Shown piece by piece: positions 1 through 64,000 of a DNA stretch of 64,000 nt. This DNA comes from Candidatus Altiarchaeota archaeon (GTDB lineage Archaea; Altiarchaeota; Altiarchaeia; IMC4; SCGC-AAA252-I15): assembly GCA_041306075.1 (NCBI GenBank), contig JBFYKH010000008.1:11482-75481 (forward strand), in the 5' to 3' direction. The first letter of the stretch is position 1; every line of letters starts with the position of its first letter. The notes under the pieces were generated by a model that saw only the letters and a program-made list of their open reading frames with translations, had not been told where the DNA came from and ran no database searches. The position numbers and the translations under genes are program-made.

Positions 1-23
1 ACTTCCACCATAGCCTGGGCCAG

Positions 24-794
24 ATGCTGCCCAACATAATCAACGTGTCTCTGACGGAAGTGGGAAGGAACAGGCCCGCGTACATCATCGGGGAGGGCCC
101 GGACTATCTGAACAGGTACAGGGACGAGCATTACACGTTCGTCAGGAAGGTTGCGGGCTTCGACGTCTATAAGAGGAACGATTTGGTCGCTGAGGGGGAG
201 GCCGCCATGAATGAGCGCGGGGACGCGGCGGCAGGGATTAAGGCACCGTCCAATGTCTCGATCGGGGGGAATATGAGTGCGCTTACCAGCGAGAGGATAA
301 AGGAGCTGACTGACATTGCGGTCGGGACCGGAAGCCCGAATGGATGCCTTCCGCTGAAAGCGGAAGACCCGGAGAGCTATGCCAAGTGCGTGACCGTCGT
401 GGCCGTCACGCGGGCGAATGTCGAGATATGCGACCTGTTGAGGGAGGATGCAGACAGCTTTGATAACTGTGTGCTGCAGCTTGCAGTGACGCGGTCTAAC
501 GACGCCATGTGCGACCGGCTGGAGGGCGATGGGTTTGCGGCATGTGTGACGGAGTTGGCGGTGGCCAGCGCCAACGTTTTCACGTGCAACAAGATCAAGG
601 GGACCAGGCTGTATGGCGACTGCGTCACGAGGCTGGCGGTGACCCGGGCCAATGCGGACTTGTGCAACAACCTGCTCGGAGAGGATAGCTTCAACGTATG
701 CGTCACCCGGATGGCTGTGAGCCGCGCCCAAAAGTCGCTCTGCGAGCGCCTGAAGGATAGCGGTGGTTACGGGATGTGTTTAGAGGCGTTTTAG
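24..794 (+). CDS. Cys-rich tandem-repeat protein (hypothetical); five ~26-28 aa repeats of C-[VL]-T-x-L-A-V-T-R-A-N-x-x-x-C; may be 5'-partial (no in-frame stop upstream within window)
   Basis: ORF translation shows periodic CVTxLAVTRAN...C units (KCVTVVAVTRANVEIC / CVLQLAVTRSNDAMC / CVTELAVASANVFTC / CVTRLAVTRANADLC / CVTRMAVSRAQKSLC). No recognisable family. Confidence 0.45.
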   Translation: MLPNIINVSLTEVGRNRPAYIIGEGPDYLNRYRDEHYTFVRKVAGFDVYKRNDLVAEGEAAMNERGDAAAGIKAPSNVSIGGNMSALTSERIKELTDIAVGTGSPNGCLPLKAEDPESYAKCVTVVAVTRANVEICDLLREDADSFDNCVLQLAVTRSNDAMCDRLEGDGFAACVTELAVASANVFTCNKIKGTRLYGDCVTRLAVTRANADLCNNLLGEDSFNVCVTRMAVSRAQKSLCERLKDSGGYGMCLEAF

Positions 795-996
795 CTTGAG
801 CGTCGTAGTTTAGCGTGACTAGGGGTCGCCAGCCACTGACGATGCCCGTTTGCCTGGATGTTCTGTAGCGTGTGTGTCTGTCTTTTCACGCCCAGCCGTC
901 ATGGGTCAGGCTTACATCGCCTTGGGCGCGTATGCGCAGGCCATTGCGGCGGCCGCGGCGAACGCTGTTGTGGCCGCGGGGTCGCTCCGTCGGCAG

Positions 997-1686
997 TCAT
1001 TTTTTCGCGTTCACGACGATGCCGTCCTGTATTTTTATCGTGTGGTCCGCGGTCTTCGCTATGGACTGGTCGTGGGTCACGATTATCAGGGTCTTCCCCT
1101 CCTCCTTGTTCAGCCTCTTCAGGAGCTCCAGTATCATCTTCCCTGTCGCGGAGTCGAGGTTTCCTGTCGGCTCGTCCGCGAGTATTATCTTCGGGTTGTT
1201 GGCGAGGGCGCGGGCGACGGCGACCCTCTGCTGCTGGCCGCCCGACAGCTCCGAGGGCCTGTTGCCGGCCTTGTCCTTGAGGCCGACGAGGGACATGAGC
1301 TCGTCCACGCGCCTTTTCCGTTCAGCCGAGGGGGTTCCCCTGAACCTCATGGGCAGTTCGATGTTCTCGCAGCAGGTCATGTTGGGTATCAGGTTGAACT
1401 GCTGGAACACGAAGCCGAGCTTCTCGCACCTTAGTTTCGCCTTTTCGAGGCCGCTCAGGGGGGTTATCGGTATGCCCGCTATGTAGACTTCGCCTTTGGT
1501 GGGGGTGTCCAGGCAGCTTATGAGGTTGAGGAGCGTCGACTTGCCTGAGCCGGAGGGGCCTATTATGCTCACGAAGTCGCCTTCCGCTATTGTGGTGTTT
1601 ATGTCCTTCAGGGCCGTGAACTCGTTCGGCTCCCCCAGGTTGTACGTCTTGTAGAGGTCCTTGCAGGTTATTTCGCCGTCACTCAT
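997..1686 (-). CDS. ABC transporter ATP-binding protein, MacB/LolD-like
   Basis: Walker A GPSGSGKST, ABC signature LSGGQQQRVAVARAL, Walker B IILADEPTGNLD, H-loop VTHD. 8-nt overlap with upstream permease gene. Confidence 0.9.
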   Translation of the reverse strand: MSDGEITCKDLYKTYNLGEPNEFTALKDINTTIAEGDFVSIIGPSGSGKSTLLNLISCLDTPTKGEVYIAGIPITPLSGLEKAKLRCEKLGFVFQQFNLIPNMTCCENIELPMRFRGTPSAERKRRVDELMSLVGLKDKAGNRPSELSGGQQQRVAVARALANNPKIILADEPTGNLDSATGKMILELLKRLNKEEGKTLIIVTHDQSIAKTADHTIKIQDGIVVNAKK

Positions 1687-2854
1687 ATCGAAGCACCTTT
1701 ATCGGGTCCAGCTGCGATGCGCTCCACGCCGGGTAGAGGCCTGCGCCCATGCCGAGGACTATCGAGAATCCGAGCCCGATTGCGATGAGGGTCGTGGTCA
1801 TTATGGGCTGGAATGTCGAGTACTCTTGGACTAGGGCTATGGACAGGTAGCCGAGGGACAGTCCTATGATTCCGCCGATTAGGCTGAGGATTGCGCTTTC
1901 CTGGAGGACCTGGAGCAGTATGGTGGTGGTGGTGGCGCCTATCGCCTTCATGACGCCTATCTCCCGCCGGCGTTCCATGACCGACATTATCATCGTGTTC
2001 ATGATTCCGAGGCCGCCGACTATAAGGGATACGGCGCCGATTCCGTAGACGGCCATCTGGACTGTCCCGAGGGTGGATTCTATCTGGCGGACTATCGTGA
2101 GGAACGACTGCGCCCTCACGCCGTCCACCTGGTCGTTTATCCTCTGGGTTACGTTCTCGACCTGGGTCACGTCCACCAGCTTGACCTTGAGCGAGGTTAT
2201 CCTGTCGTCGTCCTCTATCTCCTGCATGGTCTTCAGCGGGGCGTAGGAGGCGCCGTCAATGCTCGTGTCCCCCGTCTCCTCGAGTATGCCGATGACCTGG
2301 AAGTAGTAGCTTTCCGTGGACTGGTTTGACGTGCGCTGGTATTCTATCTCGTCGCCGACGTTCAGGTTCTGGTTCTCCGCGGTGGTGTAGCCCAGGAGGA
2401 CCACATCTGAGCCTTCGTCCGAGGAATCGAGCTTCCGGCCTTCGCCCGCATTTATCTCTTCGCCCACCAGGTAGTCCAGGTCTTCCGGGTTCACCCCGGT
2501 GAACGTCATGGCTGATGAGCCTCCGCCGCCCCTGCCGAATATGGCGCCCGGCCCCCCGAACCCCCTGAAGCCCCGCGTCACCCGGTATTGGCCGACAGGG
2601 ACCACGCTTTCTATCTCATGCCAGCTCGACAGCTCGTCTATGGCGTCCTGGGTGATGCCGACATTGTTGTCTGATTCATCCCTTACGTCTATGACGCCTC
2701 CGACGTTCCCGAACTGCTGGCTTATCTGCTGGTTCAGGCCTTCGCCGATGGACCCGAGCGTCAGGACAAGCCCTATGCCCATGGCTATACCGAGGACGGT
2801 TAAGGCGCTACGTATCTTCTGCCTGAATACGTTTTTTACCGCTATGTCTAGCAT
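1679..2854 (-). CDS. ABC transporter permease, FtsX/MacB-like (N-terminal TM, large extracytoplasmic domain, C-terminal 3-TM FtsX bundle)
   Basis: Architecture and C-terminal motifs (LTIVRQIESTLGTVQ...IVGGLGIMNTMIMSVMERRREIGVMKAIGA) typical of MacB permeases. Paralogous to the 11842 and 13064 genes. Confidence 0.85.
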   Translation of the reverse strand: MLDIAVKNVFRQKIRSALTVLGIAMGIGLVLTLGSIGEGLNQQISQQFGNVGGVIDVRDESDNNVGITQDAIDELSSWHEIESVVPVGQYRVTRGFRGFGGPGAIFGRGGGGSSAMTFTGVNPEDLDYLVGEEINAGEGRKLDSSDEGSDVVLLGYTTAENQNLNVGDEIEYQRTSNQSTESYYFQVIGILEETGDTSIDGASYAPLKTMQEIEDDDRITSLKVKLVDVTQVENVTQRINDQVDGVRAQSFLTIVRQIESTLGTVQMAVYGIGAVSLIVGGLGIMNTMIMSVMERRREIGVMKAIGATTTTILLQVLQESAILSLIGGIIGLSLGYLSIALVQEYSTFQPIMTTTLIAIGLGFSIVLGMGAGLYPAWSASQLDPIKVLRYE

Positions 2855-2873
2855 CTTGTCTCAGCCCGGGAGG

Positions 2874-4523
2874 TTATTTCTTCCTGCCGCGGTATCTCCT
2901 GTAGGCCAGGTAGGCGGCAGCTAGGACCAGGGCCCAGAGGGCATATGTCGTCCAGCCTGTCGTGCTCGATGATGAGGTCCTGCCGCTGGTTCCGCTTGCG
3001 CTTCCGCCCCCGAGCGTCACCCTCTCGGTCTGCAGGACGCGCTGGTTGTTCTGGCCGGTGTATTCGATTTCAAGGACTGCGGGGCCCGTGGCGGATGTCG
3101 CGAACGTGAACGTCGTCTGCTTCGTCGCCTTTATGTCAGATTTGTAGGAGATTATCCTTTGGGTGTTGTCGGAGCCGGATGTCAGGTTGCCGCTGCCGGT
3201 TCTTCCGGAACCGACAGTGTAATTCGAGCCGGTCCTGTTCCTGCCGCCCTGCGCGAACCCGCCGCCGGTGTTATTCTGCTGGCCGGCGGACGTCGGGTTT
3301 ATTATCAGGGTGGCTTTGACGCCGTCGGCCGTGCGGGTCCCTATGTTCGCCACGTCTATCCGTACGTTGCCGCCCGATGAGGTGACCTGCATGACCTCGA
3401 GCACGACTCTGCCGGATACGTCGACGCCAAGGTCCTTTTCGACGGCGTACGATGTGCCGCCTACGTCGTACATGATTGTGAGGGGTATCGAGTAAACCGT
3501 CGTGTCTGCGCTCCAGCTCACTGCAATGCCGAATTCGGCCTCTGTCTCGCCTCCCGCCTTGATGAGCGGGAAGTATTTCTCTGTCGAGTCTGCCGGGGCG
3601 AAGGGCGACGTCAGGTTAAGGTTCAGGGTGACGTCTTCAGCGTCCGATTTGCCCACGTTTTTCAGGACGACCCTGAGCCGGGTCTGTTCCCCCGGGCCGG
3701 TCGGGGAGTAGCTTACGTTGTACACCTTGAAGTCTACGCCCACGTCGTCGATGTTTATGCCGAAGGATATGTTGTCCGTTGCCTTGGTTCCAGAGTTGTC
3801 CGCGTATGTGAGCCCGACGTATGCCATGCATGCGCCGGCCGAGGACGGCTTGATGGAGTATGATAGTGTGAACGGCTTGTCCGATGCCACATCCCCGACG
3901 TATTTGCGCGAGGACCCGATTATCGTCAGGCAGGAGGACGTGAGCGTCGATTCGACGTCCTTGACCCGGTCCTTGGACACTCCGACAAGGGTTAGTTCGT
4001 CCAGGGTGTTCTTGAAGTAGTTCGTGTTCGCCGGCGTCAGTTCGAACAGGGGGTTTCCGAGGACGTTTATCGGTATCTCCCAGGAGGTGTATTGGTTGTT
4101 GTCCTTGGCCCCGTCAGACTTGTATCCGTCGAAGTTGATTTGGACTTGTATCGACGACAGCCCGGATTTTGCGTCCGGGTCCACGGTGAATATGACAGGC
4201 ATGGTCTTTGACACGCCAGCGTCCATTCTGCCGATGTAGAATGTCTTGTCTGTCCGTACGATTGAGGTCGTCCGCAGCCATACCTGGACGTTATCGGCGC
4301 TTTGGCCGCCGGTGTTCTCCACCACCAGGTTTAATACGCTGGTGTCCCCCGGCTTCACGCTTGAGTCCAGGGAGGTGGATGTGAAGTCGACCACCTTCTT
4401 TGTGGCCGGCAGGTCGGTGGCCGATGTTGTTGCCGCGCTCGCCCCTAGTCCCGCCATGAGGAGTAGCGTCAAAGCCAGAATCGTCTTTGTCTGCCGTGCC
4501 AGTATATTTTTTTGGTTTATCAT
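2874..4523 (-). CDS. Secreted cell-surface protein with CARDB/S-layer-like beta-rich domains, Thr/Ser/Gly-rich stalk and C-terminal TM anchor; partner of the adjacent ABC system
   Basis: Track ORF 2874..5207 is N-terminally over-extended: its first 228 aa are low-quality GC-frame translation. The real start is the internal Met MINQKNILARQTKTILALTLLLMAGLGASAATT (signal peptide) at 4523. An alternative ATG lies at 4538. A TATA-like cctataaaaata at 4541-4552 fits a leaderless start at 4523. The C-terminus ...TTGWTTYALWALVLAAAYLAYRRYRGRKK is a TM anchor plus basic tail. Paralog of 10537..11835. Confidence 0.7.
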   Translation of the reverse strand: MINQKNILARQTKTILALTLLLMAGLGASAATTSATDLPATKKVVDFTSTSLDSSVKPGDTSVLNLVVENTGGQSADNVQVWLRTTSIVRTDKTFYIGRMDAGVSKTMPVIFTVDPDAKSGLSSIQVQINFDGYKSDGAKDNNQYTSWEIPINVLGNPLFELTPANTNYFKNTLDELTLVGVSKDRVKDVESTLTSSCLTIIGSSRKYVGDVASDKPFTLSYSIKPSSAGACMAYVGLTYADNSGTKATDNISFGINIDDVGVDFKVYNVSYSPTGPGEQTRLRVVLKNVGKSDAEDVTLNLNLTSPFAPADSTEKYFPLIKAGGETEAEFGIAVSWSADTTVYSIPLTIMYDVGGTSYAVEKDLGVDVSGRVVLEVMQVTSSGGNVRIDVANIGTRTADGVKATLIINPTSAGQQNNTGGGFAQGGRNRTGSNYTVGSGRTGSGNLTSGSDNTQRIISYKSDIKATKQTTFTFATSATGPAVLEIEYTGQNNQRVLQTERVTLGGGSASGTSGRTSSSSTTGWTTYALWALVLAAAYLAYRRYRGRKK

Positions 4524-4626
4524 TTTTTTGTCCTGCATTATTTTTATAGGTTGATTGCCTAGGTATAGGTTGAAACCATATAAAAGCTGCATGTGAAACA
4601 AACTGAAACATGTAACAAACTGAAAC

Positions 4627-5223
4627 ATGGAGACCAACCTAGGGCATACGGTAGTCATGGTATTGTCCTTCATGTTCGGGGGATTCCTGCTCACAACATA
4701 CGCATTTACGGCGTATACGGTGCTCTGGAGCACTGAAACCGGCGCCGCGACCGCCGATGCCAACAGGACCGGCCAGGAGACGAACGCGTCCTGGACCGCG
4801 GACCGCAGAGACATGGGACGGGGAAGGGAAGTGCCCGGTTTCCCCCCGTTCATACAAGGGAGGCCCATCAGGGAAAAAATCGACCCAATCGATTTCCTCA
4901 CATCCCCGTTCATGATGTTCACCCTCATCGGCGGCCTTGTGTCGATGGCAGGCGCCATATCCATCAGGACCCTCACGCACAAGAAAGCTGTTACCAAGCT
5001 GAAGGAGGACCTGATGGAGCTGTACCTGACGGACGAGGAAAAGAAGGTCATGTCCATACTCGAGTCCGCAAGCCCGGACATGACGCAGAAGGAGCTGACA
5101 GACAGGACCCGGTACTCGAGGGTGAAGGTCCACCGCCTCCTCTTGAGGCTCGAAGCGAAAAGGCTCATAAGGAGGATACCCTGCGGCCAAACGTACAAGA
5201 TACTCATTGCGGAGAACTCCTGA
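4627..5223 (+). CDS. Membrane-anchored winged-helix (MarR/ArsR-like) transcriptional regulator
   Basis: Two predicted TM helices (VVMVLSFMFGGFLLTTYAFTAY; FMMFTLIGGLVSMAGAISI) followed by a wHTH LTDEEKKVMSILESASPDMTQKELTDRTRYSRVKVHRLLLRLEAKRLIRRI. Divergent from the surface-protein / ABC operon. Confidence 0.6.
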   Translation: METNLGHTVVMVLSFMFGGFLLTTYAFTAYTVLWSTETGAATADANRTGQETNASWTADRRDMGRGREVPGFPPFIQGRPIREKIDPIDFLTSPFMMFTLIGGLVSMAGAISIRTLTHKKAVTKLKEDLMELYLTDEEKKVMSILESASPDMTQKELTDRTRYSRVKVHRLLLRLEAKRLIRRIPCGQTYKILIAENS

Positions 5224-5259
5224 CCCTGCTTTTTAACCGGCCTCCACGAATAGGATTAC

Positions 5260-5676
5260 ATGAAGGACTTCATAGCGCCCGGCCTCGTGGCTGGCTGCGT
5301 CATGCTCGCCGCCAGCATGATGCTCGGGGGGCTGTTTTCCGCCGTTTTCCCGAGCACGGCCGCGGAGTACGGCAATACGACCGTATTTAGGCCTTGGAGC
5401 GACCCGTTCATGTGGTATTACTTCATCCACCAGTTCATAATGGGGGTCATCCTCTCCTACGTGTGGCTTAAGGCCAAGACGCTCGTGAAGGCCCACGGCC
5501 TGGGGAGGGGCGTGCTGTTCGGCGCATATGTCTGGGCGGTCTTCGGCCTCCCGGGGATGCTCGTATCTTTGAGCAGCTTCCAGATTTCTGTCCTTTTGAC
5601 CGTGACTTGGGCGTGCAGCGTCCTGGTGCAGTACGTGCTGGCAGGCGTCGTCTACGCCATGTTCGACAAGAACTGA
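5260..5676 (+). CDS. Hypothetical integral membrane protein (~4 TM)
   Basis: Hydrophobic segments throughout. Two GC hairpin + T-tract terminator-like elements follow the stop. Confidence 0.5.
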   Translation: MKDFIAPGLVAGCVMLAASMMLGGLFSAVFPSTAAEYGNTTVFRPWSDPFMWYYFIHQFIMGVILSYVWLKAKTLVKAHGLGRGVLFGAYVWAVFGLPGMLVSLSSFQISVLLTVTWACSVLVQYVLAGVVYAMFDKN

Positions 5677-5763
5677 GGGGAGGCGACGAGGGAGAGAACT
5701 GGTTTATATGCCAGTAATCCATGATTGTGTGTGCTATTGAACGGGGGATTTCTTCGTTTCTTT

Positions 5764-5812
5764 AGTTGCGGGCCCGGCGCCCGCCTTTTGTCGCCCGAGT
5801 TTTCGGGCGGTT
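5764..5812 (+). terminator. Two tandem GC-rich hairpins, each followed by a T-tract (gcgggcccggcgcccgc-cttttgt; cgcccgagttttcgggcg)
   Basis: Inverted repeats read directly from the sequence. They lie downstream of the 5260..5676 CDS and before the next + gene. Archaeal termination uses oligo-T. Confidence 0.45.
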
Positions 5813-5818
5813 GCGTGA

Positions 5819-6139
5819 TTGATGGATTATAAGCCCAGGCCGTACAACAGATGGAACGATAGGAGGGACAGGAACCGCGCCGGCGGCACCGAGAGGAGGC
5901 TCATGCTCGACATGGGCCGCCAGAAGTACTTCCGGATGGACCTCGACGAGCTCCTGGAGTCGTTCAAAGTCGGCGAGAACAAGAGCATACTGGCCGCGAC
6001 CGTCCTCAACAAGATGTCCTCGCACTCCTTCGACGAGGCCTGCGAGTACCTGGGGAGGGTGCTGGAGGCCGGGAAGATAACCGAGGAGCAGGCCCACAGG
6101 ATAAAGGCCTTAATGCAGCGTTATACTAAGTGGAGGTAG
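5819..6139 (+). CDS. Hypothetical small protein (Arg-rich N-terminus)
   Basis: ORF only; no family recognised. Confidence 0.4.
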   Translation: MMDYKPRPYNRWNDRRDRNRAGGTERRLMLDMGRQKYFRMDLDELLESFKVGENKSILAATVLNKMSSHSFDEACEYLGRVLEAGKITEEQAHRIKALMQRYTKWR

Positions 6140-6142
6140 CCG

Positions 6143-6787
6143 TCACCGCTTCCTGGCGGTCAGGGAGACCGTCTTCCGCAGGAGCGTCTTGTTTCTTATA
6201 GGCCGGGTTTCCCTGACTTTGGCTTCGACCCCGTCGAAGCCTTCGAACAGGCCCGTCAATTCGGCGGTGCCGAAGTAGTGGCAGATGAGCCCCTTCTTCT
6301 TAAGGATGGTATTGGGTTCGGGCTCAGACGTCCTCTTCCCAGTCTCCTGCCTGAAGTCCCCTGCCGCGAAATCCTCGAAGACTATGCGGCCGCCATGGCG
6401 CAGCACCCTTGATGCTTCTGAGACCGCCGTCCGCCGCTCTGGAGCCAGCATGTTGTCGAGCACGTAATGGAGGACTACGGAGTCGAAAGCCCCGTCCCTG
6501 AATGGCATGCATCGGAGGTCGGCCCTCAGCGCCGAGACCTGGGAGGAGGGGTCAAGCTCCTCCCTGAGCCTCCTCAGCGCCTGCCTTGAGAAGTCCATGG
6601 CGACGACATGAGCGGGCCTCCGCTCAAGGATGTTCCACAGGGTCTTGCCGTTGCCGGCCCCCGCCTCCAGCACCAGCGAGCCCTCAAGGTGGCCTGGAAG
6701 CTCCCTGTTGCGCCTCGCCCAGCGGGTGCCGCGCCCGCCGTACTCCCTGTCCCAGACGCGGTCCTGACGTTCCATCGGGTAAGCCAT
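6143..6787 (-). CDS. Class I SAM-dependent methyltransferase
   Basis: Motif I VLEAGAGNGKT, acidic motif II VVAMDFS, motif IV-like DSVVLHYVL, RHGGRIVFEDF. Confidence 0.8.
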   Translation of the reverse strand: MAYPMERQDRVWDREYGGRGTRWARRNRELPGHLEGSLVLEAGAGNGKTLWNILERRPAHVVAMDFSRQALRRLREELDPSSQVSALRADLRCMPFRDGAFDSVVLHYVLDNMLAPERRTAVSEASRVLRHGGRIVFEDFAAGDFRQETGKRTSEPEPNTILKKKGLICHYFGTAELTGLFEGFDGVEAKVRETRPIRNKTLLRKTVSLTARKR

Positions 6788-6819
6788 TAAAATACATTGA
6801 AGCGTTTAATTTTAACGGC

Positions 6820-8661
6820 GTGGACAGGGATTACGGTAAGATAGGGTTCATGTGCGGGGTCGAGATACACCAGCAGGTGGACACCGGGAAGCTTTTCTGC
6901 CCGTGCCCCTCCGTGATACGCGACGAGAAGCCGGACTTCGTCGTCGAGCGGAGGATGAGGGCGACCGCCGGCGAGTTCGGCGGAGTCGACCCTGCGGCGC
7001 TGCACGAGTTCCTCAGGGGAAGGACGCTCTACTACGAGGGGTACGTCGGCACCAACTGCCTCGTCGAGCTGGACGAGGAGCCCCCGCACAGGCTTAACAT
7101 GGAGGCGCTCAGGGTCGCCCTGGAGGTCGCGCTGCTTTTGAAGGCCAGGCCCGTCGAGGAGGTGCATGTGATGAGGAAGACCGTCATAGACGGCTCGAAC
7201 ACGGGGGGTTTCCAAAGGACGATGCTAGTCGCAGTCGACGGAGTGCTTAAGACCAGCGAGGGGCCGGTGAGGATACCGACCATATGCCTCGAGGAGGACG
7301 CCGCCAGGATAATAGGCGAGGAGGGGGGGAACGTCCGTTACCGGCTGGACCGCCTCGGCATACCGCTCGTCGAAATCGCCACGGCGCCCGACGTGAAGAG
7401 CCCGAAACACGCCAGGGAGGTCGCCGAAGCCATCGGGGGGCTCCTTAGGGCGACCAGGGTGAAGAGGGGCCTCGGCACCATCAGACAGGACATTAACGTG
7501 TCCGTGGGCGGCGGCGAGAGGGTGGAGGTGAAGGGCGTCCAGGACCTCAGGCTCGTCTTGAAGGTGGTCGAGGGCGAGGTCGACAGGCAGCTCATGCTCA
7601 AAGATGTGAGGGCTGAACTCCGGGGTAGGGGGGCGGGGGATGGGGATTATTCTGAAGCCCCGTCCGACGTCGCGTCTGCCTTCGCAGGCACGACTTCAGC
7701 GGTCATAAGGAAGAGCCTCGATGCGGGAGGCACTGTCCTCGCCGTAAGGCTCAGGCGGATGGAGGGCCTCCTTAAGGAGAGGCTCGGCCCACAGCTAGCC
7801 CAGTACGCCAGGGCTCTGGCCGGCGTGAGGGGGATATTCCACGGCGACGAGCTCCCGGCCCACGGAATCACCCCGGCAGAGGTCGAGGCCGTCAGGAAGC
7901 TTCTGGCCGTCTCCGGCGGCGACTCGTACGTCATCGTCGCAGCCCCCAGGCAGCAGGCGCTGAAGGCCCTGTCCGCGGTTGAGGACAGGTGCAGGCTCGC
8001 GTTCAGGGGCGTTCTGGAGGAGACGAGGAGGGCCAAGGACGACGGCTCAACAGAGTATATGAGGCCGCTGCCGGGGAGCGCGAGGATGTACCCGGAGACC
8101 GACGAGCCTTTCGTGAGGGTGGATGACGCGATGCTTTCCAGGGTGGCTGGCAGCCTCCCGGAGCTGAGGGAGGAGAAGGCGAAGCGTTACGCGGGGCTCG
8201 GCCTGTCGGATGAGCTTGCGAGGCAGATTTCAAGGTCGGGAGAGGCGGGGCTCTTCGAGGAGCTTGTGGGCGAGTACCCGGGCATCCCCGCCACGGTCAT
8301 CGCGCAGACGGTCTCCGCGACGCCCAAGGAGGCGCAGAAGAGGTTCAAGGCCGATGTTTCAAGGTTGAACGCGGGGCACTACCGCCAGATGGTTGGGCTT
8401 TTGGGGCGGGGCGCCGTGTCCCGCAACGCCGCAGCCGAGCTTTTGGCGAAGGTGTGCGAGAAGCCGGACATGATGGTCGGGGACGTCGCGGCCGAGGAGG
8501 GGCTCATGAGCATCGGCGAGGGGGAGCTGAAGGCTTTGGTCCTGAATGTCAAGGCTGCCAATCCCGGTTTAAGCCAGGGCCAGCTGGTAGGGAAGGTGAT
8601 GGCCGAGACGAGGGGACGGGCCGACTCGGCCCTCGTGCAGGAGATGGTCAGGTCTTCTTGA
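6820..8661 (+). CDS. gatE: Glutamyl-tRNA(Gln) amidotransferase subunit E (archaeal GatDE)
   Basis: N-terminus VDRDYGKIGFMCGVEIHQQVDTGKLFCPCP matches the GatE consensus (M-DYEKLGLKVGLEIHQQL...KLFC-C), with a C-terminal GatB/YqeY-like domain. Track ORF 6586..8661 starts too early because it overlaps the divergent methyltransferase. The in-frame GTG at 6820 is chosen from the alignment; ATG 6850 is the alternative. Confidence 0.85.
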   Translation: MDRDYGKIGFMCGVEIHQQVDTGKLFCPCPSVIRDEKPDFVVERRMRATAGEFGGVDPAALHEFLRGRTLYYEGYVGTNCLVELDEEPPHRLNMEALRVALEVALLLKARPVEEVHVMRKTVIDGSNTGGFQRTMLVAVDGVLKTSEGPVRIPTICLEEDAARIIGEEGGNVRYRLDRLGIPLVEIATAPDVKSPKHAREVAEAIGGLLRATRVKRGLGTIRQDINVSVGGGERVEVKGVQDLRLVLKVVEGEVDRQLMLKDVRAELRGRGAGDGDYSEAPSDVASAFAGTTSAVIRKSLDAGGTVLAVRLRRMEGLLKERLGPQLAQYARALAGVRGIFHGDELPAHGITPAEVEAVRKLLAVSGGDSYVIVAAPRQQALKALSAVEDRCRLAFRGVLEETRRAKDDGSTEYMRPLPGSARMYPETDEPFVRVDDAMLSRVAGSLPELREEKAKRYAGLGLSDELARQISRSGEAGLFEELVGEYPGIPATVIAQTVSATPKEAQKRFKADVSRLNAGHYRQMVGLLGRGAVSRNAAAELLAKVCEKPDMMVGDVAAEEGLMSIGEGELKALVLNVKAANPGLSQGQLVGKVMAETRGRADSALVQEMVRSS

Positions 8662-9070
8662 TGAGCTCGCAGGAGACTATCTTCGCGAGGTCCCTGGCCG
8701 TTATGCCGCTGCCCTTCCATTTCGTCTTCCTCAGCCAGTCGTTGATTTCCCTGGCGTCTTCCTGGAGCCGTTCCATGGTGAAGTGTTCTTCCACATGGCG
8801 TATCCTCTCGTTCGGGTCTGTGTAAAGCTCCTTCCATCTCGGCATCCAGCTTCGCATGCTGACGTAGTTCATGAACTTCTTGGCGGCAGGGTCGTCGCGG
8901 CAGGCGAACGCGAGCTCTGCTAGCCGGTCCAGCTTTTCGCCGAGGGGGGACAGTTCCTTCAAAGCGGACATCGTAGTGATTCCCTGCGGCGGGTACATCA
9001 GGTCGGACTCGTCCTTCCTCCGTTTCACGGCTTCCTTGACCATGTTAATATACCGGGTCCGGAGGGGCAT
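8648..9070 (-). CDS. Hypothetical protein
   Basis: ORF in apparent operon with 9080..9283. Convergent 14-nt overlap with the gatE 3' end. Confidence 0.4.
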   Translation of the reverse strand: MPLRTRYINMVKEAVKRRKDESDLMYPPQGITTMSALKELSPLGEKLDRLAELAFACRDDPAAKKFMNYVSMRSWMPRWKELYTDPNERIRHVEEHFTMERLQEDAREINDWLRKTKWKGSGITARDLAKIVSCELIKKT

Positions 9071-9079
9071 AAATACGCA

Positions 9080-9283
9080 TTAAGGGCGCTTAAGCGCCGG
9101 TCGGAGGCCTTCCACGCCGCCCACCCGCAGTTTCGCGAAGAGTTCCCTGGGGCGCGGGTTCTCCTTGAGGCCGTGCCTGAGTAGCGCTTCGTGGTCCCTC
9201 TTGCCTTCCACGATGACCGGGCAGTCCAGGGAGTCCAGGAATTCGGCGAGCTTCTCTTCCAGGGGCTGTTTTGCCGCAGTCAT
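9080..9283 (-). CDS. Small Toprim-like domain protein (hypothetical)
   Basis: CPVIVEGKRDHEALLRHGL resembles the Toprim core (hydrophobic strand + EGxxD). Weak call. Confidence 0.35.
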   Translation of the reverse strand: MTAAKQPLEEKLAEFLDSLDCPVIVEGKRDHEALLRHGLKENPRPRELFAKLRVGGVEGLRPALKRP

Positions 9284-9344
9284 TGGGGGCGCGGTTATAT
9301 ATAACCATATCCACTATGTTTAACATATATTAAATTTATGAAAC

Positions 9345-9815
9345 ATGGGTAAAAGAGCCAAAGAAACCAGGAGGAATCTGAAGCTGAAGCTTGCGGACGC
9401 CGGCAGCGCCCTCGGCCTCAGCCCCACCATGTTCGGCATATACATGGAGCTGTTCCTGTCGGTGAAACCCATCGGGCTGAGGGAGATAGCCGACGCCACG
9501 GGATACAGCGTCTCCACCGTCTGCAACAACATGGAGGCCATAGAGAACCTCCTAGACGTCCGGAAGTTCAGGATGCCCGGCAGCAAGAAGGAGTACTACG
9601 AATGCCAGAACGACCTGACGACGATATACCGGAAGAAGATAACATGCGCCAGAGAGGTCCTGCCCAGAATCGTGGAGGCCCTCAGGTCCGCGGAGGAGGG
9701 GATGGGCTCTGAGGACGCCAATCTGCTAGAACGCATTGTGAAGAGGCGACGGGACTACGAAAGGCTCGGGAGCCTGCTTGATGCCATGGAGGTGGACATG
9801 CATGCCAGAGCATAA
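9345..9815 (+). CDS. Winged-helix transcriptional regulator heading the second ABC / surface-protein cassette
   Basis: wHTH-like LREIADATGYSVSTVCNNMEAIENLLDVRKFRMPGSKKEYYE. An AT-rich palindrome-bearing promoter region (ggttatatataacc) lies upstream. Confidence 0.55.
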   Translation: MGKRAKETRRNLKLKLADAGSALGLSPTMFGIYMELFLSVKPIGLREIADATGYSVSTVCNNMEAIENLLDVRKFRMPGSKKEYYECQNDLTTIYRKKITCAREVLPRIVEALRSAEEGMGSEDANLLERIVKRRRDYERLGSLLDAMEVDMHARA

Positions 9816-10524
9816 GGACGGCCCAAAGCGCGCGCCCGGAGGAAAATGCGACCCCGCACCCATAATACGGCTTGTCGACGTCTGGAAGGTGTACAGGATG
9901 GGCGAAGTCGAGGTCCCCGCTCTGAGGGGGCTCACCCTCGAGATACACCCGTGCGAATTCGTGGCCATCATGGGCCCGTCCGGAAGCGGCAAGAGCACTT
10001 CCATGAACATGGTCGGCTGCCTCGACGTCCCCACCCGGGGGGAGATATACCTCGACGGGAGGAACATAGCCGAACTCGAGGAATCGGAGCTCGCCCAGAT
10101 AAGGGGGCGGAAGATCGGCTTCGTCTTCCAGCAGTTCAACCTGATACAGAACCTCTCCGCGGTCGAGAACGTCACCATGCCGATGATGTTCCAGGATGTG
10201 CCGACGTATGAGCGCGAGGAGAGGGGAAGGAGGCTCCTTGAGACTGTGGGCCTCGGAGAGAGGATGGACCACAGGCCGACCGAACTTTCGGGCGGGGAAC
10301 AGCAGAGGGTGGCCATCGCGCGGGCGCTAGCCAACAACCCGCCGGTCATACTCGCGGACGAGCCGACGGGAAACCTCGACTCCAGGAGGGGCGAGGAGAT
10401 AATGGAGCTGTTGACTGCGCTCCACGAGAGGGAGGACAAGACAATAATCATGGTCACGCACGACGCTAAGCTTAGCAAGTACGCCGACCGTGTGATAAAC
10501 ATAAAGGACGGCAAAGTGGTATAG
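9778..10524 (+). CDS. ABC transporter ATP-binding protein, MacB/LolD-like
   Basis: Walker A GPSGSGKST, LSGGEQQRVAIARAL, Walker B VILADEPTGNLD, VTHD. The start is uncertain (ATGs at 9778, 9781 and 9802) and overlaps the regulator's 3' end. Confidence 0.9.
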   Translation: MMPWRWTCMPEHKDGPKRAPGGKCDPAPIIRLVDVWKVYRMGEVEVPALRGLTLEIHPCEFVAIMGPSGSGKSTSMNMVGCLDVPTRGEIYLDGRNIAELEESELAQIRGRKIGFVFQQFNLIQNLSAVENVTMPMMFQDVPTYEREERGRRLLETVGLGERMDHRPTELSGGEQQRVAIARALANNPPVILADEPTGNLDSRRGEEIMELLTALHEREDKTIIMVTHDAKLSKYADRVINIKDGKVV

Positions 10525-10536
10525 GAGGTATGAAAG

Positions 10537-11835
10537 ATGATGAAGAGGATTGTTGCGGCTGCGGTTCTGTTGATGCTGGCGTCCTGCGCGTCCGCGCAGG
10601 CAAGGTATGATTCGGCGTCCATCGAGCCGCCTTACGTCGAGCCCGGAGACACCGTCGCCATCAACGTCAAGTTCCACGAGGGGCTGACCAAGAGGGAGAT
10701 ATACACGACTCCGGTTAGCGACGGCGAGAGGCTGCCCATCGGGGAGAAGGCCGACACATCATATTCCGCAGTCCTCGTCCCCAAGGACGAGGCCACTAGG
10801 CGCTACGTCCTGATAAAGGAGGGCGAAAGGCCGATAGGCCATCTATTCGCAGGCGAGACGTGGACAGCCCCCTTCGAAATCCAGGTCCTGGACGGCGCGC
10901 CGCCCACGAACTACACCCTCACGTTCCAGCTGGCGAGGGGAGGCCTCGAAGGCGCTAGGACGGAGGTCGCCCTCACGCGCGACATAACCGTGGTCGTGAA
11001 CGGGGCGCCGAAGTTCACCATCGACTCTGATAACGAGCTGTCCGCAGGCAAGGCCAATAGCTTCAGGGTGGCCATCGGAAACGTAGGCGGCGGGACGGCC
11101 AGGCAGGTCACAGTTACCATCAACGCGACTTCGCCGCTCACGGTGTTGAAGGCTTCGAGCCAGTACCTGGGGGACATGAACGGATTGTCGTCGAACACGC
11201 TCCACTACGACCTTTACGTTGACAGCACCGCCTCTCCGAAGGCATACACCATACCCGTCGAGATAAGGTATACCGACCGGGAGGGCGTCCAGCAGACGGT
11301 CGGAAAGATGCTGGGCGTCAAGGTCTCGGGGAACCCTAATGTCATGGCGAGCATCGACAGCTTCGACGACGCGAAGGGGGGCATGACCGGGAAGGTCACG
11401 GTCAGCGTCGCGAACAAGGGCTTCGTCGAGGCGAAGTTCCTTTCACTGAGCGTCCTTGACGGGGACAAGTATACAGTCACGTCGAAGAGCGACATGTACA
11501 TCGGCAACCTGGCTTCAGACGACTTCCAGTCCGAGGACTTCACAGTCAGGTTCGCGGACGGCGCGAGCGGCAAGGTGCCGCTGAAGGTTAGGGCCTCGTA
11601 CACCGAGGAGAACAACAACGGCGTCCACAACGAGGACTTTGAGCTTCCGATAAACGTGATGTCCCCTGAGGACTACGACAAGGCCCACCCGACGACAGAT
11701 AGCAGCCAGCATCTCGTAATGGTCGCGGTAGTGATACCGGCCCTGATAGTCGCCTACGTGGCATTGTGGCTCCTGTACAAGGTCGCCGGGGCCGTGACTG
11801 GATTCATAGACCGGAAGGTGTTCCGGAGAAAGTAG
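10537..11835 (+). CDS. Secreted CARDB/S-layer-like surface protein with C-terminal TM anchor (paralog of 2874..4523)
   Basis: Signal peptide MMKRIVAAAVLLMLASCASAQA, beta-rich repeats, C-terminal TM VMVAVVIPALIVAYVALWLLYKV + basic tail. Confidence 0.75.
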   Translation: MMKRIVAAAVLLMLASCASAQARYDSASIEPPYVEPGDTVAINVKFHEGLTKREIYTTPVSDGERLPIGEKADTSYSAVLVPKDEATRRYVLIKEGERPIGHLFAGETWTAPFEIQVLDGAPPTNYTLTFQLARGGLEGARTEVALTRDITVVVNGAPKFTIDSDNELSAGKANSFRVAIGNVGGGTARQVTVTINATSPLTVLKASSQYLGDMNGLSSNTLHYDLYVDSTASPKAYTIPVEIRYTDREGVQQTVGKMLGVKVSGNPNVMASIDSFDDAKGGMTGKVTVSVANKGFVEAKFLSLSVLDGDKYTVTSKSDMYIGNLASDDFQSEDFTVRFADGASGKVPLKVRASYTEENNNGVHNEDFELPINVMSPEDYDKAHPTTDSSQHLVMVAVVIPALIVAYVALWLLYKVAGAVTGFIDRKVFRRK

Positions 11836-11841
11836 GGCGGG

Positions 11842-13062
11842 ATGATAGCCGATTACCTCAGGCATGCGGCGCATAGCCTGGCCAGCCGGGGACTCAGGAG
11901 CTGGCTGACCATGCTCGGCATATTCGTCGGGATAGCCGCGGTGGTGGCCCTGACGTCGCTCGGCCAGGGCCTCCAGGACTACATAGACCAGGAGTTCCAG
12001 AAGATAGGAGTCAACCGGGTCATCGTGCTCCCGGGCGGCGGAGGATTCCAGGCCTTCCAGCCGGGCCTTTCGTCCGCGAAGCTCCACGACCACGACCTCG
12101 ACGTCGCCCTAAGGGTCAGGGGGGTCGACTCCGGCATAGGCCTCTACAGGAGGGTCGTCCCGGTCAACCACCGCGGGGAAACGAAGTTCGTGAACCTTTT
12201 CGGGGCCCCATTCGACCAGGAGTCTATCGAGTACATGAGGACCCTGAAGTTCATGGAGGTCGACGAGGGCAGGTACCTCACCCCGCAGGACAGGCGCAAC
12301 GCCCTCATGGCGAGGGTTCTGGCGACGGAGGTCTTCAAGAAGGAAGTCAAGAGGGGCGAGAAGGTCGAAGTCGACGGGTTCACGTTCACGATAGTCGGCT
12401 TCAATCCGAAGTCCGGGGAGCCCCCGCAGGACAGGAAGGTGGTGGTGCCGCTGTCGACGATGCGCGAGATGTACCCCATCGGCGACGAGCTGAACATGAT
12501 ATCGGTCCGCACAAAGCCTGGCTTCAACGTCACGGAGGTGGCGGAGGACATGAAGACGAGGCTGAGGAGGGACCACGGGCTCGCGGAGGGGAAGGAGGAC
12601 TTCACCATACAGACCGCCGAGCAGATGATGAAGACGTTCCAGAGCATAGTCGGCGTCGTCCAGACGGTCCTGTCCGGGATAGCAGCCATATCGCTCGTGG
12701 TCGGCGGCCTCGGAATCATGACTACGATGTACACGAGCGTCATCGAGCGGACGAGCCAGATAGGCATAATGAAGGCGGTCGGCGCGAAGAACCGCGACAT
12801 AATGCTGCTCTTCCTCATCGAATCCGGAGCCCTCGGCCTCGTGGGCGGGATAATCGGCGTCGCTCTCGGCCTGTCGATAAGCTTCGGGGTCGCATACGTG
12901 GCGCAGAGTTACTACGGAATAGAGCTGCTCCACGCGTCGGCGGACCCCGCCATCATACTCGGGGCCCTCTCGTTCAGCTTCGTCGTGGGATGCGCCTCGG
13001 GGGTACTGCCTTCCCTGAAGGCCGCGGACATGAAGCCCGTGGAGGCGATAAGGCAGAAGTAA
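11842..13062 (+). CDS. ABC transporter permease, FtsX/MacB-like
   Basis: N-terminal TM, periplasmic-type domain, C-terminal FtsX bundle (LVVGGLGIMTTMYTSVIERTSQIGIMKAVGA). Confidence 0.85.
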   Translation: MIADYLRHAAHSLASRGLRSWLTMLGIFVGIAAVVALTSLGQGLQDYIDQEFQKIGVNRVIVLPGGGGFQAFQPGLSSAKLHDHDLDVALRVRGVDSGIGLYRRVVPVNHRGETKFVNLFGAPFDQESIEYMRTLKFMEVDEGRYLTPQDRRNALMARVLATEVFKKEVKRGEKVEVDGFTFTIVGFNPKSGEPPQDRKVVVPLSTMREMYPIGDELNMISVRTKPGFNVTEVAEDMKTRLRRDHGLAEGKEDFTIQTAEQMMKTFQSIVGVVQTVLSGIAAISLVVGGLGIMTTMYTSVIERTSQIGIMKAVGAKNRDIMLLFLIESGALGLVGGIIGVALGLSISFGVAYVAQSYYGIELLHASADPAIILGALSFSFVVGCASGVLPSLKAADMKPVEAIRQK

Positions 13063-13063
13063 G

Positions 13064-14269
13064 ATGATGTGGGACTACCTTAGGCTTTCCGTCAGGGGGA
13101 TTAGGAGGAAGGGCGTGCGCAGCTGGCTCACCATGCTCGGCATATTCATAGGCATAGCCGCCGTGGTGTCGCTCATATCCCTCGGCAAGGGGATGGAGAA
13201 CGCCATAATGGCGCAGTTCGAGAGCATCGGCTCGGACACCATAATCGTGATGCCAGGCACGGGCTTCGAATCGTTCGGCAGCGCGAAGCTCACAGCCCAC
13301 GACGAGGACATTATCAGGGGGATAGCCGGCGTCGAGAACCTCGCCCCCTTCTCTGTGAGGCTCTCGAGGGTGGAGTACGGCAGGGACGTGTTCTACGGAT
13401 TCGTCGGCGGATGGCCGACGGACGACAGGTACGAGGTCATAGACTCCATGTCCACGTTCAAGCTGCTCGAGGGCCGCAGAAGCCAGCCCGGGGAGAAGTA
13501 CACCACGGTCGTCGGCTATAGCCTGGGCGAGGGGGGTTTCATCAACGGCAGGAACGTGCGCATCGGCGACAAGCTGACGATAGACGGGGTGGACTTCAAG
13601 GTCGTCGGCGTCATGGACAGGGTGGGCAACCCGGAGGACGACAAGAACATATACATACCGCTCGACGCGGCAGAGGAGATATTCGGCGACGACACGTACG
13701 ACCAGTTCATCGTGAAGGTGGCGGTGGGCTATCCGCCGGAGAAGATCGCCGGGGACATAAAGTACAGGATGCGCAGGGACCGGAACCAGAAGGCGGGAGA
13801 GGAGGACTTCAGCGTCCAGACGCCTGAGCAGCTCCTTGAGAGCGTCGGCGGCATCCTGACCACGGTTCAGGCCGTCCTTGTGGGGATAGCGATGATTTCC
13901 CTGATGGTCGGGGGCGTCGGGATAATGAACACGATGTACACGAGCGTCATAGAGAGGACCCGGGAGATAGGGATAATGAAGGCCATCGGCGCGAAGAACG
14001 ACGACATACTCGCCATGTTCCTCGCCGAGTCAGGGACGCTCGGCGCGGTCGGAGGCCTGGTCGGCATAGCCATCGGCCTTGCGATGAGCAAGACCGTGGA
14101 GTACTATGGGGGGGCGCAGATGGGCAACGACCTCCTGAAGGCGGACACATCCCCCGCCCTGATACTCGGGGCGCTCGCGTTCAGCTTCGTCGTCGGATGC
14201 CTCTCCGGCACCCTCCCGGCGATGCAGGCGAGCAGGCTGAAGCCGGTCGAGGCCCTCAGGTACGAGTGA
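13064..14269 (+). CDS. ABC transporter permease, FtsX/MacB-like (tandem paralog)
   Basis: Same architecture (LMVGGVGIMNTMYTSVIERTREIGIMKAIGA). The start lies 1 nt after the previous stop. Confidence 0.85.
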   Translation: MMWDYLRLSVRGIRRKGVRSWLTMLGIFIGIAAVVSLISLGKGMENAIMAQFESIGSDTIIVMPGTGFESFGSAKLTAHDEDIIRGIAGVENLAPFSVRLSRVEYGRDVFYGFVGGWPTDDRYEVIDSMSTFKLLEGRRSQPGEKYTTVVGYSLGEGGFINGRNVRIGDKLTIDGVDFKVVGVMDRVGNPEDDKNIYIPLDAAEEIFGDDTYDQFIVKVAVGYPPEKIAGDIKYRMRRDRNQKAGEEDFSVQTPEQLLESVGGILTTVQAVLVGIAMISLMVGGVGIMNTMYTSVIERTREIGIMKAIGAKNDDILAMFLAESGTLGAVGGLVGIAIGLAMSKTVEYYGGAQMGNDLLKADTSPALILGALAFSFVVGCLSGTLPAMQASRLKPVEALRYE

Positions 14270-14322
14270 TTGGCGGCGGGGCATACGCTGCCCCGGGATG
14301 ATTTAAACCCGGCCGCGGTTAT

Positions 14323-15375
14323 ATGTTACCGATGCGCAGACACGCCGCTTGGACGCTTCTCGGGCTGGCCCTGGCGTACATGATGTACGTCATGGTGGCC
14401 GAGTTCGTGGACGTGCTCGTCTACAGCGTATTCATATACTACGTCAGCAGGCCAGTCTACTGGCGCCTCAAGGGCGGCTTCAAGTCCGAGATGGCCGCGG
14501 CCTTCGTGTCGGTGTTCATCCTCCTTATGCCGGTGACCTTCGTCACGATGTACAGCATAGGCGTGGCTTCGGCGGAGCTGGCGAACTTCACGGCCGACTC
14601 CGAGCTGCCGTACAGGGACTCCATCGTCGCCGCGGCGGCCGGGTACTCGTCCGCGCTCGAGGAGCTCGGCCCCGAGGACCTGGTAGGCCTCGGCCAGAGC
14701 TCGGACATGCGCAGCCTGTGGGACATCGCCTCCTACCTGGCTGTGGTGGCTATGGGAGCGCTGGTGCATGTCATGCTCACGTTCATAATAGCGCTGTACC
14801 TCCTCGTGGACGGCTGGAAGCTGAGGCGCTGGCTCTCCGGGAACCTTTACCCCCATGAGAAGCGGCTCACGGACAGGTACATGTCCGAGGTCGACGAGGA
14901 CCTGCACAAGGTTTTCTCCGGGAACATACTCACGGCGTTCGTGATAGTCCTCATCGGCGCGGTGTCGTTCATCCTGTTGGACGCCATAGCTCCCCCGAAC
15001 CTCGCCCTCCCCTACCCCCTGCTCATGGGCATGATATGCGGCGTCACGAGCCTGGTGCCCATGTTCGGGGTCGCATTATTCTGGGTTCCGGCGGCATTTT
15101 CGATGGCCGCCTGGTCGTACGTGAACGGGGGCCTCGCCGAGGACCTCTGGTTCATCGCCCTCTTCACGGCCGTCTCTGCAGTCGTCGTCGACTGGGGCCC
15201 GAACCTGTTGTTCAAGCCCCGCATAACCGGCCGCAGGATACACCCCGGCCTCATGATGCTCGCATACCTCTTCGGACCCCTGGCGTTCGGCATCGCAGGG
15301 CTGTTCCTCGGGCCCATAGTCCTTGTGCTTGCGGTGAACTTCGTTAAGGTCGTGCTGCCCGAGCTGAGAAGGTAG
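14323..15375 (+). CDS. AI-2E family (PerM/UPF0118) transporter
   Basis: Eight hydrophobic segments. Conserved C-terminal core pattern ...VTSLVPMFGVALFWVPAAF...DWGPNLLFKPRITGRRIHPGLMMLAYLFG. Confidence 0.7.
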   Translation: MLPMRRHAAWTLLGLALAYMMYVMVAEFVDVLVYSVFIYYVSRPVYWRLKGGFKSEMAAAFVSVFILLMPVTFVTMYSIGVASAELANFTADSELPYRDSIVAAAAGYSSALEELGPEDLVGLGQSSDMRSLWDIASYLAVVAMGALVHVMLTFIIALYLLVDGWKLRRWLSGNLYPHEKRLTDRYMSEVDEDLHKVFSGNILTAFVIVLIGAVSFILLDAIAPPNLALPYPLLMGMICGVTSLVPMFGVALFWVPAAFSMAAWSYVNGGLAEDLWFIALFTAVSAVVVDWGPNLLFKPRITGRRIHPGLMMLAYLFGPLAFGIAGLFLGPIVLVLAVNFVKVVLPELRR

Positions 15376-15378
15376 GGG

Positions 15379-15957
15379 TCATATCAGCCTGGAGTCGTAG
15401 GCCCAGTGGAGGAGCGCCTGCCGTTGCCTGCGCCGGCACAGGAGGTCCCGCCGCATGCAGTGCTTCTTCACCGCCTCTCCGTGCCGCCTGATGGCCTTCC
15501 ACCGGCTTATCTGGCGGAGGTCGTCCGGGCCTCGGCGGCCCAGGTAGTACCGGCAGTACCACTGGAACCAGCCTCTCGGGTCTTCGGGGTGTATCCATCC
15601 GCGTTTCTTCCATTCGGAGAGGGGGAGGGAGGCGTCGGTCCGGTAGAAGTTGAGTTCCGGGTTCCGTCCCCCGGGGCTGAGTTTCGCCCGCCTGAACCAC
15701 GACTTCGGGAATTCGCCGCGGCAGTCCGTCATGTACTTGCCGCCGAAGACCCCGAGCTCGAGCATCCGTTTAGGCGTCAGCTCCGGCTTGAATTCCGGGT
15801 GGAAGTTCCCACCCGCAGGCTCCGTGAGATAGTACACGTAGCCGCTCTGCATCAGGTCGTTGACGACGACGCGGACAGGCTTCGCCCTCATAGGGTAGTG
15901 ATTCTTCCGGCGCGCATAAAAGGCCGGATGCTCGACGGAATCCCCAGACTCGGGCAT
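15379..15957 (-). CDS. Conserved hypothetical protein (Trp/Arg-rich; motifs GWIHPEDPRGWFQWYCRYYLGRR, RWKAIRRH)
   Basis: The C-terminal ~190 aa of track ORF 15379..16473 look like a real protein. The upstream part is antisense to proS and is rejected. The start is set at Met 15957 so that the proS promoter is not crossed; alternatives are 15891, 15987 and 15996. Confidence 0.5.
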   Translation of the reverse strand: MPESGDSVEHPAFYARRKNHYPMRAKPVRVVVNDLMQSGYVYYLTEPAGGNFHPEFKPELTPKRMLELGVFGGKYMTDCRGEFPKSWFRRAKLSPGGRNPELNFYRTDASLPLSEWKKRGWIHPEDPRGWFQWYCRYYLGRRGPDDLRQISRWKAIRRHGEAVKKHCMRRDLLCRRRQRQALLHWAYDSRLI

Positions 15958-15978
15958 TCCAGGGGGTACGGGAGGGAT

Positions 15979-15986
15979 TTTTATCA
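15979..15986 (+). promoter_or_regulatory. TATA-like box (ttttatca) ~25 nt upstream of the proS ATG. The divergent intergenic region also holds the reverse element tattatgc for the minus-strand gene.
   Basis: AT-rich island in an otherwise GC-rich context. The spacing fits archaeal leaderless initiation. Confidence 0.4.
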
Positions 15987-16008
15987 TTGCGAGCATAATA
16001 GGTATCCT

Positions 16009-17394
16009 ATGGCCGAGGAGTTCGGTGAATGGTACAGGCGGATGCTCTCCGAGAACCTGCTCGTCGACGACCGCTACGACGTCAAGGGGATGCTCGTCTA
16101 CCGCGGCAACGGGATGCGCATCATGAGGGAGATGGTGCGGCACCTGGAGCGTCTCCAGGAGGAGGACGGCCACGAGCCCACGCTCTTCCCCGTGCTCATA
16201 CCCGACAACCTCCTGATGAAGGAGGCGGAGCACATCGCCGGCTTCGAGGACCAGGTATACTGGGTGACCCACGCGGGCAAGAACCCCCTCGAGCGGAAGC
16301 TCGCCCTGAGGCCGACGAGCGAGACCTGCATGTACCCGATGTTCGCCCTCTGGGTGAGGACTTTCCAGGACCTGCCGGTAAAGGTCCACCAGACCGTCAC
16401 CGTGTACAGGTACGAGACAAAGCAGACGAGGCCCCTGATCAGGAGCAGGGAGTTCTACTGGAACGAGGGCCACACCGCGTTCGCGACCGCCGAGGAGGCG
16501 GAGGAGAACGTGAAGACCATCAGGCGCATCTACACGGACCTAATCAGCGGCCTCCTGTGCCTGCCGGTGCAGGTGAACATGAGGCCGCAGTGGGACAAGT
16601 TCCCGGGAGCCGAGTACACGATGGCCTTCGAGACGCTCATGCCGGACGGGAGGACACTTCAGGTGGCGACGATACACAACCTCGGCCAGCATTTCAGCAG
16701 GGTGTTCGGCATCGAGTTCGACGACGACAAGGGGGTGAAGCATCACGCCTGGCAGACTTCTTACGGTCCCGGCTTCGGGAGGCTCCTTGCCGCCGCGGTT
16801 TCGGTCCACGGCGACGAGAAGGGCATGGTTCTGCCCCCGAGGGTGGCGCCCATCCAGGCCGTTATCATACCCATAATTTTCAAGGACGTGGAGAGGGCTG
16901 GCGTCATGGAGTACGTCCGGGCGCTTGAGGCCAGGCTCCGGGGCCGGGGCTTCAGGGTCAGGGTGGACGACAGCGACCAGAGGCCTGGCGCCAAGTTCTT
17001 CAGGTGGGAGCGGGAGGGCGTGCCCGTGAGGATTGAGGCCGGCCCCAGGGACATCAGGGAGGGCAAGGTCGTCGTCGTCAGGAGGGACAACGGCGTAAAG
17101 GAGAGCGTGGATGCGAGCGGGCTGGACTTGGCCGCCGTCTTCACTGCCGTCGAGGAGTATATGAGGGCTAAGGCCCAGAAGAGGTTCGACGAGAGGCTCT
17201 TTTCGGCTGACAGCCTCCCCGCGTTCAGGGAGCTTGTCGGCAGGGGGGTTGTCACTGTGGGCTGGTGCGGGCATGACGAGTGCGCGAAGCCCATCGACGA
17301 GGCGGGGACCATGCTGACTGTGACCGATGAGAGGGCGTCGTGCGTCGTTTGCGGCAAGGCCGGCACTAATGTCAGGGTCGCCAGGACATTTTAA
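16009..17394 (+). CDS. proS: Prolyl-tRNA synthetase, archaeal/eukaryotic type (class II)
   Basis: The N-terminus MAEEFGEWYRRMLSENLLVDDRYDVKGMLVYRGNGMRIMREM matches archaeal ProRS. Class II motifs and the C-terminal zinc-binding tail ...WCGHDECAKPIDEAGTMLTVTDERASCVVCGKAG are present. Track ORF 15406.. begins 201 codons too early. Confidence 0.9.
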   Translation: MAEEFGEWYRRMLSENLLVDDRYDVKGMLVYRGNGMRIMREMVRHLERLQEEDGHEPTLFPVLIPDNLLMKEAEHIAGFEDQVYWVTHAGKNPLERKLALRPTSETCMYPMFALWVRTFQDLPVKVHQTVTVYRYETKQTRPLIRSREFYWNEGHTAFATAEEAEENVKTIRRIYTDLISGLLCLPVQVNMRPQWDKFPGAEYTMAFETLMPDGRTLQVATIHNLGQHFSRVFGIEFDDDKGVKHHAWQTSYGPGFGRLLAAAVSVHGDEKGMVLPPRVAPIQAVIIPIIFKDVERAGVMEYVRALEARLRGRGFRVRVDDSDQRPGAKFFRWEREGVPVRIEAGPRDIREGKVVVVRRDNGVKESVDASGLDLAAVFTAVEEYMRAKAQKRFDERLFSADSLPAFRELVGRGVVTVGWCGHDECAKPIDEAGTMLTVTDERASCVVCGKAGTNVRVARTF

Positions 17395-17436
17395 CGTTGA
17401 ACATTGTTTATAAAGGGGTTCTTCCAAAAAAATAAC

Positions 17437-18015
17437 ATGGAGGCCAGGAACCCCACCAGGGTATACGGCAGCCCGTATAAAACCCCAATCGCATACCCCC
17501 TGTTATTCATAGTCATACTCGTCTTCGCCGCATACGAGCTTGGTCTCAGCCTCCCCCAAGACGCCTTGAGGCCGCCCACAGGCTTCGCGACTGCGGAGAC
17601 CGGCATCCACGACGGCCGGGACCTGGACACCCTGCTCGGCCAGGAGACGCTACCGGAAGACGCGCCGGTAATCACATCCAGGGGATTCAGCCTCCTTGAG
17701 CCCGTCGCCAAGGCGTCGAAATACCACGGCGACGGCACGCTCGCCATAATGTTCCTCAAGACGATGCCGTCCGAGCTGAGGATAGCGGACGTGAAGGTGA
17801 CGAACAACGCGACAGGCAAAAGATGCCTGACCGTTGACAAGCCGAGAATCGTGCCCCAAAACCGCGAGACAGTCTACGTCGAGGCCGCCTCCTGCGACAC
17901 GACACCCACCGAAAGCAGGATACTAGAATACGACGTGGCGGTAATCTACGACATGACGTTCGGGCCGGTGGACATACCGTGCACAAGCTCAGGACGGCTG
18001 AGCGTGTGGCTTTAA
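17437..18015 (+). CDS. Hypothetical membrane-anchored / secreted protein
   Basis: N-terminal TM IAYPLLFIVILVFAAYELGL. A TATA-like tttataaa at 17408-17415 supports a start at 17437 rather than 17404. Confidence 0.45.
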   Translation: MEARNPTRVYGSPYKTPIAYPLLFIVILVFAAYELGLSLPQDALRPPTGFATAETGIHDGRDLDTLLGQETLPEDAPVITSRGFSLLEPVAKASKYHGDGTLAIMFLKTMPSELRIADVKVTNNATGKRCLTVDKPRIVPQNRETVYVEAASCDTTPTESRILEYDVAVIYDMTFGPVDIPCTSSGRLSVWL

Positions 18016-18040
18016 TACGGTTTAATGCAATATCTGTCTC

Positions 18041-18535
18041 GTGAAACCCATCGTCTACATAGCCGTCGCCACACTCCTAGTACTGGCCGCTGCCGGATAC
18101 TGGCTCCTCCCGCAGATGACCGCCAAGCCCGAGGTGGCCGTGAAAGGCGTGGACTACCGGGTTGAAGACAAGGTGGCCGTGTTCGGCGTCGAGATACCCA
18201 CCAATATGACTGTGGTCGTCAGGACCGAAGTCTACAACCCGAACATACTCGCATTGAAGGTCACGGGAGCAGAGTGCAAAGTCTACATCAACGACGCCGA
18301 GATAGGCGACGGCAGACTGACCGGGCCCCTGGAAGTCCCGCCGAAGGGCATTAGAGACATGACAGTGGAGGTGAACCTGCCCACCGAGAAGGGATTGTCG
18401 GGGATATTATCCGCGGTAAGCGAGGGCGCGGCCGTCGCAAGGGTCAAAGGCAAGGTAAGGGTCTTGCTGCCCGTGTTAGGCGAGGCCGAGGTACCGCTCG
18501 ACGAGTCATACGACCTGTCAAACGCCGTCAGATAG
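18041..18535 (+). CDS. LEA14-like (WHy/LEA_2 domain) membrane-anchored protein
   Basis: N-terminal TM, then the pattern VEIP...VVVRTEVYNPNILALKVTGAECKVYINDAEIGDG...PLEVPPKG...VEVNL typical of LEA_2 beta-sandwich proteins. GTG start. Confidence 0.55.
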   Translation: MKPIVYIAVATLLVLAAAGYWLLPQMTAKPEVAVKGVDYRVEDKVAVFGVEIPTNMTVVVRTEVYNPNILALKVTGAECKVYINDAEIGDGRLTGPLEVPPKGIRDMTVEVNLPTEKGLSGILSAVSEGAAVARVKGKVRVLLPVLGEAEVPLDESYDLSNAVR

Positions 18536-18785
18536 AAATCAGGTCCTTCCGCTTCCTGCGCTGCCTCGCATCGTTCATCCCGAAGATGTAGTCCACCACA
18601 AGCCAGCTTATGACGACGCCCATGAGGAACATCAGCCCGAACGCAGGCTCCCCCATCTGCCACACGATGAAGAAGAAGAGGGCGGAGAACACGAGCTTGG
18701 ACCAGAATTTCATGAGCAGCGAGACTATGAGGCCGACTATGAAGAAGCCGAGATAGAAGTACAACGTCAGCCCAGCAAGTTCCAT
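18528..18785 (-). CDS. Small integral membrane protein (3 TM), hypothetical
   Basis: Hydrophobic throughout; basic C-terminal tail. Confidence 0.45.
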   Translation of the reverse strand: MELAGLTLYFYLGFFIVGLIVSLLMKFWSKLVFSALFFFIVWQMGEPAFGLMFLMGVVISWLVVDYIFGMNDARQRRKRKDLISI

Positions 18786-18891
18786 GATATAGTATTTGCC
18801 TAGCCCTTAAAATGCGCCTGCGACTGCCCTTCTGACACCCTAGAGGCCATAAAGCACCCGGCATCCCAGACGGCCATCCGCCGCGTCAGAC

Positions 18892-21027
18892 TCAACGTCT
18901 GAAGGAATCCCCTATGCTCTCCCCGGCGCGGCCGCGCAGCTCCCGCAGCCTGCCGCGTCCGCCCGGCTGGGGGCCGCCGTCGGAGCCTGAATCCCCCCCG
19001 AACATGCCCCTCAGGAGGTCCATGCCCCCTTTCTTGAGCAGGTACACGGTCACCAGGAATACAGCCGCGGCTATGAGGAGGAGTATCAGGACGACGACCC
19101 CTATGCCGCCGTATGTGACGACATCCTTGTCACGCTGGATTGCGTCGGCCATAGCCGACACGTTGTCGTACTGCCGCCTGAGGGATGTGTCATTCAGCCC
19201 CAGGTACGCCTTGTCCGCCAGAGACAGGTGGTAGGTCGCGTTGCCGTAGTTGTTGGCCCGCACGTACTTGTAGGCCTCCTCGACCTCGGCATGGAACACA
19301 TCATAGGCCTTGCACCAGGCATCGACCGACGACGCCTCCGAGACGAGCGTCTGGTTTCCGAGGAAAACATAGGCCTCCCTGACCCGGGCGGCGTAATAGG
19401 TGGCGTTGGCGCAGCGCCTCTCCGCGAAGTACCGCCTCATCAGCCCCAGGTTCTCCGCGGCTGCGGGTATGGCCAGCGCCCTCCCCTTCGTCGCCAGAAG
19501 CTCGTTCACGTGCGCCATGTCATTGACCTTCCGGTACTCGTCCGCCGCCATCTGGGCGTACTTCGCGGCCTCGGGGTACTCCCCCTTCACGAAGTAGTAG
19601 TCCGTCAGGTTGCTGTAGATGTCGCCGCTCGAGTACCTCCCGGACTTGTCCAGGAGCGTCTTCACCTTGGCTTCGTCCGCCTGCCTGCCGGCTATCCCAT
19701 ACAGGTCCTTCGCCAGGAGCCCGTAGTACGACGTCAGGTTGTAATCCCTGTCGCGGTATGCCTTGTCCGCGAGCCCGTAGTAGTGCTCGGCCCTGCTGAC
19801 CTGGACGTAAGCCGCGGAGTCCAGCGCCCGGACCCTGTGGTCCTTGGAGCCGTAGACTATGCTCGCGTATCCGTCGCCGTTCAGGTCCCCCACGTCTATC
19901 GAGCGCACGGAACCGACGGAGTCCGACTTGTAGACAAGCTCGCCGGCCGAGTCGAGTATGCGGATGCTCGCGGAACCCAGTATGATCTCTGCCGACCCGT
20001 CCTGCGCGAAGTCGTATGCCTTCAGGGCCGTCGTCTCGCCGGACGAGTACTGCCACAGCAGAGCCCCTGACGGGTCGAAAGCGTAGACCTTGCCGGCGCC
20101 CACGAAAACTCCCATCGAGCCGTTCGAGGACAGGGGCCCGCAGTCTATGGCGCGGACCTGCCCGTCGACCGCCGCGTCCCAGAGCACATTGCCTAGGTGC
20201 GAGTACGCCTTGACGCGTCCCGCGCTCCCGACCACCGCCTCAGAGAGCGAGTCCCCGTTTATGTCGCAGGCCTTGACCGCCGACACGCCGCCTTCGTAGT
20301 TGTCGGACCATCTCGTGGCGCCGCCCAGGTCGAAGGCGTAGAAGGTGGACGGCTTGCTGTAGGTCGGGGTGTAGGTGCCGCCAATCGTGTTAGGGGAGTA
20401 CTTTATCGTGCCGACGAGCACCGTCCTTGAGCTTCCACCGAAGTCCGCGGACGAGAGGGCGTAAGGCGTCTCAAGCCCCTTGAATGTGACCGCCGCAAGC
20501 TCCTCCTTCCCGTGCCCCCGTATGTTGAGGACGCTGCCTTTCTGCCCGTAGTTGGTGCCGACGACCGCCTCGTCCTTCCCGTCGCCGTTCAGGTCTGCTG
20601 CATACACGCTCTGCGAGTATATGCTCTGTCCGGGGGAGCTCCGGGTCGGTATCTTCCATACTTCCTCCCCGGAGGGGGATAAGAGCTCCGCGTACGCGCC
20701 CGAGCCGACTAGGGTATAGCCCTTGTTAGAGACATGTATGTCCTCTAGGAGTCCGCCGAGGTACTTCCACCCCGGCTGCCCGCCCCCGTCGAACATGAAT
20801 ACCGTGCCGCTCTTGCCTTCCGACGTGACGTAGAGGCTGTCGACTATGACCTCCGCCTTCCCGTCGCCGTTGAGGTCGACGACGCGGACGTTATGGACTT
20901 CGCCCCTGACGTCCTGGCTCCAGAGGGGAGAGAAAAGGTCCTGGTACGAGGAGCCGCCGGTGGATGCTGCAGAGGCCAGACCCGCACAAAAAACCAGTAG
21001 GACGGCCACCGCCCGAGTAAAAGACAT
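18892..21027 (-). CDS. FG-GAP/VCBS-like beta-propeller repeat surface protein with helical (TPR-like) region and C-terminal TM anchor
   Basis: Signal peptide MSFTRAVAVLLVFCAGLASAAS. Repeated DLNGDGKAEV / DLNGDGKDEAVVG / DINGDSLSEAVVG / DVGDLNGDGYASIVYG motifs. C-terminal TM GGIGVVVLILLLIAAAVFLVTVYLL + Gly/Arg tail. Confidence 0.7.
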   Translation of the reverse strand: MSFTRAVAVLLVFCAGLASAASTGGSSYQDLFSPLWSQDVRGEVHNVRVVDLNGDGKAEVIVDSLYVTSEGKSGTVFMFDGGGQPGWKYLGGLLEDIHVSNKGYTLVGSGAYAELLSPSGEEVWKIPTRSSPGQSIYSQSVYAADLNGDGKDEAVVGTNYGQKGSVLNIRGHGKEELAAVTFKGLETPYALSSADFGGSSRTVLVGTIKYSPNTIGGTYTPTYSKPSTFYAFDLGGATRWSDNYEGGVSAVKACDINGDSLSEAVVGSAGRVKAYSHLGNVLWDAAVDGQVRAIDCGPLSSNGSMGVFVGAGKVYAFDPSGALLWQYSSGETTALKAYDFAQDGSAEIILGSASIRILDSAGELVYKSDSVGSVRSIDVGDLNGDGYASIVYGSKDHRVRALDSAAYVQVSRAEHYYGLADKAYRDRDYNLTSYYGLLAKDLYGIAGRQADEAKVKTLLDKSGRYSSGDIYSNLTDYYFVKGEYPEAAKYAQMAADEYRKVNDMAHVNELLATKGRALAIPAAAENLGLMRRYFAERRCANATYYAARVREAYVFLGNQTLVSEASSVDAWCKAYDVFHAEVEEAYKYVRANNYGNATYHLSLADKAYLGLNDTSLRRQYDNVSAMADAIQRDKDVVTYGGIGVVVLILLLIAAAVFLVTVYLLKKGGMDLLRGMFGGDSGSDGGPQPGGRGRLRELRGRAGESIGDSFRR

Positions 21028-21152
21028 TGATAATGATATTCCCCCGGAGATTATTAAGGATGCGGGGAGCGGTTTCCAGTGGCCATTCTGGACGCCGAAT
21101 CCGGCCCCCTGGAGGAGGCGCCTTAAATACCGGCCCCCCGTAATATCCTCAG

Positions 21153-21872
21153 ATGAGGCTTCTCGTAGACCCCAAGGGCGGCAAATACCTGGTGGAGCGT
21201 GGGAGGGACTTCCACACGAAGTACGGTTTCGTGAAGTCCGACGCCGTCGCCTCGGCCGAGCCAGGAGCCGTCGTCGAGTCGAACACCGGCATCAGGTTCA
21301 GCGTCCTGGACCCGGACGTCAGGGACTACCTCGAGAAGGCTAGGAGGGGGCCGCAGGCGATGACGCTGAAGGACATGAGCATGGCGGCGGGCTACGCCGG
21401 GATAAGCTCCGGCAGCAGGGTGTTGGAGAGCGGCACCGGCAGCGGCCTGTTCACCATGTTCCTCGCCCACGTCGTGTATCCGGAGACGGTGGTGACTTAC
21501 GAGCTGAGGGAGGACTTCGCGGACATCGCAAAGTGCAACTTCGAGCGCTTCGGAGTGAAGAACGTGCGATTGGAGCTCAGGGACACCTACCTGGGAATCG
21601 ACGAGCGCGGCCTCGACGCCGTGTTCCTCGACCTCACGGAGCCGTGGAAGGTAGTGCCTAACCTGACGGAGGCCCTCGGGGTCGGCGGAACCCTAGTCAG
21701 CTACAGCCCGAGCATAAACCAGAGCAGGCAGCTTACAGAGGCCCTCAACGAAGGCTGGCTCCACGAGACCTTCGAGAACATACTCCGCAACTGGAAGGCC
21801 GACACGATGCGCCCGGACACGCAAATGCTCGGACACACCGGATTCCTGACGGTGGCGAGGAAACTCGCCTAG
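21153..21872 (+). CDS. trmI: tRNA (adenine57/58-N1)-methyltransferase TrmI (GCD14 family)
   Basis: N-terminal TrmI domain (LVDPKGGKYLVERGRDFHTKYGFVKSDAV), then the SAM-binding fold with VLESGTGSG motif I. Confidence 0.85.
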   Translation: MRLLVDPKGGKYLVERGRDFHTKYGFVKSDAVASAEPGAVVESNTGIRFSVLDPDVRDYLEKARRGPQAMTLKDMSMAAGYAGISSGSRVLESGTGSGLFTMFLAHVVYPETVVTYELREDFADIAKCNFERFGVKNVRLELRDTYLGIDERGLDAVFLDLTEPWKVVPNLTEALGVGGTLVSYSPSINQSRQLTEALNEGWLHETFENILRNWKADTMRPDTQMLGHTGFLTVARKLA

Positions 21873-21991
21873 TTTGGCCAGCGTTTTCCGGGCGAAGCGA
21901 GGAAAAGGCCGCCGCCGTAGGCCGACACCATGAGACCGGACACGCGGACGCCGGGACACACCTGGTTTTTAACTGCCGCAGGTAAATTTAG

Positions 21992-22630
21992 GTGGACAGT
22001 GCAGTGGAAAACGAGGCTAGAGACGGGACGAGGGAGGTTGTGGCGGAAAGCTTCTGGGGGGCCATAGCCGCATTTTTTCTGGTCCAGGTTTTCGGCTTCA
22101 TCGTGTACCAGGGCTTCCTTTACCATTTTTTCAGCGACACGGCTGAGGGGCCTGCGCTCATGAGGTTTGTTTGGGCGGGGGGGTGGATACTGGTGTTCCT
22201 GATGTTCCAGAGCCAGATTCTGGGGATTATCGGCCGTTTTCTCCGTTCAGACCAGAAGAAGTTAATCCTGCCGGACGCCAGGAACGTCGACGACATCCTG
22301 AAGTTTTTCCTGGCGCTCGCCTTTGCGGCGACCTTCGTCGGATTCAACCTCGGACACTACCCGTTCCCGATGACGGGGGATAATCCGCTTTCATTCGGGC
22401 TATTCCTGGCCGTATCATGGTGGGTGTCCTCCATGGGGGGTAGCCCTGCCAAGAGTGGCGGGCCCTCTGTTGCGGTAGGCCCGGGCATGTTGTTCGGTTT
22501 CCTGGTCGGGGGGGTCTTTATAGTCGCTGGAGTATTCATGGACGGGCTATTCTATTTTCACGGGATGATCGGTTGGGGCGTATGCACCATGTTGTTGACA
22601 GGCTGGCTGCTTCGGGACCAGATAAGGTGA
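21992..22630 (+). CDS. Hypothetical integral membrane protein (~5 TM)
   Basis: Hydrophobic profile; GTG start. Confidence 0.45.
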   Translation: MDSAVENEARDGTREVVAESFWGAIAAFFLVQVFGFIVYQGFLYHFFSDTAEGPALMRFVWAGGWILVFLMFQSQILGIIGRFLRSDQKKLILPDARNVDDILKFFLALAFAATFVGFNLGHYPFPMTGDNPLSFGLFLAVSWWVSSMGGSPAKSGGPSVAVGPGMLFGFLVGGVFIVAGVFMDGLFYFHGMIGWGVCTMLLTGWLLRDQIR

Positions 22631-22659
22631 CCCGCGACGACGTCAGCCCAGTTAGGTGA

Positions 22660-23229
22660 TCACTCTATGTTTATCCTCCTCTTACCATCAGCCTTCCGTT
22701 CCTTCCTCCGGAATTTGACCTCGAGTATCCCGTTCTTGTAGGAGGCTTTGATGGTGTCGGGGTCGACTTCGGCCGGCATCCGTAGCTCCTTGTGGTATTT
22801 CCGGGCCTTGTTGTCGACGTGTATCTGCAGGCTCCTCTCGTCGGCCTTCAGGTCTATGTCCTGCTTCTCCACGCCAGGCAGCTCGGCGATGACTGTGATT
22901 TCGTCTTTTCCGTCTATGACGTCGACGAGCGGCTCCCGCTCCCCTGGTATCTCCTCGACGCCCGGCTTCGGAACGTTCCCGAACTCCTCCATCACCGGCC
23001 TGCCGTCCGGGCCGGTGTGCATGCTGAACCCGTAGACGTAGCTCTTGCCCGGCTCCTCGCCGAGGTGGTCGTGGCTCAGGACGTCGCGCATCATCCGGTC
23101 CATCTGCTCGCGGACCCTGCGGAATTCCTCGCCGAAGCCGCCGAAGTCGTCGCCCATGAAGTCGTCCAAGCCCTCGAAGAAACGTTTCCTGCGGTTTGGG
23201 ATGTCATCCATGAAATCACCGGTATCCAA
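22660..23229 (-). CDS. Small heat-shock protein, Hsp20/alpha-crystallin family
   Basis: ACD core DVIDGKDEITVIAELPGVEKQDIDLKADERSLQIHVD...ELRMPAEVDPDTIKASYKNGILEV. Confidence 0.85.
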   Translation of the reverse strand: MDTGDFMDDIPNRRKRFFEGLDDFMGDDFGGFGEEFRRVREQMDRMMRDVLSHDHLGEEPGKSYVYGFSMHTGPDGRPVMEEFGNVPKPGVEEIPGEREPLVDVIDGKDEITVIAELPGVEKQDIDLKADERSLQIHVDNKARKYHKELRMPAEVDPDTIKASYKNGILEVKFRRKERKADGKRRINIE

Positions 23230-23244
23230 TATCGAAGGGGTTCT

Positions 23245-23943
23245 TTATAAGCTGTGTCTCGTCAGCTCCGGAAGCCGCCCCCACGCCGCCAGGACGTCGC
23301 CTGAGACGACGACCACCCCCCGGAGCCCTGGTATGGCCTTCGCGGTCTCCAACGCAATGCCCGTGTTACCGCCGGACTTGACTGCGTTGCCGACCGCCGT
23401 GGCCGCCGCGTCGGCCAAGGCCGCCGAATCCGCTACGGCGGTGGCGGAGTCCGCGGCGCCGAGGCTGACCGACGGCCCCACGGACGCGGAGCTCGTGCAT
23501 ATCCCGCAAGGCGTGTCCTCCGGCTTCACCAGGAATGCGAGCTGGCCGGACAGGCTGGACGGCCCCGAGTATATCCCCACCGTCTTCTCCTCCTTCGCGA
23601 GCATGTATATGTCCCCCCCGTTCTCGACTATCACGTCGGCCGCCCCATCCGACGACAGCCTCCGCCCCACGAGCTCTGCGAACGCTCCAGCGACCGCGGC
23701 CATGGGGCCGACGCCGCACCTGCCCGCCGCCTCCGCCATGAGGGCCGCTATCTCCGGGGCGTCTACCGAGACCTCCACTGGCTCGTAGGATGCTTTGAAC
23801 AGGGGGTTCGAGTTTATGTACGCGATTAGGCGGTCGTATTGGGTTACGAGCTCGTCGAGCGACGACTCCTTCAGGTCGAGGTCGCAGTGTATCATGAAGT
23901 TCGTCTCGCCGTATGTCAGGGGCCAGCGCATCGGACACCTCAT
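23245..23943 (-). CDS. UPF0280-like protein (ApbE-like fold), tentative
   Basis: C-terminal pattern CTSSASVGPSVSLGAADSATAVADSAALADAAATAVGN resembles archaeal UPF0280 proteins. Called from memory of the family signature only. Confidence 0.45.
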   Translation of the reverse strand: MRCPMRWPLTYGETNFMIHCDLDLKESSLDELVTQYDRLIAYINSNPLFKASYEPVEVSVDAPEIAALMAEAAGRCGVGPMAAVAGAFAELVGRRLSSDGAADVIVENGGDIYMLAKEEKTVGIYSGPSSLSGQLAFLVKPEDTPCGICTSSASVGPSVSLGAADSATAVADSAALADAAATAVGNAVKSGGNTGIALETAKAIPGLRGVVVVSGDVLAAWGRLPELTRHSL

Positions 23944-25151
23944 GTGAGGCTGCAGGACTCCCTGAGCCGGATTAGTGCGGACACGAGCGCCGTGTTGCCG
24001 GCGGACTCGGCCCTTGAAACCACGGCCTGGAATCTCTCGCCGGAGATGGCCTGGGCCAGGGCCACGGAGGACGACGCCCCCTTCGACTGCATGCTCCTTG
24101 TGATGCCGGACAGAAGCCTTATGCCGGTGAGCATCTGGGTCTCGTCGGGCGTGTCGCAGAAGCCGATGACCGCGTTCAGTCCTTTCAGGCCGGAGTATCC
24201 GAGCACCAGGGAGACGGCGTCGTATTCCTGGTCGGTCCTCATATCCTTCGCCCGCTCAAGGAGGGGTGCGAGGCCCGCTTCCCCGAGGTTGGCGAGCGAG
24301 TTCACGGCCACGAAGTCTGTGATGCCGTCGTGCACGAGGCTGCGCGACAGGGCCGCCGCCAGGGGAGGCGCGACCTCCGGGGGCATCTTCGAGAGGACAG
24401 TGACTGCGGGCGTCGCGAGCCGGGCGTCCGGGAGGCCGTCGAGGTTTTTGGGGTTGGCGGCCTTCAGGATGCCGTCGACGACAGCGTCCGTCGCGAGCGC
24501 GGCCCATCCCCGCAGCGCCTCGCCCACGTGCGCCGAAAGCTGGCCGTGGGGATGGGTCGAGAGCAGGTTCAGGAACGCGGGGATTGATGAGGCGATGACG
24601 GATTCCGCCTCCCCGGTCTTCCCATCCAGCATGAGGTTTCTCGCGTGTATGGCGAGGTCGTCCACCCCCGCGCACTTCGAGTCCTCGTCGGGGGAGTCGA
24701 GGAGCGTTTTGGCGCGGTCTATGCCGTCGTCGAGGACGGACAGCACGGTTTCGGCGTCGCTCCTCCTGTAGGGGTGTTCGGGGTCGCTTTCCGCGGATAA
24801 GAGCATGTCTTTGAGCCATCCGGCGTCCTTCGGCCTGGCGGCTGCTGCGAGCATGAGCGCTTCGTGGGAGCGGAAGCCGAGGTCGTTGGAGACGCCCATC
24901 CAGGAAACGAGTTTTTCCGCTGCGTTTCCGCTTCCCGGGGATTTCCCGGCAAGCAGTGCCGCTATGAGCTTGACGAGTTTCCGCCGCCCGTCCTCCGGCT
25001 CCGTCTTAAGGAGCTCGGCCGCGGCTTCCGCGACGTTCAGGCCGCCACCCGCAGCTTCGACTGCCCGCCTGATCTCCTCTTCGCCCGCTTCGGCTGAGCA
25101 CGCCTGGGCCGCGGTTGCCCGGGCCCGGTCGTCCGGAGGCTGAGTTGCCAT
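23940..25151 (-). CDS. Alpha-helical (HEAT/PBS-lyase-like) repeat protein, hypothetical
   Basis: The real start is the internal Met MATQPPDD at 25151; the upstream part of the track ORF overlaps the ferredoxin gene. Ala/Leu-rich helical repeats. Confidence 0.5.
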   Translation of the reverse strand: MATQPPDDRARATAAQACSAEAGEEEIRRAVEAAGGGLNVAEAAAELLKTEPEDGRRKLVKLIAALLAGKSPGSGNAAEKLVSWMGVSNDLGFRSHEALMLAAAARPKDAGWLKDMLLSAESDPEHPYRRSDAETVLSVLDDGIDRAKTLLDSPDEDSKCAGVDDLAIHARNLMLDGKTGEAESVIASSIPAFLNLLSTHPHGQLSAHVGEALRGWAALATDAVVDGILKAANPKNLDGLPDARLATPAVTVLSKMPPEVAPPLAAALSRSLVHDGITDFVAVNSLANLGEAGLAPLLERAKDMRTDQEYDAVSLVLGYSGLKGLNAVIGFCDTPDETQMLTGIRLLSGITRSMQSKGASSSVALAQAISGERFQAVVSRAESAGNTALVSALIRLRESCSLT

Positions 25152-25183
25152 GCTTAGAGATTGGAGGGAGGGATTAAATAGAT

Positions 25184-25579
25184 TCAGGCCTTGGGGGGGC
25201 TGAGGGCGCGGGTCGGGCATGCTTCCACGCATTGGCCGCAGCGTATGCACTCGTCGTTGTCGAGGCGCATCCGCCAGTCGCGGATGGTTATCGCCTTGGT
25301 GGGGCAGACGCCGTAGCATGCGAGGCAGTCCACGCACCGTCCATCGTCCTTGAGTATGTTGCCTGACAGCTCCTCGGCCTCGACGCCGTGAAGTTCGAGG
25401 TAGTGGAGGAGCTTCCGCTCCGCCTCGGGGCCGCCGAGTACGCCTATCGCGAGCATCTCCTTCGAGTATTCAACGTCGGCGGTGAGGATGTTGACGAGTA
25501 CTCCGGTCTTCAGGACGGCTTCCGCGAGCACCGGCCTGTCTGAGGCTTCCGTGCTGTAGCGCAGGAGATAGCGTTTCAT
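25184..25579 (-). CDS. NIL-domain 4Fe-4S ferredoxin (MA1822-like partner of the COG1900 homocysteine enzyme)
   Basis: The real protein is MKRYLLRYSTEASDRPVLAEAVLKTGVLVNILTADV... (NIL domain) plus two CxxCxxCxxxCP clusters (CVDCLACYGVCP, CIRCGQCVEACP). Track ORF 25184..25915 is over-extended. Confidence 0.8.
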   Translation of the reverse strand: MKRYLLRYSTEASDRPVLAEAVLKTGVLVNILTADVEYSKEMLAIGVLGGPEAERKLLHYLELHGVEAEELSGNILKDDGRCVDCLACYGVCPTKAITIRDWRMRLDNDECIRCGQCVEACPTRALSPPKA

Positions 25580-27075
25580 CTTCTCATCCGCCCCCATGCC
25601 CGGTTTATGTCCGACGACGTTATTATGCCCACTAAGCGGTTCTCCCCGTCCACGACCGGCGTGGAGTTGAAGCCGTGCTTCTCCAGGCGCCTTCCGACCT
25701 CGTCTATGGCCTCGTTCGGCTTGGAGGTGACGACCCCACGGGACATGACGTCGCGGAGCCTCCTCTTCTTCTGGGCGACCGCCTTGGTGAAGTCGAACGA
25801 CGTGACTATCCCGACGAGCATGCCCTTCCCGTCGACTATGGGTATCTGGTCGTAGCCCTTGCCCACCATGAGCTCGGACACAGTCTCCGGTGACTCCGTG
25901 TCCCGGACGGCGCACACCTTCCGGGTCATCACGTCCTCTACGCGGGGCATCTTGGCCGTGACCTTCATCGGCTTGACGGCGCGCTCCCGGGGGAGGGGTA
26001 TTATCTCCTCCGGGAAGTAGTACCGTTTCTCGCTTATCCAGGAGGCGAGCTCGTCCATTATGTCGTAGGCGAGCTTGAAGCTGGAGAGCGGCGCGGACTT
26101 GACGGCCTTGCCGTTCACGTCCACCCGTCCCGAGAGGAGTTCGCTGTATTTTATCCTCCTGAGCTGGGGCCTGTCGAGCCTTGCGACCCCGTAGTCCACG
26201 AGATTAGTCTCGATGAGGTCGTTCGTCACCGCCGTGCTCTTCGCCAGCTCCTCGTCGAGTATCGGGACGGGTATGCCTATGCCGACGAAGAGGCTGGTGC
26301 CGTAGTGCGGTATCGTCGCGCCGCGGACGTACTTGGGGTCCATTCCCCTTAGGTCGCCCTTCACCGTGATGTTGCCGAATCCGCTCTGCGGGGAGTGCTG
26401 GGTGCCTTCGCCGACGACGACGCCTTCGGCGCCGCACAGGAATATCCTCGTCCCGAAGCCGATGGTCCGGTAGCCGGGGTCGTTGTTGAGCGGGCTTATC
26501 TCGCCGCACCCCGCGAAGTTGACGTTCCCGCCCCTAGGGAGTAGCGTGCCCATGTACGTGTGGAGCTTCCGCTCCGAGAGGTTGACGGCGGCCGTGTAGC
26601 GCTGGTAGGCGTTCCTCGGGTTGAACATGTACGCCTGGTTCAGGTCGTCCAGGGTTATCGTCGTCTCGAGCTTCTTCGTCGGGTAGCAGTCGGTCCCGTA
26701 GGATGACGCCCTCACGTTTATCTCCCTGCCGGCCACCAGGTCCTCTATGACGTGGCCGCCGCCGTATTCCATGCCGCGGTCGAGGCTGAGTTCAGTCGCG
26801 CCGACGTAGGCGTCGACGGCGGCTAATCCGCCGTATGCTTCCACCTCGTTCAGCCATACCTTCTGCATCTTTATGGGCGGGTTCGAGTGGCCGAAGTTTA
26901 TGAACGCCCCCGAGCTGCACATGGCGCCGAATGTCCCGGTCGTCACGACGTCGACTTCGCGCGCCGCCTTTTCCAGACCTTTTTTGGCCACAATTTCCGG
27001 CATCTCGTCGGCCCTGACGACTACGGCTTCCCCTTTCCGTATCTTCTCGTTTATTTCAGCGAGGGTTTTGGCCAT
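25576..27075 (-). CDS. L-aspartate semialdehyde sulfurtransferase (COG1900/DUF39 domain) with C-terminal tandem CBS domains; archaeal homocysteine biosynthesis
   Basis: The N-terminal ~380 aa match the COG1900 pattern (GTFGAMCSSGAFINFGHSNPPIKMQKVWLNEVEAYGG...). C-terminal VMTRKVCAV...IPIVDGKGMLVGIVTSFD and VMSRGVVT...TPVVDGENRLVGIITSSD are two CBS domains. Confidence 0.8.
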   Translation of the reverse strand: MAKTLAEINEKIRKGEAVVVRADEMPEIVAKKGLEKAAREVDVVTTGTFGAMCSSGAFINFGHSNPPIKMQKVWLNEVEAYGGLAAVDAYVGATELSLDRGMEYGGGHVIEDLVAGREINVRASSYGTDCYPTKKLETTITLDDLNQAYMFNPRNAYQRYTAAVNLSERKLHTYMGTLLPRGGNVNFAGCGEISPLNNDPGYRTIGFGTRIFLCGAEGVVVGEGTQHSPQSGFGNITVKGDLRGMDPKYVRGATIPHYGTSLFVGIGIPVPILDEELAKSTAVTNDLIETNLVDYGVARLDRPQLRRIKYSELLSGRVDVNGKAVKSAPLSSFKLAYDIMDELASWISEKRYYFPEEIIPLPRERAVKPMKVTAKMPRVEDVMTRKVCAVRDTESPETVSELMVGKGYDQIPIVDGKGMLVGIVTSFDFTKAVAQKKRRLRDVMSRGVVTSKPNEAIDEVGRRLEKHGFNSTPVVDGENRLVGIITSSDINRAWGRMRR

Positions 27076-27095
27076 TCCTAGAGAGAATCGTTATG

Positions 27096-27124
27096 CGTAT
27101 TTAAATACGTAATGCAATTGCATA
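27096..27124. promoter_or_regulatory. Perfect palindromes cgtatttaaatacg (27096-27109) and atgcaattgcat (27112-27123) in the divergent promoter region between the COG1900 operon and the HTH-CBS regulator gene
   Basis: Read directly from the sequence. tatttaaata also serves as a TATA-like box about 25 nt upstream of the minus-strand start at 27075. Confidence 0.5.
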
Positions 27125-27168
27125 TTCGTTTAAGCATATTTATGCATTTGAGCATCGAAAAAGAGAAA

Positions 27169-27729
27169 ATGCAGCTCCCCCCAACCACCGACATAGAACG
27201 CCTGCGCAGGAAGATGGGGCTCACACAGACTGAGCTCGCAGCGAAGGCAGGGGTGAGCCAGAGCCTCGTCGCCAGGATGGAGGCCGGGACCGTGGACCCG
27301 AGGTACAGCAAGGTCGCGAAACTGTTCCAGGCGCTCGACGAACTGAAGGGCGGTGAAGTCACCGCAAGGGAGATAATGTCCAGTGACGTCGTGGGCATAC
27401 AGCACACCGCCTCCATAGAATACGCTGCCGGCAAACTGAAGAAGCACAACGTGTCCCAGCTGCCCGTCTACGACGGAGACAGGACGCTCGGCTCGTTCTC
27501 GGAGCGCGACATACTGGGGCTCCTCGCGAACGGCGTCGACGCAAAGGCATTCTCGAGCGAGGAGGTGGGCGAGCACATGGGCGGGGCCTTCCCGACCGTG
27601 AAACCAGAAACCCCCCTCACCGTGCTGTCAACGCTACTTGAGCACAACACAGGAGTCCTCGTGCAGGAGCAGGGAAGGACCATCGGCATAGTGACCAAGG
27701 CGGACCTCCTGAAGGTAGTCCACAAGTGA
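27169..27729 (+). CDS. Transcriptional regulator, XRE-type HTH + tandem CBS domains
   Basis: HTH LRRKMGLTQTELAAKAGVSQSLVARMEAG, then CBS domains (IMSSDVVGIQ...LPVYDGDRTLGSFSERDIL; TVKPETPL...VLVQEQGRTIGIVTKADL). Start set at MQLPPTT (27169) using the TATA-like atatttat at 27135-27142. Confidence 0.7.
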   Translation: MQLPPTTDIERLRRKMGLTQTELAAKAGVSQSLVARMEAGTVDPRYSKVAKLFQALDELKGGEVTAREIMSSDVVGIQHTASIEYAAGKLKKHNVSQLPVYDGDRTLGSFSERDILGLLANGVDAKAFSSEEVGEHMGGAFPTVKPETPLTVLSTLLEHNTGVLVQEQGRTIGIVTKADLLKVVHK

Positions 27730-28518
27730 CTAGCTGTTCGTCGAAGAGTTAAGATGGTCCAGCTCCCGGGCAATCTGCCTGAGCTCGCCGGTCACATCGG
27801 CTGGCAGGTCGTGCATTATGAGGTTCCCTATCCTTCCCCGAATGGAACTGAATAGAGCCCTGTTGGCCGGCTGGGCGAGCGCCGCCCTCACCGCCCTCAC
27901 GTCTATGAGCGGCTCCTGGTGGGCCGCATGGGCCGGCTCTGCGGATATTATGCCGGGTATCTGAGCCCCGAGCGGCTGAAGCGGTTCCGCCGCCGCGGGC
28001 TCTTGGGACGGGACCGACTGGACGGTCTGCACCTCGCTCTGGAGGGGCGTCATCCCGGACTGCTTGCTCGCAAGCTCCATCTGGGCGACCCGCTTAAGCT
28101 GCCTCTCGAGCGCGTCCCGCTTGTCCGAGGATAATGACGCGCTGTTGGACATCCCCCTGACCCAGGACGACGAGCCCGCCTTCTGCCTGTTGGCGGACGG
28201 GTCCCCCCCGCTCTGGGCGTCCTTCAGCATCCTGTCGAAGAAGCTTGAGTACGACTTCCCCCCGGACCGGCCGCCGGAGGATGACGAACTGAATATGCCC
28301 ATTGTGCTCTGCGCGGGCCTCCTTGCAGAGGGCTGGGGGGCGTTTGGCTGGGCTTCGACGTTGCGGTTGCGCACGACCATAGTATCAGACTGGAAGCGGG
28401 TTCCGCGGGTCTCGTTGTACAGCCGCCTCGACTTTATGGCGTCCTGTATGTGCTGCGGCTCCCGCTTCTCCAGGGAGGCGTATTTCGACCGGATGCTGCT
28501 TAGCCCGTTTTCCTTCAT
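27730..28518 (-). CDS. Hypothetical low-complexity (Ser/Gly/Gln/Ala-rich) protein
   Basis: ORF only; compositionally biased. Uncertain. Confidence 0.3.
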   Translation of the reverse strand: MKENGLSSIRSKYASLEKREPQHIQDAIKSRRLYNETRGTRFQSDTMVVRNRNVEAQPNAPQPSARRPAQSTMGIFSSSSSGGRSGGKSYSSFFDRMLKDAQSGGDPSANRQKAGSSSWVRGMSNSASLSSDKRDALERQLKRVAQMELASKQSGMTPLQSEVQTVQSVPSQEPAAAEPLQPLGAQIPGIISAEPAHAAHQEPLIDVRAVRAALAQPANRALFSSIRGRIGNLIMHDLPADVTGELRQIARELDHLNSSTNS

Positions 28519-28607
28519 CTGGCTTGACCTCAGCCCAATAAGCCGCCCACCCGGATGGATTAATTATGCCGTTCTGCATTTAAAAGACAAAGACAAAATA
28601 ACAGTTT

Positions 28608-28760
28608 ATGGGCGACATGGACGGCGAAGTTTACAACGCCATAAGGGAGATACAGAACGAGGTGTACTACATCCACGAGATTCTGAAGGACATTAACAAG
28701 ACCAACAAGTCCCTCTTGGACGAGATAAAGGGCCTCAGGAACGAGCTGAAGACCAGGTGA
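28608..28760 (+). CDS. Small (50 aa) coiled-coil protein MGDMDGEVYNAIREIQNEVYYIHEILKDINKTNKSLLDEIKGLRNELKTR, not in ORF track
   Basis: The TATA-like tttaaaag at 28579-28586 lies ~22 nt upstream of the ATG. Clean heptad-like composition. Confidence 0.3.
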   Translation: MGDMDGEVYNAIREIQNEVYYIHEILKDINKTNKSLLDEIKGLRNELKTR

Positions 28761-28761
28761 G

Positions 28762-29229
28762 CTAGCCGGCCGCCACGACCTCGAGGTCTACTTCATACTC
28801 GTCCTTGCCTAGCGCCTTGTCGGCTATGAGGCCGTATGTGAAGTTGTCCCAGAGGTGGCTCGCGTCCAACGTGGGACGGCTGGCCGCGTGCTCGGAGACG
28901 GTGACGCCGCTCGCCCCGGTCTCGTCCAGCTTCCAGCTTATCCGCCCGGAATTCCGCTTGAGGAACTTCAGGAGCTCCTCCCCCACCAGGTCGTCCGCCT
29001 CGTGGATGCTCCCGGGCGGATACGCGACGACCGCGTAGCATTCCTGGACCGCGTAGCCTTGCAGGTCCGCTATGAGCGCGTCGGACGCGGCAGTGTACTC
29101 CTTCGCCTTCAGGGCGTGTTTCCTGGCATCCTCCTTCCACTTCTTGAGTTCGGCCGCCGTCTTCACGTCGTCCAGGTCCGTGACCGGGTCCTTCCTCGTC
29201 GTCACGTAAAGCCGTATCGTCTGTTTCAT
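28762..29229 (-). CDS. Hypothetical protein (155 aa), last gene of the proA-proC operon
   Basis: Start MKQTIRLYVTTRKD at 29229; its ATG overlaps the TGA of the upstream small gene (ATGA). Confidence 0.5.
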   Translation of the reverse strand: MKQTIRLYVTTRKDPVTDLDDVKTAAELKKWKEDARKHALKAKEYTAASDALIADLQGYAVQECYAVVAYPPGSIHEADDLVGEELLKFLKRNSGRISWKLDETGASGVTVSEHAASRPTLDASHLWDNFTYGLIADKALGKDEYEVDLEVVAAG

Positions 29230-29393
29230 TTCCTCCCTCCGTGCTTTTTCACCAGTTTCTTCACCTGTTTCTCGGTGGGGGCGACCGGCCCAATGTATTC
29301 GAGGCACTCCTGCCTGACGGCGGCGCCGTCCCTCACGCTCCTGACCAGGTAGTAGTACTGCCTGCCCTTGATGGTCTTCTTCCGCACGAACAT
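29226..29393 (-). CDS. Small basic protein (55 aa) MFVRKKTIKGRQYYYLVRSVRDGAAVRQECLEYIGPVAPTEKQVKKLVKKHGGRK; conserved archaeal K-x-x-K-G-x-x-YYYL N-terminal module; not in ORF track
   Basis: Reverse-strand translation. The start lies 3 nt after the proC stop and the stop overlaps the next start. The KGRQYYYLV motif recalls a recurrent archaeal small DNA-binding-like module. Confidence 0.5.
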   Translation of the reverse strand: MFVRKKTIKGRQYYYLVRSVRDGAAVRQECLEYIGPVAPTEKQVKKLVKKHGGRK

Positions 29394-29395
29394 CT

Positions 29396-30181
29396 CTAAC
29401 CGCCTAGCTGCCTCGACCTCCTCGCCGCCGCCTGCACGGCCTCCGCCACGGACTCATGCACCTTCCGCTCGTCCAGGGTCTTCAGGCCCTCCGCCGTCGT
29501 GCCGCCAGGGCTCCTCACGTCGTCTATGAGCTCCGGGAGCGGCCGGCTGGATGCGGACGCCATCCCGGCCGCGCCGCGCACGGTCTGTATCGCCAGGTTG
29601 CGTGCTATCTCGTCCGGCAGCCCCTCCCTGACGCCGCCTTCTATCAGCGCCTGGATGAAGTAGTACGCGTACGCGGGGCCTGAGCCGGAAAGCCCCGTGA
29701 CCGCGTCCAAGAGCTCCTCCGCCACGGGATACGCGACGCCCACCGAGTTCAGGAGGCTGCCGACAAGGACCGCGTCCTCCTCGAGCGCGCGCCGGCCCAT
29801 CGAGTACGCCGCAGCCATCTCACCGACCATGGCAGGGGTGTTGGGCATCACACGCACGACCCTCGCCTCCCTCAGCTTCGCCTCAATCCGCCGTATCGGT
29901 ATGCCGGCCGCTATGGAGACTATCAGCCTGCTCCCGGCTATGTCGCGTATCTCGTCGAGGACGTCGTCCATGTCCTTCGGCTTCACGCAGATGAATATTA
30001 TCTCGGACTTCTCCACGACCTCGAACGCGGAGTATTCGGCGCGCAGGTTCATGCGCCGCACGACATGCGGGTCGCGGTCGTATATCCTCACGCTCTCGGG
30101 CTTTATGAGGCCCTTTTCGATGAACCCTGTCAGGAGAGCAGAACCCATGCGGCCGACGCCGATGAAACCGACCCTAGCCAT
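29396..30181 (-). CDS. proC: Pyrroline-5-carboxylate reductase
   Basis: Rossmann N-terminus MARVGFIGVGRMGSALLTGF, P5CR C-terminal dimerisation region GPAYAYYFIQALIEGG...SPGGTTAEGL. Confidence 0.9.
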   Translation of the reverse strand: MARVGFIGVGRMGSALLTGFIEKGLIKPESVRIYDRDPHVVRRMNLRAEYSAFEVVEKSEIIFICVKPKDMDDVLDEIRDIAGSRLIVSIAAGIPIRRIEAKLREARVVRVMPNTPAMVGEMAAAYSMGRRALEEDAVLVGSLLNSVGVAYPVAEELLDAVTGLSGSGPAYAYYFIQALIEGGVREGLPDEIARNLAIQTVRGAAGMASASSRPLPELIDDVRSPGGTTAEGLKTLDERKVHESVAEAVQAAARRSRQLGG

Positions 30182-30213
30182 CTGGATAATGAATTAGCGC
30201 AGGGCCTAAAAAG

Positions 30214-31503
30214 TCAATGCCACTTCCGGTTCAGCCTCTTGTGGAGGTATTTTTTCCGGTCGTAGTCGGAGACGGCATGGCCGCGGCCCTTGAGTATCCA
30301 CTTCCAGGTGACGAGGCCTTCGAGGCCGACTGGTCCGCGGGCGTGTATCTTCCCGGTGCTTATCCCGACTTCCGCGCCGAGGCCGTACCGGAATCCGTCG
30401 CTGAAGCGGGTGGACGCGTTCCACATCACCGAGGAGCTGTCGACGGTTTCGATGAAGTATCTCGCGGCCTCCTCGTTTTCCGTGACTATGGCGTCGGTGT
30501 GGCCCGAGCCGTACCGGTTTATCCGCTCGACCGCCTCCTTGACGCCGTCCACGATTTTCACGTTCATGGCGAGGTCGCAGTACTCGGCCCCCCAGTCCGC
30601 CTCCGAAGCCGGCGCGAGCCCGGGCAAGAGCTTGCACGCCTCCTCGTCGCCCTTGCCTTTCACGCCCGCCTGGGCGTATCTCTCCCAGAGGGAGGGGAGG
30701 ACCTTCTTCGCCGCCTTCCTGTCGACGAGGAGGGTCTCCATCGCGTTGCAGACCGCAGGGCACTGGCATTTGGAGTCGTACGCTATCCGCGCGGCCTTCT
30801 CCGGGTCCGCGTCGCGGTCGATGTAGACGTGGCAGACTCCGGCTGCGTGGCCGAGCACTGGTATGCGGGTGTTCGCCTGTATGTTCTTCACGAGCTCGTT
30901 CGAGCCGCGAGGTATGATGAGGCTTATCTTGTCCTCGAGCCTCAGGAGCTGTGCTACGTCCTCCCTCGTCTCGGCCAGCTGAATCCAACCGTCGGGTATC
31001 CCCTCCTCCTCCGTGGCAGTCTTGATTAGGGCGTATATCGTCCGGTTAGTGTTCTTAGCCTCGCTTCCGCCCTTCAGTATCACCGAGTTGCCGCTTTTCA
31101 GGCATAGGCTGCCCACCTGGACTATGACGTCCGGCCTGGACTCGAATATCACGGCCACTACGCCCAGGGGGACGGTCACCTTGTAGAGTTCCAGGTCCCG
31201 GTCAAGCTCCATCGAGTACACGGTCTCCCCGACCGGATCGGGGAGGCGCACAAGGCCCTTAACCGCCTTCACCATCTGGGCTATCTTGTCCTCGGTTAGC
31301 TCAAGGCGCTTGTAGAGCGGGGAGCCGGCCTTCTCCCCCGCCTCCTTGAGGTCGGCGGAATTGGCTTCGAGTATGTCCTCAACCCGCTCCTCAAGGACTT
31401 CCGCGACCCTGTCCAGGGCCCTGTTTTTCAGGTCTGTGGAGGCCTTCCCAAGCTCTATGGACGCGGTTTTGGCGCGGGATGCCTTTTCGGCGACTGTTGA
31501 CAT
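30214..31503 (-). CDS. proA: Gamma-glutamyl phosphate reductase (glutamate-5-semialdehyde dehydrogenase)
   Basis: Aldehyde dehydrogenase fold with the ProA pattern (…AVIFESRPDVIVQVGSLCLKSGNSVILKGGSEA…NASTRFSDGFRYGLGAEVGIST). Confidence 0.9.
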   Translation of the reverse strand: MSTVAEKASRAKTASIELGKASTDLKNRALDRVAEVLEERVEDILEANSADLKEAGEKAGSPLYKRLELTEDKIAQMVKAVKGLVRLPDPVGETVYSMELDRDLELYKVTVPLGVVAVIFESRPDVIVQVGSLCLKSGNSVILKGGSEAKNTNRTIYALIKTATEEEGIPDGWIQLAETREDVAQLLRLEDKISLIIPRGSNELVKNIQANTRIPVLGHAAGVCHVYIDRDADPEKAARIAYDSKCQCPAVCNAMETLLVDRKAAKKVLPSLWERYAQAGVKGKGDEEACKLLPGLAPASEADWGAEYCDLAMNVKIVDGVKEAVERINRYGSGHTDAIVTENEEAARYFIETVDSSSVMWNASTRFSDGFRYGLGAEVGISTGKIHARGPVGLEGLVTWKWILKGRGHAVSDYDRKKYLHKRLNRKWH

Positions 31504-31873
31504 GAGGGTAGCATATTCGCCGAGAGACTTAAAAGCGGTTTAGGGGGAGCCTCGCTGGAGGCCCCCCTGGGCGGCGAGCGTGGGTTCTCCGCCGCCCCGC
31601 TTACGGTGGTATATACGGTGGCATTAGACGTATTTTCTCCTGAGTACAAGACGGCTTGCGTCGTACGGGGTGGTGCCGTATCCTGCGTCGCCTGCCGCAG
31701 CCTTCAGGAGAAGGTACAGGAGGTAGGCGGCCATGTAGGCGGTCGCCATGTACACAAGGCTTGCCGTCGCGGTTGATGAGTTCATCCGTATCACCCCTTT
31801 ACATCATACGTATAGGGTGTCCCTTGGTATAGCTTTCGGGGGAAGTTAGTGTAAGGATAGTGCCAATACGGTG

Positions 31874-32668
31874 TCAGACCCTGTTCACCCGCATTATAGA
31901 CTCGACCTGGTCCCGGCTCAGGAGGTAGGCTGCGTCGTAGAACGCCTCCATGTAGGAGCCGGGCCCCCGCGCGTTCTCCGCGGCCAGCTCCCCGGCTATG
32001 TCGAAGCACGCCATTGCCGCTGCTGCGGCCAACTGGCGCTCGGGCTCGACCGCCGCGAAGCATGCTATGACCGAGGAGGCCATGCAGCCGGTGCCGACGA
32101 TGGAGCCCATCATCCGGTGGCCGTTGTCCACGAGGTAGGTTTCCCCGCCTCCGGAGACTACGTCCGTCTTGCCGGTCATAACGACCGTGTTGCGGTAGTC
32201 CGCCGACAGCTTCCTTGCCACCGCGGCCGGGTCCGCGTCGAGGCCTTCAGACTCGACCCCACGGACGGTGGATTTGACGCCCGCTATGGCGCCCATCTCC
32301 CCGTAGTTGCCTTTCAGGATGTCTATGTGCGTCCCGTTGAGTATGCTGATTGCGCTGTCGGTCCTCAGGCTGGTGGCCCCCGCCCCGACGGCGTCCAGCA
32401 CCACAGGTATCCTCCGGCGGTTGGCTGCCCTTGCAGTGGCCATCATCGTGTCGACGAGCTCGGGCGTGAGAGTGCCTATGTTCAGGACGAGGGCGCCGGC
32501 GAGCGTGACCATCTGCTCGACCTCCTCCCTGGCGTGTGCCATCACCGGGAGGCCTCCGAACGTCCGGGTCATGTTCGCGCAGTCGTATATCGTCACCCAG
32601 TTGGTGATGTGGTGTATCAGCGGCCGCTTCTCCTTGACGCGCTCTAGTATGCCGTATGCGTCGAACAT
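31874..32668 (-). CDS. thiM: Hydroxyethylthiazole kinase
   Basis: PLIHHITNWVT, ...GALVLNIGTL..., GTGCMASSVIACFAA typical of ThiM. Confidence 0.85.
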   Translation of the reverse strand: MFDAYGILERVKEKRPLIHHITNWVTIYDCANMTRTFGGLPVMAHAREEVEQMVTLAGALVLNIGTLTPELVDTMMATARAANRRRIPVVLDAVGAGATSLRTDSAISILNGTHIDILKGNYGEMGAIAGVKSTVRGVESEGLDADPAAVARKLSADYRNTVVMTGKTDVVSGGGETYLVDNGHRMMGSIVGTGCMASSVIACFAAVEPERQLAAAAAMACFDIAGELAAENARGPGSYMEAFYDAAYLLSRDQVESIMRVNRV

Positions 32669-32717
32669 ATGATGACCCTAAGGTGATATAATCTCATCGG
32701 CGCATAAAAAGCCGTCA

Positions 32718-35339
32718 TTACGTCCTTTGCACGGCCTTGAGTGCCTTCCGCAGCGCGGATGAGAGGGCGGCGAACGCAATCATCCCGGCTACGACGAGCG
32801 CCCAGTCCGGGGCGGCGAGGGGAACCACCTTGAAGTACGTCGACAGCGGGGTGTAGAGTATGACGACGTGCATGAGGAGGGAGCTTCCGAGGGCCGCGAG
32901 CAGCCACTTGTTGGACAGCATGCCCAGGTTCTCGGCGCTCCTTATGCCCTGGACGCGCACGAGCTTGAAGAATACTATGGACGTGAGGGCGATGGTCTGG
33001 GCCTTCTGGAAGTTGCTGATGGGGTCTGCGAGCCAGAAGAGGCTCAGAACAATAGCGGTCATCGTGAAGCCGTTGAACAGTATCGAGTACGTCACCTGCC
33101 GGTTTATGACACCCTCCCCCCGCCCCCTGGGCTTCCTGCGCATTATGTCCGGCGAGGGGGGGTCGACGCCCAAAGCCAGGGCGGGGAGGCCGTCTGTTAT
33201 GACGTTAATCCACAGGAGCTGGACGGCGGTGAGTATCACCATCGGCTGGCCGAACGCGTACGGTAGGGCGGCTATGAAGACTATGGCGACCTCCGCCAGG
33301 TTGCAGGGGAACAGGTATCTCACGAACTTCCTCACGTTGTCGAATATCCTGCGGCCCTCCAGTATCGCGTCCCTGATGGTGGCGAAGTTGTCGTCGAGGA
33401 GTATTATGTCGGACGTCTGCTTCGCCACCTCCGTGCCCCTGACGCCCATCGACACGCCCACGTCGGCGGCCTTCAGGGCGGGGGCGTCGTTGACCCCGTC
33501 ACCAGTCATGGCGACGATGTGGCCTTGGGCCCTGAGGGCCATGAGGACGGAGAGCTTGTTCTCGGGGGACACGCGGGCGAAGATGGATGTGGTTTTGACT
33601 GCGTTCTGCAGCTCCACCTCGCTCATCCCGTCTATGTCCCGGCCCTCGAGGGCCTCCGTGGGCAATCCTATCTCGCGGGCGACTGCGACCGCCGTCGGCT
33701 TGCTGTCGCCGGTTATCATGATGACCCTTATGCCCGCGGCCTTGCAGTCCGCCAGCGCCCCCGGCACCTCCGTCCTCGGGGGGTCCATCATGGCCTCCAG
33801 GCCTATGAAGGCCAGCCCCGTCTCGTCCTTGTCGCGGCCGTCCTTCCTCGCGAACGCTATGACCCTGAGGGCTTCCGACGCGAACGCTGAATTGGCTTCG
33901 AGTATCCTCCGCCGGTCGTCCGCTGTCATTGGGCGCTCGGAGCCGCCTTCCAGTATCCGGTCGCAGCGGGCGAGCACCGTCTCCGGGGCGCCCTTCGTGT
34001 AGGAGACGTAGCCGGAGGGGGTCTCGTGGACGGTCGTCATCATCTTCCGCAACGAGGAGAACGCGAGCTCGTCCACGCGCCTGTGTTCCGCGGCGACTTT
34101 GCCTTTCATGGCCGCCACACGCAGCGCTATCTCCGTCGGGTCCCCGCTGAAAGCCCCCTGGGCGTCGCGGGAGTTGTTGTTGAGTATCCCTGCGAGGAGC
34201 AGCCCCTTCAGCTCCCGGGCGTCGACGGCCGCGCCGTCCCTTGAGAATTCGCCTAGGGTGTCGTGCCCGGTCCCGGACACCTCGTAGACGCGGCCGTCGA
34301 AGTATAGCTTCCGGACCGTCATCCTGTTCTCGGTGAGCGTCCCGGTCTTGTCCGTGCATATTATGTCTACCGAGCCCAGTCCCTCCGCCACCGGCAGGTT
34401 CCTGAGGAGGGCTTTCTTGCGGAACATCCTCTTGGAGCCCAGGGCGAGTGAGAGCGTTATGACCGCCGGCAGCCCCTCGGGTATGGCCGCGACGCCGAGC
34501 GCTATCGCTATAAGGAGGACCCGGATGGGGGGGGTGTCAGTGGTGAGGAATATGACGGCGCCCACGAAGATGCTGATGGCGACGATGGCCAGCCCGACCT
34601 TCCTGCCGAGCGAGTCCATCTGCCGCTGGAACGGCGTCTTCTCGTCCCCTATCGCCTGGAGGTTGCGGGCGATGCCCCCGAGCTGCGTCCGCATGCCGGT
34701 GGCGGTCACGACCACCCGCCCCCTGCCGCCGACCACGGTCGTCCCCTTGTAGACCATCGACGAGCGCTCTGGAAGGGACGCCTTGGCATCGACCGGAGAC
34801 GGATTCTTCTCCACCGGAACGCTCTCGCCGGTCAGCGACGACTCGTCCGCCATGAGGTTCACGGCCTCCACCACCCTCGCGTCTGCGGACACGCTGTCGC
34901 CCTCCTCGAGGACAAGTATGTCCCCGGGGACAACTTCCTCGCTGTCCACCTCCACTTCGGCCCCGTCGCGGATGACGATGGACTTCGGCCTAGAGAGCTT
35001 CCTCAATTCCTCGATGTTGCGCTCGGCCTTGTAGTCCTGTATGAAGCCGAACAGCCCGTTCAGGACTACTATAGCCAGTATGAGGCCGCCGTCTACGACC
35101 TCCCTGAGGCTGATGGCGACCAGGGAGGAGAGTATGAGGACTAGCACCAGCGGGTCCCGGAACTGGCCTATGAGGATTGAGAACGGGCTTCTGCCGGGCT
35201 TCTCCTCAAGCCGGTTCCGGCCGGAGACGGCCAGCCGCTCGCCGGCCTCGGCGGCCGAGAGGCCCCGGACGGAGGTGGAAAGCTTCGACAGTGATTCCGC
35301 CGTTTCGATGCTGTGCCAGCTGACATCGCCGTCCGCCAT
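32718..35339 (-). CDS. P-type ATPase, P2-type Ca2+/cation-transporting
   Basis: TGES actuator motif (SLTGESVPV), phosphorylation site ICTDKTGTLTEN, KGAPE, hinge MTGDGVNDAPALKAADVGVSMG, 10-TM topology. Confidence 0.9.
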   Translation of the reverse strand: MADGDVSWHSIETAESLSKLSTSVRGLSAAEAGERLAVSGRNRLEEKPGRSPFSILIGQFRDPLVLVLILSSLVAISLREVVDGGLILAIVVLNGLFGFIQDYKAERNIEELRKLSRPKSIVIRDGAEVEVDSEEVVPGDILVLEEGDSVSADARVVEAVNLMADESSLTGESVPVEKNPSPVDAKASLPERSSMVYKGTTVVGGRGRVVVTATGMRTQLGGIARNLQAIGDEKTPFQRQMDSLGRKVGLAIVAISIFVGAVIFLTTDTPPIRVLLIAIALGVAAIPEGLPAVITLSLALGSKRMFRKKALLRNLPVAEGLGSVDIICTDKTGTLTENRMTVRKLYFDGRVYEVSGTGHDTLGEFSRDGAAVDARELKGLLLAGILNNNSRDAQGAFSGDPTEIALRVAAMKGKVAAEHRRVDELAFSSLRKMMTTVHETPSGYVSYTKGAPETVLARCDRILEGGSERPMTADDRRRILEANSAFASEALRVIAFARKDGRDKDETGLAFIGLEAMMDPPRTEVPGALADCKAAGIRVIMITGDSKPTAVAVAREIGLPTEALEGRDIDGMSEVELQNAVKTTSIFARVSPENKLSVLMALRAQGHIVAMTGDGVNDAPALKAADVGVSMGVRGTEVAKQTSDIILLDDNFATIRDAILEGRRIFDNVRKFVRYLFPCNLAEVAIVFIAALPYAFGQPMVILTAVQLLWINVITDGLPALALGVDPPSPDIMRRKPRGRGEGVINRQVTYSILFNGFTMTAIVLSLFWLADPISNFQKAQTIALTSIVFFKLVRVQGIRSAENLGMLSNKWLLAALGSSLLMHVVILYTPLSTYFKVVPLAAPDWALVVAGMIAFAALSSALRKALKAVQRT

Positions 35340-35408
35340 AGGCCAGTAATACGTTTTGTGGGAATAATAAGTTCAAGAAACGGCTGAGGGGGGATTGCCT
35401 GCGTTCCG

Positions 35409-36350
35409 TCAGCCCCAGTAGGGGCTCTTCACGTACTTGAACGCGTTCAGGCCTGCCAGCCCGCCTTCGCCGATTGCCTCGGGTATCCTCGCCCATTTCC
35501 CGACTATGTCGCCGGCCGCGAATACGCCGGGCATGTTCGTGCGCATGTCGGAGTTGACTATTATTCGCCCCTGCTCGTCCGTCTTCACGCCTATCTTCTG
35601 CAGAAGCTCGGTGTTCGCCACCGTGCCCAGAGAGAAAAGCACCGCGTCGGCATCCCAGACGGATTCGGTGTTGTCCTTGCCGTTGAAGAGCCTGACTTTC
35701 TCCACCCTGCCTCCCCCCTCGATGGCCTTCACTTCCGTGTTCCACAGGACGTTCACGCACTCGTCCCTCACGCACTGCGAGTTCTTCTCAGTCGCCCGGA
35801 AGGCATCCTTCCGGTGGACTATAGAGACCTCCGCCTTATTCCGCTTGAGCTCGACCGCGCACTCCACAGCAGTGTCTCCGCCGCCGACGACGAACACCTT
35901 CTTGCCCGCGTAGGGCTTCGGGTCAGGGAGCGAGTAGGTCACGTTCTCTAGCTCCTCCCCGGGCACGCCGAGCTTCCGAGGCATCCCGAGGCCGCACGCT
36001 ATCACGACTGCCTTCGCCGGGTATTTCCCGCGGTCGGTCGTGACGACCAGGTGCTCCTTGGAGTCGTCGGGCTTCGCCTCCCGCCTCACGTCGGTGACAG
36101 TCTCGTTCTCGCGTATGGCCGCCCGCTCTGCCTTGGCGTGCGACACCATGAGCGCCGCGACTTCGGCGCCCGTCCTCCCGTGTATCCCGAGGTAGTTGTC
36201 GACATTCTTCCAGGGGTACTGGTTCACGAGCGCCCCGCCCGCGGACGCGGAGTCGAGGACTAGCACGCCGACCTTGTAGTAGGAGGACGTTATGGCCGCC
36301 GACAGGCCTGCCGGGCCGGCTCCGATGACTATTACGTCGTATTCTTTCAT
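35409..36350 (-). CDS. Thioredoxin reductase-like FAD/NAD(P)-dependent oxidoreductase
   Basis: FAD GxGxxG YDVIVIGAGPAGLSAA, NAD(P) site KVFVVGGGDTAVECA, C-terminal GVFAAGDIV. Start at MKEYDV (36350); track ORF over-extended. Confidence 0.8.
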   Translation of the reverse strand: MKEYDVIVIGAGPAGLSAAITSSYYKVGVLVLDSASAGGALVNQYPWKNVDNYLGIHGRTGAEVAALMVSHAKAERAAIRENETVTDVRREAKPDDSKEHLVVTTDRGKYPAKAVVIACGLGMPRKLGVPGEELENVTYSLPDPKPYAGKKVFVVGGGDTAVECAVELKRNKAEVSIVHRKDAFRATEKNSQCVRDECVNVLWNTEVKAIEGGGRVEKVRLFNGKDNTESVWDADAVLFSLGTVANTELLQKIGVKTDEQGRIIVNSDMRTNMPGVFAAGDIVGKWARIPEAIGEGGLAGLNAFKYVKSPYWG

Positions 36351-36469
36351 CTTGCAGCCTTTGTCTGGTGGAATATCGATTCCCAGCTTAAATCCTTTCT
36401 TGGGAGTTTCATTTTTCAACGGCTGATTCCGCCGGATGTTTTTATCCGCCCGCTCACAATAAAAAATCG

Positions 36470-36952
36470 ATGAGAGAGACCAACGCATTCGACGTCCTCA
36501 GGCAGGCGATGCGCATAGAGAAGGAGGGCATACGGTTCTACACCCGGGCCGCGAACGCCGCGAAGGGGAAGGCCGTGTCGGACCTGTTCAGGAGGCTCGC
36601 CCGCGACGAGCTCCTGCACCTTGAGAAGCTCGAGCTCGTGCACGACAACCTCGCGGAGCACAACGAGTGGCTGGTGGAGAGGGACCTGATGGACTCGTCG
36701 CCGCGGAAGTCCGGCATGGACGGCCTGTTCGACGGCGACCCGTCAGACCTAGCGGACATGGACGAGCTCGGGGCGGTGGAGGCGGCAGTCAAGGCCGAGA
36801 AGGACTCGATAACTTTCTATGCCCGGGCCATGGAGGCGTGCGATGGCTCTGACGGGAGGGGGTGCAGCGTGTTCAAGTGGCTTCTCGCGTTCGAACACGG
36901 CCACCTGGCGGAGCTCAATGAGCTTAGGAGGAGCCTCGCCGGCTCAGATTAG
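36470..36952 (+). CDS. Rubrerythrin-like ferritin-fold diiron protein (no rubredoxin domain)
   Basis: Paired E...ExxH motifs (EKEGIRFY...DELLHLEKLE; EKDSITFY...EHGHLAELNE). Confidence 0.7.
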   Translation: MRETNAFDVLRQAMRIEKEGIRFYTRAANAAKGKAVSDLFRRLARDELLHLEKLELVHDNLAEHNEWLVERDLMDSSPRKSGMDGLFDGDPSDLADMDELGAVEAAVKAEKDSITFYARAMEACDGSDGRGCSVFKWLLAFEHGHLAELNELRRSLAGSD

Positions 36953-37192
36953 CCGGTGCACCAGGGGCAGCTTGTCGTGGCTTATCCGGTACAGTATCCT
37001 CTTGCCGTCCCGCCGCCACTGGACGAGGCCGTGGTACTCGAGCTTCTTCAGCTGCAGGGATATGGTAGACTGCGCCCTGTGGCAGTGCAGCGTTATCTCG
37101 TGGACCGGCTTCTCCCCACCCATCAGGAACTTGAGGATGTTGTAGCGGGTCTCGTCCGAGAACGCCTTGTATATCTGCAGCTTCTCGTGCAT
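36944..37192 (-). CDS. ArsR/SmtB-family HTH transcriptional regulator
   Basis: Start MHEKLQIYKAFSDETRYNILKFL; HTH ...VHEITLHCHRAQSTISLQLKKLEYHGLV. Convergent 9-nt overlap with the rubrerythrin-like gene. Confidence 0.75.
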   Translation of the reverse strand: MHEKLQIYKAFSDETRYNILKFLMGGEKPVHEITLHCHRAQSTISLQLKKLEYHGLVQWRRDGKRILYRISHDKLPLVHRLI

Positions 37193-37263
37193 CGGATAGG
37201 ATATCGGATTTACGGGAATAAATAGGTGCCCTGGCCGCCTTACGCGGCGCGCTGGCCTTGCCC

Positions 37264-37497
37264 CTACGCCCCCTTCTCGCACGCGAAGTATCCGTCTTCC
37301 ATCCGTGGCGCGTTCCCGGCCATCCTGGCCCTGAATCCCTCGTGCCGTATGGGCTGCCCGTCAGGCCGCCACACGTTGCTGAGGTCTATGGCGTAGTGGG
37401 TCTCCTTCGTGTCCGGCACGTCCTTAAGCTTCTCGCTGAACTCCTCGAGGAGCTTCACCCCCTCCGCCCGAATCTTTTCCGCGTCGACCATCAGCAT
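37264..37497 (-). CDS. gatC: Aspartyl/glutamyl-tRNA amidotransferase subunit C
   Basis: The C-terminal half ETHYAIDLSNVWRPDG...AGNAPRMEDGYFAC matches the GatC consensus (T-H-x-x-D-L-x-N-V-x-R-x-D ... NAP-x-x-E-D-G-x-F). Its ATG overlaps the stop of the upstream hypA-like gene (ATGCTGA). Confidence 0.65.
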   Translation of the reverse strand: MLMVDAEKIRAEGVKLLEEFSEKLKDVPDTKETHYAIDLSNVWRPDGQPIRHEGFRARMAGNAPRMEDGYFACEKGA

Positions 37498-37742
37498 CCC
37501 CTCTCGAAGACTATGCCCAGGAGCTCGCAGCCCCGGCCAGGCACGCGCTCGAGAGCCAGCTTGGCGGCCCTGTGCGGCGTGTCCTGGACGATGAGCTTCC
37601 AGGCGCTTGTGAGCTCCCTCGTGTCCGCGAACATCGCGGTGCCGAGCCTCACCCGCACCTCGGTGACCTTCCCGCCCGGGTGTTTGGCGGCTTCGGCGTT
37701 CACTTTGGCTAGGAGGCCGTCGGCGACCGATAGTCCGTGCAT
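37491..37742 (-). CDS. hypA: HypA-like hydrogenase nickel-incorporation protein, short (83 aa) with a degenerate zinc finger
   Basis: MHGLSVADGLLAKVNAEAAKHPGGKVTEVRVRLGTAMFADTRELTSAWKLIVQDTPHRAAKLALERVPGRGCELLGIVFERGC aligns with HypA (MHE..., AxKHGxKxVTxVxLxIG). Only 2 of the 4 zinc-site Cys are present. Only the C-terminal 83 codons of track ORF 37491..38219 look real. Confidence 0.55.
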   Translation of the reverse strand: MHGLSVADGLLAKVNAEAAKHPGGKVTEVRVRLGTAMFADTRELTSAWKLIVQDTPHRAAKLALERVPGRGCELLGIVFERGC

Positions 37743-37772
37743 AATAGGGAATATGGCGTATAGGATTAAAAT

Positions 37773-38228
37773 ATGGACTGGGGGGTTTTCGCAGGGAGGG
37801 TGAGCCTCCTGTGCGTGGGCAACGAGCTCTCCGGCGACGACGGCCTGGGCGCAGCCGTCGCCCGCGGGCTTGCCGGGCTGCCGGGGGCGCAGGTGATATA
37901 CGCCCACACCGCCCCGGAGAACTTCATCGACGAGGTCATTGCGTACCGTCCCGAGAGGGTCGTAATCGTCGACGCCGCCGACTTCGGGGGAAGACCCGGC
38001 GAGATAAGGCTGATAGACTCGAAGGCCGTGCAGGCCGCGCACTTCTCCACGCACCGGGCGCCGATGCGGCTTCTCTTGGGCCGGCTCGAGGCCGCCGGCA
38101 TAGGCGTGGCCCTCGTCGGCGTCCAGGCGGCGGGGATGGGCCTGGGGGAGCCCATGTGCAGCGAGGTCGAGTATGCGGCGAGGGCGATTATCGGGGGCGT
38201 GAAGTCTTACCGGATGCAAACAGGCTGA
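37773..38228 (+). CDS. Hydrogenase maturation endopeptidase (HycI/HybD family, peptidase A31)
   Basis: LLCVGNELSGDDGLG, APENFIDEVIAYRPERVVIVDAADFGGRPGEIRLID, and HFSTHRAPMRLLLGRLEA align closely with E. coli HycI. Confidence 0.8.
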   Translation: MDWGVFAGRVSLLCVGNELSGDDGLGAAVARGLAGLPGAQVIYAHTAPENFIDEVIAYRPERVVIVDAADFGGRPGEIRLIDSKAVQAAHFSTHRAPMRLLLGRLEAAGIGVALVGVQAAGMGLGEPMCSEVEYAARAIIGGVKSYRMQTG

Positions 38229-38258
38229 TTTAATAGGCCCCCCTCATATGTGTAAACA

Positions 38259-38600
38259 ATGGGTTCTGCCTCAGCCCGGCTTGTTCTCGCGCTGCTGTTA
38301 GGTTCGGCCATCCAGTACGCCTCCGCAGACGAGATGGTGGCCTCCGTCAGCATAGTCCCTGGGCCTGACTCCGCAGGCGGGGGGTTTTACGAGGGGCCGC
38401 GGATAGTCGGTGCCGCGGTAGCAATGGAGCCGCCTGAGCCTGCCCAGACAACCCTGCCGAGGGCGACGGTCAAGTACGCGGCCGATGGGGGAGACGGAGG
38501 ACAGGAGGCTGCGTCGTCCACGACGGTTGTGCCGGCGCCCCATGTGGCGGAGGGTGGTGTATGGGACCGCATCCTAGGCTTCATCGGGAAGCTGCTTTGA
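38259..38600 (+). CDS. Hypothetical small secreted protein
   Basis: N-terminal signal-like segment ARLVLALLLGSAIQYASA. Low-complexity remainder. Uncertain. Confidence 0.3.
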   Translation: MGSASARLVLALLLGSAIQYASADEMVASVSIVPGPDSAGGGFYEGPRIVGAAVAMEPPEPAQTTLPRATVKYAADGGDGGQEAASSTTVVPAPHVAEGGVWDRILGFIGKLL

Positions 38601-39681
38601 CGCCCTTCCTCTGAGTCATCCTGTAGCCCATGACGACGCTCCTGTAACCGGATAGTTCCTCGTCCAGGGCCGGGTCCCCGGTGTCTACGAGGAGGTGGGG
38701 CGTCAGGTTGAGCTTCTCGGGCGTGGCGACGTATAGGATGTTCCTTGCCCCCACCGCCCGTATAACCCGCGGGCTGATCTGCTGTGTGCCGCGGCCGAAC
38801 AGGAAGCCCTGGGCTCCTATGGGAGAAACGAGGATTTTCGCCTTCGGCTCCCGGGCGAGGATGCCCAGGAGGTCTTTTTCGGATGCGTCCTTCAGCAGGG
38901 TCTTCCCCTCCTTGATGACGTCGACTCCGAGCAGCGTCTTCTCGGCGCCCAGGAGGTCCGCTATCGCCTTGGTCGTCGAGCCCGCGCCGAGTATGTAGGC
39001 GGAGCCGTCGGACATGAACTCCGACGCGAACACGGCTATCGCGCACTTTGACTCGTCGTCGTTGGAGGATGAAGGGAGCTTGCTCTCCTGCAGGAGCCCC
39101 GGCAGGTACGGGGTCCGGAGGAGGCCGTAGAGCCTGGTCTTAAGCTGGTTTCCCCTGTATGCTTCCTCGTCCACGTCCATGACTTCGGCATCCCTCAAAT
39201 CCGCTTTTCCCCCCGCGTAGGCCGCCGTTATCTCTGCCGCGGCCTTCGGGCCTACCGCGAAGACTCCGGAGTGCATCTTCACGCCGGAGGGTATGCCGAC
39301 GACAGGGATTGTAGTGCCTAACGCCGCGTAGACGTCCCGCGCGGTGCCGTCGCCGCCGGAGAATAGCAAGAGCTCCGCCCCCGCCTCCCTGAACCTCAGG
39401 CAGGCGTCCCTCGTGTCCTGGCCAGACGTTTCCAGGCCGCAGTCGTACACGACGGCATGCGCCAGCCCTGACATGAGTTCGCCGCCCATCCGGCCGGACG
39501 CGGTGAGGAACTCGATTCCGGGGGGATTCTCCCCGAACGCCTCCAGGCACTCCCTCGCCCTCATGCCGGCCCGGGGTTCGGCGCCGCGCCTCAGCGCCTC
39601 CGCGAGGACGCCGTCGGTCCCCTTGAGGCCGACCATGCCGCCCATGCCGGCTATGGGGTTGACGACGAACCCTATTTTCAC
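38581..39681 (-). CDS. ATP-NAD kinase / diacylglycerol-kinase-like family protein (COG3199-like)
   Basis: N-terminus VKIGFVVNPIAGMGG and the GGDGT motif (LLLFSGGDGTARDV). GTG start at 39681 chosen from the N-terminal alignment. Track ORF over-extended. Confidence 0.6.
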   Translation of the reverse strand: MKIGFVVNPIAGMGGMVGLKGTDGVLAEALRRGAEPRAGMRARECLEAFGENPPGIEFLTASGRMGGELMSGLAHAVVYDCGLETSGQDTRDACLRFREAGAELLLFSGGDGTARDVYAALGTTIPVVGIPSGVKMHSGVFAVGPKAAAEITAAYAGGKADLRDAEVMDVDEEAYRGNQLKTRLYGLLRTPYLPGLLQESKLPSSSNDDESKCAIAVFASEFMSDGSAYILGAGSTTKAIADLLGAEKTLLGVDVIKEGKTLLKDASEKDLLGILAREPKAKILVSPIGAQGFLFGRGTQQISPRVIRAVGARNILYVATPEKLNLTPHLLVDTGDPALDEELSGYRSVVMGYRMTQRKGVKAASR

Positions 39682-39984
39682 GGCTAAGTTATGGTGGGGG
39701 GCGGTTATTAGCGAATAACCCCGCAGCAGAACTGCAGGACACAACGGAGACACCGGTCTCTGTGCGCACAAACAACACGGTTGTTTGTTGCATCCGCGGG
39801 GCCATCACTCGCCAGACAGGCGAATCCCCATCATCCCCGCTAGAGCGCAGCGGTGTATGCCTGCCTGAGCGAATCATGCGGCGCAGAAGACGGCCGGCGA
39901 TCCGACTTGCACGGGCCAGCAGCTTACGCCACCGCCGCCTGGATACGCAGCCCGATAGGCCCCCCCAATAACCCGGATGCCAGG

Positions 39985-40530
39985 TCAGCCGCCCCAGCGC
40001 CGGTACAGCTTATGGCCTATCCCGAGGGCATCGAGTATCTTTCCCGTGATGAAGTCCGTGACGTCGTCTATCGTCTTCGGGCCGCTGTAGTATGCGACGT
40101 TCGGCGGCAGTATTATCGCGCCCGCGAGCTTGAGCGCGCGCATGTTCTCTATCGCCGCGAGCGTGAGCGGCGTGTCCCTCGGGGCCACTATGAGGCGGCC
40201 GCCGAGCTTCAGGACGTTCTCCGCGGCGCGGGTTATGAGGTTGCCGGCGTAGCCGTTCGCCACCGCCGAGAGCGTCTTCATGCTGCATGGTACGACGACC
40301 ATCGCGTCCATGACGTTCGAGCTTGATGCCAGGGGCGAGTACATGTCGTGTTCCCCGTGGACCCTAGAGGCGAGCCTGCCGAGCGCCCCCAGGTCCACGC
40401 CCTCGTGGGAGGCCACCTCGGCCGCGCCGCCGCTCACGATAAGGTGGGTTTCATGGCCTTTGAGGTTTTGGAGCAGCCGTTCGGCGAGCACCGTCCCGGA
40501 GGCTCCGGTGACCGCGACTACGATTTTCAT
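39985..40530 (-). CDS. ubiX: Flavin prenyltransferase UbiX
   Basis: MKIVVAVTGASG...VVPCSMKTLSAVANGYAGNLITRAAENVLKLGGRLIVAPRDTPL. Confidence 0.9.
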   Translation of the reverse strand: MKIVVAVTGASGTVLAERLLQNLKGHETHLIVSGGAAEVASHEGVDLGALGRLASRVHGEHDMYSPLASSSNVMDAMVVVPCSMKTLSAVANGYAGNLITRAAENVLKLGGRLIVAPRDTPLTLAAIENMRALKLAGAIILPPNVAYYSGPKTIDDVTDFITGKILDALGIGHKLYRRWGG

Positions 40531-40568
40531 GGGGATACTATATATCCGGCCCCTATATTATACCTTCG

Positions 40569-41660
40569 ATGGAGTACAGGGTCGTCACGGAGGGTTCCAC
40601 GAGGCTTAACGCCCCAGCCGGGGGAGGCGTGTCCAAGAGGGAGGAGGTGTTCTACAACCCCCACATGGCGCTGAACCGGGACGTCACCGTGGCCCTGTGC
40701 AGGCTCCTTAGGCCGAGGAGCTTCCTCGACGCCATGGCAGGAAGCGGGGCCAGGGGCGTGAGGGTCGCGAACGAGGCCGGCACCGACGTCGTGCTCAACG
40801 ACCTCAACCCGAGGGCTGTCACGCTCATAGGCGAGAACGCCAAGCTCAACGGCGTAGCCGTCAGGGTGGAGACCAGGGATGCGAGGCATCTGATGTCCGG
40901 GGAACGGTTCGATTACGTCGACCTGGACCCCTTCGGCCCCCCCGTCGCATTCGTCGACGCCGCCCTGGCGTCCGTGAGGATAGGCGGCGTGCTCGGCGTC
41001 TGCGCCACGGACACTAGCGCCCTGTGCGGCACCTACCCGAGGGCGTGCCAGAGGAAATACGACGCCCTGCCCTTGAGGTGCGACTGCTATGACGAGCTCG
41101 GATTGAGGATACTATTGGGGTTCATAGGGAGGGCGGCCCTCCGGTTCGAGCGGGGGATAGACCCCCTGTTCTGCCACAGCACCAGGCATTACATGAGGGT
41201 GCAGGCGAGGGTGCACGGCAGGCACTCCAGGACACAGAGGGACATAGGCTACCTCCAGTACTGCCCGGACTGCATGTGGAGGGGCTACGCACAACTGGAC
41301 GGCCTGGCGGTCCTCTGCTGCTGCGGCCGCCGGCTTAGGACGGCAGGCCCCATGTGGATGGGCCGGTTCGCGGACCCGGAGTTGTGCGCCAGGCTCTCCT
41401 CGGCGCTTGTGGAGGGGGAATTCGGGAACAGGGCGAAGGCCGTGAAGCTCGCAGACACCGTGCGCGCTGAGCAGGATGTGACGGCCCCGTACTACGACCT
41501 GCACGCCATGTGCAAGAGGCTTAGGGTCCCGGCCAGGAGCATGGCGGACGCACAGGCCGCGGTAAAGTCGGGCGGAGGATTGTTCGCCAGGACGCACTTC
41601 AACGACACCGGATTCAGGACGGACCTGCCGGTTGGTTCATTCGCGCCGGCCCTGAAGTAG
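40569..41660 (+). CDS. trm1: tRNA (guanine26-N2)-dimethyltransferase
   Basis: FYNPHMALNRD, DAMAGSGARG, DLDPFGPP, C-terminal Cys cluster (YLQYCPDCMW...CCCGRR). Confidence 0.85.
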   Translation: MEYRVVTEGSTRLNAPAGGGVSKREEVFYNPHMALNRDVTVALCRLLRPRSFLDAMAGSGARGVRVANEAGTDVVLNDLNPRAVTLIGENAKLNGVAVRVETRDARHLMSGERFDYVDLDPFGPPVAFVDAALASVRIGGVLGVCATDTSALCGTYPRACQRKYDALPLRCDCYDELGLRILLGFIGRAALRFERGIDPLFCHSTRHYMRVQARVHGRHSRTQRDIGYLQYCPDCMWRGYAQLDGLAVLCCCGRRLRTAGPMWMGRFADPELCARLSSALVEGEFGNRAKAVKLADTVRAEQDVTAPYYDLHAMCKRLRVPARSMADAQAAVKSGGGLFARTHFNDTGFRTDLPVGSFAPALK

Positions 41661-42269
41661 CGATGGCAGTTCCGCGACCGAGCCGACTATGTCTTCGACG
41701 CCGTTGTCCCTGAAGTCTTCCGCGTATCCTCCCCCGGAGAGGACCGCCACGAAGCCGCATCCGGCGTCGAGCGCGCACCTGGCGTCTATGACGCTGTCGC
41801 CTATGTAGACGGCGTCCCCGGCGGTTATTCCAAGGCCTTCGCACACCTGGGTCATCGCCCTCGGGTCGGGCTTGTTGTGCCGGAGGTCGTCCCTGCCCCA
41901 GACGCGCTTGAAGATGCCGTCGCTTAAACCGGCCTTCTCGAGCGCAGGCTTGAGCGTCCGCACGCCCCTCGAGCTCATCAGGGCGAGCGTGTAGCCGCCC
42001 GAGAGGGACTCTAAAGCCTCCCGGACGCCGGGTATCGGGTCCATCCGCTCCGCCGACTGGTCGTAGTGTCTTGTGAACTCGCGAGGGTCAAGGCCCGGCC
42101 AGAACGCCCGGATGATGTCGTCCCATGAGCGGCCCACCTCCCGGGTGAACTGGCGGTGGGTTACCGGCGGCAGACACATGGCCGCCATGGCCCGCTGGTA
42201 TTCGGCCCATATGCTCGTTATGCTGTCCACCAATGTGCCGTCGAAGTCGAACACCAATGCTTCAGCCAT
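41637..42269 (-). CDS. HAD-superfamily hydrolase (phosphoglycolate phosphatase/PGM-like)
   Basis: Motif I LVFDFDGTLVDS, motif II LMSSR, motif III/IV KPDP...YIGDSVIDARCALDAG. Confidence 0.8.
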   Translation of the reverse strand: MAEALVFDFDGTLVDSITSIWAEYQRAMAAMCLPPVTHRQFTREVGRSWDDIIRAFWPGLDPREFTRHYDQSAERMDPIPGVREALESLSGGYTLALMSSRGVRTLKPALEKAGLSDGIFKRVWGRDDLRHNKPDPRAMTQVCEGLGITAGDAVYIGDSVIDARCALDAGCGFVAVLSGGGYAEDFRDNGVEDIVGSVAELPSLLQGRRE

Positions 42270-42278
42270 GTCTTAAAT

Positions 42279-42635
42279 ATGGCCCCACACATTAATATCA
42301 GTCAGATGGACTTGATGACTTCCGGCGCATACCAGCTCTACAGGCTTTTGCGTGGCTCGGGAGACGCCGAGTTCACTTTCCGGAGGGTGGAGCCCAAGTC
42401 CGAGGACCGCAACCCCGATGAGCCGAGGTTCAACTTGGCGCCTGGGGCCGGCTATTTCGTCTACCCGATACCGCACACGACTTTCAACGAGGTCCTGAAG
42501 GCGATACATGGCATCAACGACATCGTTGCGATAAACAAGGCTAACCTCATCCTGACGGTGGACCCTGCGGCGCTGAGCGAACAGCAGTTTCATCTCCTGT
42601 CCCGGGAGTTCATAGAATTCTCCCACGCCAAATGA
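42279..42635 (+). CDS. Hypothetical protein (possibly Roadblock/LC7-like), start uncertain
   Basis: ORF 4-nt overlapped (ATGA) with the downstream NurA-like gene. The start is placed after the divergent HAD gene; alternative ATGs at 42309 and 42318. Confidence 0.4.
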   Translation: MAPHINISQMDLMTSGAYQLYRLLRGSGDAEFTFRRVEPKSEDRNPDEPRFNLAPGAGYFVYPIPHTTFNEVLKAIHGINDIVAINKANLILTVDPAALSEQQFHLLSREFIEFSHAK

Positions 42636-43633
42636 AACCCCTGGAAACTGACTTCTCAGTCCCAGCCGACGAAGCCGAATCCCTGGCCCGCGGATTCAAG
42701 TGCAATGGCAGGGACGCATTACGGCAGGAGGAGGTGAGGGTTAGGCTCGCCTCGGCCGGCTACGTGCCGAGGAAGCTCGCACCCGCCGCCTCGAGGGCGT
42801 CCTTCCTTGCGGGGGACTGCTCCTCGGCCGTCAGGGAGCTCAGGTACAATGCCCTGTGGGCGGCCCATGCGGTCGCCGTATACGGCGTCTACGACGGGGG
42901 GGAGCACCGCGACATGCTCGCAGGATACGGCGGCATACGCTACGGCGGCCTCAGGTACTCGAACTACGCCGGGCTCGGGGAGATAATCCCGTACGGCGAC
43001 GTGGAAGCGCGCTCAGGCGCCGAGAGGGCCTGTTTCGAGTACGAGTCCATGTCCAGGGCCTACCGGGAGCTGGAGTCCGAGGGCTTGAAGCCGGACATCA
43101 TGCTCTTCGACGGGAGCCTTTACACGTCGAAGCGGAGCCTGGAGGCGGCCGGTGGGAAGAGCAGGGAGGCGGCCCGGGCCAGGAAGGCGCTGGAGGAGGC
43201 GGCCGGCCTCGCCAGGGCCGTGGGCATGGTGGAGGACAGCCACTCCACGGACTTGGCTGAAGACGCCGGCTACGAGTTCACGGACCTCCTCCTGATGGAC
43301 GTCGCCTTGAACCCCGGGGAGTACGTGGCGGACCCGAGGGACGGCGTTAGCATATGCTACATGAAGCTGCCGGGCAAGCCGCTGCCGCACGTGCCGTCCG
43401 CAAGAAGCCAGCCTTTGACAGTGCGGTGGGAGTTCGGGTACGCGGACTATGAGGGGGACCTCAACCGCCTCGCCGGGATATGGCTTTCCGAGGACGACAT
43501 CCTCCACCCCCAGCTTTATCCGCTGAGGATAGCCGACCACCTTACCCGGAGGGTGAGGGCGCAGGGGATGCTCGACGAGGTCGAGTCCCGGCTCCTCCTC
43601 GAGAGGAAGTACAGGGAGCTCAGGCAGGGGTGA
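42632..43633 (+). CDS. NurA-like (RNase H-fold) nuclease domain protein, tentative
   Basis: DGS motif (IMLFDGSLYTS) and a downstream E-D-S-H-S-T segment (VGMVEDSHSTDL) resembling NurA motifs. No HerA partner in the window. Confidence 0.4.
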   Translation: MKPLETDFSVPADEAESLARGFKCNGRDALRQEEVRVRLASAGYVPRKLAPAASRASFLAGDCSSAVRELRYNALWAAHAVAVYGVYDGGEHRDMLAGYGGIRYGGLRYSNYAGLGEIIPYGDVEARSGAERACFEYESMSRAYRELESEGLKPDIMLFDGSLYTSKRSLEAAGGKSREAARARKALEEAAGLARAVGMVEDSHSTDLAEDAGYEFTDLLLMDVALNPGEYVADPRDGVSICYMKLPGKPLPHVPSARSQPLTVRWEFGYADYEGDLNRLAGIWLSEDDILHPQLYPLRIADHLTRRVRAQGMLDEVESRLLLERKYRELRQG

Positions 43634-43666
43634 CGTTTATATTCACCCCCTGACAATTCTTATCCT

Positions 43667-45172
43667 ATGAAGGTCAGCGTCCACTCTTATGCGATAGAGA
43701 CCGGCAAGCCGATAGTCGTCCTCAACGGGGAGGACATGAAGGAGCTCGGCGTCCACATAGGCGACAGGGTCCGGATAAGCAAGGACGGGAAGGCCCAGGT
43801 GACCGCGATAATAGACGCCACCACGTCGCTCGTCGGCGCCGGGGAGATGGCGGTCTTCGAGGAGGTCAAGGAGGCCCTGGACCTCGACGACGGAGAGGAG
43901 GTCGAGCTCAAGACCGCGTCCAGGCCTAAGTCGATAGAGTTCATAAAGAAGAAGCTTCAGGGACAGCACCTCCACGGCCACGAGATGACGTCCATCGTCC
44001 AGGACATCGTGGAGAACAACCTCTCCGACATAGAGTTGACTGCCCTCATGGTGGCGGCCTACATCAGGGGCTACGACACCGACGAGACCGTCGCGCTCAC
44101 CCAGGCGATGGTGGAGACCGGCGAGCAGATAGACTTCGGCCCGGACACCGTGGACAAGCACTGCATCGGCGGCGTCGCCGGGAACAGGACGACTATGCTC
44201 GTAGTCCCAATTATGGCGGCCGCGGGCCTCACGATGCCGAAGACCAGCTCCAGGGCCATCACCTCCCCCGCGGGGACGGCGGACACCATGGAGGTCCTGG
44301 CTAACGTGGAGTTCACTATAACGGAACTCAAGGAGATAGTGAAGACGACGGGGGCCTGCATAGTATGGGGCGGCGCGGTGAACCTCGCCCCGGCCGACGA
44401 CAAGATAATCCGCGTCGAGTACCCGCTGTCCATAGACCCGGAGGGCCAGGTGCTGGCGAGCGTCATGGCCAAGAAGAAGAGCGTGGGCTCGGATTACCTG
44501 GTGATAGACATACCGTACGGGAAGGGTGCGAAGATAGACGACCTCAACAACGCATACGACCTTGCGAGGAAGTTCATACAGCTCGGGACCCGCCTTGAAA
44601 TCAAGACCAAATGCCTCGTCACGGACGGCAGCGCCCCCATAGGCCGCGGCATAGGCCCGGCCCTGGAGGCGAGGGACATACTCCTGTGCCTGGACGGGAA
44701 GGGGCCGATGGACCTGACGAACAAGAGCATAGACCTTGCCGCCGCGCTCCTTGAGCTGACCGGGAAGGTCCGGCTCGGGGAGGGCCGGGGCGTCGCAGAG
44801 AACCTGCTCTCAAGCGGGAAGGCGAAGCTGAAGATGATGGAGATAATCGACGAGCAGGGCGGCGACAGCAGGATGAAGCCGTCCGACGTGCCAGTGGGCG
44901 ACAAGACGTTCGACATCCTCTCGGACAGGACCGGCCGGGTCCACAGCGCGGACAGCAAGCTCATATCGAAGGTCGCCAGGACCGCCGGTGCGCCGAAGGA
45001 CAGGGGGGCGGGAATTTACCTCCACGCATGCGTCGGCGACAGCGTCAAGAAGGGGGACAGGCTGTACACCATACACGCGACGAGCGAGACCAAGCTCGAC
45101 GAGGCCATAAAGCTCGCCCAGCAGATAGCGCCGATGCGAATCGGCGGACTGATTCTGGAGGAGGTCGTGTAG
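43667..45172 (+). CDS. AMP phosphorylase (thymidine phosphorylase family, archaeal DeoA)
   Basis: N-terminal extension typical of AMP phosphorylases, then the glycosyltransferase family 3 core (DKHCIGGVAGNRTTMLVVPIMAAAGLTMPKTSSRAITSPAGTADTMEVLA). Confidence 0.85.
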   Translation: MKVSVHSYAIETGKPIVVLNGEDMKELGVHIGDRVRISKDGKAQVTAIIDATTSLVGAGEMAVFEEVKEALDLDDGEEVELKTASRPKSIEFIKKKLQGQHLHGHEMTSIVQDIVENNLSDIELTALMVAAYIRGYDTDETVALTQAMVETGEQIDFGPDTVDKHCIGGVAGNRTTMLVVPIMAAAGLTMPKTSSRAITSPAGTADTMEVLANVEFTITELKEIVKTTGACIVWGGAVNLAPADDKIIRVEYPLSIDPEGQVLASVMAKKKSVGSDYLVIDIPYGKGAKIDDLNNAYDLARKFIQLGTRLEIKTKCLVTDGSAPIGRGIGPALEARDILLCLDGKGPMDLTNKSIDLAAALLELTGKVRLGEGRGVAENLLSSGKAKLKMMEIIDEQGGDSRMKPSDVPVGDKTFDILSDRTGRVHSADSKLISKVARTAGAPKDRGAGIYLHACVGDSVKKGDRLYTIHATSETKLDEAIKLAQQIAPMRIGGLILEEVV

Positions 45173-45176
45173 CCGT

Positions 45177-48100
45177 TCACTCGCCCTTGTTCAGGGCTTG
45201 GAAGTACGCCACCCTGATTTTCGCGCCTATCTCGCTGATTTCCACTGCAAGCTTCCTGTATTCGCGCTGGTTCAGGGAGGCCGTCAGCCTGCTTGCCCCG
45301 GCTTCGAGGCCGCCGGTGTCGCCGCCCCGCCGTTGTATCTCCGTTATCATCGCCTGATGCCGGGCGACGACCGCTTCGAGCCGCGTGTACATGGACGAGT
45401 CCTGCTCCTCCGTCCGGCGCTCGCTCTCCACTGCCTTCTTGAGGGCGTCCTCCTCCCGCTGCATCTCCTCCGCTTTCTTCCTCGCGGCCTCCTGCCGCTC
45501 CATAGCCGTAAGGAGCCTCCAGGCTGCCAAGTCCGCAGTGAGTTTGTCCATGGCCTTTTGCCTGAGTTTGTCCAGGTTGTCTTTCCGCTTTTGCGCCTCC
45601 TTTATCTCTTCAGGCGTCGGCTCCGGGGTTTCCGGTGCGCGCTCCCGCTGCTTCGGCTCCTGGGTTTCGGAGGTTCGCTCAGGCGGCTTCGGCTCCCAAT
45701 TCGTCTGCGTCTTGGGCAGGGGGCCGCCGGACGTCGAGTCGGCGGTGGTCGCCGTCGACTTTGGGGGGGATAGGTCTATCCCGAGGAGGGTGGTCTTCGT
45801 CTCCAGGTCGTTGACGCTCCTGGCCCCTAGCTTGTCCAGAAGCTCCTGGGCGCCCTCCTTGTCTCCTCCCTTGAGCCTGGCCTTCACCTCCCTCAATGTC
45901 GAGCGCTTAAGCTCCGCGGCCACTCCCTCGGGCGTAGCCTCGACCGTGGACCCTTTCTTGGCGTATTTCTGGAGCCTTCCGGCCGCATCCTCGGCCCTGC
46001 CGTTCTTCAGGAGTTCGATTGCATCGTCCCTGGTCTGCGCGCGGCCGACGTATTCGTCCACCATCCGGGCGTCCATCTTGGCGAGGCTGGACAGCCCTTC
46101 TATAGTGTAGGAGGTCTTCAGTATGTTGCTCATCGTCTCGTTGTCCACCTTCCCGCGTATCTTCTCAAGGCCGTCGATTGCGTTGTATATGCTGTCCTTC
46201 AGCCGCCTTTTCTCCTCGACCGTGAGGTCTTTGCCGTACGCTTCGATGTAGGTGTCCCGCAGATGCCGCCTGACCTCTTCCGAGCCCCTGAAGCCTCCCT
46301 CGACCGAAGCCTCCGCCGGGAAGTACGAGTTCATCTCGTTTATCATCCTGAACTCGACCTCCCTGCGCTTCAGTATGTGTTTCCTAAGCCGCTCTATCTC
46401 CTTCTCGTCCGTTATGCCGGCCGCCTTCACCCGCTCGTCAAGCTCCTTCCGGGTCGCCGCCTCCAGCGCCTCCTTCCGGAGCGTGCTCATCGTGGCGTCA
46501 ACCCTGAACTTCTCGTGCGCGGCCTCGTGGACGACCGTCCTTTCCGTGTCGCTCCCTATGCTGGCCTGGCTGCCCTTCTCCAGGATTTCTCCGGAGATTA
46601 TGTTCAGGCCGACCACTTCGCCCTTCTTCGGCGGAGAGTTGAAGCCCCCCCAGTTGCCCTTGCTCTCCATGAACTTGTCGACGAGGCCGGGGGAGTCTCC
46701 CTTGCCCTTCCAGTCAGCCTTGTCAACCACTATCGCGTAGGGGGATATGTCGCCTATGCCGCTCGCCCTCATCCGCTCCATGTAAGCCTCGTTCGTGCTC
46801 AAATCGATGAAACTAGCGGACTTCAGGTCTTCGGCGGTGACGTCCTTGCCCCGCCGTTTAGTCGACTCGATTAGGTAGTTTACCGCCGCCTCCCTCTCCT
46901 TGGAGCCTTCGGCGGCGTTGAGCCCGGACAGTATCGCCTTGTGCTCTTCCTCGGCCCGGTCGTGCCGTATCTGCCTGACATGCCTTAGGATTCCCTCGAC
47001 CTGCTGGCCTGAAGCGCCTTCGGACCGCATCTTGTCGGTGATGATTCTGTCGGACATGTTGTATAGCGTCTCGTTCGTGGCGATGCCAGTGTCCCTGTTC
47101 CTGCGCATCTTGTCGAGGGCGGTTTTGACCGACGCGTCCGTCATAACCTGGTCGGGACTCATGCCGGTCATCCTGCCGACCATCTCAAGCTCGGCCGCGG
47201 CCTCGTTGTTGTCGTAGAGGCTCACGCCGTTGCGTTTCAGCGATTCGGCGTACGCCGTCTGCTCAGGCGTCAACGGCACATCGGCTGCATAAGCTCCCGG
47301 CATCGGGGTCGAGACGCCCAGGGATGCCCTGTCTCTCCTGCCGGAACGGGCGCCGCCAGCATCGGCCACCTGGCCCCCGAGCGGCCCGGAGCTGCCAGTC
47401 GGCTCCTGCATCATCTGGCTTGCCGGCACGTCCGGCGTGATGCCGCTCTTCTGCCAGAATTCTCCGGGTTGTATTTGCTTTGAGAGCTCCGGGTTCGAAG
47501 AGTATATGGAGGCGAGGTTCCGGGCCTTGACTTCGCCTGAGTCGAGCCTCTTCACGTAGTCCTGCACGGTGCTGGACTTGTATATGTCCGGCATGTTCCG
47601 CTCGAAGAGCTGCCTCTGCCCGCTCTCCTGGCTGAGGAGGAACCTCCAGTTCGGGTTGTTGTGGTCGAGGAAGTCGGCCTCTGTCTTGTAGGGGCCCGTA
47701 CCCCAGTTAGCCCTCGTGAACGACGTGTTCAGCACGTCGAAGTGGCTTTGCATCCGCTCCGTCCCCGAGCCGTCCTCCTTCCAGCGGAACCATCCGTTCG
47801 GGTTCCTGAACCCGAGTTCGGAATGCGTCCTGAGGTTCTCTATGTCCCGGTCGGCAAACGACGGGAACATCCCCTTGAGTTCGGCGGACGAGTAGCGTTC
47901 GGTGTTGCCGTGCCCGCTAACCCACCCCTTGAGGGAGAGCTCCATGCCCGTGAACCTGTTCCTCTGCAGGTCGTCGCTGAGGCTCTGCGCCTGCACCTGG
48001 ACGGCCTTCATCTCTTCGTCCGCTATCTGGCCTGCGAGGCCGCCTACGTAGCCGAGGCCGCCGGCGACGGTGCCGAGGCCGGGAAGCACTACCGTGCCTT

Positions 48101-51100
48101 TGGCGAGGGCTTCGGCGAGGCCTACAGCCCCGTCCGAGTATGACCCTGTCGCTTGAGCGCCCTCCTGGTAGCCGGCGTACGTCGCGAAGCCGGCGCCGAG
48201 CGCCCTGCCCGCCAGCGGGCCGGCCTTTGCCGAGAACTTGGGCGCTATCTTGGCTACCCCCGCCTCCACACCTTTTTGCGCAAGGCCTAAGCCGGCCATC
48301 TGGGCCGTGCTCACCCCTAGGTTGGCGGCGACCTGGCCTGCTTCGACCGGTTTGCCGCGCAGGACGTCTCCGGCCAGGTCTATGGCCTCGAACTGGGCTG
48401 CACCCTTCACGGACGACGTCAGGTGCGTGCCGACGCTGCGGAACACTCCATGCTTGGGGGCCTGACCCCCATCAGGCTGGGCTGCCGGAGAGACCATATG
48501 CCTTGGCATCGCCGGCGCCTCCACGAGTTGACCATCCATGTAGATGCTTGTCAAGCGGACCCCGGGCGGAATCTTCTCCAGGGTGAGGGCGTCGGTTAGT
48601 CCTCCGCTGACATGCTTTACCTTGAAGTCGAGTGCGCCCTGCGGGTTCTCGGTTACTGTGAGTTTAGCCACGGGCGTTGGAGCGCTCGGGCCATGGAGTT
48701 CGCCGCCGGAGAGGGTCGATATTTTCTGGCCTATTGAGCCTTTTTTTCGCTCAAGGATTTGGCTTGGGTAATAGGGTTTAACTACCGTCCCTGAGGGTAC
48801 CGGTCCGGTACCCTCCATCCTCACCTTTGTCTGGAGGCCGATGTCGGACTGTCTGAACGCGCCCGTGCTGCATGAGTCCAGGACGGTCACGACCCGCCCG
48901 GTCTCAGGCACGGTCCCCCGTATTATCTCAAGTGCCCTTTCGTTCGGTATCTCCTCGGTCTTTATCCCTGAGAAGAGTCCGAATTTAGTCTTTTTACTGT
49001 AGAGGTCTGAGGTCTTGAGGTAGGCCGGAGAGTTGTGGAGGTCTCCCTGGAATCGCGGGTCCTGCTGGTACGCGTAGGGGTCGCCGAGCTGTATAGAGTC
49101 TGGCGTCCCGTGCCCGCCCAGTATCCTGTATTGTGGGGCGCCGACCATCCGGGTGTGGCGTAGCATGGCCCTGGCCAGTTCCGGCGTGTTGCCGGCCTCG
49201 TAGAACATAAAGCCGTGGTCTTGGGCGAGTTTTATGTTGTCGGCCTGGTTGTAGAGCGCCCCGTTCCAGTCGGCCTTTGCGTTGACTATGATTCCGGAGT
49301 GTTTCGGTTTATACTGGCCGGATTCTATGAGCCGGTGCTGGTTGTACTGGTTGAGTAGGGCGTCGACGCCGTATCTGCCGAAGACCGTAATGCCGTATCT
49401 TTCATTCAGCAGTTTGGCTGCGCCAGGCTGCCTTTGCTCCAGGTCGTTGAGGACGCCTATGTTTGAGCCAAGGTGGTAGGGATTGTTCGCCCACCATGTG
49501 ACTGCCGTCCTCCCAGGGTTCAGCCCGGTTTTTGCAATAACTTCTTGCGCTACGAAGACGCTGGCAAATTTTTCGGACGGGCTTCCCATCTTGGAGGAAT
49601 GCGGCGGGGGGAGCTTTAACTTGCCGTCAGGAGACGGCAGGGGCTCGCCTCTCATCGCCGCTGCCAGATTGCTAGTCAGCGCAGCCCGGTTGATTGTGTC
49701 GCCGCCGGCCATGACATCCCTCATCAGCGCCGTAGCCCCCTTGCCGAATTCAGGGTCGTTTGCCGCCAGCTCGATGAGGTACCTCATCTTCATAGTTTCC
49801 GAGGGCAGGGGCGGAAGGGTTGTGGCGCCCACCCGGAGGGGCTTGATTTCCTGGGCGAAGTGGTTCAGTAGTTCGCCCTGGTTCTGCTTCAGGAACTCCT
49901 TTGCCCCCTGGTTGCCGTTCTGGATTTGGGTGTTGAGTTCATGAAGGGTGTTGTTGGCGGCTGCCTTGTCGCTCAGGCTGTCGAGGATGGCCTTGCGGTC
50001 CGCCTCAGCCGACGGCCCCGTGCCTGCCGCCGAAGCCCATATGCTCGAAGGGAACGGGGTTGTTTTTGGCGGCGTCCCGGCTACGGGTGTGGCCGCCGCC
50101 CCCAGCTTTACCGCCGGCATCATGGTTTTGTCGGCGATGTATTCTTCCGACGTCTGGCCTGTGACGGCCGGCGCTATCTCGGCGCGCTCCAGGATGCTTG
50201 CGGGGTCGCGCTGGAACAGCCGGTTGACGCCGCCTGCGGAGTCCGCCATCCCGAGCACCTGCCGTCTCACGTTGTCCGGGTCCCTAACCGCCCCGGTGTG
50301 GGCCATCTGCGACAGCTTGGATTCGAACCTCCTCGCCTCCTCGGCCGTGGCTCCGAGCCTCTCGTCCTCCTTGGGCGTGGCCAGTAGGCTGTTGTATGCC
50401 TGCATCTTCGCCTCCTCCTGCCGGTTCTCCGCTTCAATCCGCTCCGCGTATCTCTTGGCCTTCAGCTCGTCCTCGCTGACCGGCTGCCGGTCGGCTCCGG
50501 GGGGATTGGGTGCCGTCCCTTGTGGGGCCGGGGCTCTGGCCGTAGGCTCCCCGCCCGAGGGCACCGGCGCGCCGACCTTGGGCATCGGAGCGGCCGGAGG
50601 CTTCATGGGGCCTTGTGTCTGGATTTTGACGCCTGAGCCGTGCGCCGGCCCCGGCGATTCGGCCTGCCCCGGCGTCTGGGCTTCTGTTGTCGCGTTGACG
50701 GACGGGGGGATTTGCCGTCCGAGGCTGCCAGACTGCGCTCCGTCCTCCCTCATCACGGAGACGCCGCCGCCCGATGTGCCGGACGACGTCGACGAGACGA
50801 CGGTTGCGGGAGACTGCGATTCCTCGCTCATTGATGGCGACTCCTCTGCTGGCGCGCGCCTTGACGGCGGCCGTGGCTGTTGCGGCTGCCCCATGGAAGG
50901 AGGCCTCGCGGCTGAAGCCCGGGTTGCGCGGCGCGCAGCCGATTGCCCGCCGCCCGTCAACACCGCCGCCTGGGAGGATGACGAGGGAGCGTCCGGCGAG
51001 GACGGTGGGGATGGGGCTGAGGCCGCCCGCTGCAGCGTCGTCCCCGCTCCTGCCGCCCCGGCTCCGGCGATTACCGGGGCCGTGGACGCGTTGATTGGCA

Positions 51101-52412
51101 TGCCTGCGGGCGCCGTGGAGCCGCTTGCCCCATGCGCGCCCGAGGCGCCTGAGGAGGACATGGACCTTGGGCCGACACGCCCGCCCGAGAAAGGGGACCT
51201 TCCGCCCATAAACGGCCCGCCAGGCTCGCCGAGCCTGTCCATAGGCGAGTCCGGGACCTGCCCCTGCGCGCTTGGGCCGCCGCCCACGTGGTCGCCCACC
51301 AGGCGGCCGATTGTGAACAGCTGGGCGGACGTCGTGACCGCGGTCGCCACGCTGCCTGAGCGCATCCAGGTACCGAGGAACCTCGTCATCTGGGTCACAG
51401 GCCTCACACCCGACACAGTTACGAGGGCGCCTATCCACCCCATCATCTGCATGCCAACCATGGGGGCGAGGAGGACTCCGAGGTAGGCGGCTAGCATGAG
51501 TATGAAGTCAAGGAGCGTCGGGGCGTACGCGGTGTTCGCGAGCATGAGGCCGACGCACAGGAACAGCGTCTGGAGTATCTGGACCATGAAGATGAGTATC
51601 GTGAACTTCCAGAGCCTGGTTCCGATGCCCCGCATTGAGAAGAGCGGGTTCGGTATGTCCGTGAAGAACATGAAGAGGATGAGCGGGAATATGCACGCCA
51701 TCACGTAGACGAGGAAGTACCGGTAGGCGGCAAGCGGCGCCGCAATAGCCGTGACTATGAGGAAGAACAGCATGGTGCAGCAGTATTTCGCTTCGGTGAA
51801 CGTGAAGACCACGGTCGACACCGTGGTGACCGAGGACCGGGACAGCGCCGTCTGTATGAGGGTGTCGCATATCTCCCGGACTATGTCCAGCATGAACTGG
51901 AATATCGCCGGCGAGAGCGAGACCAGGACCATGCCGACGAACACTCGGACGAACATGTCCTTCGCGTTCACCCTCCCCTGCGGGGAGCCGGACATGAATA
52001 TCAGGTAAATACCTATCATGATTATGGCGAGGGCGTAGAAGAGCTGCAGCATCTCCATTATCCTGACGTTGACCGCCCGGATGCCCTGGTCCTCCGGCAT
52101 GCTGAACTCGACCTGGCCGCCGTCTATCAGGTGTATCACGTATGCCTCGCAGTCGCCGCTCGGCGCAAAGACGCACGGGTTGATTTGCGTGAACACCCAG
52201 ATGGGCGTGAGCGTCACCTCCAGTATGGTTTCCGAGACCAGTTCGACGAACGCCTTGGCCGCCTCGAAGACCATGAGGACCCACAGGTTGGCGCCCCAGA
52301 TCTGCGCGATAACGGGGGTTGCTATGAGGAGGAGGACGGCGAAGGCTATCGCTAGCCTGCGTGCGACGACTTTTCGGCCTTTCGGCTCCCCGTCTTGAGA
52401 ATCTGCCATCAA
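45177..52412 (-). CDS. Giant (2411 aa) polytopic membrane protein: signal peptide + ~6-TM module, Pro/Ser/Gly/Ala-rich linker, ~1600-aa hydrophilic region with caspase/CHAT-like His...Cys motifs, HExxH motif and C-terminal coiled coil
   Basis: Single uninterrupted ORF. The N-terminal TM module is homologous to that of the upstream 52409..55585 gene (FYALAIIMIGIYLIFMSGSPQGRVNAKDMFVRVFVGMVLVSLSPAIFQFMLDIV vs LYALLIILTGIYYVWASISPNIRAMVKTQLTYLIVGMIACGLSLQIFDILLEL). 4-nt start/stop overlap (ATGA) with the upstream gene. Confidence 0.8.
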   Translation of the reverse strand: MMADSQDGEPKGRKVVARRLAIAFAVLLLIATPVIAQIWGANLWVLMVFEAAKAFVELVSETILEVTLTPIWVFTQINPCVFAPSGDCEAYVIHLIDGGQVEFSMPEDQGIRAVNVRIMEMLQLFYALAIIMIGIYLIFMSGSPQGRVNAKDMFVRVFVGMVLVSLSPAIFQFMLDIVREICDTLIQTALSRSSVTTVSTVVFTFTEAKYCCTMLFFLIVTAIAAPLAAYRYFLVYVMACIFPLILFMFFTDIPNPLFSMRGIGTRLWKFTILIFMVQILQTLFLCVGLMLANTAYAPTLLDFILMLAAYLGVLLAPMVGMQMMGWIGALVTVSGVRPVTQMTRFLGTWMRSGSVATAVTTSAQLFTIGRLVGDHVGGGPSAQGQVPDSPMDRLGEPGGPFMGGRSPFSGGRVGPRSMSSSGASGAHGASGSTAPAGMPINASTAPVIAGAGAAGAGTTLQRAASAPSPPSSPDAPSSSSQAAVLTGGGQSAARRATRASAARPPSMGQPQQPRPPSRRAPAEESPSMSEESQSPATVVSSTSSGTSGGGVSVMREDGAQSGSLGRQIPPSVNATTEAQTPGQAESPGPAHGSGVKIQTQGPMKPPAAPMPKVGAPVPSGGEPTARAPAPQGTAPNPPGADRQPVSEDELKAKRYAERIEAENRQEEAKMQAYNSLLATPKEDERLGATAEEARRFESKLSQMAHTGAVRDPDNVRRQVLGMADSAGGVNRLFQRDPASILERAEIAPAVTGQTSEEYIADKTMMPAVKLGAAATPVAGTPPKTTPFPSSIWASAAGTGPSAEADRKAILDSLSDKAAANNTLHELNTQIQNGNQGAKEFLKQNQGELLNHFAQEIKPLRVGATTLPPLPSETMKMRYLIELAANDPEFGKGATALMRDVMAGGDTINRAALTSNLAAAMRGEPLPSPDGKLKLPPPHSSKMGSPSEKFASVFVAQEVIAKTGLNPGRTAVTWWANNPYHLGSNIGVLNDLEQRQPGAAKLLNERYGITVFGRYGVDALLNQYNQHRLIESGQYKPKHSGIIVNAKADWNGALYNQADNIKLAQDHGFMFYEAGNTPELARAMLRHTRMVGAPQYRILGGHGTPDSIQLGDPYAYQQDPRFQGDLHNSPAYLKTSDLYSKKTKFGLFSGIKTEEIPNERALEIIRGTVPETGRVVTVLDSCSTGAFRQSDIGLQTKVRMEGTGPVPSGTVVKPYYPSQILERKKGSIGQKISTLSGGELHGPSAPTPVAKLTVTENPQGALDFKVKHVSGGLTDALTLEKIPPGVRLTSIYMDGQLVEAPAMPRHMVSPAAQPDGGQAPKHGVFRSVGTHLTSSVKGAAQFEAIDLAGDVLRGKPVEAGQVAANLGVSTAQMAGLGLAQKGVEAGVAKIAPKFSAKAGPLAGRALGAGFATYAGYQEGAQATGSYSDGAVGLAEALAKGTVVLPGLGTVAGGLGYVGGLAGQIADEEMKAVQVQAQSLSDDLQRNRFTGMELSLKGWVSGHGNTERYSSAELKGMFPSFADRDIENLRTHSELGFRNPNGWFRWKEDGSGTERMQSHFDVLNTSFTRANWGTGPYKTEADFLDHNNPNWRFLLSQESGQRQLFERNMPDIYKSSTVQDYVKRLDSGEVKARNLASIYSSNPELSKQIQPGEFWQKSGITPDVPASQMMQEPTGSSGPLGGQVADAGGARSGRRDRASLGVSTPMPGAYAADVPLTPEQTAYAESLKRNGVSLYDNNEAAAELEMVGRMTGMSPDQVMTDASVKTALDKMRRNRDTGIATNETLYNMSDRIITDKMRSEGASGQQVEGILRHVRQIRHDRAEEEHKAILSGLNAAEGSKEREAAVNYLIESTKRRGKDVTAEDLKSASFIDLSTNEAYMERMRASGIGDISPYAIVVDKADWKGKGDSPGLVDKFMESKGNWGGFNSPPKKGEVVGLNIISGEILEKGSQASIGSDTERTVVHEAAHEKFRVDATMSTLRKEALEAATRKELDERVKAAGITDEKEIERLRKHILKRREVEFRMINEMNSYFPAEASVEGGFRGSEEVRRHLRDTYIEAYGKDLTVEEKRRLKDSIYNAIDGLEKIRGKVDNETMSNILKTSYTIEGLSSLAKMDARMVDEYVGRAQTRDDAIELLKNGRAEDAAGRLQKYAKKGSTVEATPEGVAAELKRSTLREVKARLKGGDKEGAQELLDKLGARSVNDLETKTTLLGIDLSPPKSTATTADSTSGGPLPKTQTNWEPKPPERTSETQEPKQRERAPETPEPTPEEIKEAQKRKDNLDKLRQKAMDKLTADLAAWRLLTAMERQEAARKKAEEMQREEDALKKAVESERRTEEQDSSMYTRLEAVVARHQAMITEIQRRGGDTGGLEAGASRLTASLNQREYRKLAVEISEIGAKIRVAYFQALNKGE

Positions 52413-55400
52413 CCACCCCCCCGGCCGGGTTTCTGTTTGGCCAGGGATTCGATGAGGGCGTACCTTTGCGCCCGGTTAACGTCGTTGTTGGCCCTCGCCA
52501 GGTATTCGCCCTGGTTTGTGACGCCAGCCCAGTTCTTCTTGGCCGCGTCCGAGTATGCGAGGTATGCCGCGTGATACCGCACGTTCTGGCTGCTCATCCT
52601 GGATTTGACAGCCCCTCCCGAGAGCGCATCCTTGGCCGCGTTCAGGTACTGCTCACGCTCATTCTGGCCGAGGCCCGAGTAGACCTGCCAGGCCACGGCC
52701 TCGCCGTCTCCGACGTCGGAGTATGCGCTGTCGCGCCTGTCGCGGGCGGACCTGAGGTTTGCCGCGGCCGCCCCGGACGTCCTTTCCCATTCGGCCACGT
52801 CATGGCCGAACAGCTTCTGTTCTGCGGCGGACAGGCCGGTCCACGTCTTGCCCATGATGGCAGCCGCTTCCGCCTGCGGGAGCGCCTTCCAGCCGGGGCT
52901 GTTCAGGTCCTTCGATTCGAACGCCGCCTGGGCTCTTGATTCGCTCTTCTGCCTGCCTTCGGCGGCATCGGACAGTTCGTCCCTGGCCTTAGACACGCCG
53001 TCCAGGGAGAGGTCTTGGGGGGATGTGGTGTAAAGACCCATGAGCCCTACGTCCGTGATTGTGGTCTGCACGGCCTGCGACTGCGAGACCCCGGCATACC
53101 TTCCGTACGCCTTGTTCATCGCCTGCTCGACCCTGCTCCTTGATTTCGCGTCCTGTGCGCCCTCGTAGTCCTTCTTCCAGCCCATCCGCTTGCGCATGTT
53201 CTCCGGTGTCGCCTCCCACACGTCCTGCCGGTCCAACAGGACGGCGTTGCGGTTGGCGTCGAGGGCCTCGGCTTTCGCGAGCTTGTCGTTGGCTCCGCCC
53301 TTGCCGTCGTAGCCGAGCTGGGCCTGCCGCCATTGTGGCGTGCCCCCCCACGCCTTGTCTTCAGTGACCGCTGCCGCGCGCTGGTAGAAACCGTACGCCC
53401 GGTCGACTGCCCCGGCCCGGGTGGACGGGTCATCCTCCTTGTAGCCGAACGACTTCAGTTCCCGGTCGGTGAGGGATGCGCGGACCTGGTCCTTGGACAT
53501 CTGCCCCCCGTTCTTGGCTTCGGCCTCCATTAGCTTCTCCTGTATCGGCTTGCGTTCCTGCGCCTTCGCGCGGATGTTGTTGTGCGCCTCCCCGTCTCCT
53601 GCCACCCTCTCGCCCATCCGCTTGAACATCCTTGTGCCTGTGCCCATCGCGACCGCGGCAGTGGCCATTATACCGAGGCCCACCACGGGCGCCATGGGCA
53701 GCATGAGAAGTGCTATTGGAAACCCTAGTTTAGAGCCGAGTATTGCTGCCTTCACCGCCGGCGGCGTGCCCTCTCCCGGCTTGTATCCCTTGTACATGTC
53801 GGCTGCGGTGTTCGCGAGGTCTCCGGATATGCCCTTGACGCTGAGCCAGCCGTGGTTGAACATGGTCTTGCCGGTCGCAGGGTCCTTCTCCCAGCGGCCG
53901 GTCATCTTCCACGAGACGTTGGCAAGGCTCTTGCCTATCGGGTAGTCGGCTATGCTTCCGCGGAGCATGCCCCTCAGGAAGTAGCCGGCGGGGGGCAAGA
54001 GGAACTTCGCGTTGGCTGCGAGGCCGGCGGCCTGCCACCCCACCTTCCCCAGGCCTGAGGACTGCGCGTAGCGCATGCCATAGTACTGCTGCGACGACAT
54101 GTACTCCGGGGGCGTGCCGGCCTCGACCGGGTCCCCGAAGAGCAGCCTGTTCCGCCTCTCCTGTAGGCTGATGCCCTTGTCGAAGACGCCTCCGCCGGCG
54201 GCTCCCGTCTCCCGGACGCCGTCCCCGAGGCCGCTCTGTGCATAAGTCGGCTTAGACCCCGACGCCGCAAGATGCTCCGCTGAAGCCTTCCTGGCGCCTT
54301 CGGAGTACGGCGGCGGAGGCTGAGCCGCCCCGGCGCCAAGCGGCCCATCCCCCCTTGAGGGGATGTTGTAGCCCGCGGCCGACGCCTCGGAGGCCTGAGT
54401 CCTCGACGACAGCCGTTCCGCGTGCATGGCAGCCGAGGTTATGGCCGCGGCGCCCTGGCCCTGTATCATGCTCCCGATGAACACCAGCCTCGGGTTGCCC
54501 ATAGTCTGGCCCGCGTAGATGAACGCGGCTCCTGCGATGCCGGTCATGCTGGCTATCATCATCGGGCTGAACCCTATCATCGCGAACGCGACGAGCGCCG
54601 CCATGGCGCTCGTCAAAGCCATGCCCAGGGAGGACGCGGTGTCGAGGAAGGCCTGGGACAGCACCATGAATATGGCCATGGGAATCGGCAGGAATATCCA
54701 CGTCAGCGTGAGCTTCATCAGCTTGTTGCCCATGCCCCGGAGGTAGTCGAACGACATGCAGAATACCGTGAACGGAAATATACCGCCGAAGACCAGGACG
54801 ACGTCGAAGCGGATGGCCAGTATTATGTACGGGAGGATTATCGCGGCCACGAGCATCAGCACGATAGGCCATATGAGCGCGACCCCGACTCCGCCGGTGG
54901 CGACGAGTATCAGCGCTATGATGCTGCCTCCGACGGCTACTCCCGGGAGTCCGGTCTTCAGGAACCCCGTGATAGGGTCCCAGTTGGTTGGCACTATCCG
55001 GTTGCCAGCAAACTGGACGCTCAGTATCTCGTCGAGGAGGAAGTTGTTCAGTTCGAGGAGTATGTCGAATATCTGCAGGGAGAGCCCGCACGCTATCATG
55101 CCGACTATCAGGTAGGTGAGCTGCGTCTTCACCATGGCGCGGATGTTCGGGGATATGGACGCCCAGACGTAGTATATTCCCGTCAGTATTATGAGGAGGG
55201 CGTAGAGGGGTATCAGGAGGTTGAATATCGTCGGGGCCAGGAACTCCCGTATCACCGGGTGCCTGGAGTCAAGGTCGCGTATCTGGACCGGGACGACGCC
55301 CAGGAACTTGCTCCTCTTCCCGTAGAGGAGGCCCATGAACATGCCCCTGTAGGTCTTTATGCCGCTGAGGGAGTGGAGCATCGTGTCGCCGCCTTTTGCG

Positions 55401-55585
55401 ACTATGACCTTCCCGGACTGGTCCTTGGCGTTATCGGTGTCCTTCGAACTCCTCTTGTCCATATCCTCCCCGGTGAGGGGATTCTCGTTGCCCTGGGCCT
55501 GGACGGAGAGGGCGTACTGTGACAACAGGAGGCAGGACGCGACATAGACGAGTAAAACGCGTTTTATTATCTCACCCTTCGCCAT
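52409..55585 (-). CDS. Large (~1058 aa) polytopic membrane protein, paralogous N-terminal module to the 2411-aa protein, helical C-terminal region with one extra TM pair
   Basis: Signal peptide MAKGEIIKRVLLVYVASCLLLSQYALSVQAQG. Start set at 55585 because the TATA-like cttaaatata overlaps the first ATG at 55609. Six TMs, then a Gly/Ala/Pro linker and an Ala/Lys/Glu-rich helical domain. Confidence 0.8.
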   Translation of the reverse strand: MAKGEIIKRVLLVYVASCLLLSQYALSVQAQGNENPLTGEDMDKRSSKDTDNAKDQSGKVIVAKGGDTMLHSLSGIKTYRGMFMGLLYGKRSKFLGVVPVQIRDLDSRHPVIREFLAPTIFNLLIPLYALLIILTGIYYVWASISPNIRAMVKTQLTYLIVGMIACGLSLQIFDILLELNNFLLDEILSVQFAGNRIVPTNWDPITGFLKTGLPGVAVGGSIIALILVATGGVGVALIWPIVLMLVAAIILPYIILAIRFDVVLVFGGIFPFTVFCMSFDYLRGMGNKLMKLTLTWIFLPIPMAIFMVLSQAFLDTASSLGMALTSAMAALVAFAMIGFSPMMIASMTGIAGAAFIYAGQTMGNPRLVFIGSMIQGQGAAAITSAAMHAERLSSRTQASEASAAGYNIPSRGDGPLGAGAAQPPPPYSEGARKASAEHLAASGSKPTYAQSGLGDGVRETGAAGGGVFDKGISLQERRNRLLFGDPVEAGTPPEYMSSQQYYGMRYAQSSGLGKVGWQAAGLAANAKFLLPPAGYFLRGMLRGSIADYPIGKSLANVSWKMTGRWEKDPATGKTMFNHGWLSVKGISGDLANTAADMYKGYKPGEGTPPAVKAAILGSKLGFPIALLMLPMAPVVGLGIMATAAVAMGTGTRMFKRMGERVAGDGEAHNNIRAKAQERKPIQEKLMEAEAKNGGQMSKDQVRASLTDRELKSFGYKEDDPSTRAGAVDRAYGFYQRAAAVTEDKAWGGTPQWRQAQLGYDGKGGANDKLAKAEALDANRNAVLLDRQDVWEATPENMRKRMGWKKDYEGAQDAKSRSRVEQAMNKAYGRYAGVSQSQAVQTTITDVGLMGLYTTSPQDLSLDGVSKARDELSDAAEGRQKSESRAQAAFESKDLNSPGWKALPQAEAAAIMGKTWTGLSAAEQKLFGHDVAEWERTSGAAAANLRSARDRRDSAYSDVGDGEAVAWQVYSGLGQNEREQYLNAAKDALSGGAVKSRMSSQNVRYHAAYLAYSDAAKKNWAGVTNQGEYLARANNDVNRAQRYALIESLAKQKPGRGGG

Positions 55586-55695
55586 GCCATTTAGGATTTG
55601 GTGTTGCATATATTTAAGGGGTATTTGGACGGGTTCGCGGCCTTTTTTTAACGTTTTATTGGCGCTCGGGTAATGTAGTTCAAGGTAGCGTCAAA

Positions 55696-56427
55696 ATGGC
55701 CTCGGACAGATGCCAGACGGGCATAAAGGGATTCGACGAACTTGTTGGCGGCGGCCTTCCGAGGGGGAGGACGATACTGGTGAACGGCTCGTGCGGCACC
55801 GGCAAGACCGTGTTCTCGACGCAGTTCCTCTACAACGGGGCGGTGCATTACGGCGAGCCCGGGATATACGTCATGCTGGAGCAGGACGTCTGCGAGTTCA
55901 AGGACGACATGGCGGGCTTCGGCCTCAACCTGCAGAAGCTGCAGTCCGAGGGGAAGCTGGTCATAATCAACGCCAGCCTGACGAAGAGGGAGGGGGGGAA
56001 CTTCCTGGAGCTCAAGTCCGAGACGCACGACATAAGCCCGGACATGGCCTCCGTCAACAAGATTTGCGACGTGATACAGGAGGCGGCGACGAAGATAAAG
56101 GCCAAGAGGGCGGTAATAGACAGCCTCAGCTCGATGACGATAACCTTCGACGACACGCAGGCCTTGAGGAGGGTCGTCCTGGACCTGAACTACACGCTGA
56201 AGAAGATGGGCTTAACCACCCTCATCATATCCGACGAGATAGCCGGCGACGTGACCGAAGCCGCCCAGAAATACGTGGTCGACGGGGTCCTGACGCTCAG
56301 GTATGTGACGGTCGGGCCCGACCCGGGCAGGACGCTGGTGATAGACAAGATGCGCAAGACCCGCCACAGCGAGAACATACACGCCTTGAAGTTCACAAAG
56401 GATGGCATTGAGATTCAGAAGGAGTAA
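55696..56427 (+). CDS. Single-domain KaiC/RadA-like (RecA-superfamily) ATPase
   Basis: GIKGFDELVGGGLPRGRTILVNGSCGTGKTVFSTQFLYNG (Walker A), Walker B LVIIDSLSS. ~240 aa, as in ArlH/KaiC-like archaeal ATPases. Confidence 0.85.
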   Translation: MASDRCQTGIKGFDELVGGGLPRGRTILVNGSCGTGKTVFSTQFLYNGAVHYGEPGIYVMLEQDVCEFKDDMAGFGLNLQKLQSEGKLVIINASLTKREGGNFLELKSETHDISPDMASVNKICDVIQEAATKIKAKRAVIDSLSSMTITFDDTQALRRVVLDLNYTLKKMGLTTLIISDEIAGDVTEAAQKYVVDGVLTLRYVTVGPDPGRTLVIDKMRKTRHSENIHALKFTKDGIEIQKE

Positions 56428-56431
56428 TGTG

Positions 56432-57991
56432 ATGAAGGGCACCCCCTACCTCTTGTTCCTGGCCTTGGCGCTCGCGGCCCTGCCGTCCGCCTCGGCGCAG
56501 GTCGAGCAGGCGCCGAGGATGGAGCCGCTCGCGCTCTACGAGCCGCCAGAGGCGCAGGACGAGTACGCCGGGGACGTGGGGAGGGCGATAACCCGGTACT
56601 TCTGCCAGGGCGTGGGGGACGGCGGCCGCTGCAGGATACAGGAGGCCTGGGACAGCCGCCTCCAGGGAGTGTGCTGCTTCGGCTCATGCTGGTTCGGCGC
56701 CGCGAAATGCGTCCAGGGCACGCAGCCGAAACCCCAATACGACCTCTACGGCATGTTCCAGAAGTTCGCGTGCAACGGCGTCCAGGAGGGCCTGGACTGC
56801 ATGATACCAGATAAGCTTTCCGCGGAGGTGGGCTACAAGCTCTCCGGGAAATGCTGCCGCGGCCGCTGCATGCTCGGCTCCACCGGCTGCGGGGGCATAT
56901 GCGGGGACGGCTTATGCACCGACCAGGAGAGGGCCGGTGGAAACTGCCACGACGACTGCGGAAGCTCCTGCGGCGACGGCTACTGCACCGACCGGGAGCG
57001 GAAGGACGGGAACTGCATGGAGGACTGCGGCGGCTCAAGGCCGCCGGAAGCGGGCGGAGCCGACTTCGAGGGCAGGCTCAAGGAGATGGAGGCGCTCGCC
57101 TGCCTCGGGGTCGCGGACGGCAGGGCGTGCAACCTCCCCAAGGACCTTCAAACCACCTTCGGGCTAAGCGGAGTCTGCTGCGGAGGAAGATGCGCGTACA
57201 GGAGGACCATTTGCGAAAAAAAACCCGTGGCCGCGAAGCCGGACCTGGCCGTGTCAGCCATCAGGGTGAGCCCGAAAGTCCACGGAGTCGATGAGCCGGT
57301 CAACGTGACCGTGGACGTCAAGAACATCGGGGACGGCCCGGCGAACGCCAGCTTCTGGGTGAGGCTGAGGGTCGAGGACCGCTCAGGAAGGGATTTGGCC
57401 GACTACGACGTGGAGGTCAACGGCCCGATGGCCCCGGAAGCCTCGGCCGAGGCGGCGTTCCATGACGTGTCATGCCCCGCCGACGCGAACCCGTGCATAC
57501 TGAAGGCCGACGTGGACGAAGGCAGCGGCCTCATGCCCGCCAGGATGGACCGGGTGGACGAATCCAGGGAGGACAACAACTTCGCAGCTGTCGGCTTCAA
57601 CGCCAGGGAGAAGCCGTGGGAACCCCCATGCGGCGACGGAGTATGCTCCGAGGGGGAGAAGTGCGACGCCGACTGCAGGCGCGAAACCCCGGCGGACAAC
57701 ACGCAGGCCATCGCCTTCGCCGCCCTGGCCGTTGGGGCGCTCGCCCTCGCCGCGTACCTCGTCACGAGGAGGAGGGGCCCTAAACCCGAACCAGCGAAGC
57801 CCTCCCAGGGCCAGTCCGTGGAGGATTTGACGAGGCAGAAGGAGGAGATAGAGAAGATGCTCGAAATCGCGAAGGCGAAGTACCACCGGCGCGAGCTAGA
57901 CGAGGAGAGCTTCAGGGAGATAGTCAGGGACAACCAGAAGAGGATAATAGAGCTCGAACTCAAGATAAGGGTCAACAGGCCCTTCGACTAG
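56432..57991 (+). CDS. Cys-rich modular surface protein: signal peptide, three ~40-aa six-Cys modules, two CGDGxCTxxER-x4-NC-x2-DCG repeats, CARDB-like Ig domain, TM anchor, cytoplasmic coiled-coil tail
   Basis: Modules ...CQGVGDGGRCRI...GVCCFGSCWFGAAKC / CNGVQEGLDCMI...GKCCRGRCMLGSTGC / CLGVADGRACNL...GVCCGGRCAYRRTIC. Repeats ICGDGLCTDQERAGGNCHDDCGSSCGDGYCTDRERKDGNCMEDCG. CARDB-like PDLAVSAIRVSP...VNVTVDVKNIGDG. TM AIAFAALAVGALALAAYLV. Confidence 0.7.
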   Translation: MKGTPYLLFLALALAALPSASAQVEQAPRMEPLALYEPPEAQDEYAGDVGRAITRYFCQGVGDGGRCRIQEAWDSRLQGVCCFGSCWFGAAKCVQGTQPKPQYDLYGMFQKFACNGVQEGLDCMIPDKLSAEVGYKLSGKCCRGRCMLGSTGCGGICGDGLCTDQERAGGNCHDDCGSSCGDGYCTDRERKDGNCMEDCGGSRPPEAGGADFEGRLKEMEALACLGVADGRACNLPKDLQTTFGLSGVCCGGRCAYRRTICEKKPVAAKPDLAVSAIRVSPKVHGVDEPVNVTVDVKNIGDGPANASFWVRLRVEDRSGRDLADYDVEVNGPMAPEASAEAAFHDVSCPADANPCILKADVDEGSGLMPARMDRVDESREDNNFAAVGFNAREKPWEPPCGDGVCSEGEKCDADCRRETPADNTQAIAFAALAVGALALAAYLVTRRRGPKPEPAKPSQGQSVEDLTRQKEEIEKMLEIAKAKYHRRELDEESFREIVRDNQKRIIELELKIRVNRPFD

Positions 57992-59019
57992 GCGTGGCTA
58001 ACCAGCTTGGCCGAGCCCCCCTGTCCGCCGCCCCACCAGCGCACGGAGTATCTCCGCCCGTGGAGCGTGAGCGTGCTGGAGCAGGTCATGTCGAAGTCCG
58101 ATGAGAGCGCGGGAGACGATGCGCGAAGCTTCACCCCGCCGGGCGCAAGCCCCACGACCCTGAAGTACGCCCCGTCGGCTGTTACGTTCCTGCCGCCGTC
58201 CACTATGAAAGCCGACGCCCCCGGGTAGACCACGACGTCCCGGGAACAGTACCTGTCCCCCCCGTGGCGGCCGTAGTCGGCGGAGTCGTCCAAGAGGTAG
58301 ATGAGGGCGCGCCCCCCTCCCAGTCGCGTGTCGAGGACGCCGTACTCGAGCGTCCTCCAGTAACCTATGCCGCCTTCGGGGACGTCGACGAGGACAGTCT
58401 CGTTGCCCCTCGTCAGCCGCAGCTTGACCTTCCCGGAAAGGAGGTTGTCCAGGCTGACGTTGTATCCCGCGTACGTCCTCGTCGACAGCCCGCCGCCTAT
58501 CGTCAGCGGCCTGCCGCCCTGCGGCGTCTTCTCCCTGACCTCCGCGTTCTCCACCAAAGCCAGCGTCAGGTCGCCCCCCTCCCCGGTTATGGACGCCTCG
58601 ACCCCGTCGATGAGCGCCCGGTGGGAGACCTCAAGCCGGTCCCAGTAGCCTTCGGACGTGTTGTATTCAAGCTCGTAGACTGGCCTGCCATCTGACTCCT
58701 CCACGCCTGTCAGGTAGAACGTCATCCCCCCCGCCCGCAGGTAGACGCGCTGCTTCAGGGGCAGCCTCATGGTGGTGGTAGTGGACGTAGACGACGTCGT
58801 GGACTCGATTATCCTGGCGGCCTTGAGGGTCGTCGAAGTCGTCGGCGGACCCCTCAGGGGGTTTATGGGGACGTACCTGTGGGTGGACGTCGTGGGGCCT
58901 TTGGTGGTGGACGTCATCTCCTTTGCGGACACCTTCTCGTCCTCGGGCACTCCCGGCGGCTGAATAAGGCATCCCGACAGCACCAGCATGAGGGTCACGC
59001 ACGCGACAGGAAGCCTCAT
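57988..59019 (-). CDS. Secreted lipoprotein-like hypothetical protein with Thr/Ser-rich linker
   Basis: Signal + lipobox-like MRLPVACVTLMLVLSGC, T/S-rich stretches (TSTTKGPTTST, TTSSTSTTTT), beta-rich remainder. Confidence 0.5.
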   Translation of the reverse strand: MRLPVACVTLMLVLSGCLIQPPGVPEDEKVSAKEMTSTTKGPTTSTHRYVPINPLRGPPTTSTTLKAARIIESTTSSTSTTTTMRLPLKQRVYLRAGGMTFYLTGVEESDGRPVYELEYNTSEGYWDRLEVSHRALIDGVEASITGEGGDLTLALVENAEVREKTPQGGRPLTIGGGLSTRTYAGYNVSLDNLLSGKVKLRLTRGNETVLVDVPEGGIGYWRTLEYGVLDTRLGGGRALIYLLDDSADYGRHGGDRYCSRDVVVYPGASAFIVDGGRNVTADGAYFRVVGLAPGGVKLRASSPALSSDFDMTCSSTLTLHGRRYSVRWWGGGQGGSAKLVSHA

Positions 59020-59050
59020 GGTAATGAATCGCAGTACAAGGAAAAAAAGC

Positions 59051-60445
59051 CTACGCCTTGCCCATGAACCTGCGGAACATCGGACTCATGTCGGCCATCT
59101 CCTCCTTCCGTATGTCCTCGTACAGGCGGTATATGATCCCGACCGTCAGGAGTATGCCGGTGCCAGAGCCGAGCGCCCCCATGAGGTCGGCGACGGTGGC
59201 GAGCAGTCCGACTGCGACGCTGGATATGATGGTGAGCTGCGGGATGTACTTGTCCAGCACGTTCTTGATTATCCTCGAATCCGGCCTGAACCCCGGGACC
59301 TGCATGCCGCCCTCGTGTATCTGCTTCGCCATGCTCTCGCTGTCCAGGTTAGTCGTCTGGACCCAGAACTGGCCGAAGAGGACGCAAAGGCCGCAGAAGA
59401 CGATGGAGTATACGACGAGGTGCAGGAGTATCATGGGGTCGAGCAGTATGTACAAATTGTCCGGCTGCAGGACGCCGTATAGGTTGCCGAGGGTGATGTA
59501 CTGGGAGACCGTGTAGATTATCTCCTGGAAGAACGTCATGTTGTCCGGCCTCGCGCCGCTTACCGTGTCCACGCCTGCGAACCCGGTCCACATGCTCACG
59601 TTCATCAGGAGGGCCGACGCTAGTATCACCGGGATGTTGCTGACGTAGAAGAACCTGAGGGGTATCCTCCCCCCGATGCCGCGTATGCTTCCGTAAGAGA
59701 GCGGAATCTCAATCCGCATGGCCTCGAAGTAGACGACGGCCAGGAATACGATGACTGTGGCGAAGAGGGGCGCCAGTATTATGAGGTTCATCGTCCCTGA
59801 CGTCATCTGCGCCAGGAAGTTGATTATGTACCCGGAATACGCCAGGCCCCCGGTCCCCTTCAGCGGGTTGAGCGAGCCCGTGATTATCGTCTGGGCGACG
59901 CCGCCCGCTATGAACAGCGATATCCCCGACCCTATCCCCCACTTGGACACCACCTCGTCCATGTACATGAGGAGTATGGAACCCATCGCAATCTGGAATA
60001 TGGTGAACGCTATGAGGCCCGGGGTGTCCACCATGTTCGTCGCCATGACGAGCGCGCCTGCCTCGAAGAACGCTATTATAACGGTGAGTATCTTCTGCGT
60101 CCCCTGGAAGAGGGCCTTCCCCTCCCGGGTCTTGATGTTGATTTTTATCATCTCCGCGCCGACTAGGAGCTGGAGTATGATGGAGGCCGTGACGATGGGG
60201 CCGATACCCACGGACGTGAGCGAGCCTATCGTCGACGCGAATATCATCGTCATCTGCTCGAAGCCGCGTATGTGCTCCTCCAGGTTCTCGACGGTGACAC
60301 CGTACGGGTAGACGGTGCCCATTATGAAGAACAAAGCCAGGACCACGGACGTCCAGGTGAACTTCTCCCTGAACGGAACCTTGCGGGATGGAATCTTGAC
60401 TTCCGGGAGGTACTTCAGCAGGGGCCGAATGAACTCCAAATCCAT
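59051..60445 (-). CDS. secY: Preprotein translocase subunit SecY
   Basis: 10-TM SecY/Sec61alpha pattern. Position at the end of the spc ribosomal operon. Confidence 0.9.
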   Translation of the reverse strand: MDLEFIRPLLKYLPEVKIPSRKVPFREKFTWTSVVLALFFIMGTVYPYGVTVENLEEHIRGFEQMTMIFASTIGSLTSVGIGPIVTASIILQLLVGAEMIKINIKTREGKALFQGTQKILTVIIAFFEAGALVMATNMVDTPGLIAFTIFQIAMGSILLMYMDEVVSKWGIGSGISLFIAGGVAQTIITGSLNPLKGTGGLAYSGYIINFLAQMTSGTMNLIILAPLFATVIVFLAVVYFEAMRIEIPLSYGSIRGIGGRIPLRFFYVSNIPVILASALLMNVSMWTGFAGVDTVSGARPDNMTFFQEIIYTVSQYITLGNLYGVLQPDNLYILLDPMILLHLVVYSIVFCGLCVLFGQFWVQTTNLDSESMAKQIHEGGMQVPGFRPDSRIIKNVLDKYIPQLTIISSVAVGLLATVADLMGALGSGTGILLTVGIIYRLYEDIRKEEMADMSPMFRRFMGKA

Positions 60446-60448
60446 CCT

Positions 60449-60913
60449 TTAATCACCGAGCTCTTCGGGCTCCCCCTCGCCTCCGGACTCGACGCTTCCG
60501 CCCTTCGCCTCGACCTTCGCCTTGGCGGAAGCCGAACACCCGGCCACCCTTATCTTAAGCTTGACTTCGACCGAGCCTGCGCCGAGAAGCTTCGTGTACC
60601 CGGCCTTGCCGAGGTCTATCTCGTACGCGTCGCCGGACTTCTTGGCCGCACCCTCCGCCACCAGGTCCGCGAGGTGCCTGCCGAGGTAGCCGACGTTCAT
60701 GGTGACATCTTCCTTGTCTGCGCTGTGCCTCTTGAAGCCCTTCCCGCCGAAGTAGTCCGGAAAGTACTTTGATATGTAATGCCACTTGTGCTTCTTGCTC
60801 CCGGCCATCCCGTGGCCGCCGCGGCTGCCCGCGCCCCTGTGCTTCTGTGTGTTGCCCCAGCCGTGCATCCTCGAGCCGCGCATCCTCTTGACCCTGCGGT
60901 CTCTGGTGGCCAT
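60449..60913 (-). CDS. rpl15: 50S ribosomal protein uL15
   Basis: MATRDRRVKRMRGSRMHGWGNTQKHRGAGSRGGHGMAG. Confidence 0.9.
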   Translation of the reverse strand: MATRDRRVKRMRGSRMHGWGNTQKHRGAGSRGGHGMAGSKKHKWHYISKYFPDYFGGKGFKRHSADKEDVTMNVGYLGRHLADLVAEGAAKKSGDAYEIDLGKAGYTKLLGAGSVEVKLKIRVAGCSASAKAKVEAKGGSVESGGEGEPEELGD

Positions 60914-61389
60914 CAGATCATCCTCTCCAGGAGCAGGCCCATCTTGTCGGCCCTGTCGCCTATCGCCCCGCCCATCTTGTACGGGACCTTTATGCCCTCG
61001 CGCTCGAAGCCCTTCTTCGGCGGATTAAGCCGGAAGTAGTGCTTGATGCCCTTCACGTCCTTGAGCCTGGCCTCGCCCCTGGCGACGGCCTGTGCGAACG
61101 AGTCTATGTCCTTGAACTTGCTGTGCTCCTTAACGTAAGAGTCCGTGATTTTCCTGTCGCCGGTGACCCTGCCGCGCTCCCTTATGAGCCTGGCCACGGT
61201 CTTCTCGTCGACCGTCCCCCAGGTTATGTAGTCCTTTGCCTTGAATATCATCCTCTTCGACTGGACGTCCTCAGGCAGCAGCGTGCAGTGGTTCTTCCTA
61301 GTGAGCCCCATGACCCGCATGGCATAGGTCGTGTAGTCCTTGACGTGCATCCTGCCGCGGACCCTCAGTAGCGCGTATGCCCCGGTCAT
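60913..61389 (-). CDS. rpl30: 50S ribosomal protein uL30 (archaeal L30/L7e type)
   Basis: ALLRVRGRMHVKDYTTYAMRVMGLTRKNHCTLLP... ~155 aa archaeal uL30. Confidence 0.9.
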   Translation of the reverse strand: MTGAYALLRVRGRMHVKDYTTYAMRVMGLTRKNHCTLLPEDVQSKRMIFKAKDYITWGTVDEKTVARLIRERGRVTGDRKITDSYVKEHSKFKDIDSFAQAVARGEARLKDVKGIKHYFRLNPPKKGFEREGIKVPYKMGGAIGDRADKMGLLLERMI

Positions 61390-62369
61390 TCCTTCACCTC
61401 TTCAGGCTTCGGTTCCGGCTGCTTGTTGGACCCAGTGACTATCTTCAGCTTCCCGGCCTCGCCATCCTTGAGCTTCACGTAGTTCGTGTTCTCTAGGGCG
61501 TTCAGGACCGCGTGCGCGAAGTTTATCCCCGTCCTGGTGTGGCCTTCGGTCATCACCCAGACGTCCTTTATGCCGGCCAGAAGGAGGATGGTCTTGGCCA
61601 CGGAGCCGCTGACTATCCCGACGCCCCTCGGCGCCGGCATCAGCGTAACCTGGACGCTGCCAGAACTCCCCTGTATCTTGAACGGCACCGTGTGCGGCGT
61701 CCCGCAGCCGCACTCCCAGCTTCCGCATCCGCGCTTTATCTCGACTATGTTCATCTTCGCGCGCTCAATGCTCTTGCGAATAGTCGGGCCTGCTTCCTTG
61801 CCCTTCGCCTCGCCGATGCCCACGTATCCGTCGTTGTTGCCTACCGCGGCGACGACCCGGAACCTCATCCTCCTGCCCGAGTCGGTGACCCTCTGCACCC
61901 TCCCGACCGCAAGAACCTCCTCCTGCATGCCCGGCAAGAGCTTGTCGACTAGCCCGACCTCCTTTATCGGGATGGACTGGAGCATTATCTCGTGCATTGA
62001 GGCTATCTCGCCGCTGTGGACCTTCCTTCCGAGGTCGGTCTTCGGCACCCAGACGGCCTCGACGTAATCCTCGTCGTAGCCTCCGCGACGCTTCTCCCGG
62101 ACGCCCTCCTTCTTAAGCTTCTCAAGGACTTCCTGGGCGTTCTCGGCCTCGTCGACAATGACCGCCGGAGCCTCCGGCATTATCTCATCCTCGGTCTTCG
62201 CCTCTACCTCGACCTCATCGGCTGCGGGCGCCGCCGCCACCAGAGTGGCCGCAGTGGCCGCCGAATCCTCCTTGACGGCCTTGGCCTTCGCGCCTTTGCC
62301 AGGCTTAGCCTCCTTCGCCGCATCCTTCACCGAATCCGAGGTCTTCTCTTCAGCTGCCATGATAATCAC
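61386..62369 (-). CDS. rps5: 30S ribosomal protein uS5 with a ~90-aa Lys/Ala/Glu-rich N-terminal extension
   Basis: Conserved core EAVWVPKTDLGRKVHSGEI...VVAAVGNNDGYVGIGEAKGKE...GTGIVSGSVAKTILLLAGIKDVW. The GTG at 62369 overlaps the uL18 stop; an alternative ATG lies at 62360. Confidence 0.85.
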   Translation of the reverse strand: MIIMAAEEKTSDSVKDAAKEAKPGKGAKAKAVKEDSAATAATLVAAAPAADEVEVEAKTEDEIMPEAPAVIVDEAENAQEVLEKLKKEGVREKRRGGYDEDYVEAVWVPKTDLGRKVHSGEIASMHEIMLQSIPIKEVGLVDKLLPGMQEEVLAVGRVQRVTDSGRRMRFRVVAAVGNNDGYVGIGEAKGKEAGPTIRKSIERAKMNIVEIKRGCGSWECGCGTPHTVPFKIQGSSGSVQVTLMPAPRGVGIVSGSVAKTILLLAGIKDVWVMTEGHTRTGINFAHAVLNALENTNYVKLKDGEAGKLKIVTGSNKQPEPKPEEVKE

Positions 62370-62887
62370 TTAGACTTGAGCACTGCCTCCTTCACCTTCG
62401 AGAAGTCGGCCTCCATGCCCTTTGAACCCTCCCTGTAGGAGGCGATAACCTTTCCGGTTAGCCTGTCCTCCGACGGAAACACGGACGCGTCCGCCTCGGA
62501 GACGACTTTGGCGTCTTTCAGGCCCTTGAGGGTCGCGTATATCCTCGAGCCCTTCGTCACAGGATACAATCCCGTATCGAGTATAGCCGACTCCACGTTC
62601 GCCTTCCTGCCCCTGACGCCGCACAAAAGCCCCGTCAGGTAGGCCGCCGGCGTGTTGGACGTAGCGTGCTTCCATCCGTATTCGGCCAGTTCCGCGGAAT
62701 TCGCGGCCGCCACGACCTTGTCCCCGTCCTCGGAGTATGCCACAAGCTGCGCCACCACGTGCCGGTTAGACGTCCTCACCACGAACCTGGTGATGCCGGA
62801 CTTCAGCAGATTAAGCCGCCTCTTGTAGTCGGTCCTCTGCTCACGCTTCCTCCTGAAGTCCACGCTGTAGGTGGCGCCTGTTGCCAT
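62366..62887 (-). CDS. rpl18: 50S ribosomal protein uL18
   Basis: FRRKREQRTDYKRRLNLLKSG...RLVVRTSNRHVVAQLV. Confidence 0.9.
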   Translation of the reverse strand: MATGATYSVDFRRKREQRTDYKRRLNLLKSGITRFVVRTSNRHVVAQLVAYSEDGDKVVAAANSAELAEYGWKHATSNTPAAYLTGLLCGVRGRKANVESAILDTGLYPVTKGSRIYATLKGLKDAKVVSEADASVFPSEDRLTGKVIASYREGSKGMEADFSKVKEAVLKSK

Positions 62888-63328
62888 TTAAACCCTCATC
62901 CTCCCTATCTGCTCGCGCAGATGCCTCCTGCTTAGGAACATGTTACCCTTCGCCTGGCGGTAGAGCTTCCGGTACTCGGTCGGGGTTATCTCCTTCTTTT
63001 CCCGCATCATCCTCAGCTCGTCCCTGATGGCGCGTATCTTGTTGACCCACTTCCGCTTCCCGGGGGTCCTCGCCTTCGAGCGGCCTTCGCGCTTGCCCAT
63101 GCCGCGGTGCCTGCCCTTCAGCTTGGCCTTCTTCCTCGACCTCGCCCTCCCCCGGCTTATGCCGGACTTGGGCTTCACGGTTATGGCACCGGACTTCAGG
63201 AGCCCGCGGATGTCGTCCTTGGTGAGCGCGCCGGAAACGTCCTCAAGCCGCTCCGGGTTGAACCTTATCCTCGTCTTCCCTGCGCCGGTGACCGCCGAAG
63301 CCAGCCGCCTGTGACTCGTAAGGTTCAT
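62888..63328 (-). CDS. rpl19e: 50S ribosomal protein eL19
   Basis: MNLTSHRRLASAVTGAGKTRIRFNPERLEDVSGALTKDDIRGLLKSGAI... Confidence 0.9.
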   Translation of the reverse strand: MNLTSHRRLASAVTGAGKTRIRFNPERLEDVSGALTKDDIRGLLKSGAITVKPKSGISRGRARSRKKAKLKGRHRGMGKREGRSKARTPGKRKWVNKIRAIRDELRMMREKKEITPTEYRKLYRQAKGNMFLSRRHLREQIGRMRV

Positions 63329-63993
63329 GCCTCGCCCCTCCTCGGATTGAGTACCGTTATCTTAAGCCTGTTGGCCTCCTCGATTATCAGGTTCCTCTTC
63401 CTGCGGCCCACCGACTTCGCGATTACCGCCGCCTCCCTGCCGGGCTTCACGGCCCTGAGGTCGTTGACGTTGAACACGCGGTGCGGCTCGAAACCGAACT
63501 GCAGCCCAGAGTCCCGAGCCGGCTTCTTGTAGCCTATCTCCGGCAGACCGCCCTTGCCGCGCTTGCGCTCGAGCTTCTTGCTGTCTATCCCGGTAGGCCT
63601 CCTCCAGACGTCCTGCAGGCGCTTGTACCTGCCGCCCTCCTGCCGTATGAACCTCGGCTTCCCCTTGTCCGGGACGGAAACCCCCTTTTTCGGGAGATAC
63701 GCTATTTTCGCGACCTCGATTATCCTCTTCGGCTTCAGCTCCTTCTTCGGGGGAGCGGCCTCCGCCGGCTTCGCTCTTGGCTTCGGTTCGGCGGCCTTCG
63801 GCTTCTCCGCCGGCTTCGCCTCCTTCTGAGCCTCCTTCGCGGCCGGCTTCTGCTCTGGCTTCTTGGACTCCTGCTTCTGCTTGACGGGCGCCTTTTCAGA
63901 CGCCTTGCGCTCTTCCTTCTTCGCCGGCTTATGCTCTGCCTTCTTCGCCACGGGCTTCTTCGCCGCCGTCTTCCTAGCCTTTGATTCCGTCAT
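63325..63993 (-). CDS. rpl32e: 50S ribosomal protein eL32 with a ~95-aa Lys/Ala/Pro/Glu-rich N-terminal extension
   Basis: C-terminal core PRFIRQEGGRYKRLQDVWRRPTGIDSKKLERKRGKGGLPEIGYKKPARDSG. N-terminal KKPVAKKAEHKPAKKEERKA... histone-H1-like tail. Confidence 0.85.
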   Translation of the reverse strand: MTESKARKTAAKKPVAKKAEHKPAKKEERKASEKAPVKQKQESKKPEQKPAAKEAQKEAKPAEKPKAAEPKPRAKPAEAAPPKKELKPKRIIEVAKIAYLPKKGVSVPDKGKPRFIRQEGGRYKRLQDVWRRPTGIDSKKLERKRGKGGLPEIGYKKPARDSGLQFGFEPHRVFNVNDLRAVKPGREAAVIAKSVGRRKRNLIIEEANRLKITVLNPRRGEA

Positions 63994-64000
63994 TTTACGA

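Follow-up and report, generated by a model that had tools for sequence, protein, structure and literature searches.

A cysteine-rich membrane protein of Altiarchaeota with a conserved cytoplasmic tail, encoded beside a KaiC-like ATPase

Background

KaiC-like ATPases are abundant in archaea and have been proposed to act as central signalling hubs whose inputs and partners are mostly unknown (PMC4858521, PMC5847659). The partners named in these two sources are KaiB-like proteins, a DEATH-like helical protein, REC, HalOD1 and MEDS, all of which are cytoplasmic. A membrane-bound partner is known from the archaellum, where the helical cytosolic domain of ArlX, a protein with a single transmembrane (TM) helix, binds the KaiC-like ATPase ArlH (reviewed in PMC8978795). 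The literature searched, outside which the 2017 survey of Makarova, Galperin and Koonin lay, describes no membrane input to KaiC hubs in Altiarchaeota, and searches combining Altiarchaeota with cysteine-rich proteins or with KaiC returned nothing specific. The cell envelope of Ca. Altiarchaeum, itself poorly understood, has two membranes (PMC6098224).

Here we report the analysis of a gene pair in a 64,000-nt stretch of Altiarchaeota DNA, hereafter the window, in which a cysteine-rich membrane protein is encoded immediately downstream of a KaiC-like ATPase. The most conserved part of this protein is a short tail, predicted to be cytoplasmic, that recurs in many other proteins and repeatedly beside diverged KaiC paralogues.

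Results

An operon of a KaiC-like ATPase and a type-I membrane protein

The open reading frame at 56432-57991 (+) encodes, as read from its sequence, a 519-aa type-I membrane protein with 32 cysteines. It forms an operon with the gene of a single-domain KaiC-like ATPase of 243 aa (55696-56427, +), whose stop codon lies 4 nt before its ATG. The public gene call starts the cysteine-rich gene at 56402; we take the ATG at 56432 as the start because it is supported by the junctions of five relatives, in which a single base separates the KaiC stop codon from an ATG. A signal peptide (aa 1-23, MKGTPYLLFLALALAALPSASAQ; 56432-56500, +), recognised by a hydrophobic core and a subsequent SASA-Q motif, is followed by three six-Cys modules with associated CGDG units, a CARDB domain, a TM helix and a helical tail. 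Within the Cys-rich region, six-Cys modules 1 and 2 precede two tandem CGDG units, after which comes module 3. This domain order and the membrane topology had been proposed in an initial annotation made from the sequence, and both are borne out.

The upstream protein belongs to the KaiC family (PF06745; E = 7.7e-62, residues 6-242, profile positions 1-228 of 231), with Walker A GSCGTGKT and Walker B-like AVIDSLS motifs visible in its sequence. Among solved structures it is closest to KaiC CI domains (top match 8zn5_B, E = 3.8e-60) and to the single-domain proteins PH0186 and PH0284. Its scores fall below every NCBIfam equivalog cut-off. Having one domain and reaching 167.8 bits against 408 (NF006799) and 138.9 against 546 (TIGR02655), it stands outside circadian KaiC, and 61.8 bits against 215 (NF052589) place it outside ArlH/FlaH. 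The neighbours examined around the locus are ribosomal/SecY and other housekeeping genes, with no archaellum or type IV pilus genes among them, and PADLOC found no link to anti-phage defence.

Cysteine-rich modules of the outer part

The three six-Cys modules span C58-C93, C114-C153 and C224-C261. Module 1 (aa 42-95; 56555-56716, +; module HMM E = 4e-17; pLDDT ~89) consists of a lead-in helix and the pattern C-x8-C-x13-CC-x3-C-x6-C, which becomes C-x8-C-x17-CC-x3-C-x6-C in module 2 (aa 102-155; 56735-56896, +; E = 3.9e-17) and C-x8-C-x15-CC-x3-C-x6-C in module 3 (aa 210-263; 57059-57220, +; E = 2e-18), the best conserved of the three. The number of modules and both motif blocks originally described, C-x-G-V-x-[DE]-G-x2-C and G-x-CC-x-G-x-C, hold for all three; the last spacing had to be corrected from x5 to C-x6-C. 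Wherever a module occurs in a homologue all its cysteines are kept, and their spacing, the loss of which had been named beforehand as grounds for abandoning the description, is fixed. The general pattern C-x8-C-x13-17-CC-x3-C-x6-C was found 65 times in 26 proteins, against 0.015 occurrences expected by chance from composition-preserving shuffles.

Database searches assigned the six-Cys module to no described family. Pfam gave no match at E <= 10 for the whole Cys-rich region (residues 23-265), NCBIfam and PDB sequence searches with the module yielded no family and no accepted match, and Foldseek against the PDB with a single-module model (pLDDT 89) returned nothing below E = 2.5, tick evasins (E >= 2.5) being rejected as a fold match. 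One match at E = 1.7 in the PDB profile searches with tail and module was rejected as spurious, and a word-indexed homologue search with the module profile, a method limited for short queries, found no match.

Modelled alone, module 3 (pLDDT 89.4) shows helices at residues 3-13 and 28-33 and a hairpin at 38-47. The suggestion of a knottin or EGF-like fold gained no support: the model has two helices and a two-stranded hairpin, and there was no Pfam and no significant Foldseek match. Knottins (inhibitor cystine knots) and hevein-like domains share with the module six cysteines in ~36-40 residues, two of them adjacent (CC), and a small beta-hairpin bearing Cys 3, 4 and 5. In the module, however, the second loop is far longer (13-17 residues) and there are two helices with only a two-stranded hairpin, unlike the three-stranded sheet of solved knottins of ~30 aa; neither Pfam nor Foldseek against the PDB gave a knottin, hevein or EGF match. 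Membership among EGF-like domains is further contradicted by the arrangement of the cysteines, which includes the CC pair and no C-x-C, and by the absence of any Pfam family at E <= 10.

The two tandem CGDG units (aa 157-176 and 180-199; 56900-57028, +) follow CGDGxCTDxER-x3-NCxxDCG with a period of 23 aa, and TRF recovers them as a 69-bp tandem repeat of 1.9 copies with 75% match at 56900-57030. Their number and their place between modules 2 and 3 agree with the initial annotation, in which E-R and N-C had been set four residues apart rather than three. Orthologues carry 1 to 3 copies at this site, over which AlphaFold confidence is low (pLDDT 44-58). A third, shorter four-Cys unit, CGDGVCSEGEKCDADC (aa 400-415; 57629-57676, +), previously overlooked, lies just before the TM helix and keeps its cysteines in 15 of 16 homologues. 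The units resemble the Myxococcus cysteine-rich repeat (TIGR02232 / DUF4215), which starts with C-G-[DN]-G, continues with an acidic residue and then Cys, and forms short tandem extracellular repeats. They are distinguished from it by four cysteines spaced C-x4-C-x9-C-x3-C, and no match to it was obtained in NCBIfam at E <= 1 or in Pfam at E <= 10.

CARDB domain and membrane anchor

The CARDB domain, an Ig-like beta-sandwich (aa 269-389; 57236-57598, +; pLDDT ~90), matches PF07705 with 25.3 bits against a cut-off of 22.7 (E = 1.8e-5, residues 269-384, profile positions 1-98 of 101). Foldseek ranks 2kl6 and 3idu, both PF1109 CARDB, at the top for its model (E about 1e-6; target-normalised TM-score 0.71-0.78), so that the predicted fold agrees with that of solved CARDB domains and the CARDB-like Ig domain originally proposed is confirmed. 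With the whole-protein model as query against the PDB, the CARDB domain alone was recovered. The protein thus shares with CARDB surface proteins (PF1109, MA_4588) a true CARDB beta-sandwich as its middle domain; this accounts, however, for only ~120 of 519 residues, and the Cys modules, CGDG units and tail are not part of that family.

A single TM helix (aa 424-447; 57701-57772, +) was located by the AlphaFold helix and a hydropathy scan. It is directly followed by the basic stretch RRRGPK, and under the positive-inside rule the C-terminal side is therefore expected to be cytoplasmic.

A conserved tail shared by many proteins

The C-terminal module (aa 460-515, core AKAKYHRRELDEESFREIVRDNQKRIIELELKI; 57809-57976, +) is predicted to be a cytoplasmic helical hairpin. 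Its helices, 463-485 and 491-515 (AlphaFold, pLDDT ~90), pack compactly against each other, and the model therefore replaces the single long coiled coil first envisaged. The initial annotation also overlooked how strongly the tail is conserved: with a mean identity among homologues of 75%, against about 40% elsewhere, it surpasses every outer module and all other parts of the protein.

With the tail as query, an exhaustive profile search recovered 232 protein clusters at a cut-off of E <= 1e-3, of which 107 also passed E <= 1e-10. The window protein itself matches the profile at 3.1e-32 and belongs to what we propose as a KaiC-associated membrane tail family, ~55 aa long, with the consensus core K-Y-[HY]-K-R-x-L-D-E-[ED]-S-[FY]-x-E-I-V-x-D-x-Q-x-K-L-I-E-I-E. 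Among 156 tail proteins, no more than 30 aa separate the tail from the C-terminus in 135, and in 103 a TM helix lies at most 60 aa upstream of the tail; typically the tail follows the TM helix by 20-30 residues, beneath outer domains as different as Cys-module, CARDB, dockerin, solute-binding and beta-propeller domains, among others. It is common to at least 150 unrelated protein clusters, which include soluble Cdc48-like AAA+ proteins (P0140, L011, L041) and giant TPR proteins (P0153, L031, L035, L040), and about 20 proteins bear two tails in tandem. Across 153 tails, conservation at the charged or polar positions K22, R26, D29, E30, Q41 and E48 equals that of the hydrophobic core. The stretch K-Y-H-K-R-x-L-D-E-E-S-F lies at the predicted hairpin turn, and its conservation may therefore be partly structural (helix capping) rather than that of an interface.

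No described family accounts for the tail. Searched alone against Pfam at E <= 10 it retrieved only LPD7 (0.013) and DUF7229 (0.018), both far below thresholds; SHOCT (PF09851), considered as a candidate, was absent from these matches. NCBIfam gave no described family, and the sole PDB sequence matches of the tail profile, designed helical repeat proteins (dTor), were rejected as spurious. The word-indexed homologue search, which copes poorly with queries this short, returned only 4 fragments for the tail. A weak tail-like match at positions 5819-6139 of the window looks like chance.

Linkage of tail and KaiC genes

A KaiC-like gene lies upstream on the same strand in all ten CARDB-type orthologous loci. 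It is directly upstream, with gaps of 1-4 nt, in the eight close loci (the window, L001, L002, L004, L005, L006, L007 and L013), and one small ORF intervenes in the distant orthologues P0052 (L048) and P0024 (L049). The remaining flanking genes differ among these loci, and the pairing is kept down to about 35% KaiC identity and despite full replacement of the other neighbours. The link to the adjacent KaiC-like gene that had been suspected from the window was thus upheld by synteny.

KaiC paralogues sharing only 25-46% identity among themselves also accompany four further tail-bearing families, as direct neighbours or at a distance of at most two genes. One of these families has about 170 aa and one TM helix (L030, L037, L022), another about 160 aa and three TM helices (L033, L038); in a third the tail is part of a solute-binding-protein fusion (P0084, L047), and in P0146 (L044) it is fused to a DUF7504/KaiC-like domain, with a KaiC gene two genes downstream. 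Wherever a KaiC match turned up within ±5 kb at the scanned loci, it adjoined the tail gene. Many tail genes, however, have no KaiC nearby (among them L008, L015-L018, L023, L026, L027, P0125 in L045 and P0051 in L046), and the same is true of the three-module relatives that lack CARDB (L017, L023, L026, L027). Adjacency of tail and KaiC genes, taken alone, can reflect co-regulation without contact. Two assignments made by eye, of the TM protein upstream of the 170-aa family as Hsp20-like and of a 132-aa ORF in L048 and L049 as Roadblock-like, were unsupported by Pfam.

Distribution among relatives

All labelled relatives are Altiarchaeota, and by this measure the Cys-rich membrane protein appears to be specific to that phylum. 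For the distant tail proteins, cluster look-ups returned no taxonomy. Altiarchaeota and unlabelled archaeal bins were the only sources in which the Cys modules turned up; the earlier view that they are unusual for archaeal surface proteins can be narrowed to this distribution and no further. Homologues vary in repeat number and some have lost modules (P0011, P0012, P0013, P0016, P0022). A DsbA/thioredoxin-like gene lies near one homologous locus (L001).

Discussion

The operon, the conservation of the tail, its recurrence in four further families and the precedent of ArlX and ArlH together lead us to propose, tentatively, that the protein may be a lineage-specific receptor or adhesin physically coupled through its tail to the KaiC-like ATPase. 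Its outer part, a stalk of small modules presumably stabilised by disulfides together with the CARDB domain, would be extracellular, or intermembrane if the lineage is double-membraned like Ca. Altiarchaeum, and would most likely bind a ligand, a surface or an envelope component. The ~55-aa hairpin, 20-30 residues beyond the TM helix, would couple the protein to the co-transcribed ATPase, either by docking directly on the ATPase ring or through tail oligomers. Signalling might run inwards, so that events at the envelope would be tied to a KaiC-type switch and its phosphorylation or nucleotide state; alternatively, receptor clustering might be under the control of the ATPase.

The breadth of the tail family suggests other roles for the tail. 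It could be a homotypic adaptor or clustering domain whose hairpins pack in bundles, bringing a wide range of Altiarchaeota membrane proteins together with tail-bearing cytoplasmic machines (Cdc48-like AAA+, TPR scaffolds and the iKaiC fusion), with the adjacent KaiC regulating or using the assembly without binding the tail. At least 150 clusters whose N-terminal parts are unrelated bear the same tail, and its presence on soluble AAA+ and giant TPR proteins fits such tail-to-tail pairing no less well than it fits docking to KaiC; the roughly 20 proteins with tandem tails, the near-identity of tails across paralogues of one genome, as mutual compatibility would require, and the predicted amphipathic hairpin also agree with it. 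Adaptor function alone would leave five diverged KaiC paralogues beside tail genes unexplained, however, and charged positions as strongly conserved as these would not usually be expected where a bundle interface is purely hydrophobic; we regard this explanation as possible but doubtful. A more speculative extension of the coupling proposal, and one we consider somewhat unlikely, makes the tail a phylum-wide docking tag by which varied membrane proteins (at least 150 clusters) plug into KaiC rings, Cdc48-like AAA+ proteins and TPR scaffolds. A receptor-to-KaiC transmembrane signalling network would then exist in Altiarchaeota.

It is distinctly improbable that the protein is a static envelope or adhesion component, with Cys modules and CARDB forming a rigid spacer or adhesin, the tail a mere anchor and the KaiC adjacency an inherited gene order. 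CARDB domains are indeed typical of archaeal cell-surface proteins, the variation in repeat number and loss of modules resemble those of fast-evolving surface proteins, and the three-module relatives without CARDB have no KaiC neighbour. Yet a simple anchor needs no 55-aa tail better conserved than the outer domains, tail and KaiC genes are paired independently in other families, and the pairing outlasts a fall to ~35% KaiC identity with complete turnover of neighbours. Most improbable of all, in our estimation, is that the Cys units, rather than forming structural disulfides, bind a metal (Zn, Fe or others) or act as thiol-based sensors of redox state or sulfide, in which case the protein would inform the KaiC switch of metal or redox conditions in anoxic, often sulfidic surroundings. 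Altiarchaeota are anaerobes, in whose habitats stable disulfides outside the cell are less readily expected; the CGDG units, with C-x4-C...C-x3-C and conserved D, E and N, look like small knuckles that bind metal, and their model without ligand has low confidence, and the solved CARDB structure 3idu, by its title, binds two metal ions. Against this, even Cys counts per module (6 and 4), a fixed CC doublet within a beta-hairpin and a model that is confident in the absence of ligand (pLDDT 89) typify disulfide-rich mini-domains, a DsbA/thioredoxin-like gene lies near L001, and no known metal-site motif or family was matched in Pfam or NCBIfam.

The locus offers a testable candidate for a membrane input to archaeal KaiC signalling, in the form of a short conserved tail of single-pass membrane proteins that is repeatedly encoded next to diverged KaiC paralogues. 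Both the tail, as a 55-residue peptide, and the ATPase of 243 residues are easily made recombinantly, and the coupling proposal is therefore open to study in vitro even though the organisms are uncultured. In addition, the six-Cys module, the four-Cys CGDG unit and the tail are new to Pfam and NCBIfam, and their definitions would improve the annotation of Altiarchaeota envelope proteins.

Among known systems, the neighbourhoods described for KaiC signal transduction hubs (Makarova, Galperin and Koonin 2017, as cited in PMC5847659 and PMC4858521) share with this locus a stand-alone KaiC-family ATPase that forms a conserved unit of two genes with a putative partner or input protein; the partner here differs from those they name in being a type-I membrane protein with a novel tail. 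Were the tail a general docking tag, the logic of the resulting network would be like that of chemoreceptor-CheA arrays or eukaryotic receptor-adaptor systems. Among systems studied by experiment, ArlX-ArlH of the crenarchaeal archaellum motor comes closest to a model of how the pair might function; there, too, a single-TM protein and a single-domain KaiC-like ATPase are encoded in the same gene cluster (PMC8978795). In ArlX, which lacks an outer domain, the TM helix is N-terminal, whereas in the present protein the TM helix lies near the C-terminus under a large Cys-rich/CARDB outer part, and its KaiC partner is not ArlH (61.8 bits against 215).

Gene structure and Cys framework

The Cys-rich protein is encoded by a + strand ORF at 56402/56432-57991. 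Translated from the ATG at 56432, the protein has 519 residues, 32 of them Cys. Comparison favours this start over the publicly annotated one at 56402: in five relatives a single base separates the TAA of the upstream gene from the ATG. Three six-Cys modules (C58-C93, C114-C153 and C224-C261) read C-x-G-V-x-[DE]-G-x2-C and then G-x-CC-x-G-x-C, and between modules 2 and 3 lies a tandem pair of CGDG units (CGDGxCTDxER...NCxxDCG, residues 157-176 and 180-199), which corresponds in the DNA to 1.9 tandem copies of a 69-bp repeat at 56900-57030 (75% match). The initial annotation had recognized the three modules and the two tandem units but set two spacings off by one, as six rather than five residues precede the last Cys of each module and the CGDG unit reads E-R-x3-N-C rather than E-R-x4-N-C; it also overlooked a third, shorter four-Cys unit (CGDGVCSEGEKCDADC, residues 400-415) directly before the membrane helix.

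A word-indexed search yielded 16 homologues at 26-73% identity, the named ones all from Candidatus Altiarchaeota or Altiarchaeales. Among these homologues the first CGDG site holds one to three copies and module number also varies; P0011 and P0012 are without modules 1 and 2, and in P0016 a fourth six-Cys module replaces the CARDB domain. All module Cys are kept wherever the module is present, the only non-conserved Cys being C348 and C355 inside CARDB. Among all collected proteins bearing the C-terminal tail described below, the spacing C-x8-C-x(13-17)-CC-x3-C-x6-C is present in 65 copies, distributed over 26 proteins, compared with 0.015 in shuffles, so the modular reading is borne out, with neither loss of Cys spacing nor fragmentation of the gene.

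Domain content, fold and predicted topology

The sole Pfam domain of the window protein is CARDB (residues 269-384), which scores 25.3 bits where the cut-off is 22.7. It was modelled as a sandwich at pLDDT ~90 and confirmed by Foldseek matches to PDB entries 2kl6 and 3idu, in agreement with the CARDB-like Ig domain proposed earlier. No Pfam family was found for the N-terminal 243 residues even at E <= 10, and an NCBIfam search of the protein gave no meaningful match; the six-Cys module, the CGDG unit and the tail are all absent from both collections.

An AlphaFold2 model based on the 16-sequence family alignment reached a mean pLDDT of 73.5. In each six-Cys module (pLDDT ~85-89) a loop connects the lead-in helix to a short helix, after which comes a beta-hairpin; the CGDG units are poorly modelled (pLDDT 44-58). 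The TM helix spans residues 424-447, and what had been read as a cytoplasmic coiled coil is modelled as a two-helix hairpin (residues 463-485 and 491-515, pLDDT ~90) rather than one long coiled coil. A signal-peptide-like N-terminus and a basic stretch after the TM helix (positive-inside rule) predict a type-I topology, with the N-terminal part facing outwards and the tail in the cytoplasm.

Module 3 modelled on its own (pLDDT 89.4, pTM 0.67) has helices at 3-13 and 28-33 and strands at 38-41 and 44-47. A profile of 41 aligned modules found no relative among PDB sequences, and Foldseek searches of the PDB with the module 3 model returned nothing below E = 2.5, the best match being tick evasins at probability 0.09. 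Because neither search gave a significant match, nor did Pfam at E <= 10, the knottin/EGF-like fold suggested in the initial annotation is unsupported; the module may have a remote kinship with such folds. Across the loci scanned with the module profile, it is confined to tail-bearing proteins. In locus L001, from an Altiarchaeales genome, a gene for a 340-aa DsbA/thioredoxin-like protein (15911-16933, -) lies five genes downstream of the Cys-rich homologue, and bears on whether external disulfides form.

A conserved C-terminal tail

The tail is the best-conserved segment among homologues, with a mean identity to the window protein of 75%, followed by the CGDG units (58-64%), the six-Cys modules (40-54%), CARDB (38%), and the linkers and TM helix (17-26%). 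A profile built from 11 tails was searched exhaustively against 1.84 billion representative proteins and retrieved 232 at E <= 1e-3, of which 107 at E <= 1e-10. In 135 of the 156 tail proteins inspected the tail lies <=30 residues from the C-terminus, and in 103 a TM helix lies <=60 residues upstream, typically 20-30. Six-Cys modules are present in 26 and CGDG-type units in 22; the N-terminal parts are otherwise unrelated to one another and include CARDB, dockerin with PKD, solute-binding protein, beta-propeller with CARDB, CBM96, carboxypeptidase-regulatory-like and bacterial PH domains, and some tail proteins are small, with 1-3 TM helices. The consensus of 153 tails is L5 ... K22-Y-H-K-R26-x-L-D29-E30-E-S-F-R-E-I36-V-x-D-x-Q41-K-K-L-I45-E-I-E48, in which K22, R26, D29, E30, Q41 and E48 each show at least 87% conservation, on a par with the hydrophobic core; this block is located at the predicted hairpin turn. 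Searches with the tail were not convincing, giving only LPD7 and DUF7229 in Pfam (E >= 0.013, far under cut-offs) and designed helical repeat proteins in the PDB. A genome scan found 37 tail loci, with several tail genes per genome; the labelled ones are all Altiarchaeota, Altiarchaeales or Altiarchaeia, except for one bin labelled only Euryarchaeota, and the remainder are unlabelled archaeal bins. In the window, a weak match (GRQKYFRMDLDELLESF, E = 9.4e-4) in a 106-aa ORF at 5819-6139 (+) looks like chance.

A few tail proteins are soluble, among them P0140, a Cdc48-like double AAA+ ATPase, and P0153, a 1629-aa TPR protein. ATPases of the Cdc48-like double AAA+ type are also encoded at L011 2-2299 and L041 2226-5648 (Ca. 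Altiarchaeales IMC4 SM1), the tail being near the C-terminus or internal in these three. TPR-rich giants of 1400-1630 aa without TM helices carry it at their end (L031 339-5228, which is P0153, L035 and L040). Its presence in soluble Cdc48-like double AAA+ ATPases suggests that the tail also connects cytoplasmic machines.

Linkage to KaiC-like genes

Directly upstream of the Cys-rich gene lies a single-domain KaiC-family ATPase gene (55696-56427, +, Pfam E = 7.7e-62), whose product has KaiC CI domains as closest solved structures, followed by the single-domain proteins PH0186 and PH0284. Its scores stay under all NCBIfam equivalog cut-offs, so it is neither a clock KaiC nor ArlH. The window shares its gene order with L001, L002, L004, L005, L006, L007 and L013: KaiC precedes the Cys-rich gene on the same strand, and 1-4 nt separate the two. 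The much more distant CARDB-type orthologues P0052 (L048) and P0024 (L049) are likewise preceded by a same-strand KaiC gene, here with a 132-aa ORF in between; the KaiC proteins of these two loci are only 35-37% identical to that of the window. The proposed synteny thus holds in 10 of 10 CARDB-type loci despite differing flanks (a SecY/ribosomal cluster in some, unrelated genes elsewhere). No KaiC neighbour accompanies the 277-aa short form (L008) or the CARDB-less three-module forms of AT-rich genomes (L017, L023, L026, L027).

Four further tail-bearing families are linked to KaiC genes: a ~170-aa family with one TM helix, ahead of a 287-aa KaiC that carries an insertion (L030, L037, L022); a ~160-aa family with three TM helices, followed by a 246-aa KaiC (L033, L038); the solute-binding fusion P0084, with KaiC two genes upstream (L047); and P0146 (L044 1825-3051), a single chain in which an N-terminal TM helix precedes a coiled coil and the tail, and whose C-terminal DUF7504/KaiC-like domain seemingly lacks a P-loop. 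Just upstream of P0146 is a small winged-helix gene (weak Pfam match), and a canonical KaiC lies two genes downstream. The tail-linked KaiC proteins share only 25-46% identity, indicating that the linkage arose or persisted independently, and within the +-5 kb flanks of the scanned loci every KaiC match adjoins a tail gene. The linkage is not universal: the same small families occur without KaiC in L020, L024, L029 and L032, and none was found for P0125, P0051, or the Cdc48-like or TPR proteins.

In L030 (262-2233) and L037 (4105-6061) the genes form a three-gene unit encoding a ~175-aa TM protein of no Pfam family, the ~170-aa protein (one TM helix, coiled coil, tail) and the KaiC, whose insertion is a coiled coil of ~45 aa; L024, L029 and L032 have the first two genes but no KaiC. 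The 132-aa ORF of the lower-GC orthologous loci (L048 3586-3984, L049 1974-2375) is conserved, cytoplasmic and of no Pfam family, and has a homologue (31-33% identity) at L041 7709-8023 (-), close to the gene for the tail-bearing Cdc48-like protein in the SM1 genome.

Divergent from and upstream of the window KaiC gene are two very large ORFs with overlapping stop and start (45177-52412 and 52409-55609, both -; 2411 and 1066 aa). In both, a multi-TM region at the N-terminus gives way to long stretches, Pro/Ser/Ala-rich and charged; searches of Pfam and PADLOC gave no match for either, and the larger contains an HExxH-like motif (HEAAHE). Convergent with the Cys-rich gene, and sharing 4 nt with its end, is a 343-aa ORF (57988-59019, -) with a lipobox-like signal (LVLSGC), a Thr/Ser-rich linker and no Pfam family; in L002 and L005 an ORF of similar size separates the Cys-rich gene from SecY. 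Sulfatase and arylsulfotransferase genes flank the KaiC/Cys-rich pair in L001 and L004.

Discussion

The most apt description of the window protein is a type-I membrane receptor or adhesin specific to Altiarchaeota, in which presumably Cys-stabilised mini-modules and the CARDB domain would form an outer stalk. Less probably, the protein has a purely structural role, or its Cys units take part in metal or redox sensing. Judged from sequence and gene order, the cytoplasmic hairpin tail most likely couples the protein to the presumably co-transcribed KaiC-like ATPase. The main rival explanation makes the tail a homotypic adaptor that would cluster many membrane proteins and recruit tail-bearing soluble machines. 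Tandem double tails favour this view, as do the tails of AAA+ and TPR proteins; coupling to KaiC and homotypic adaptation are compatible.

Our search of the accessible papers found no mention of the six-Cys, CGDG or tail modules. Archaeal KaiC-like ATPases have been proposed as signalling hubs, most of them with no identified partner (PMC4858521, PMC5847659). That a KaiC-like ATPase can have a partner is an established concept; a type-I membrane partner of KaiC with a shared tail appears not to have been described in the accessible literature. The closest studied precedent for KaiC coupling is ArlX, which has a single TM helix and a cytosolic domain that binds the KaiC-like ArlH (PMC8978795).
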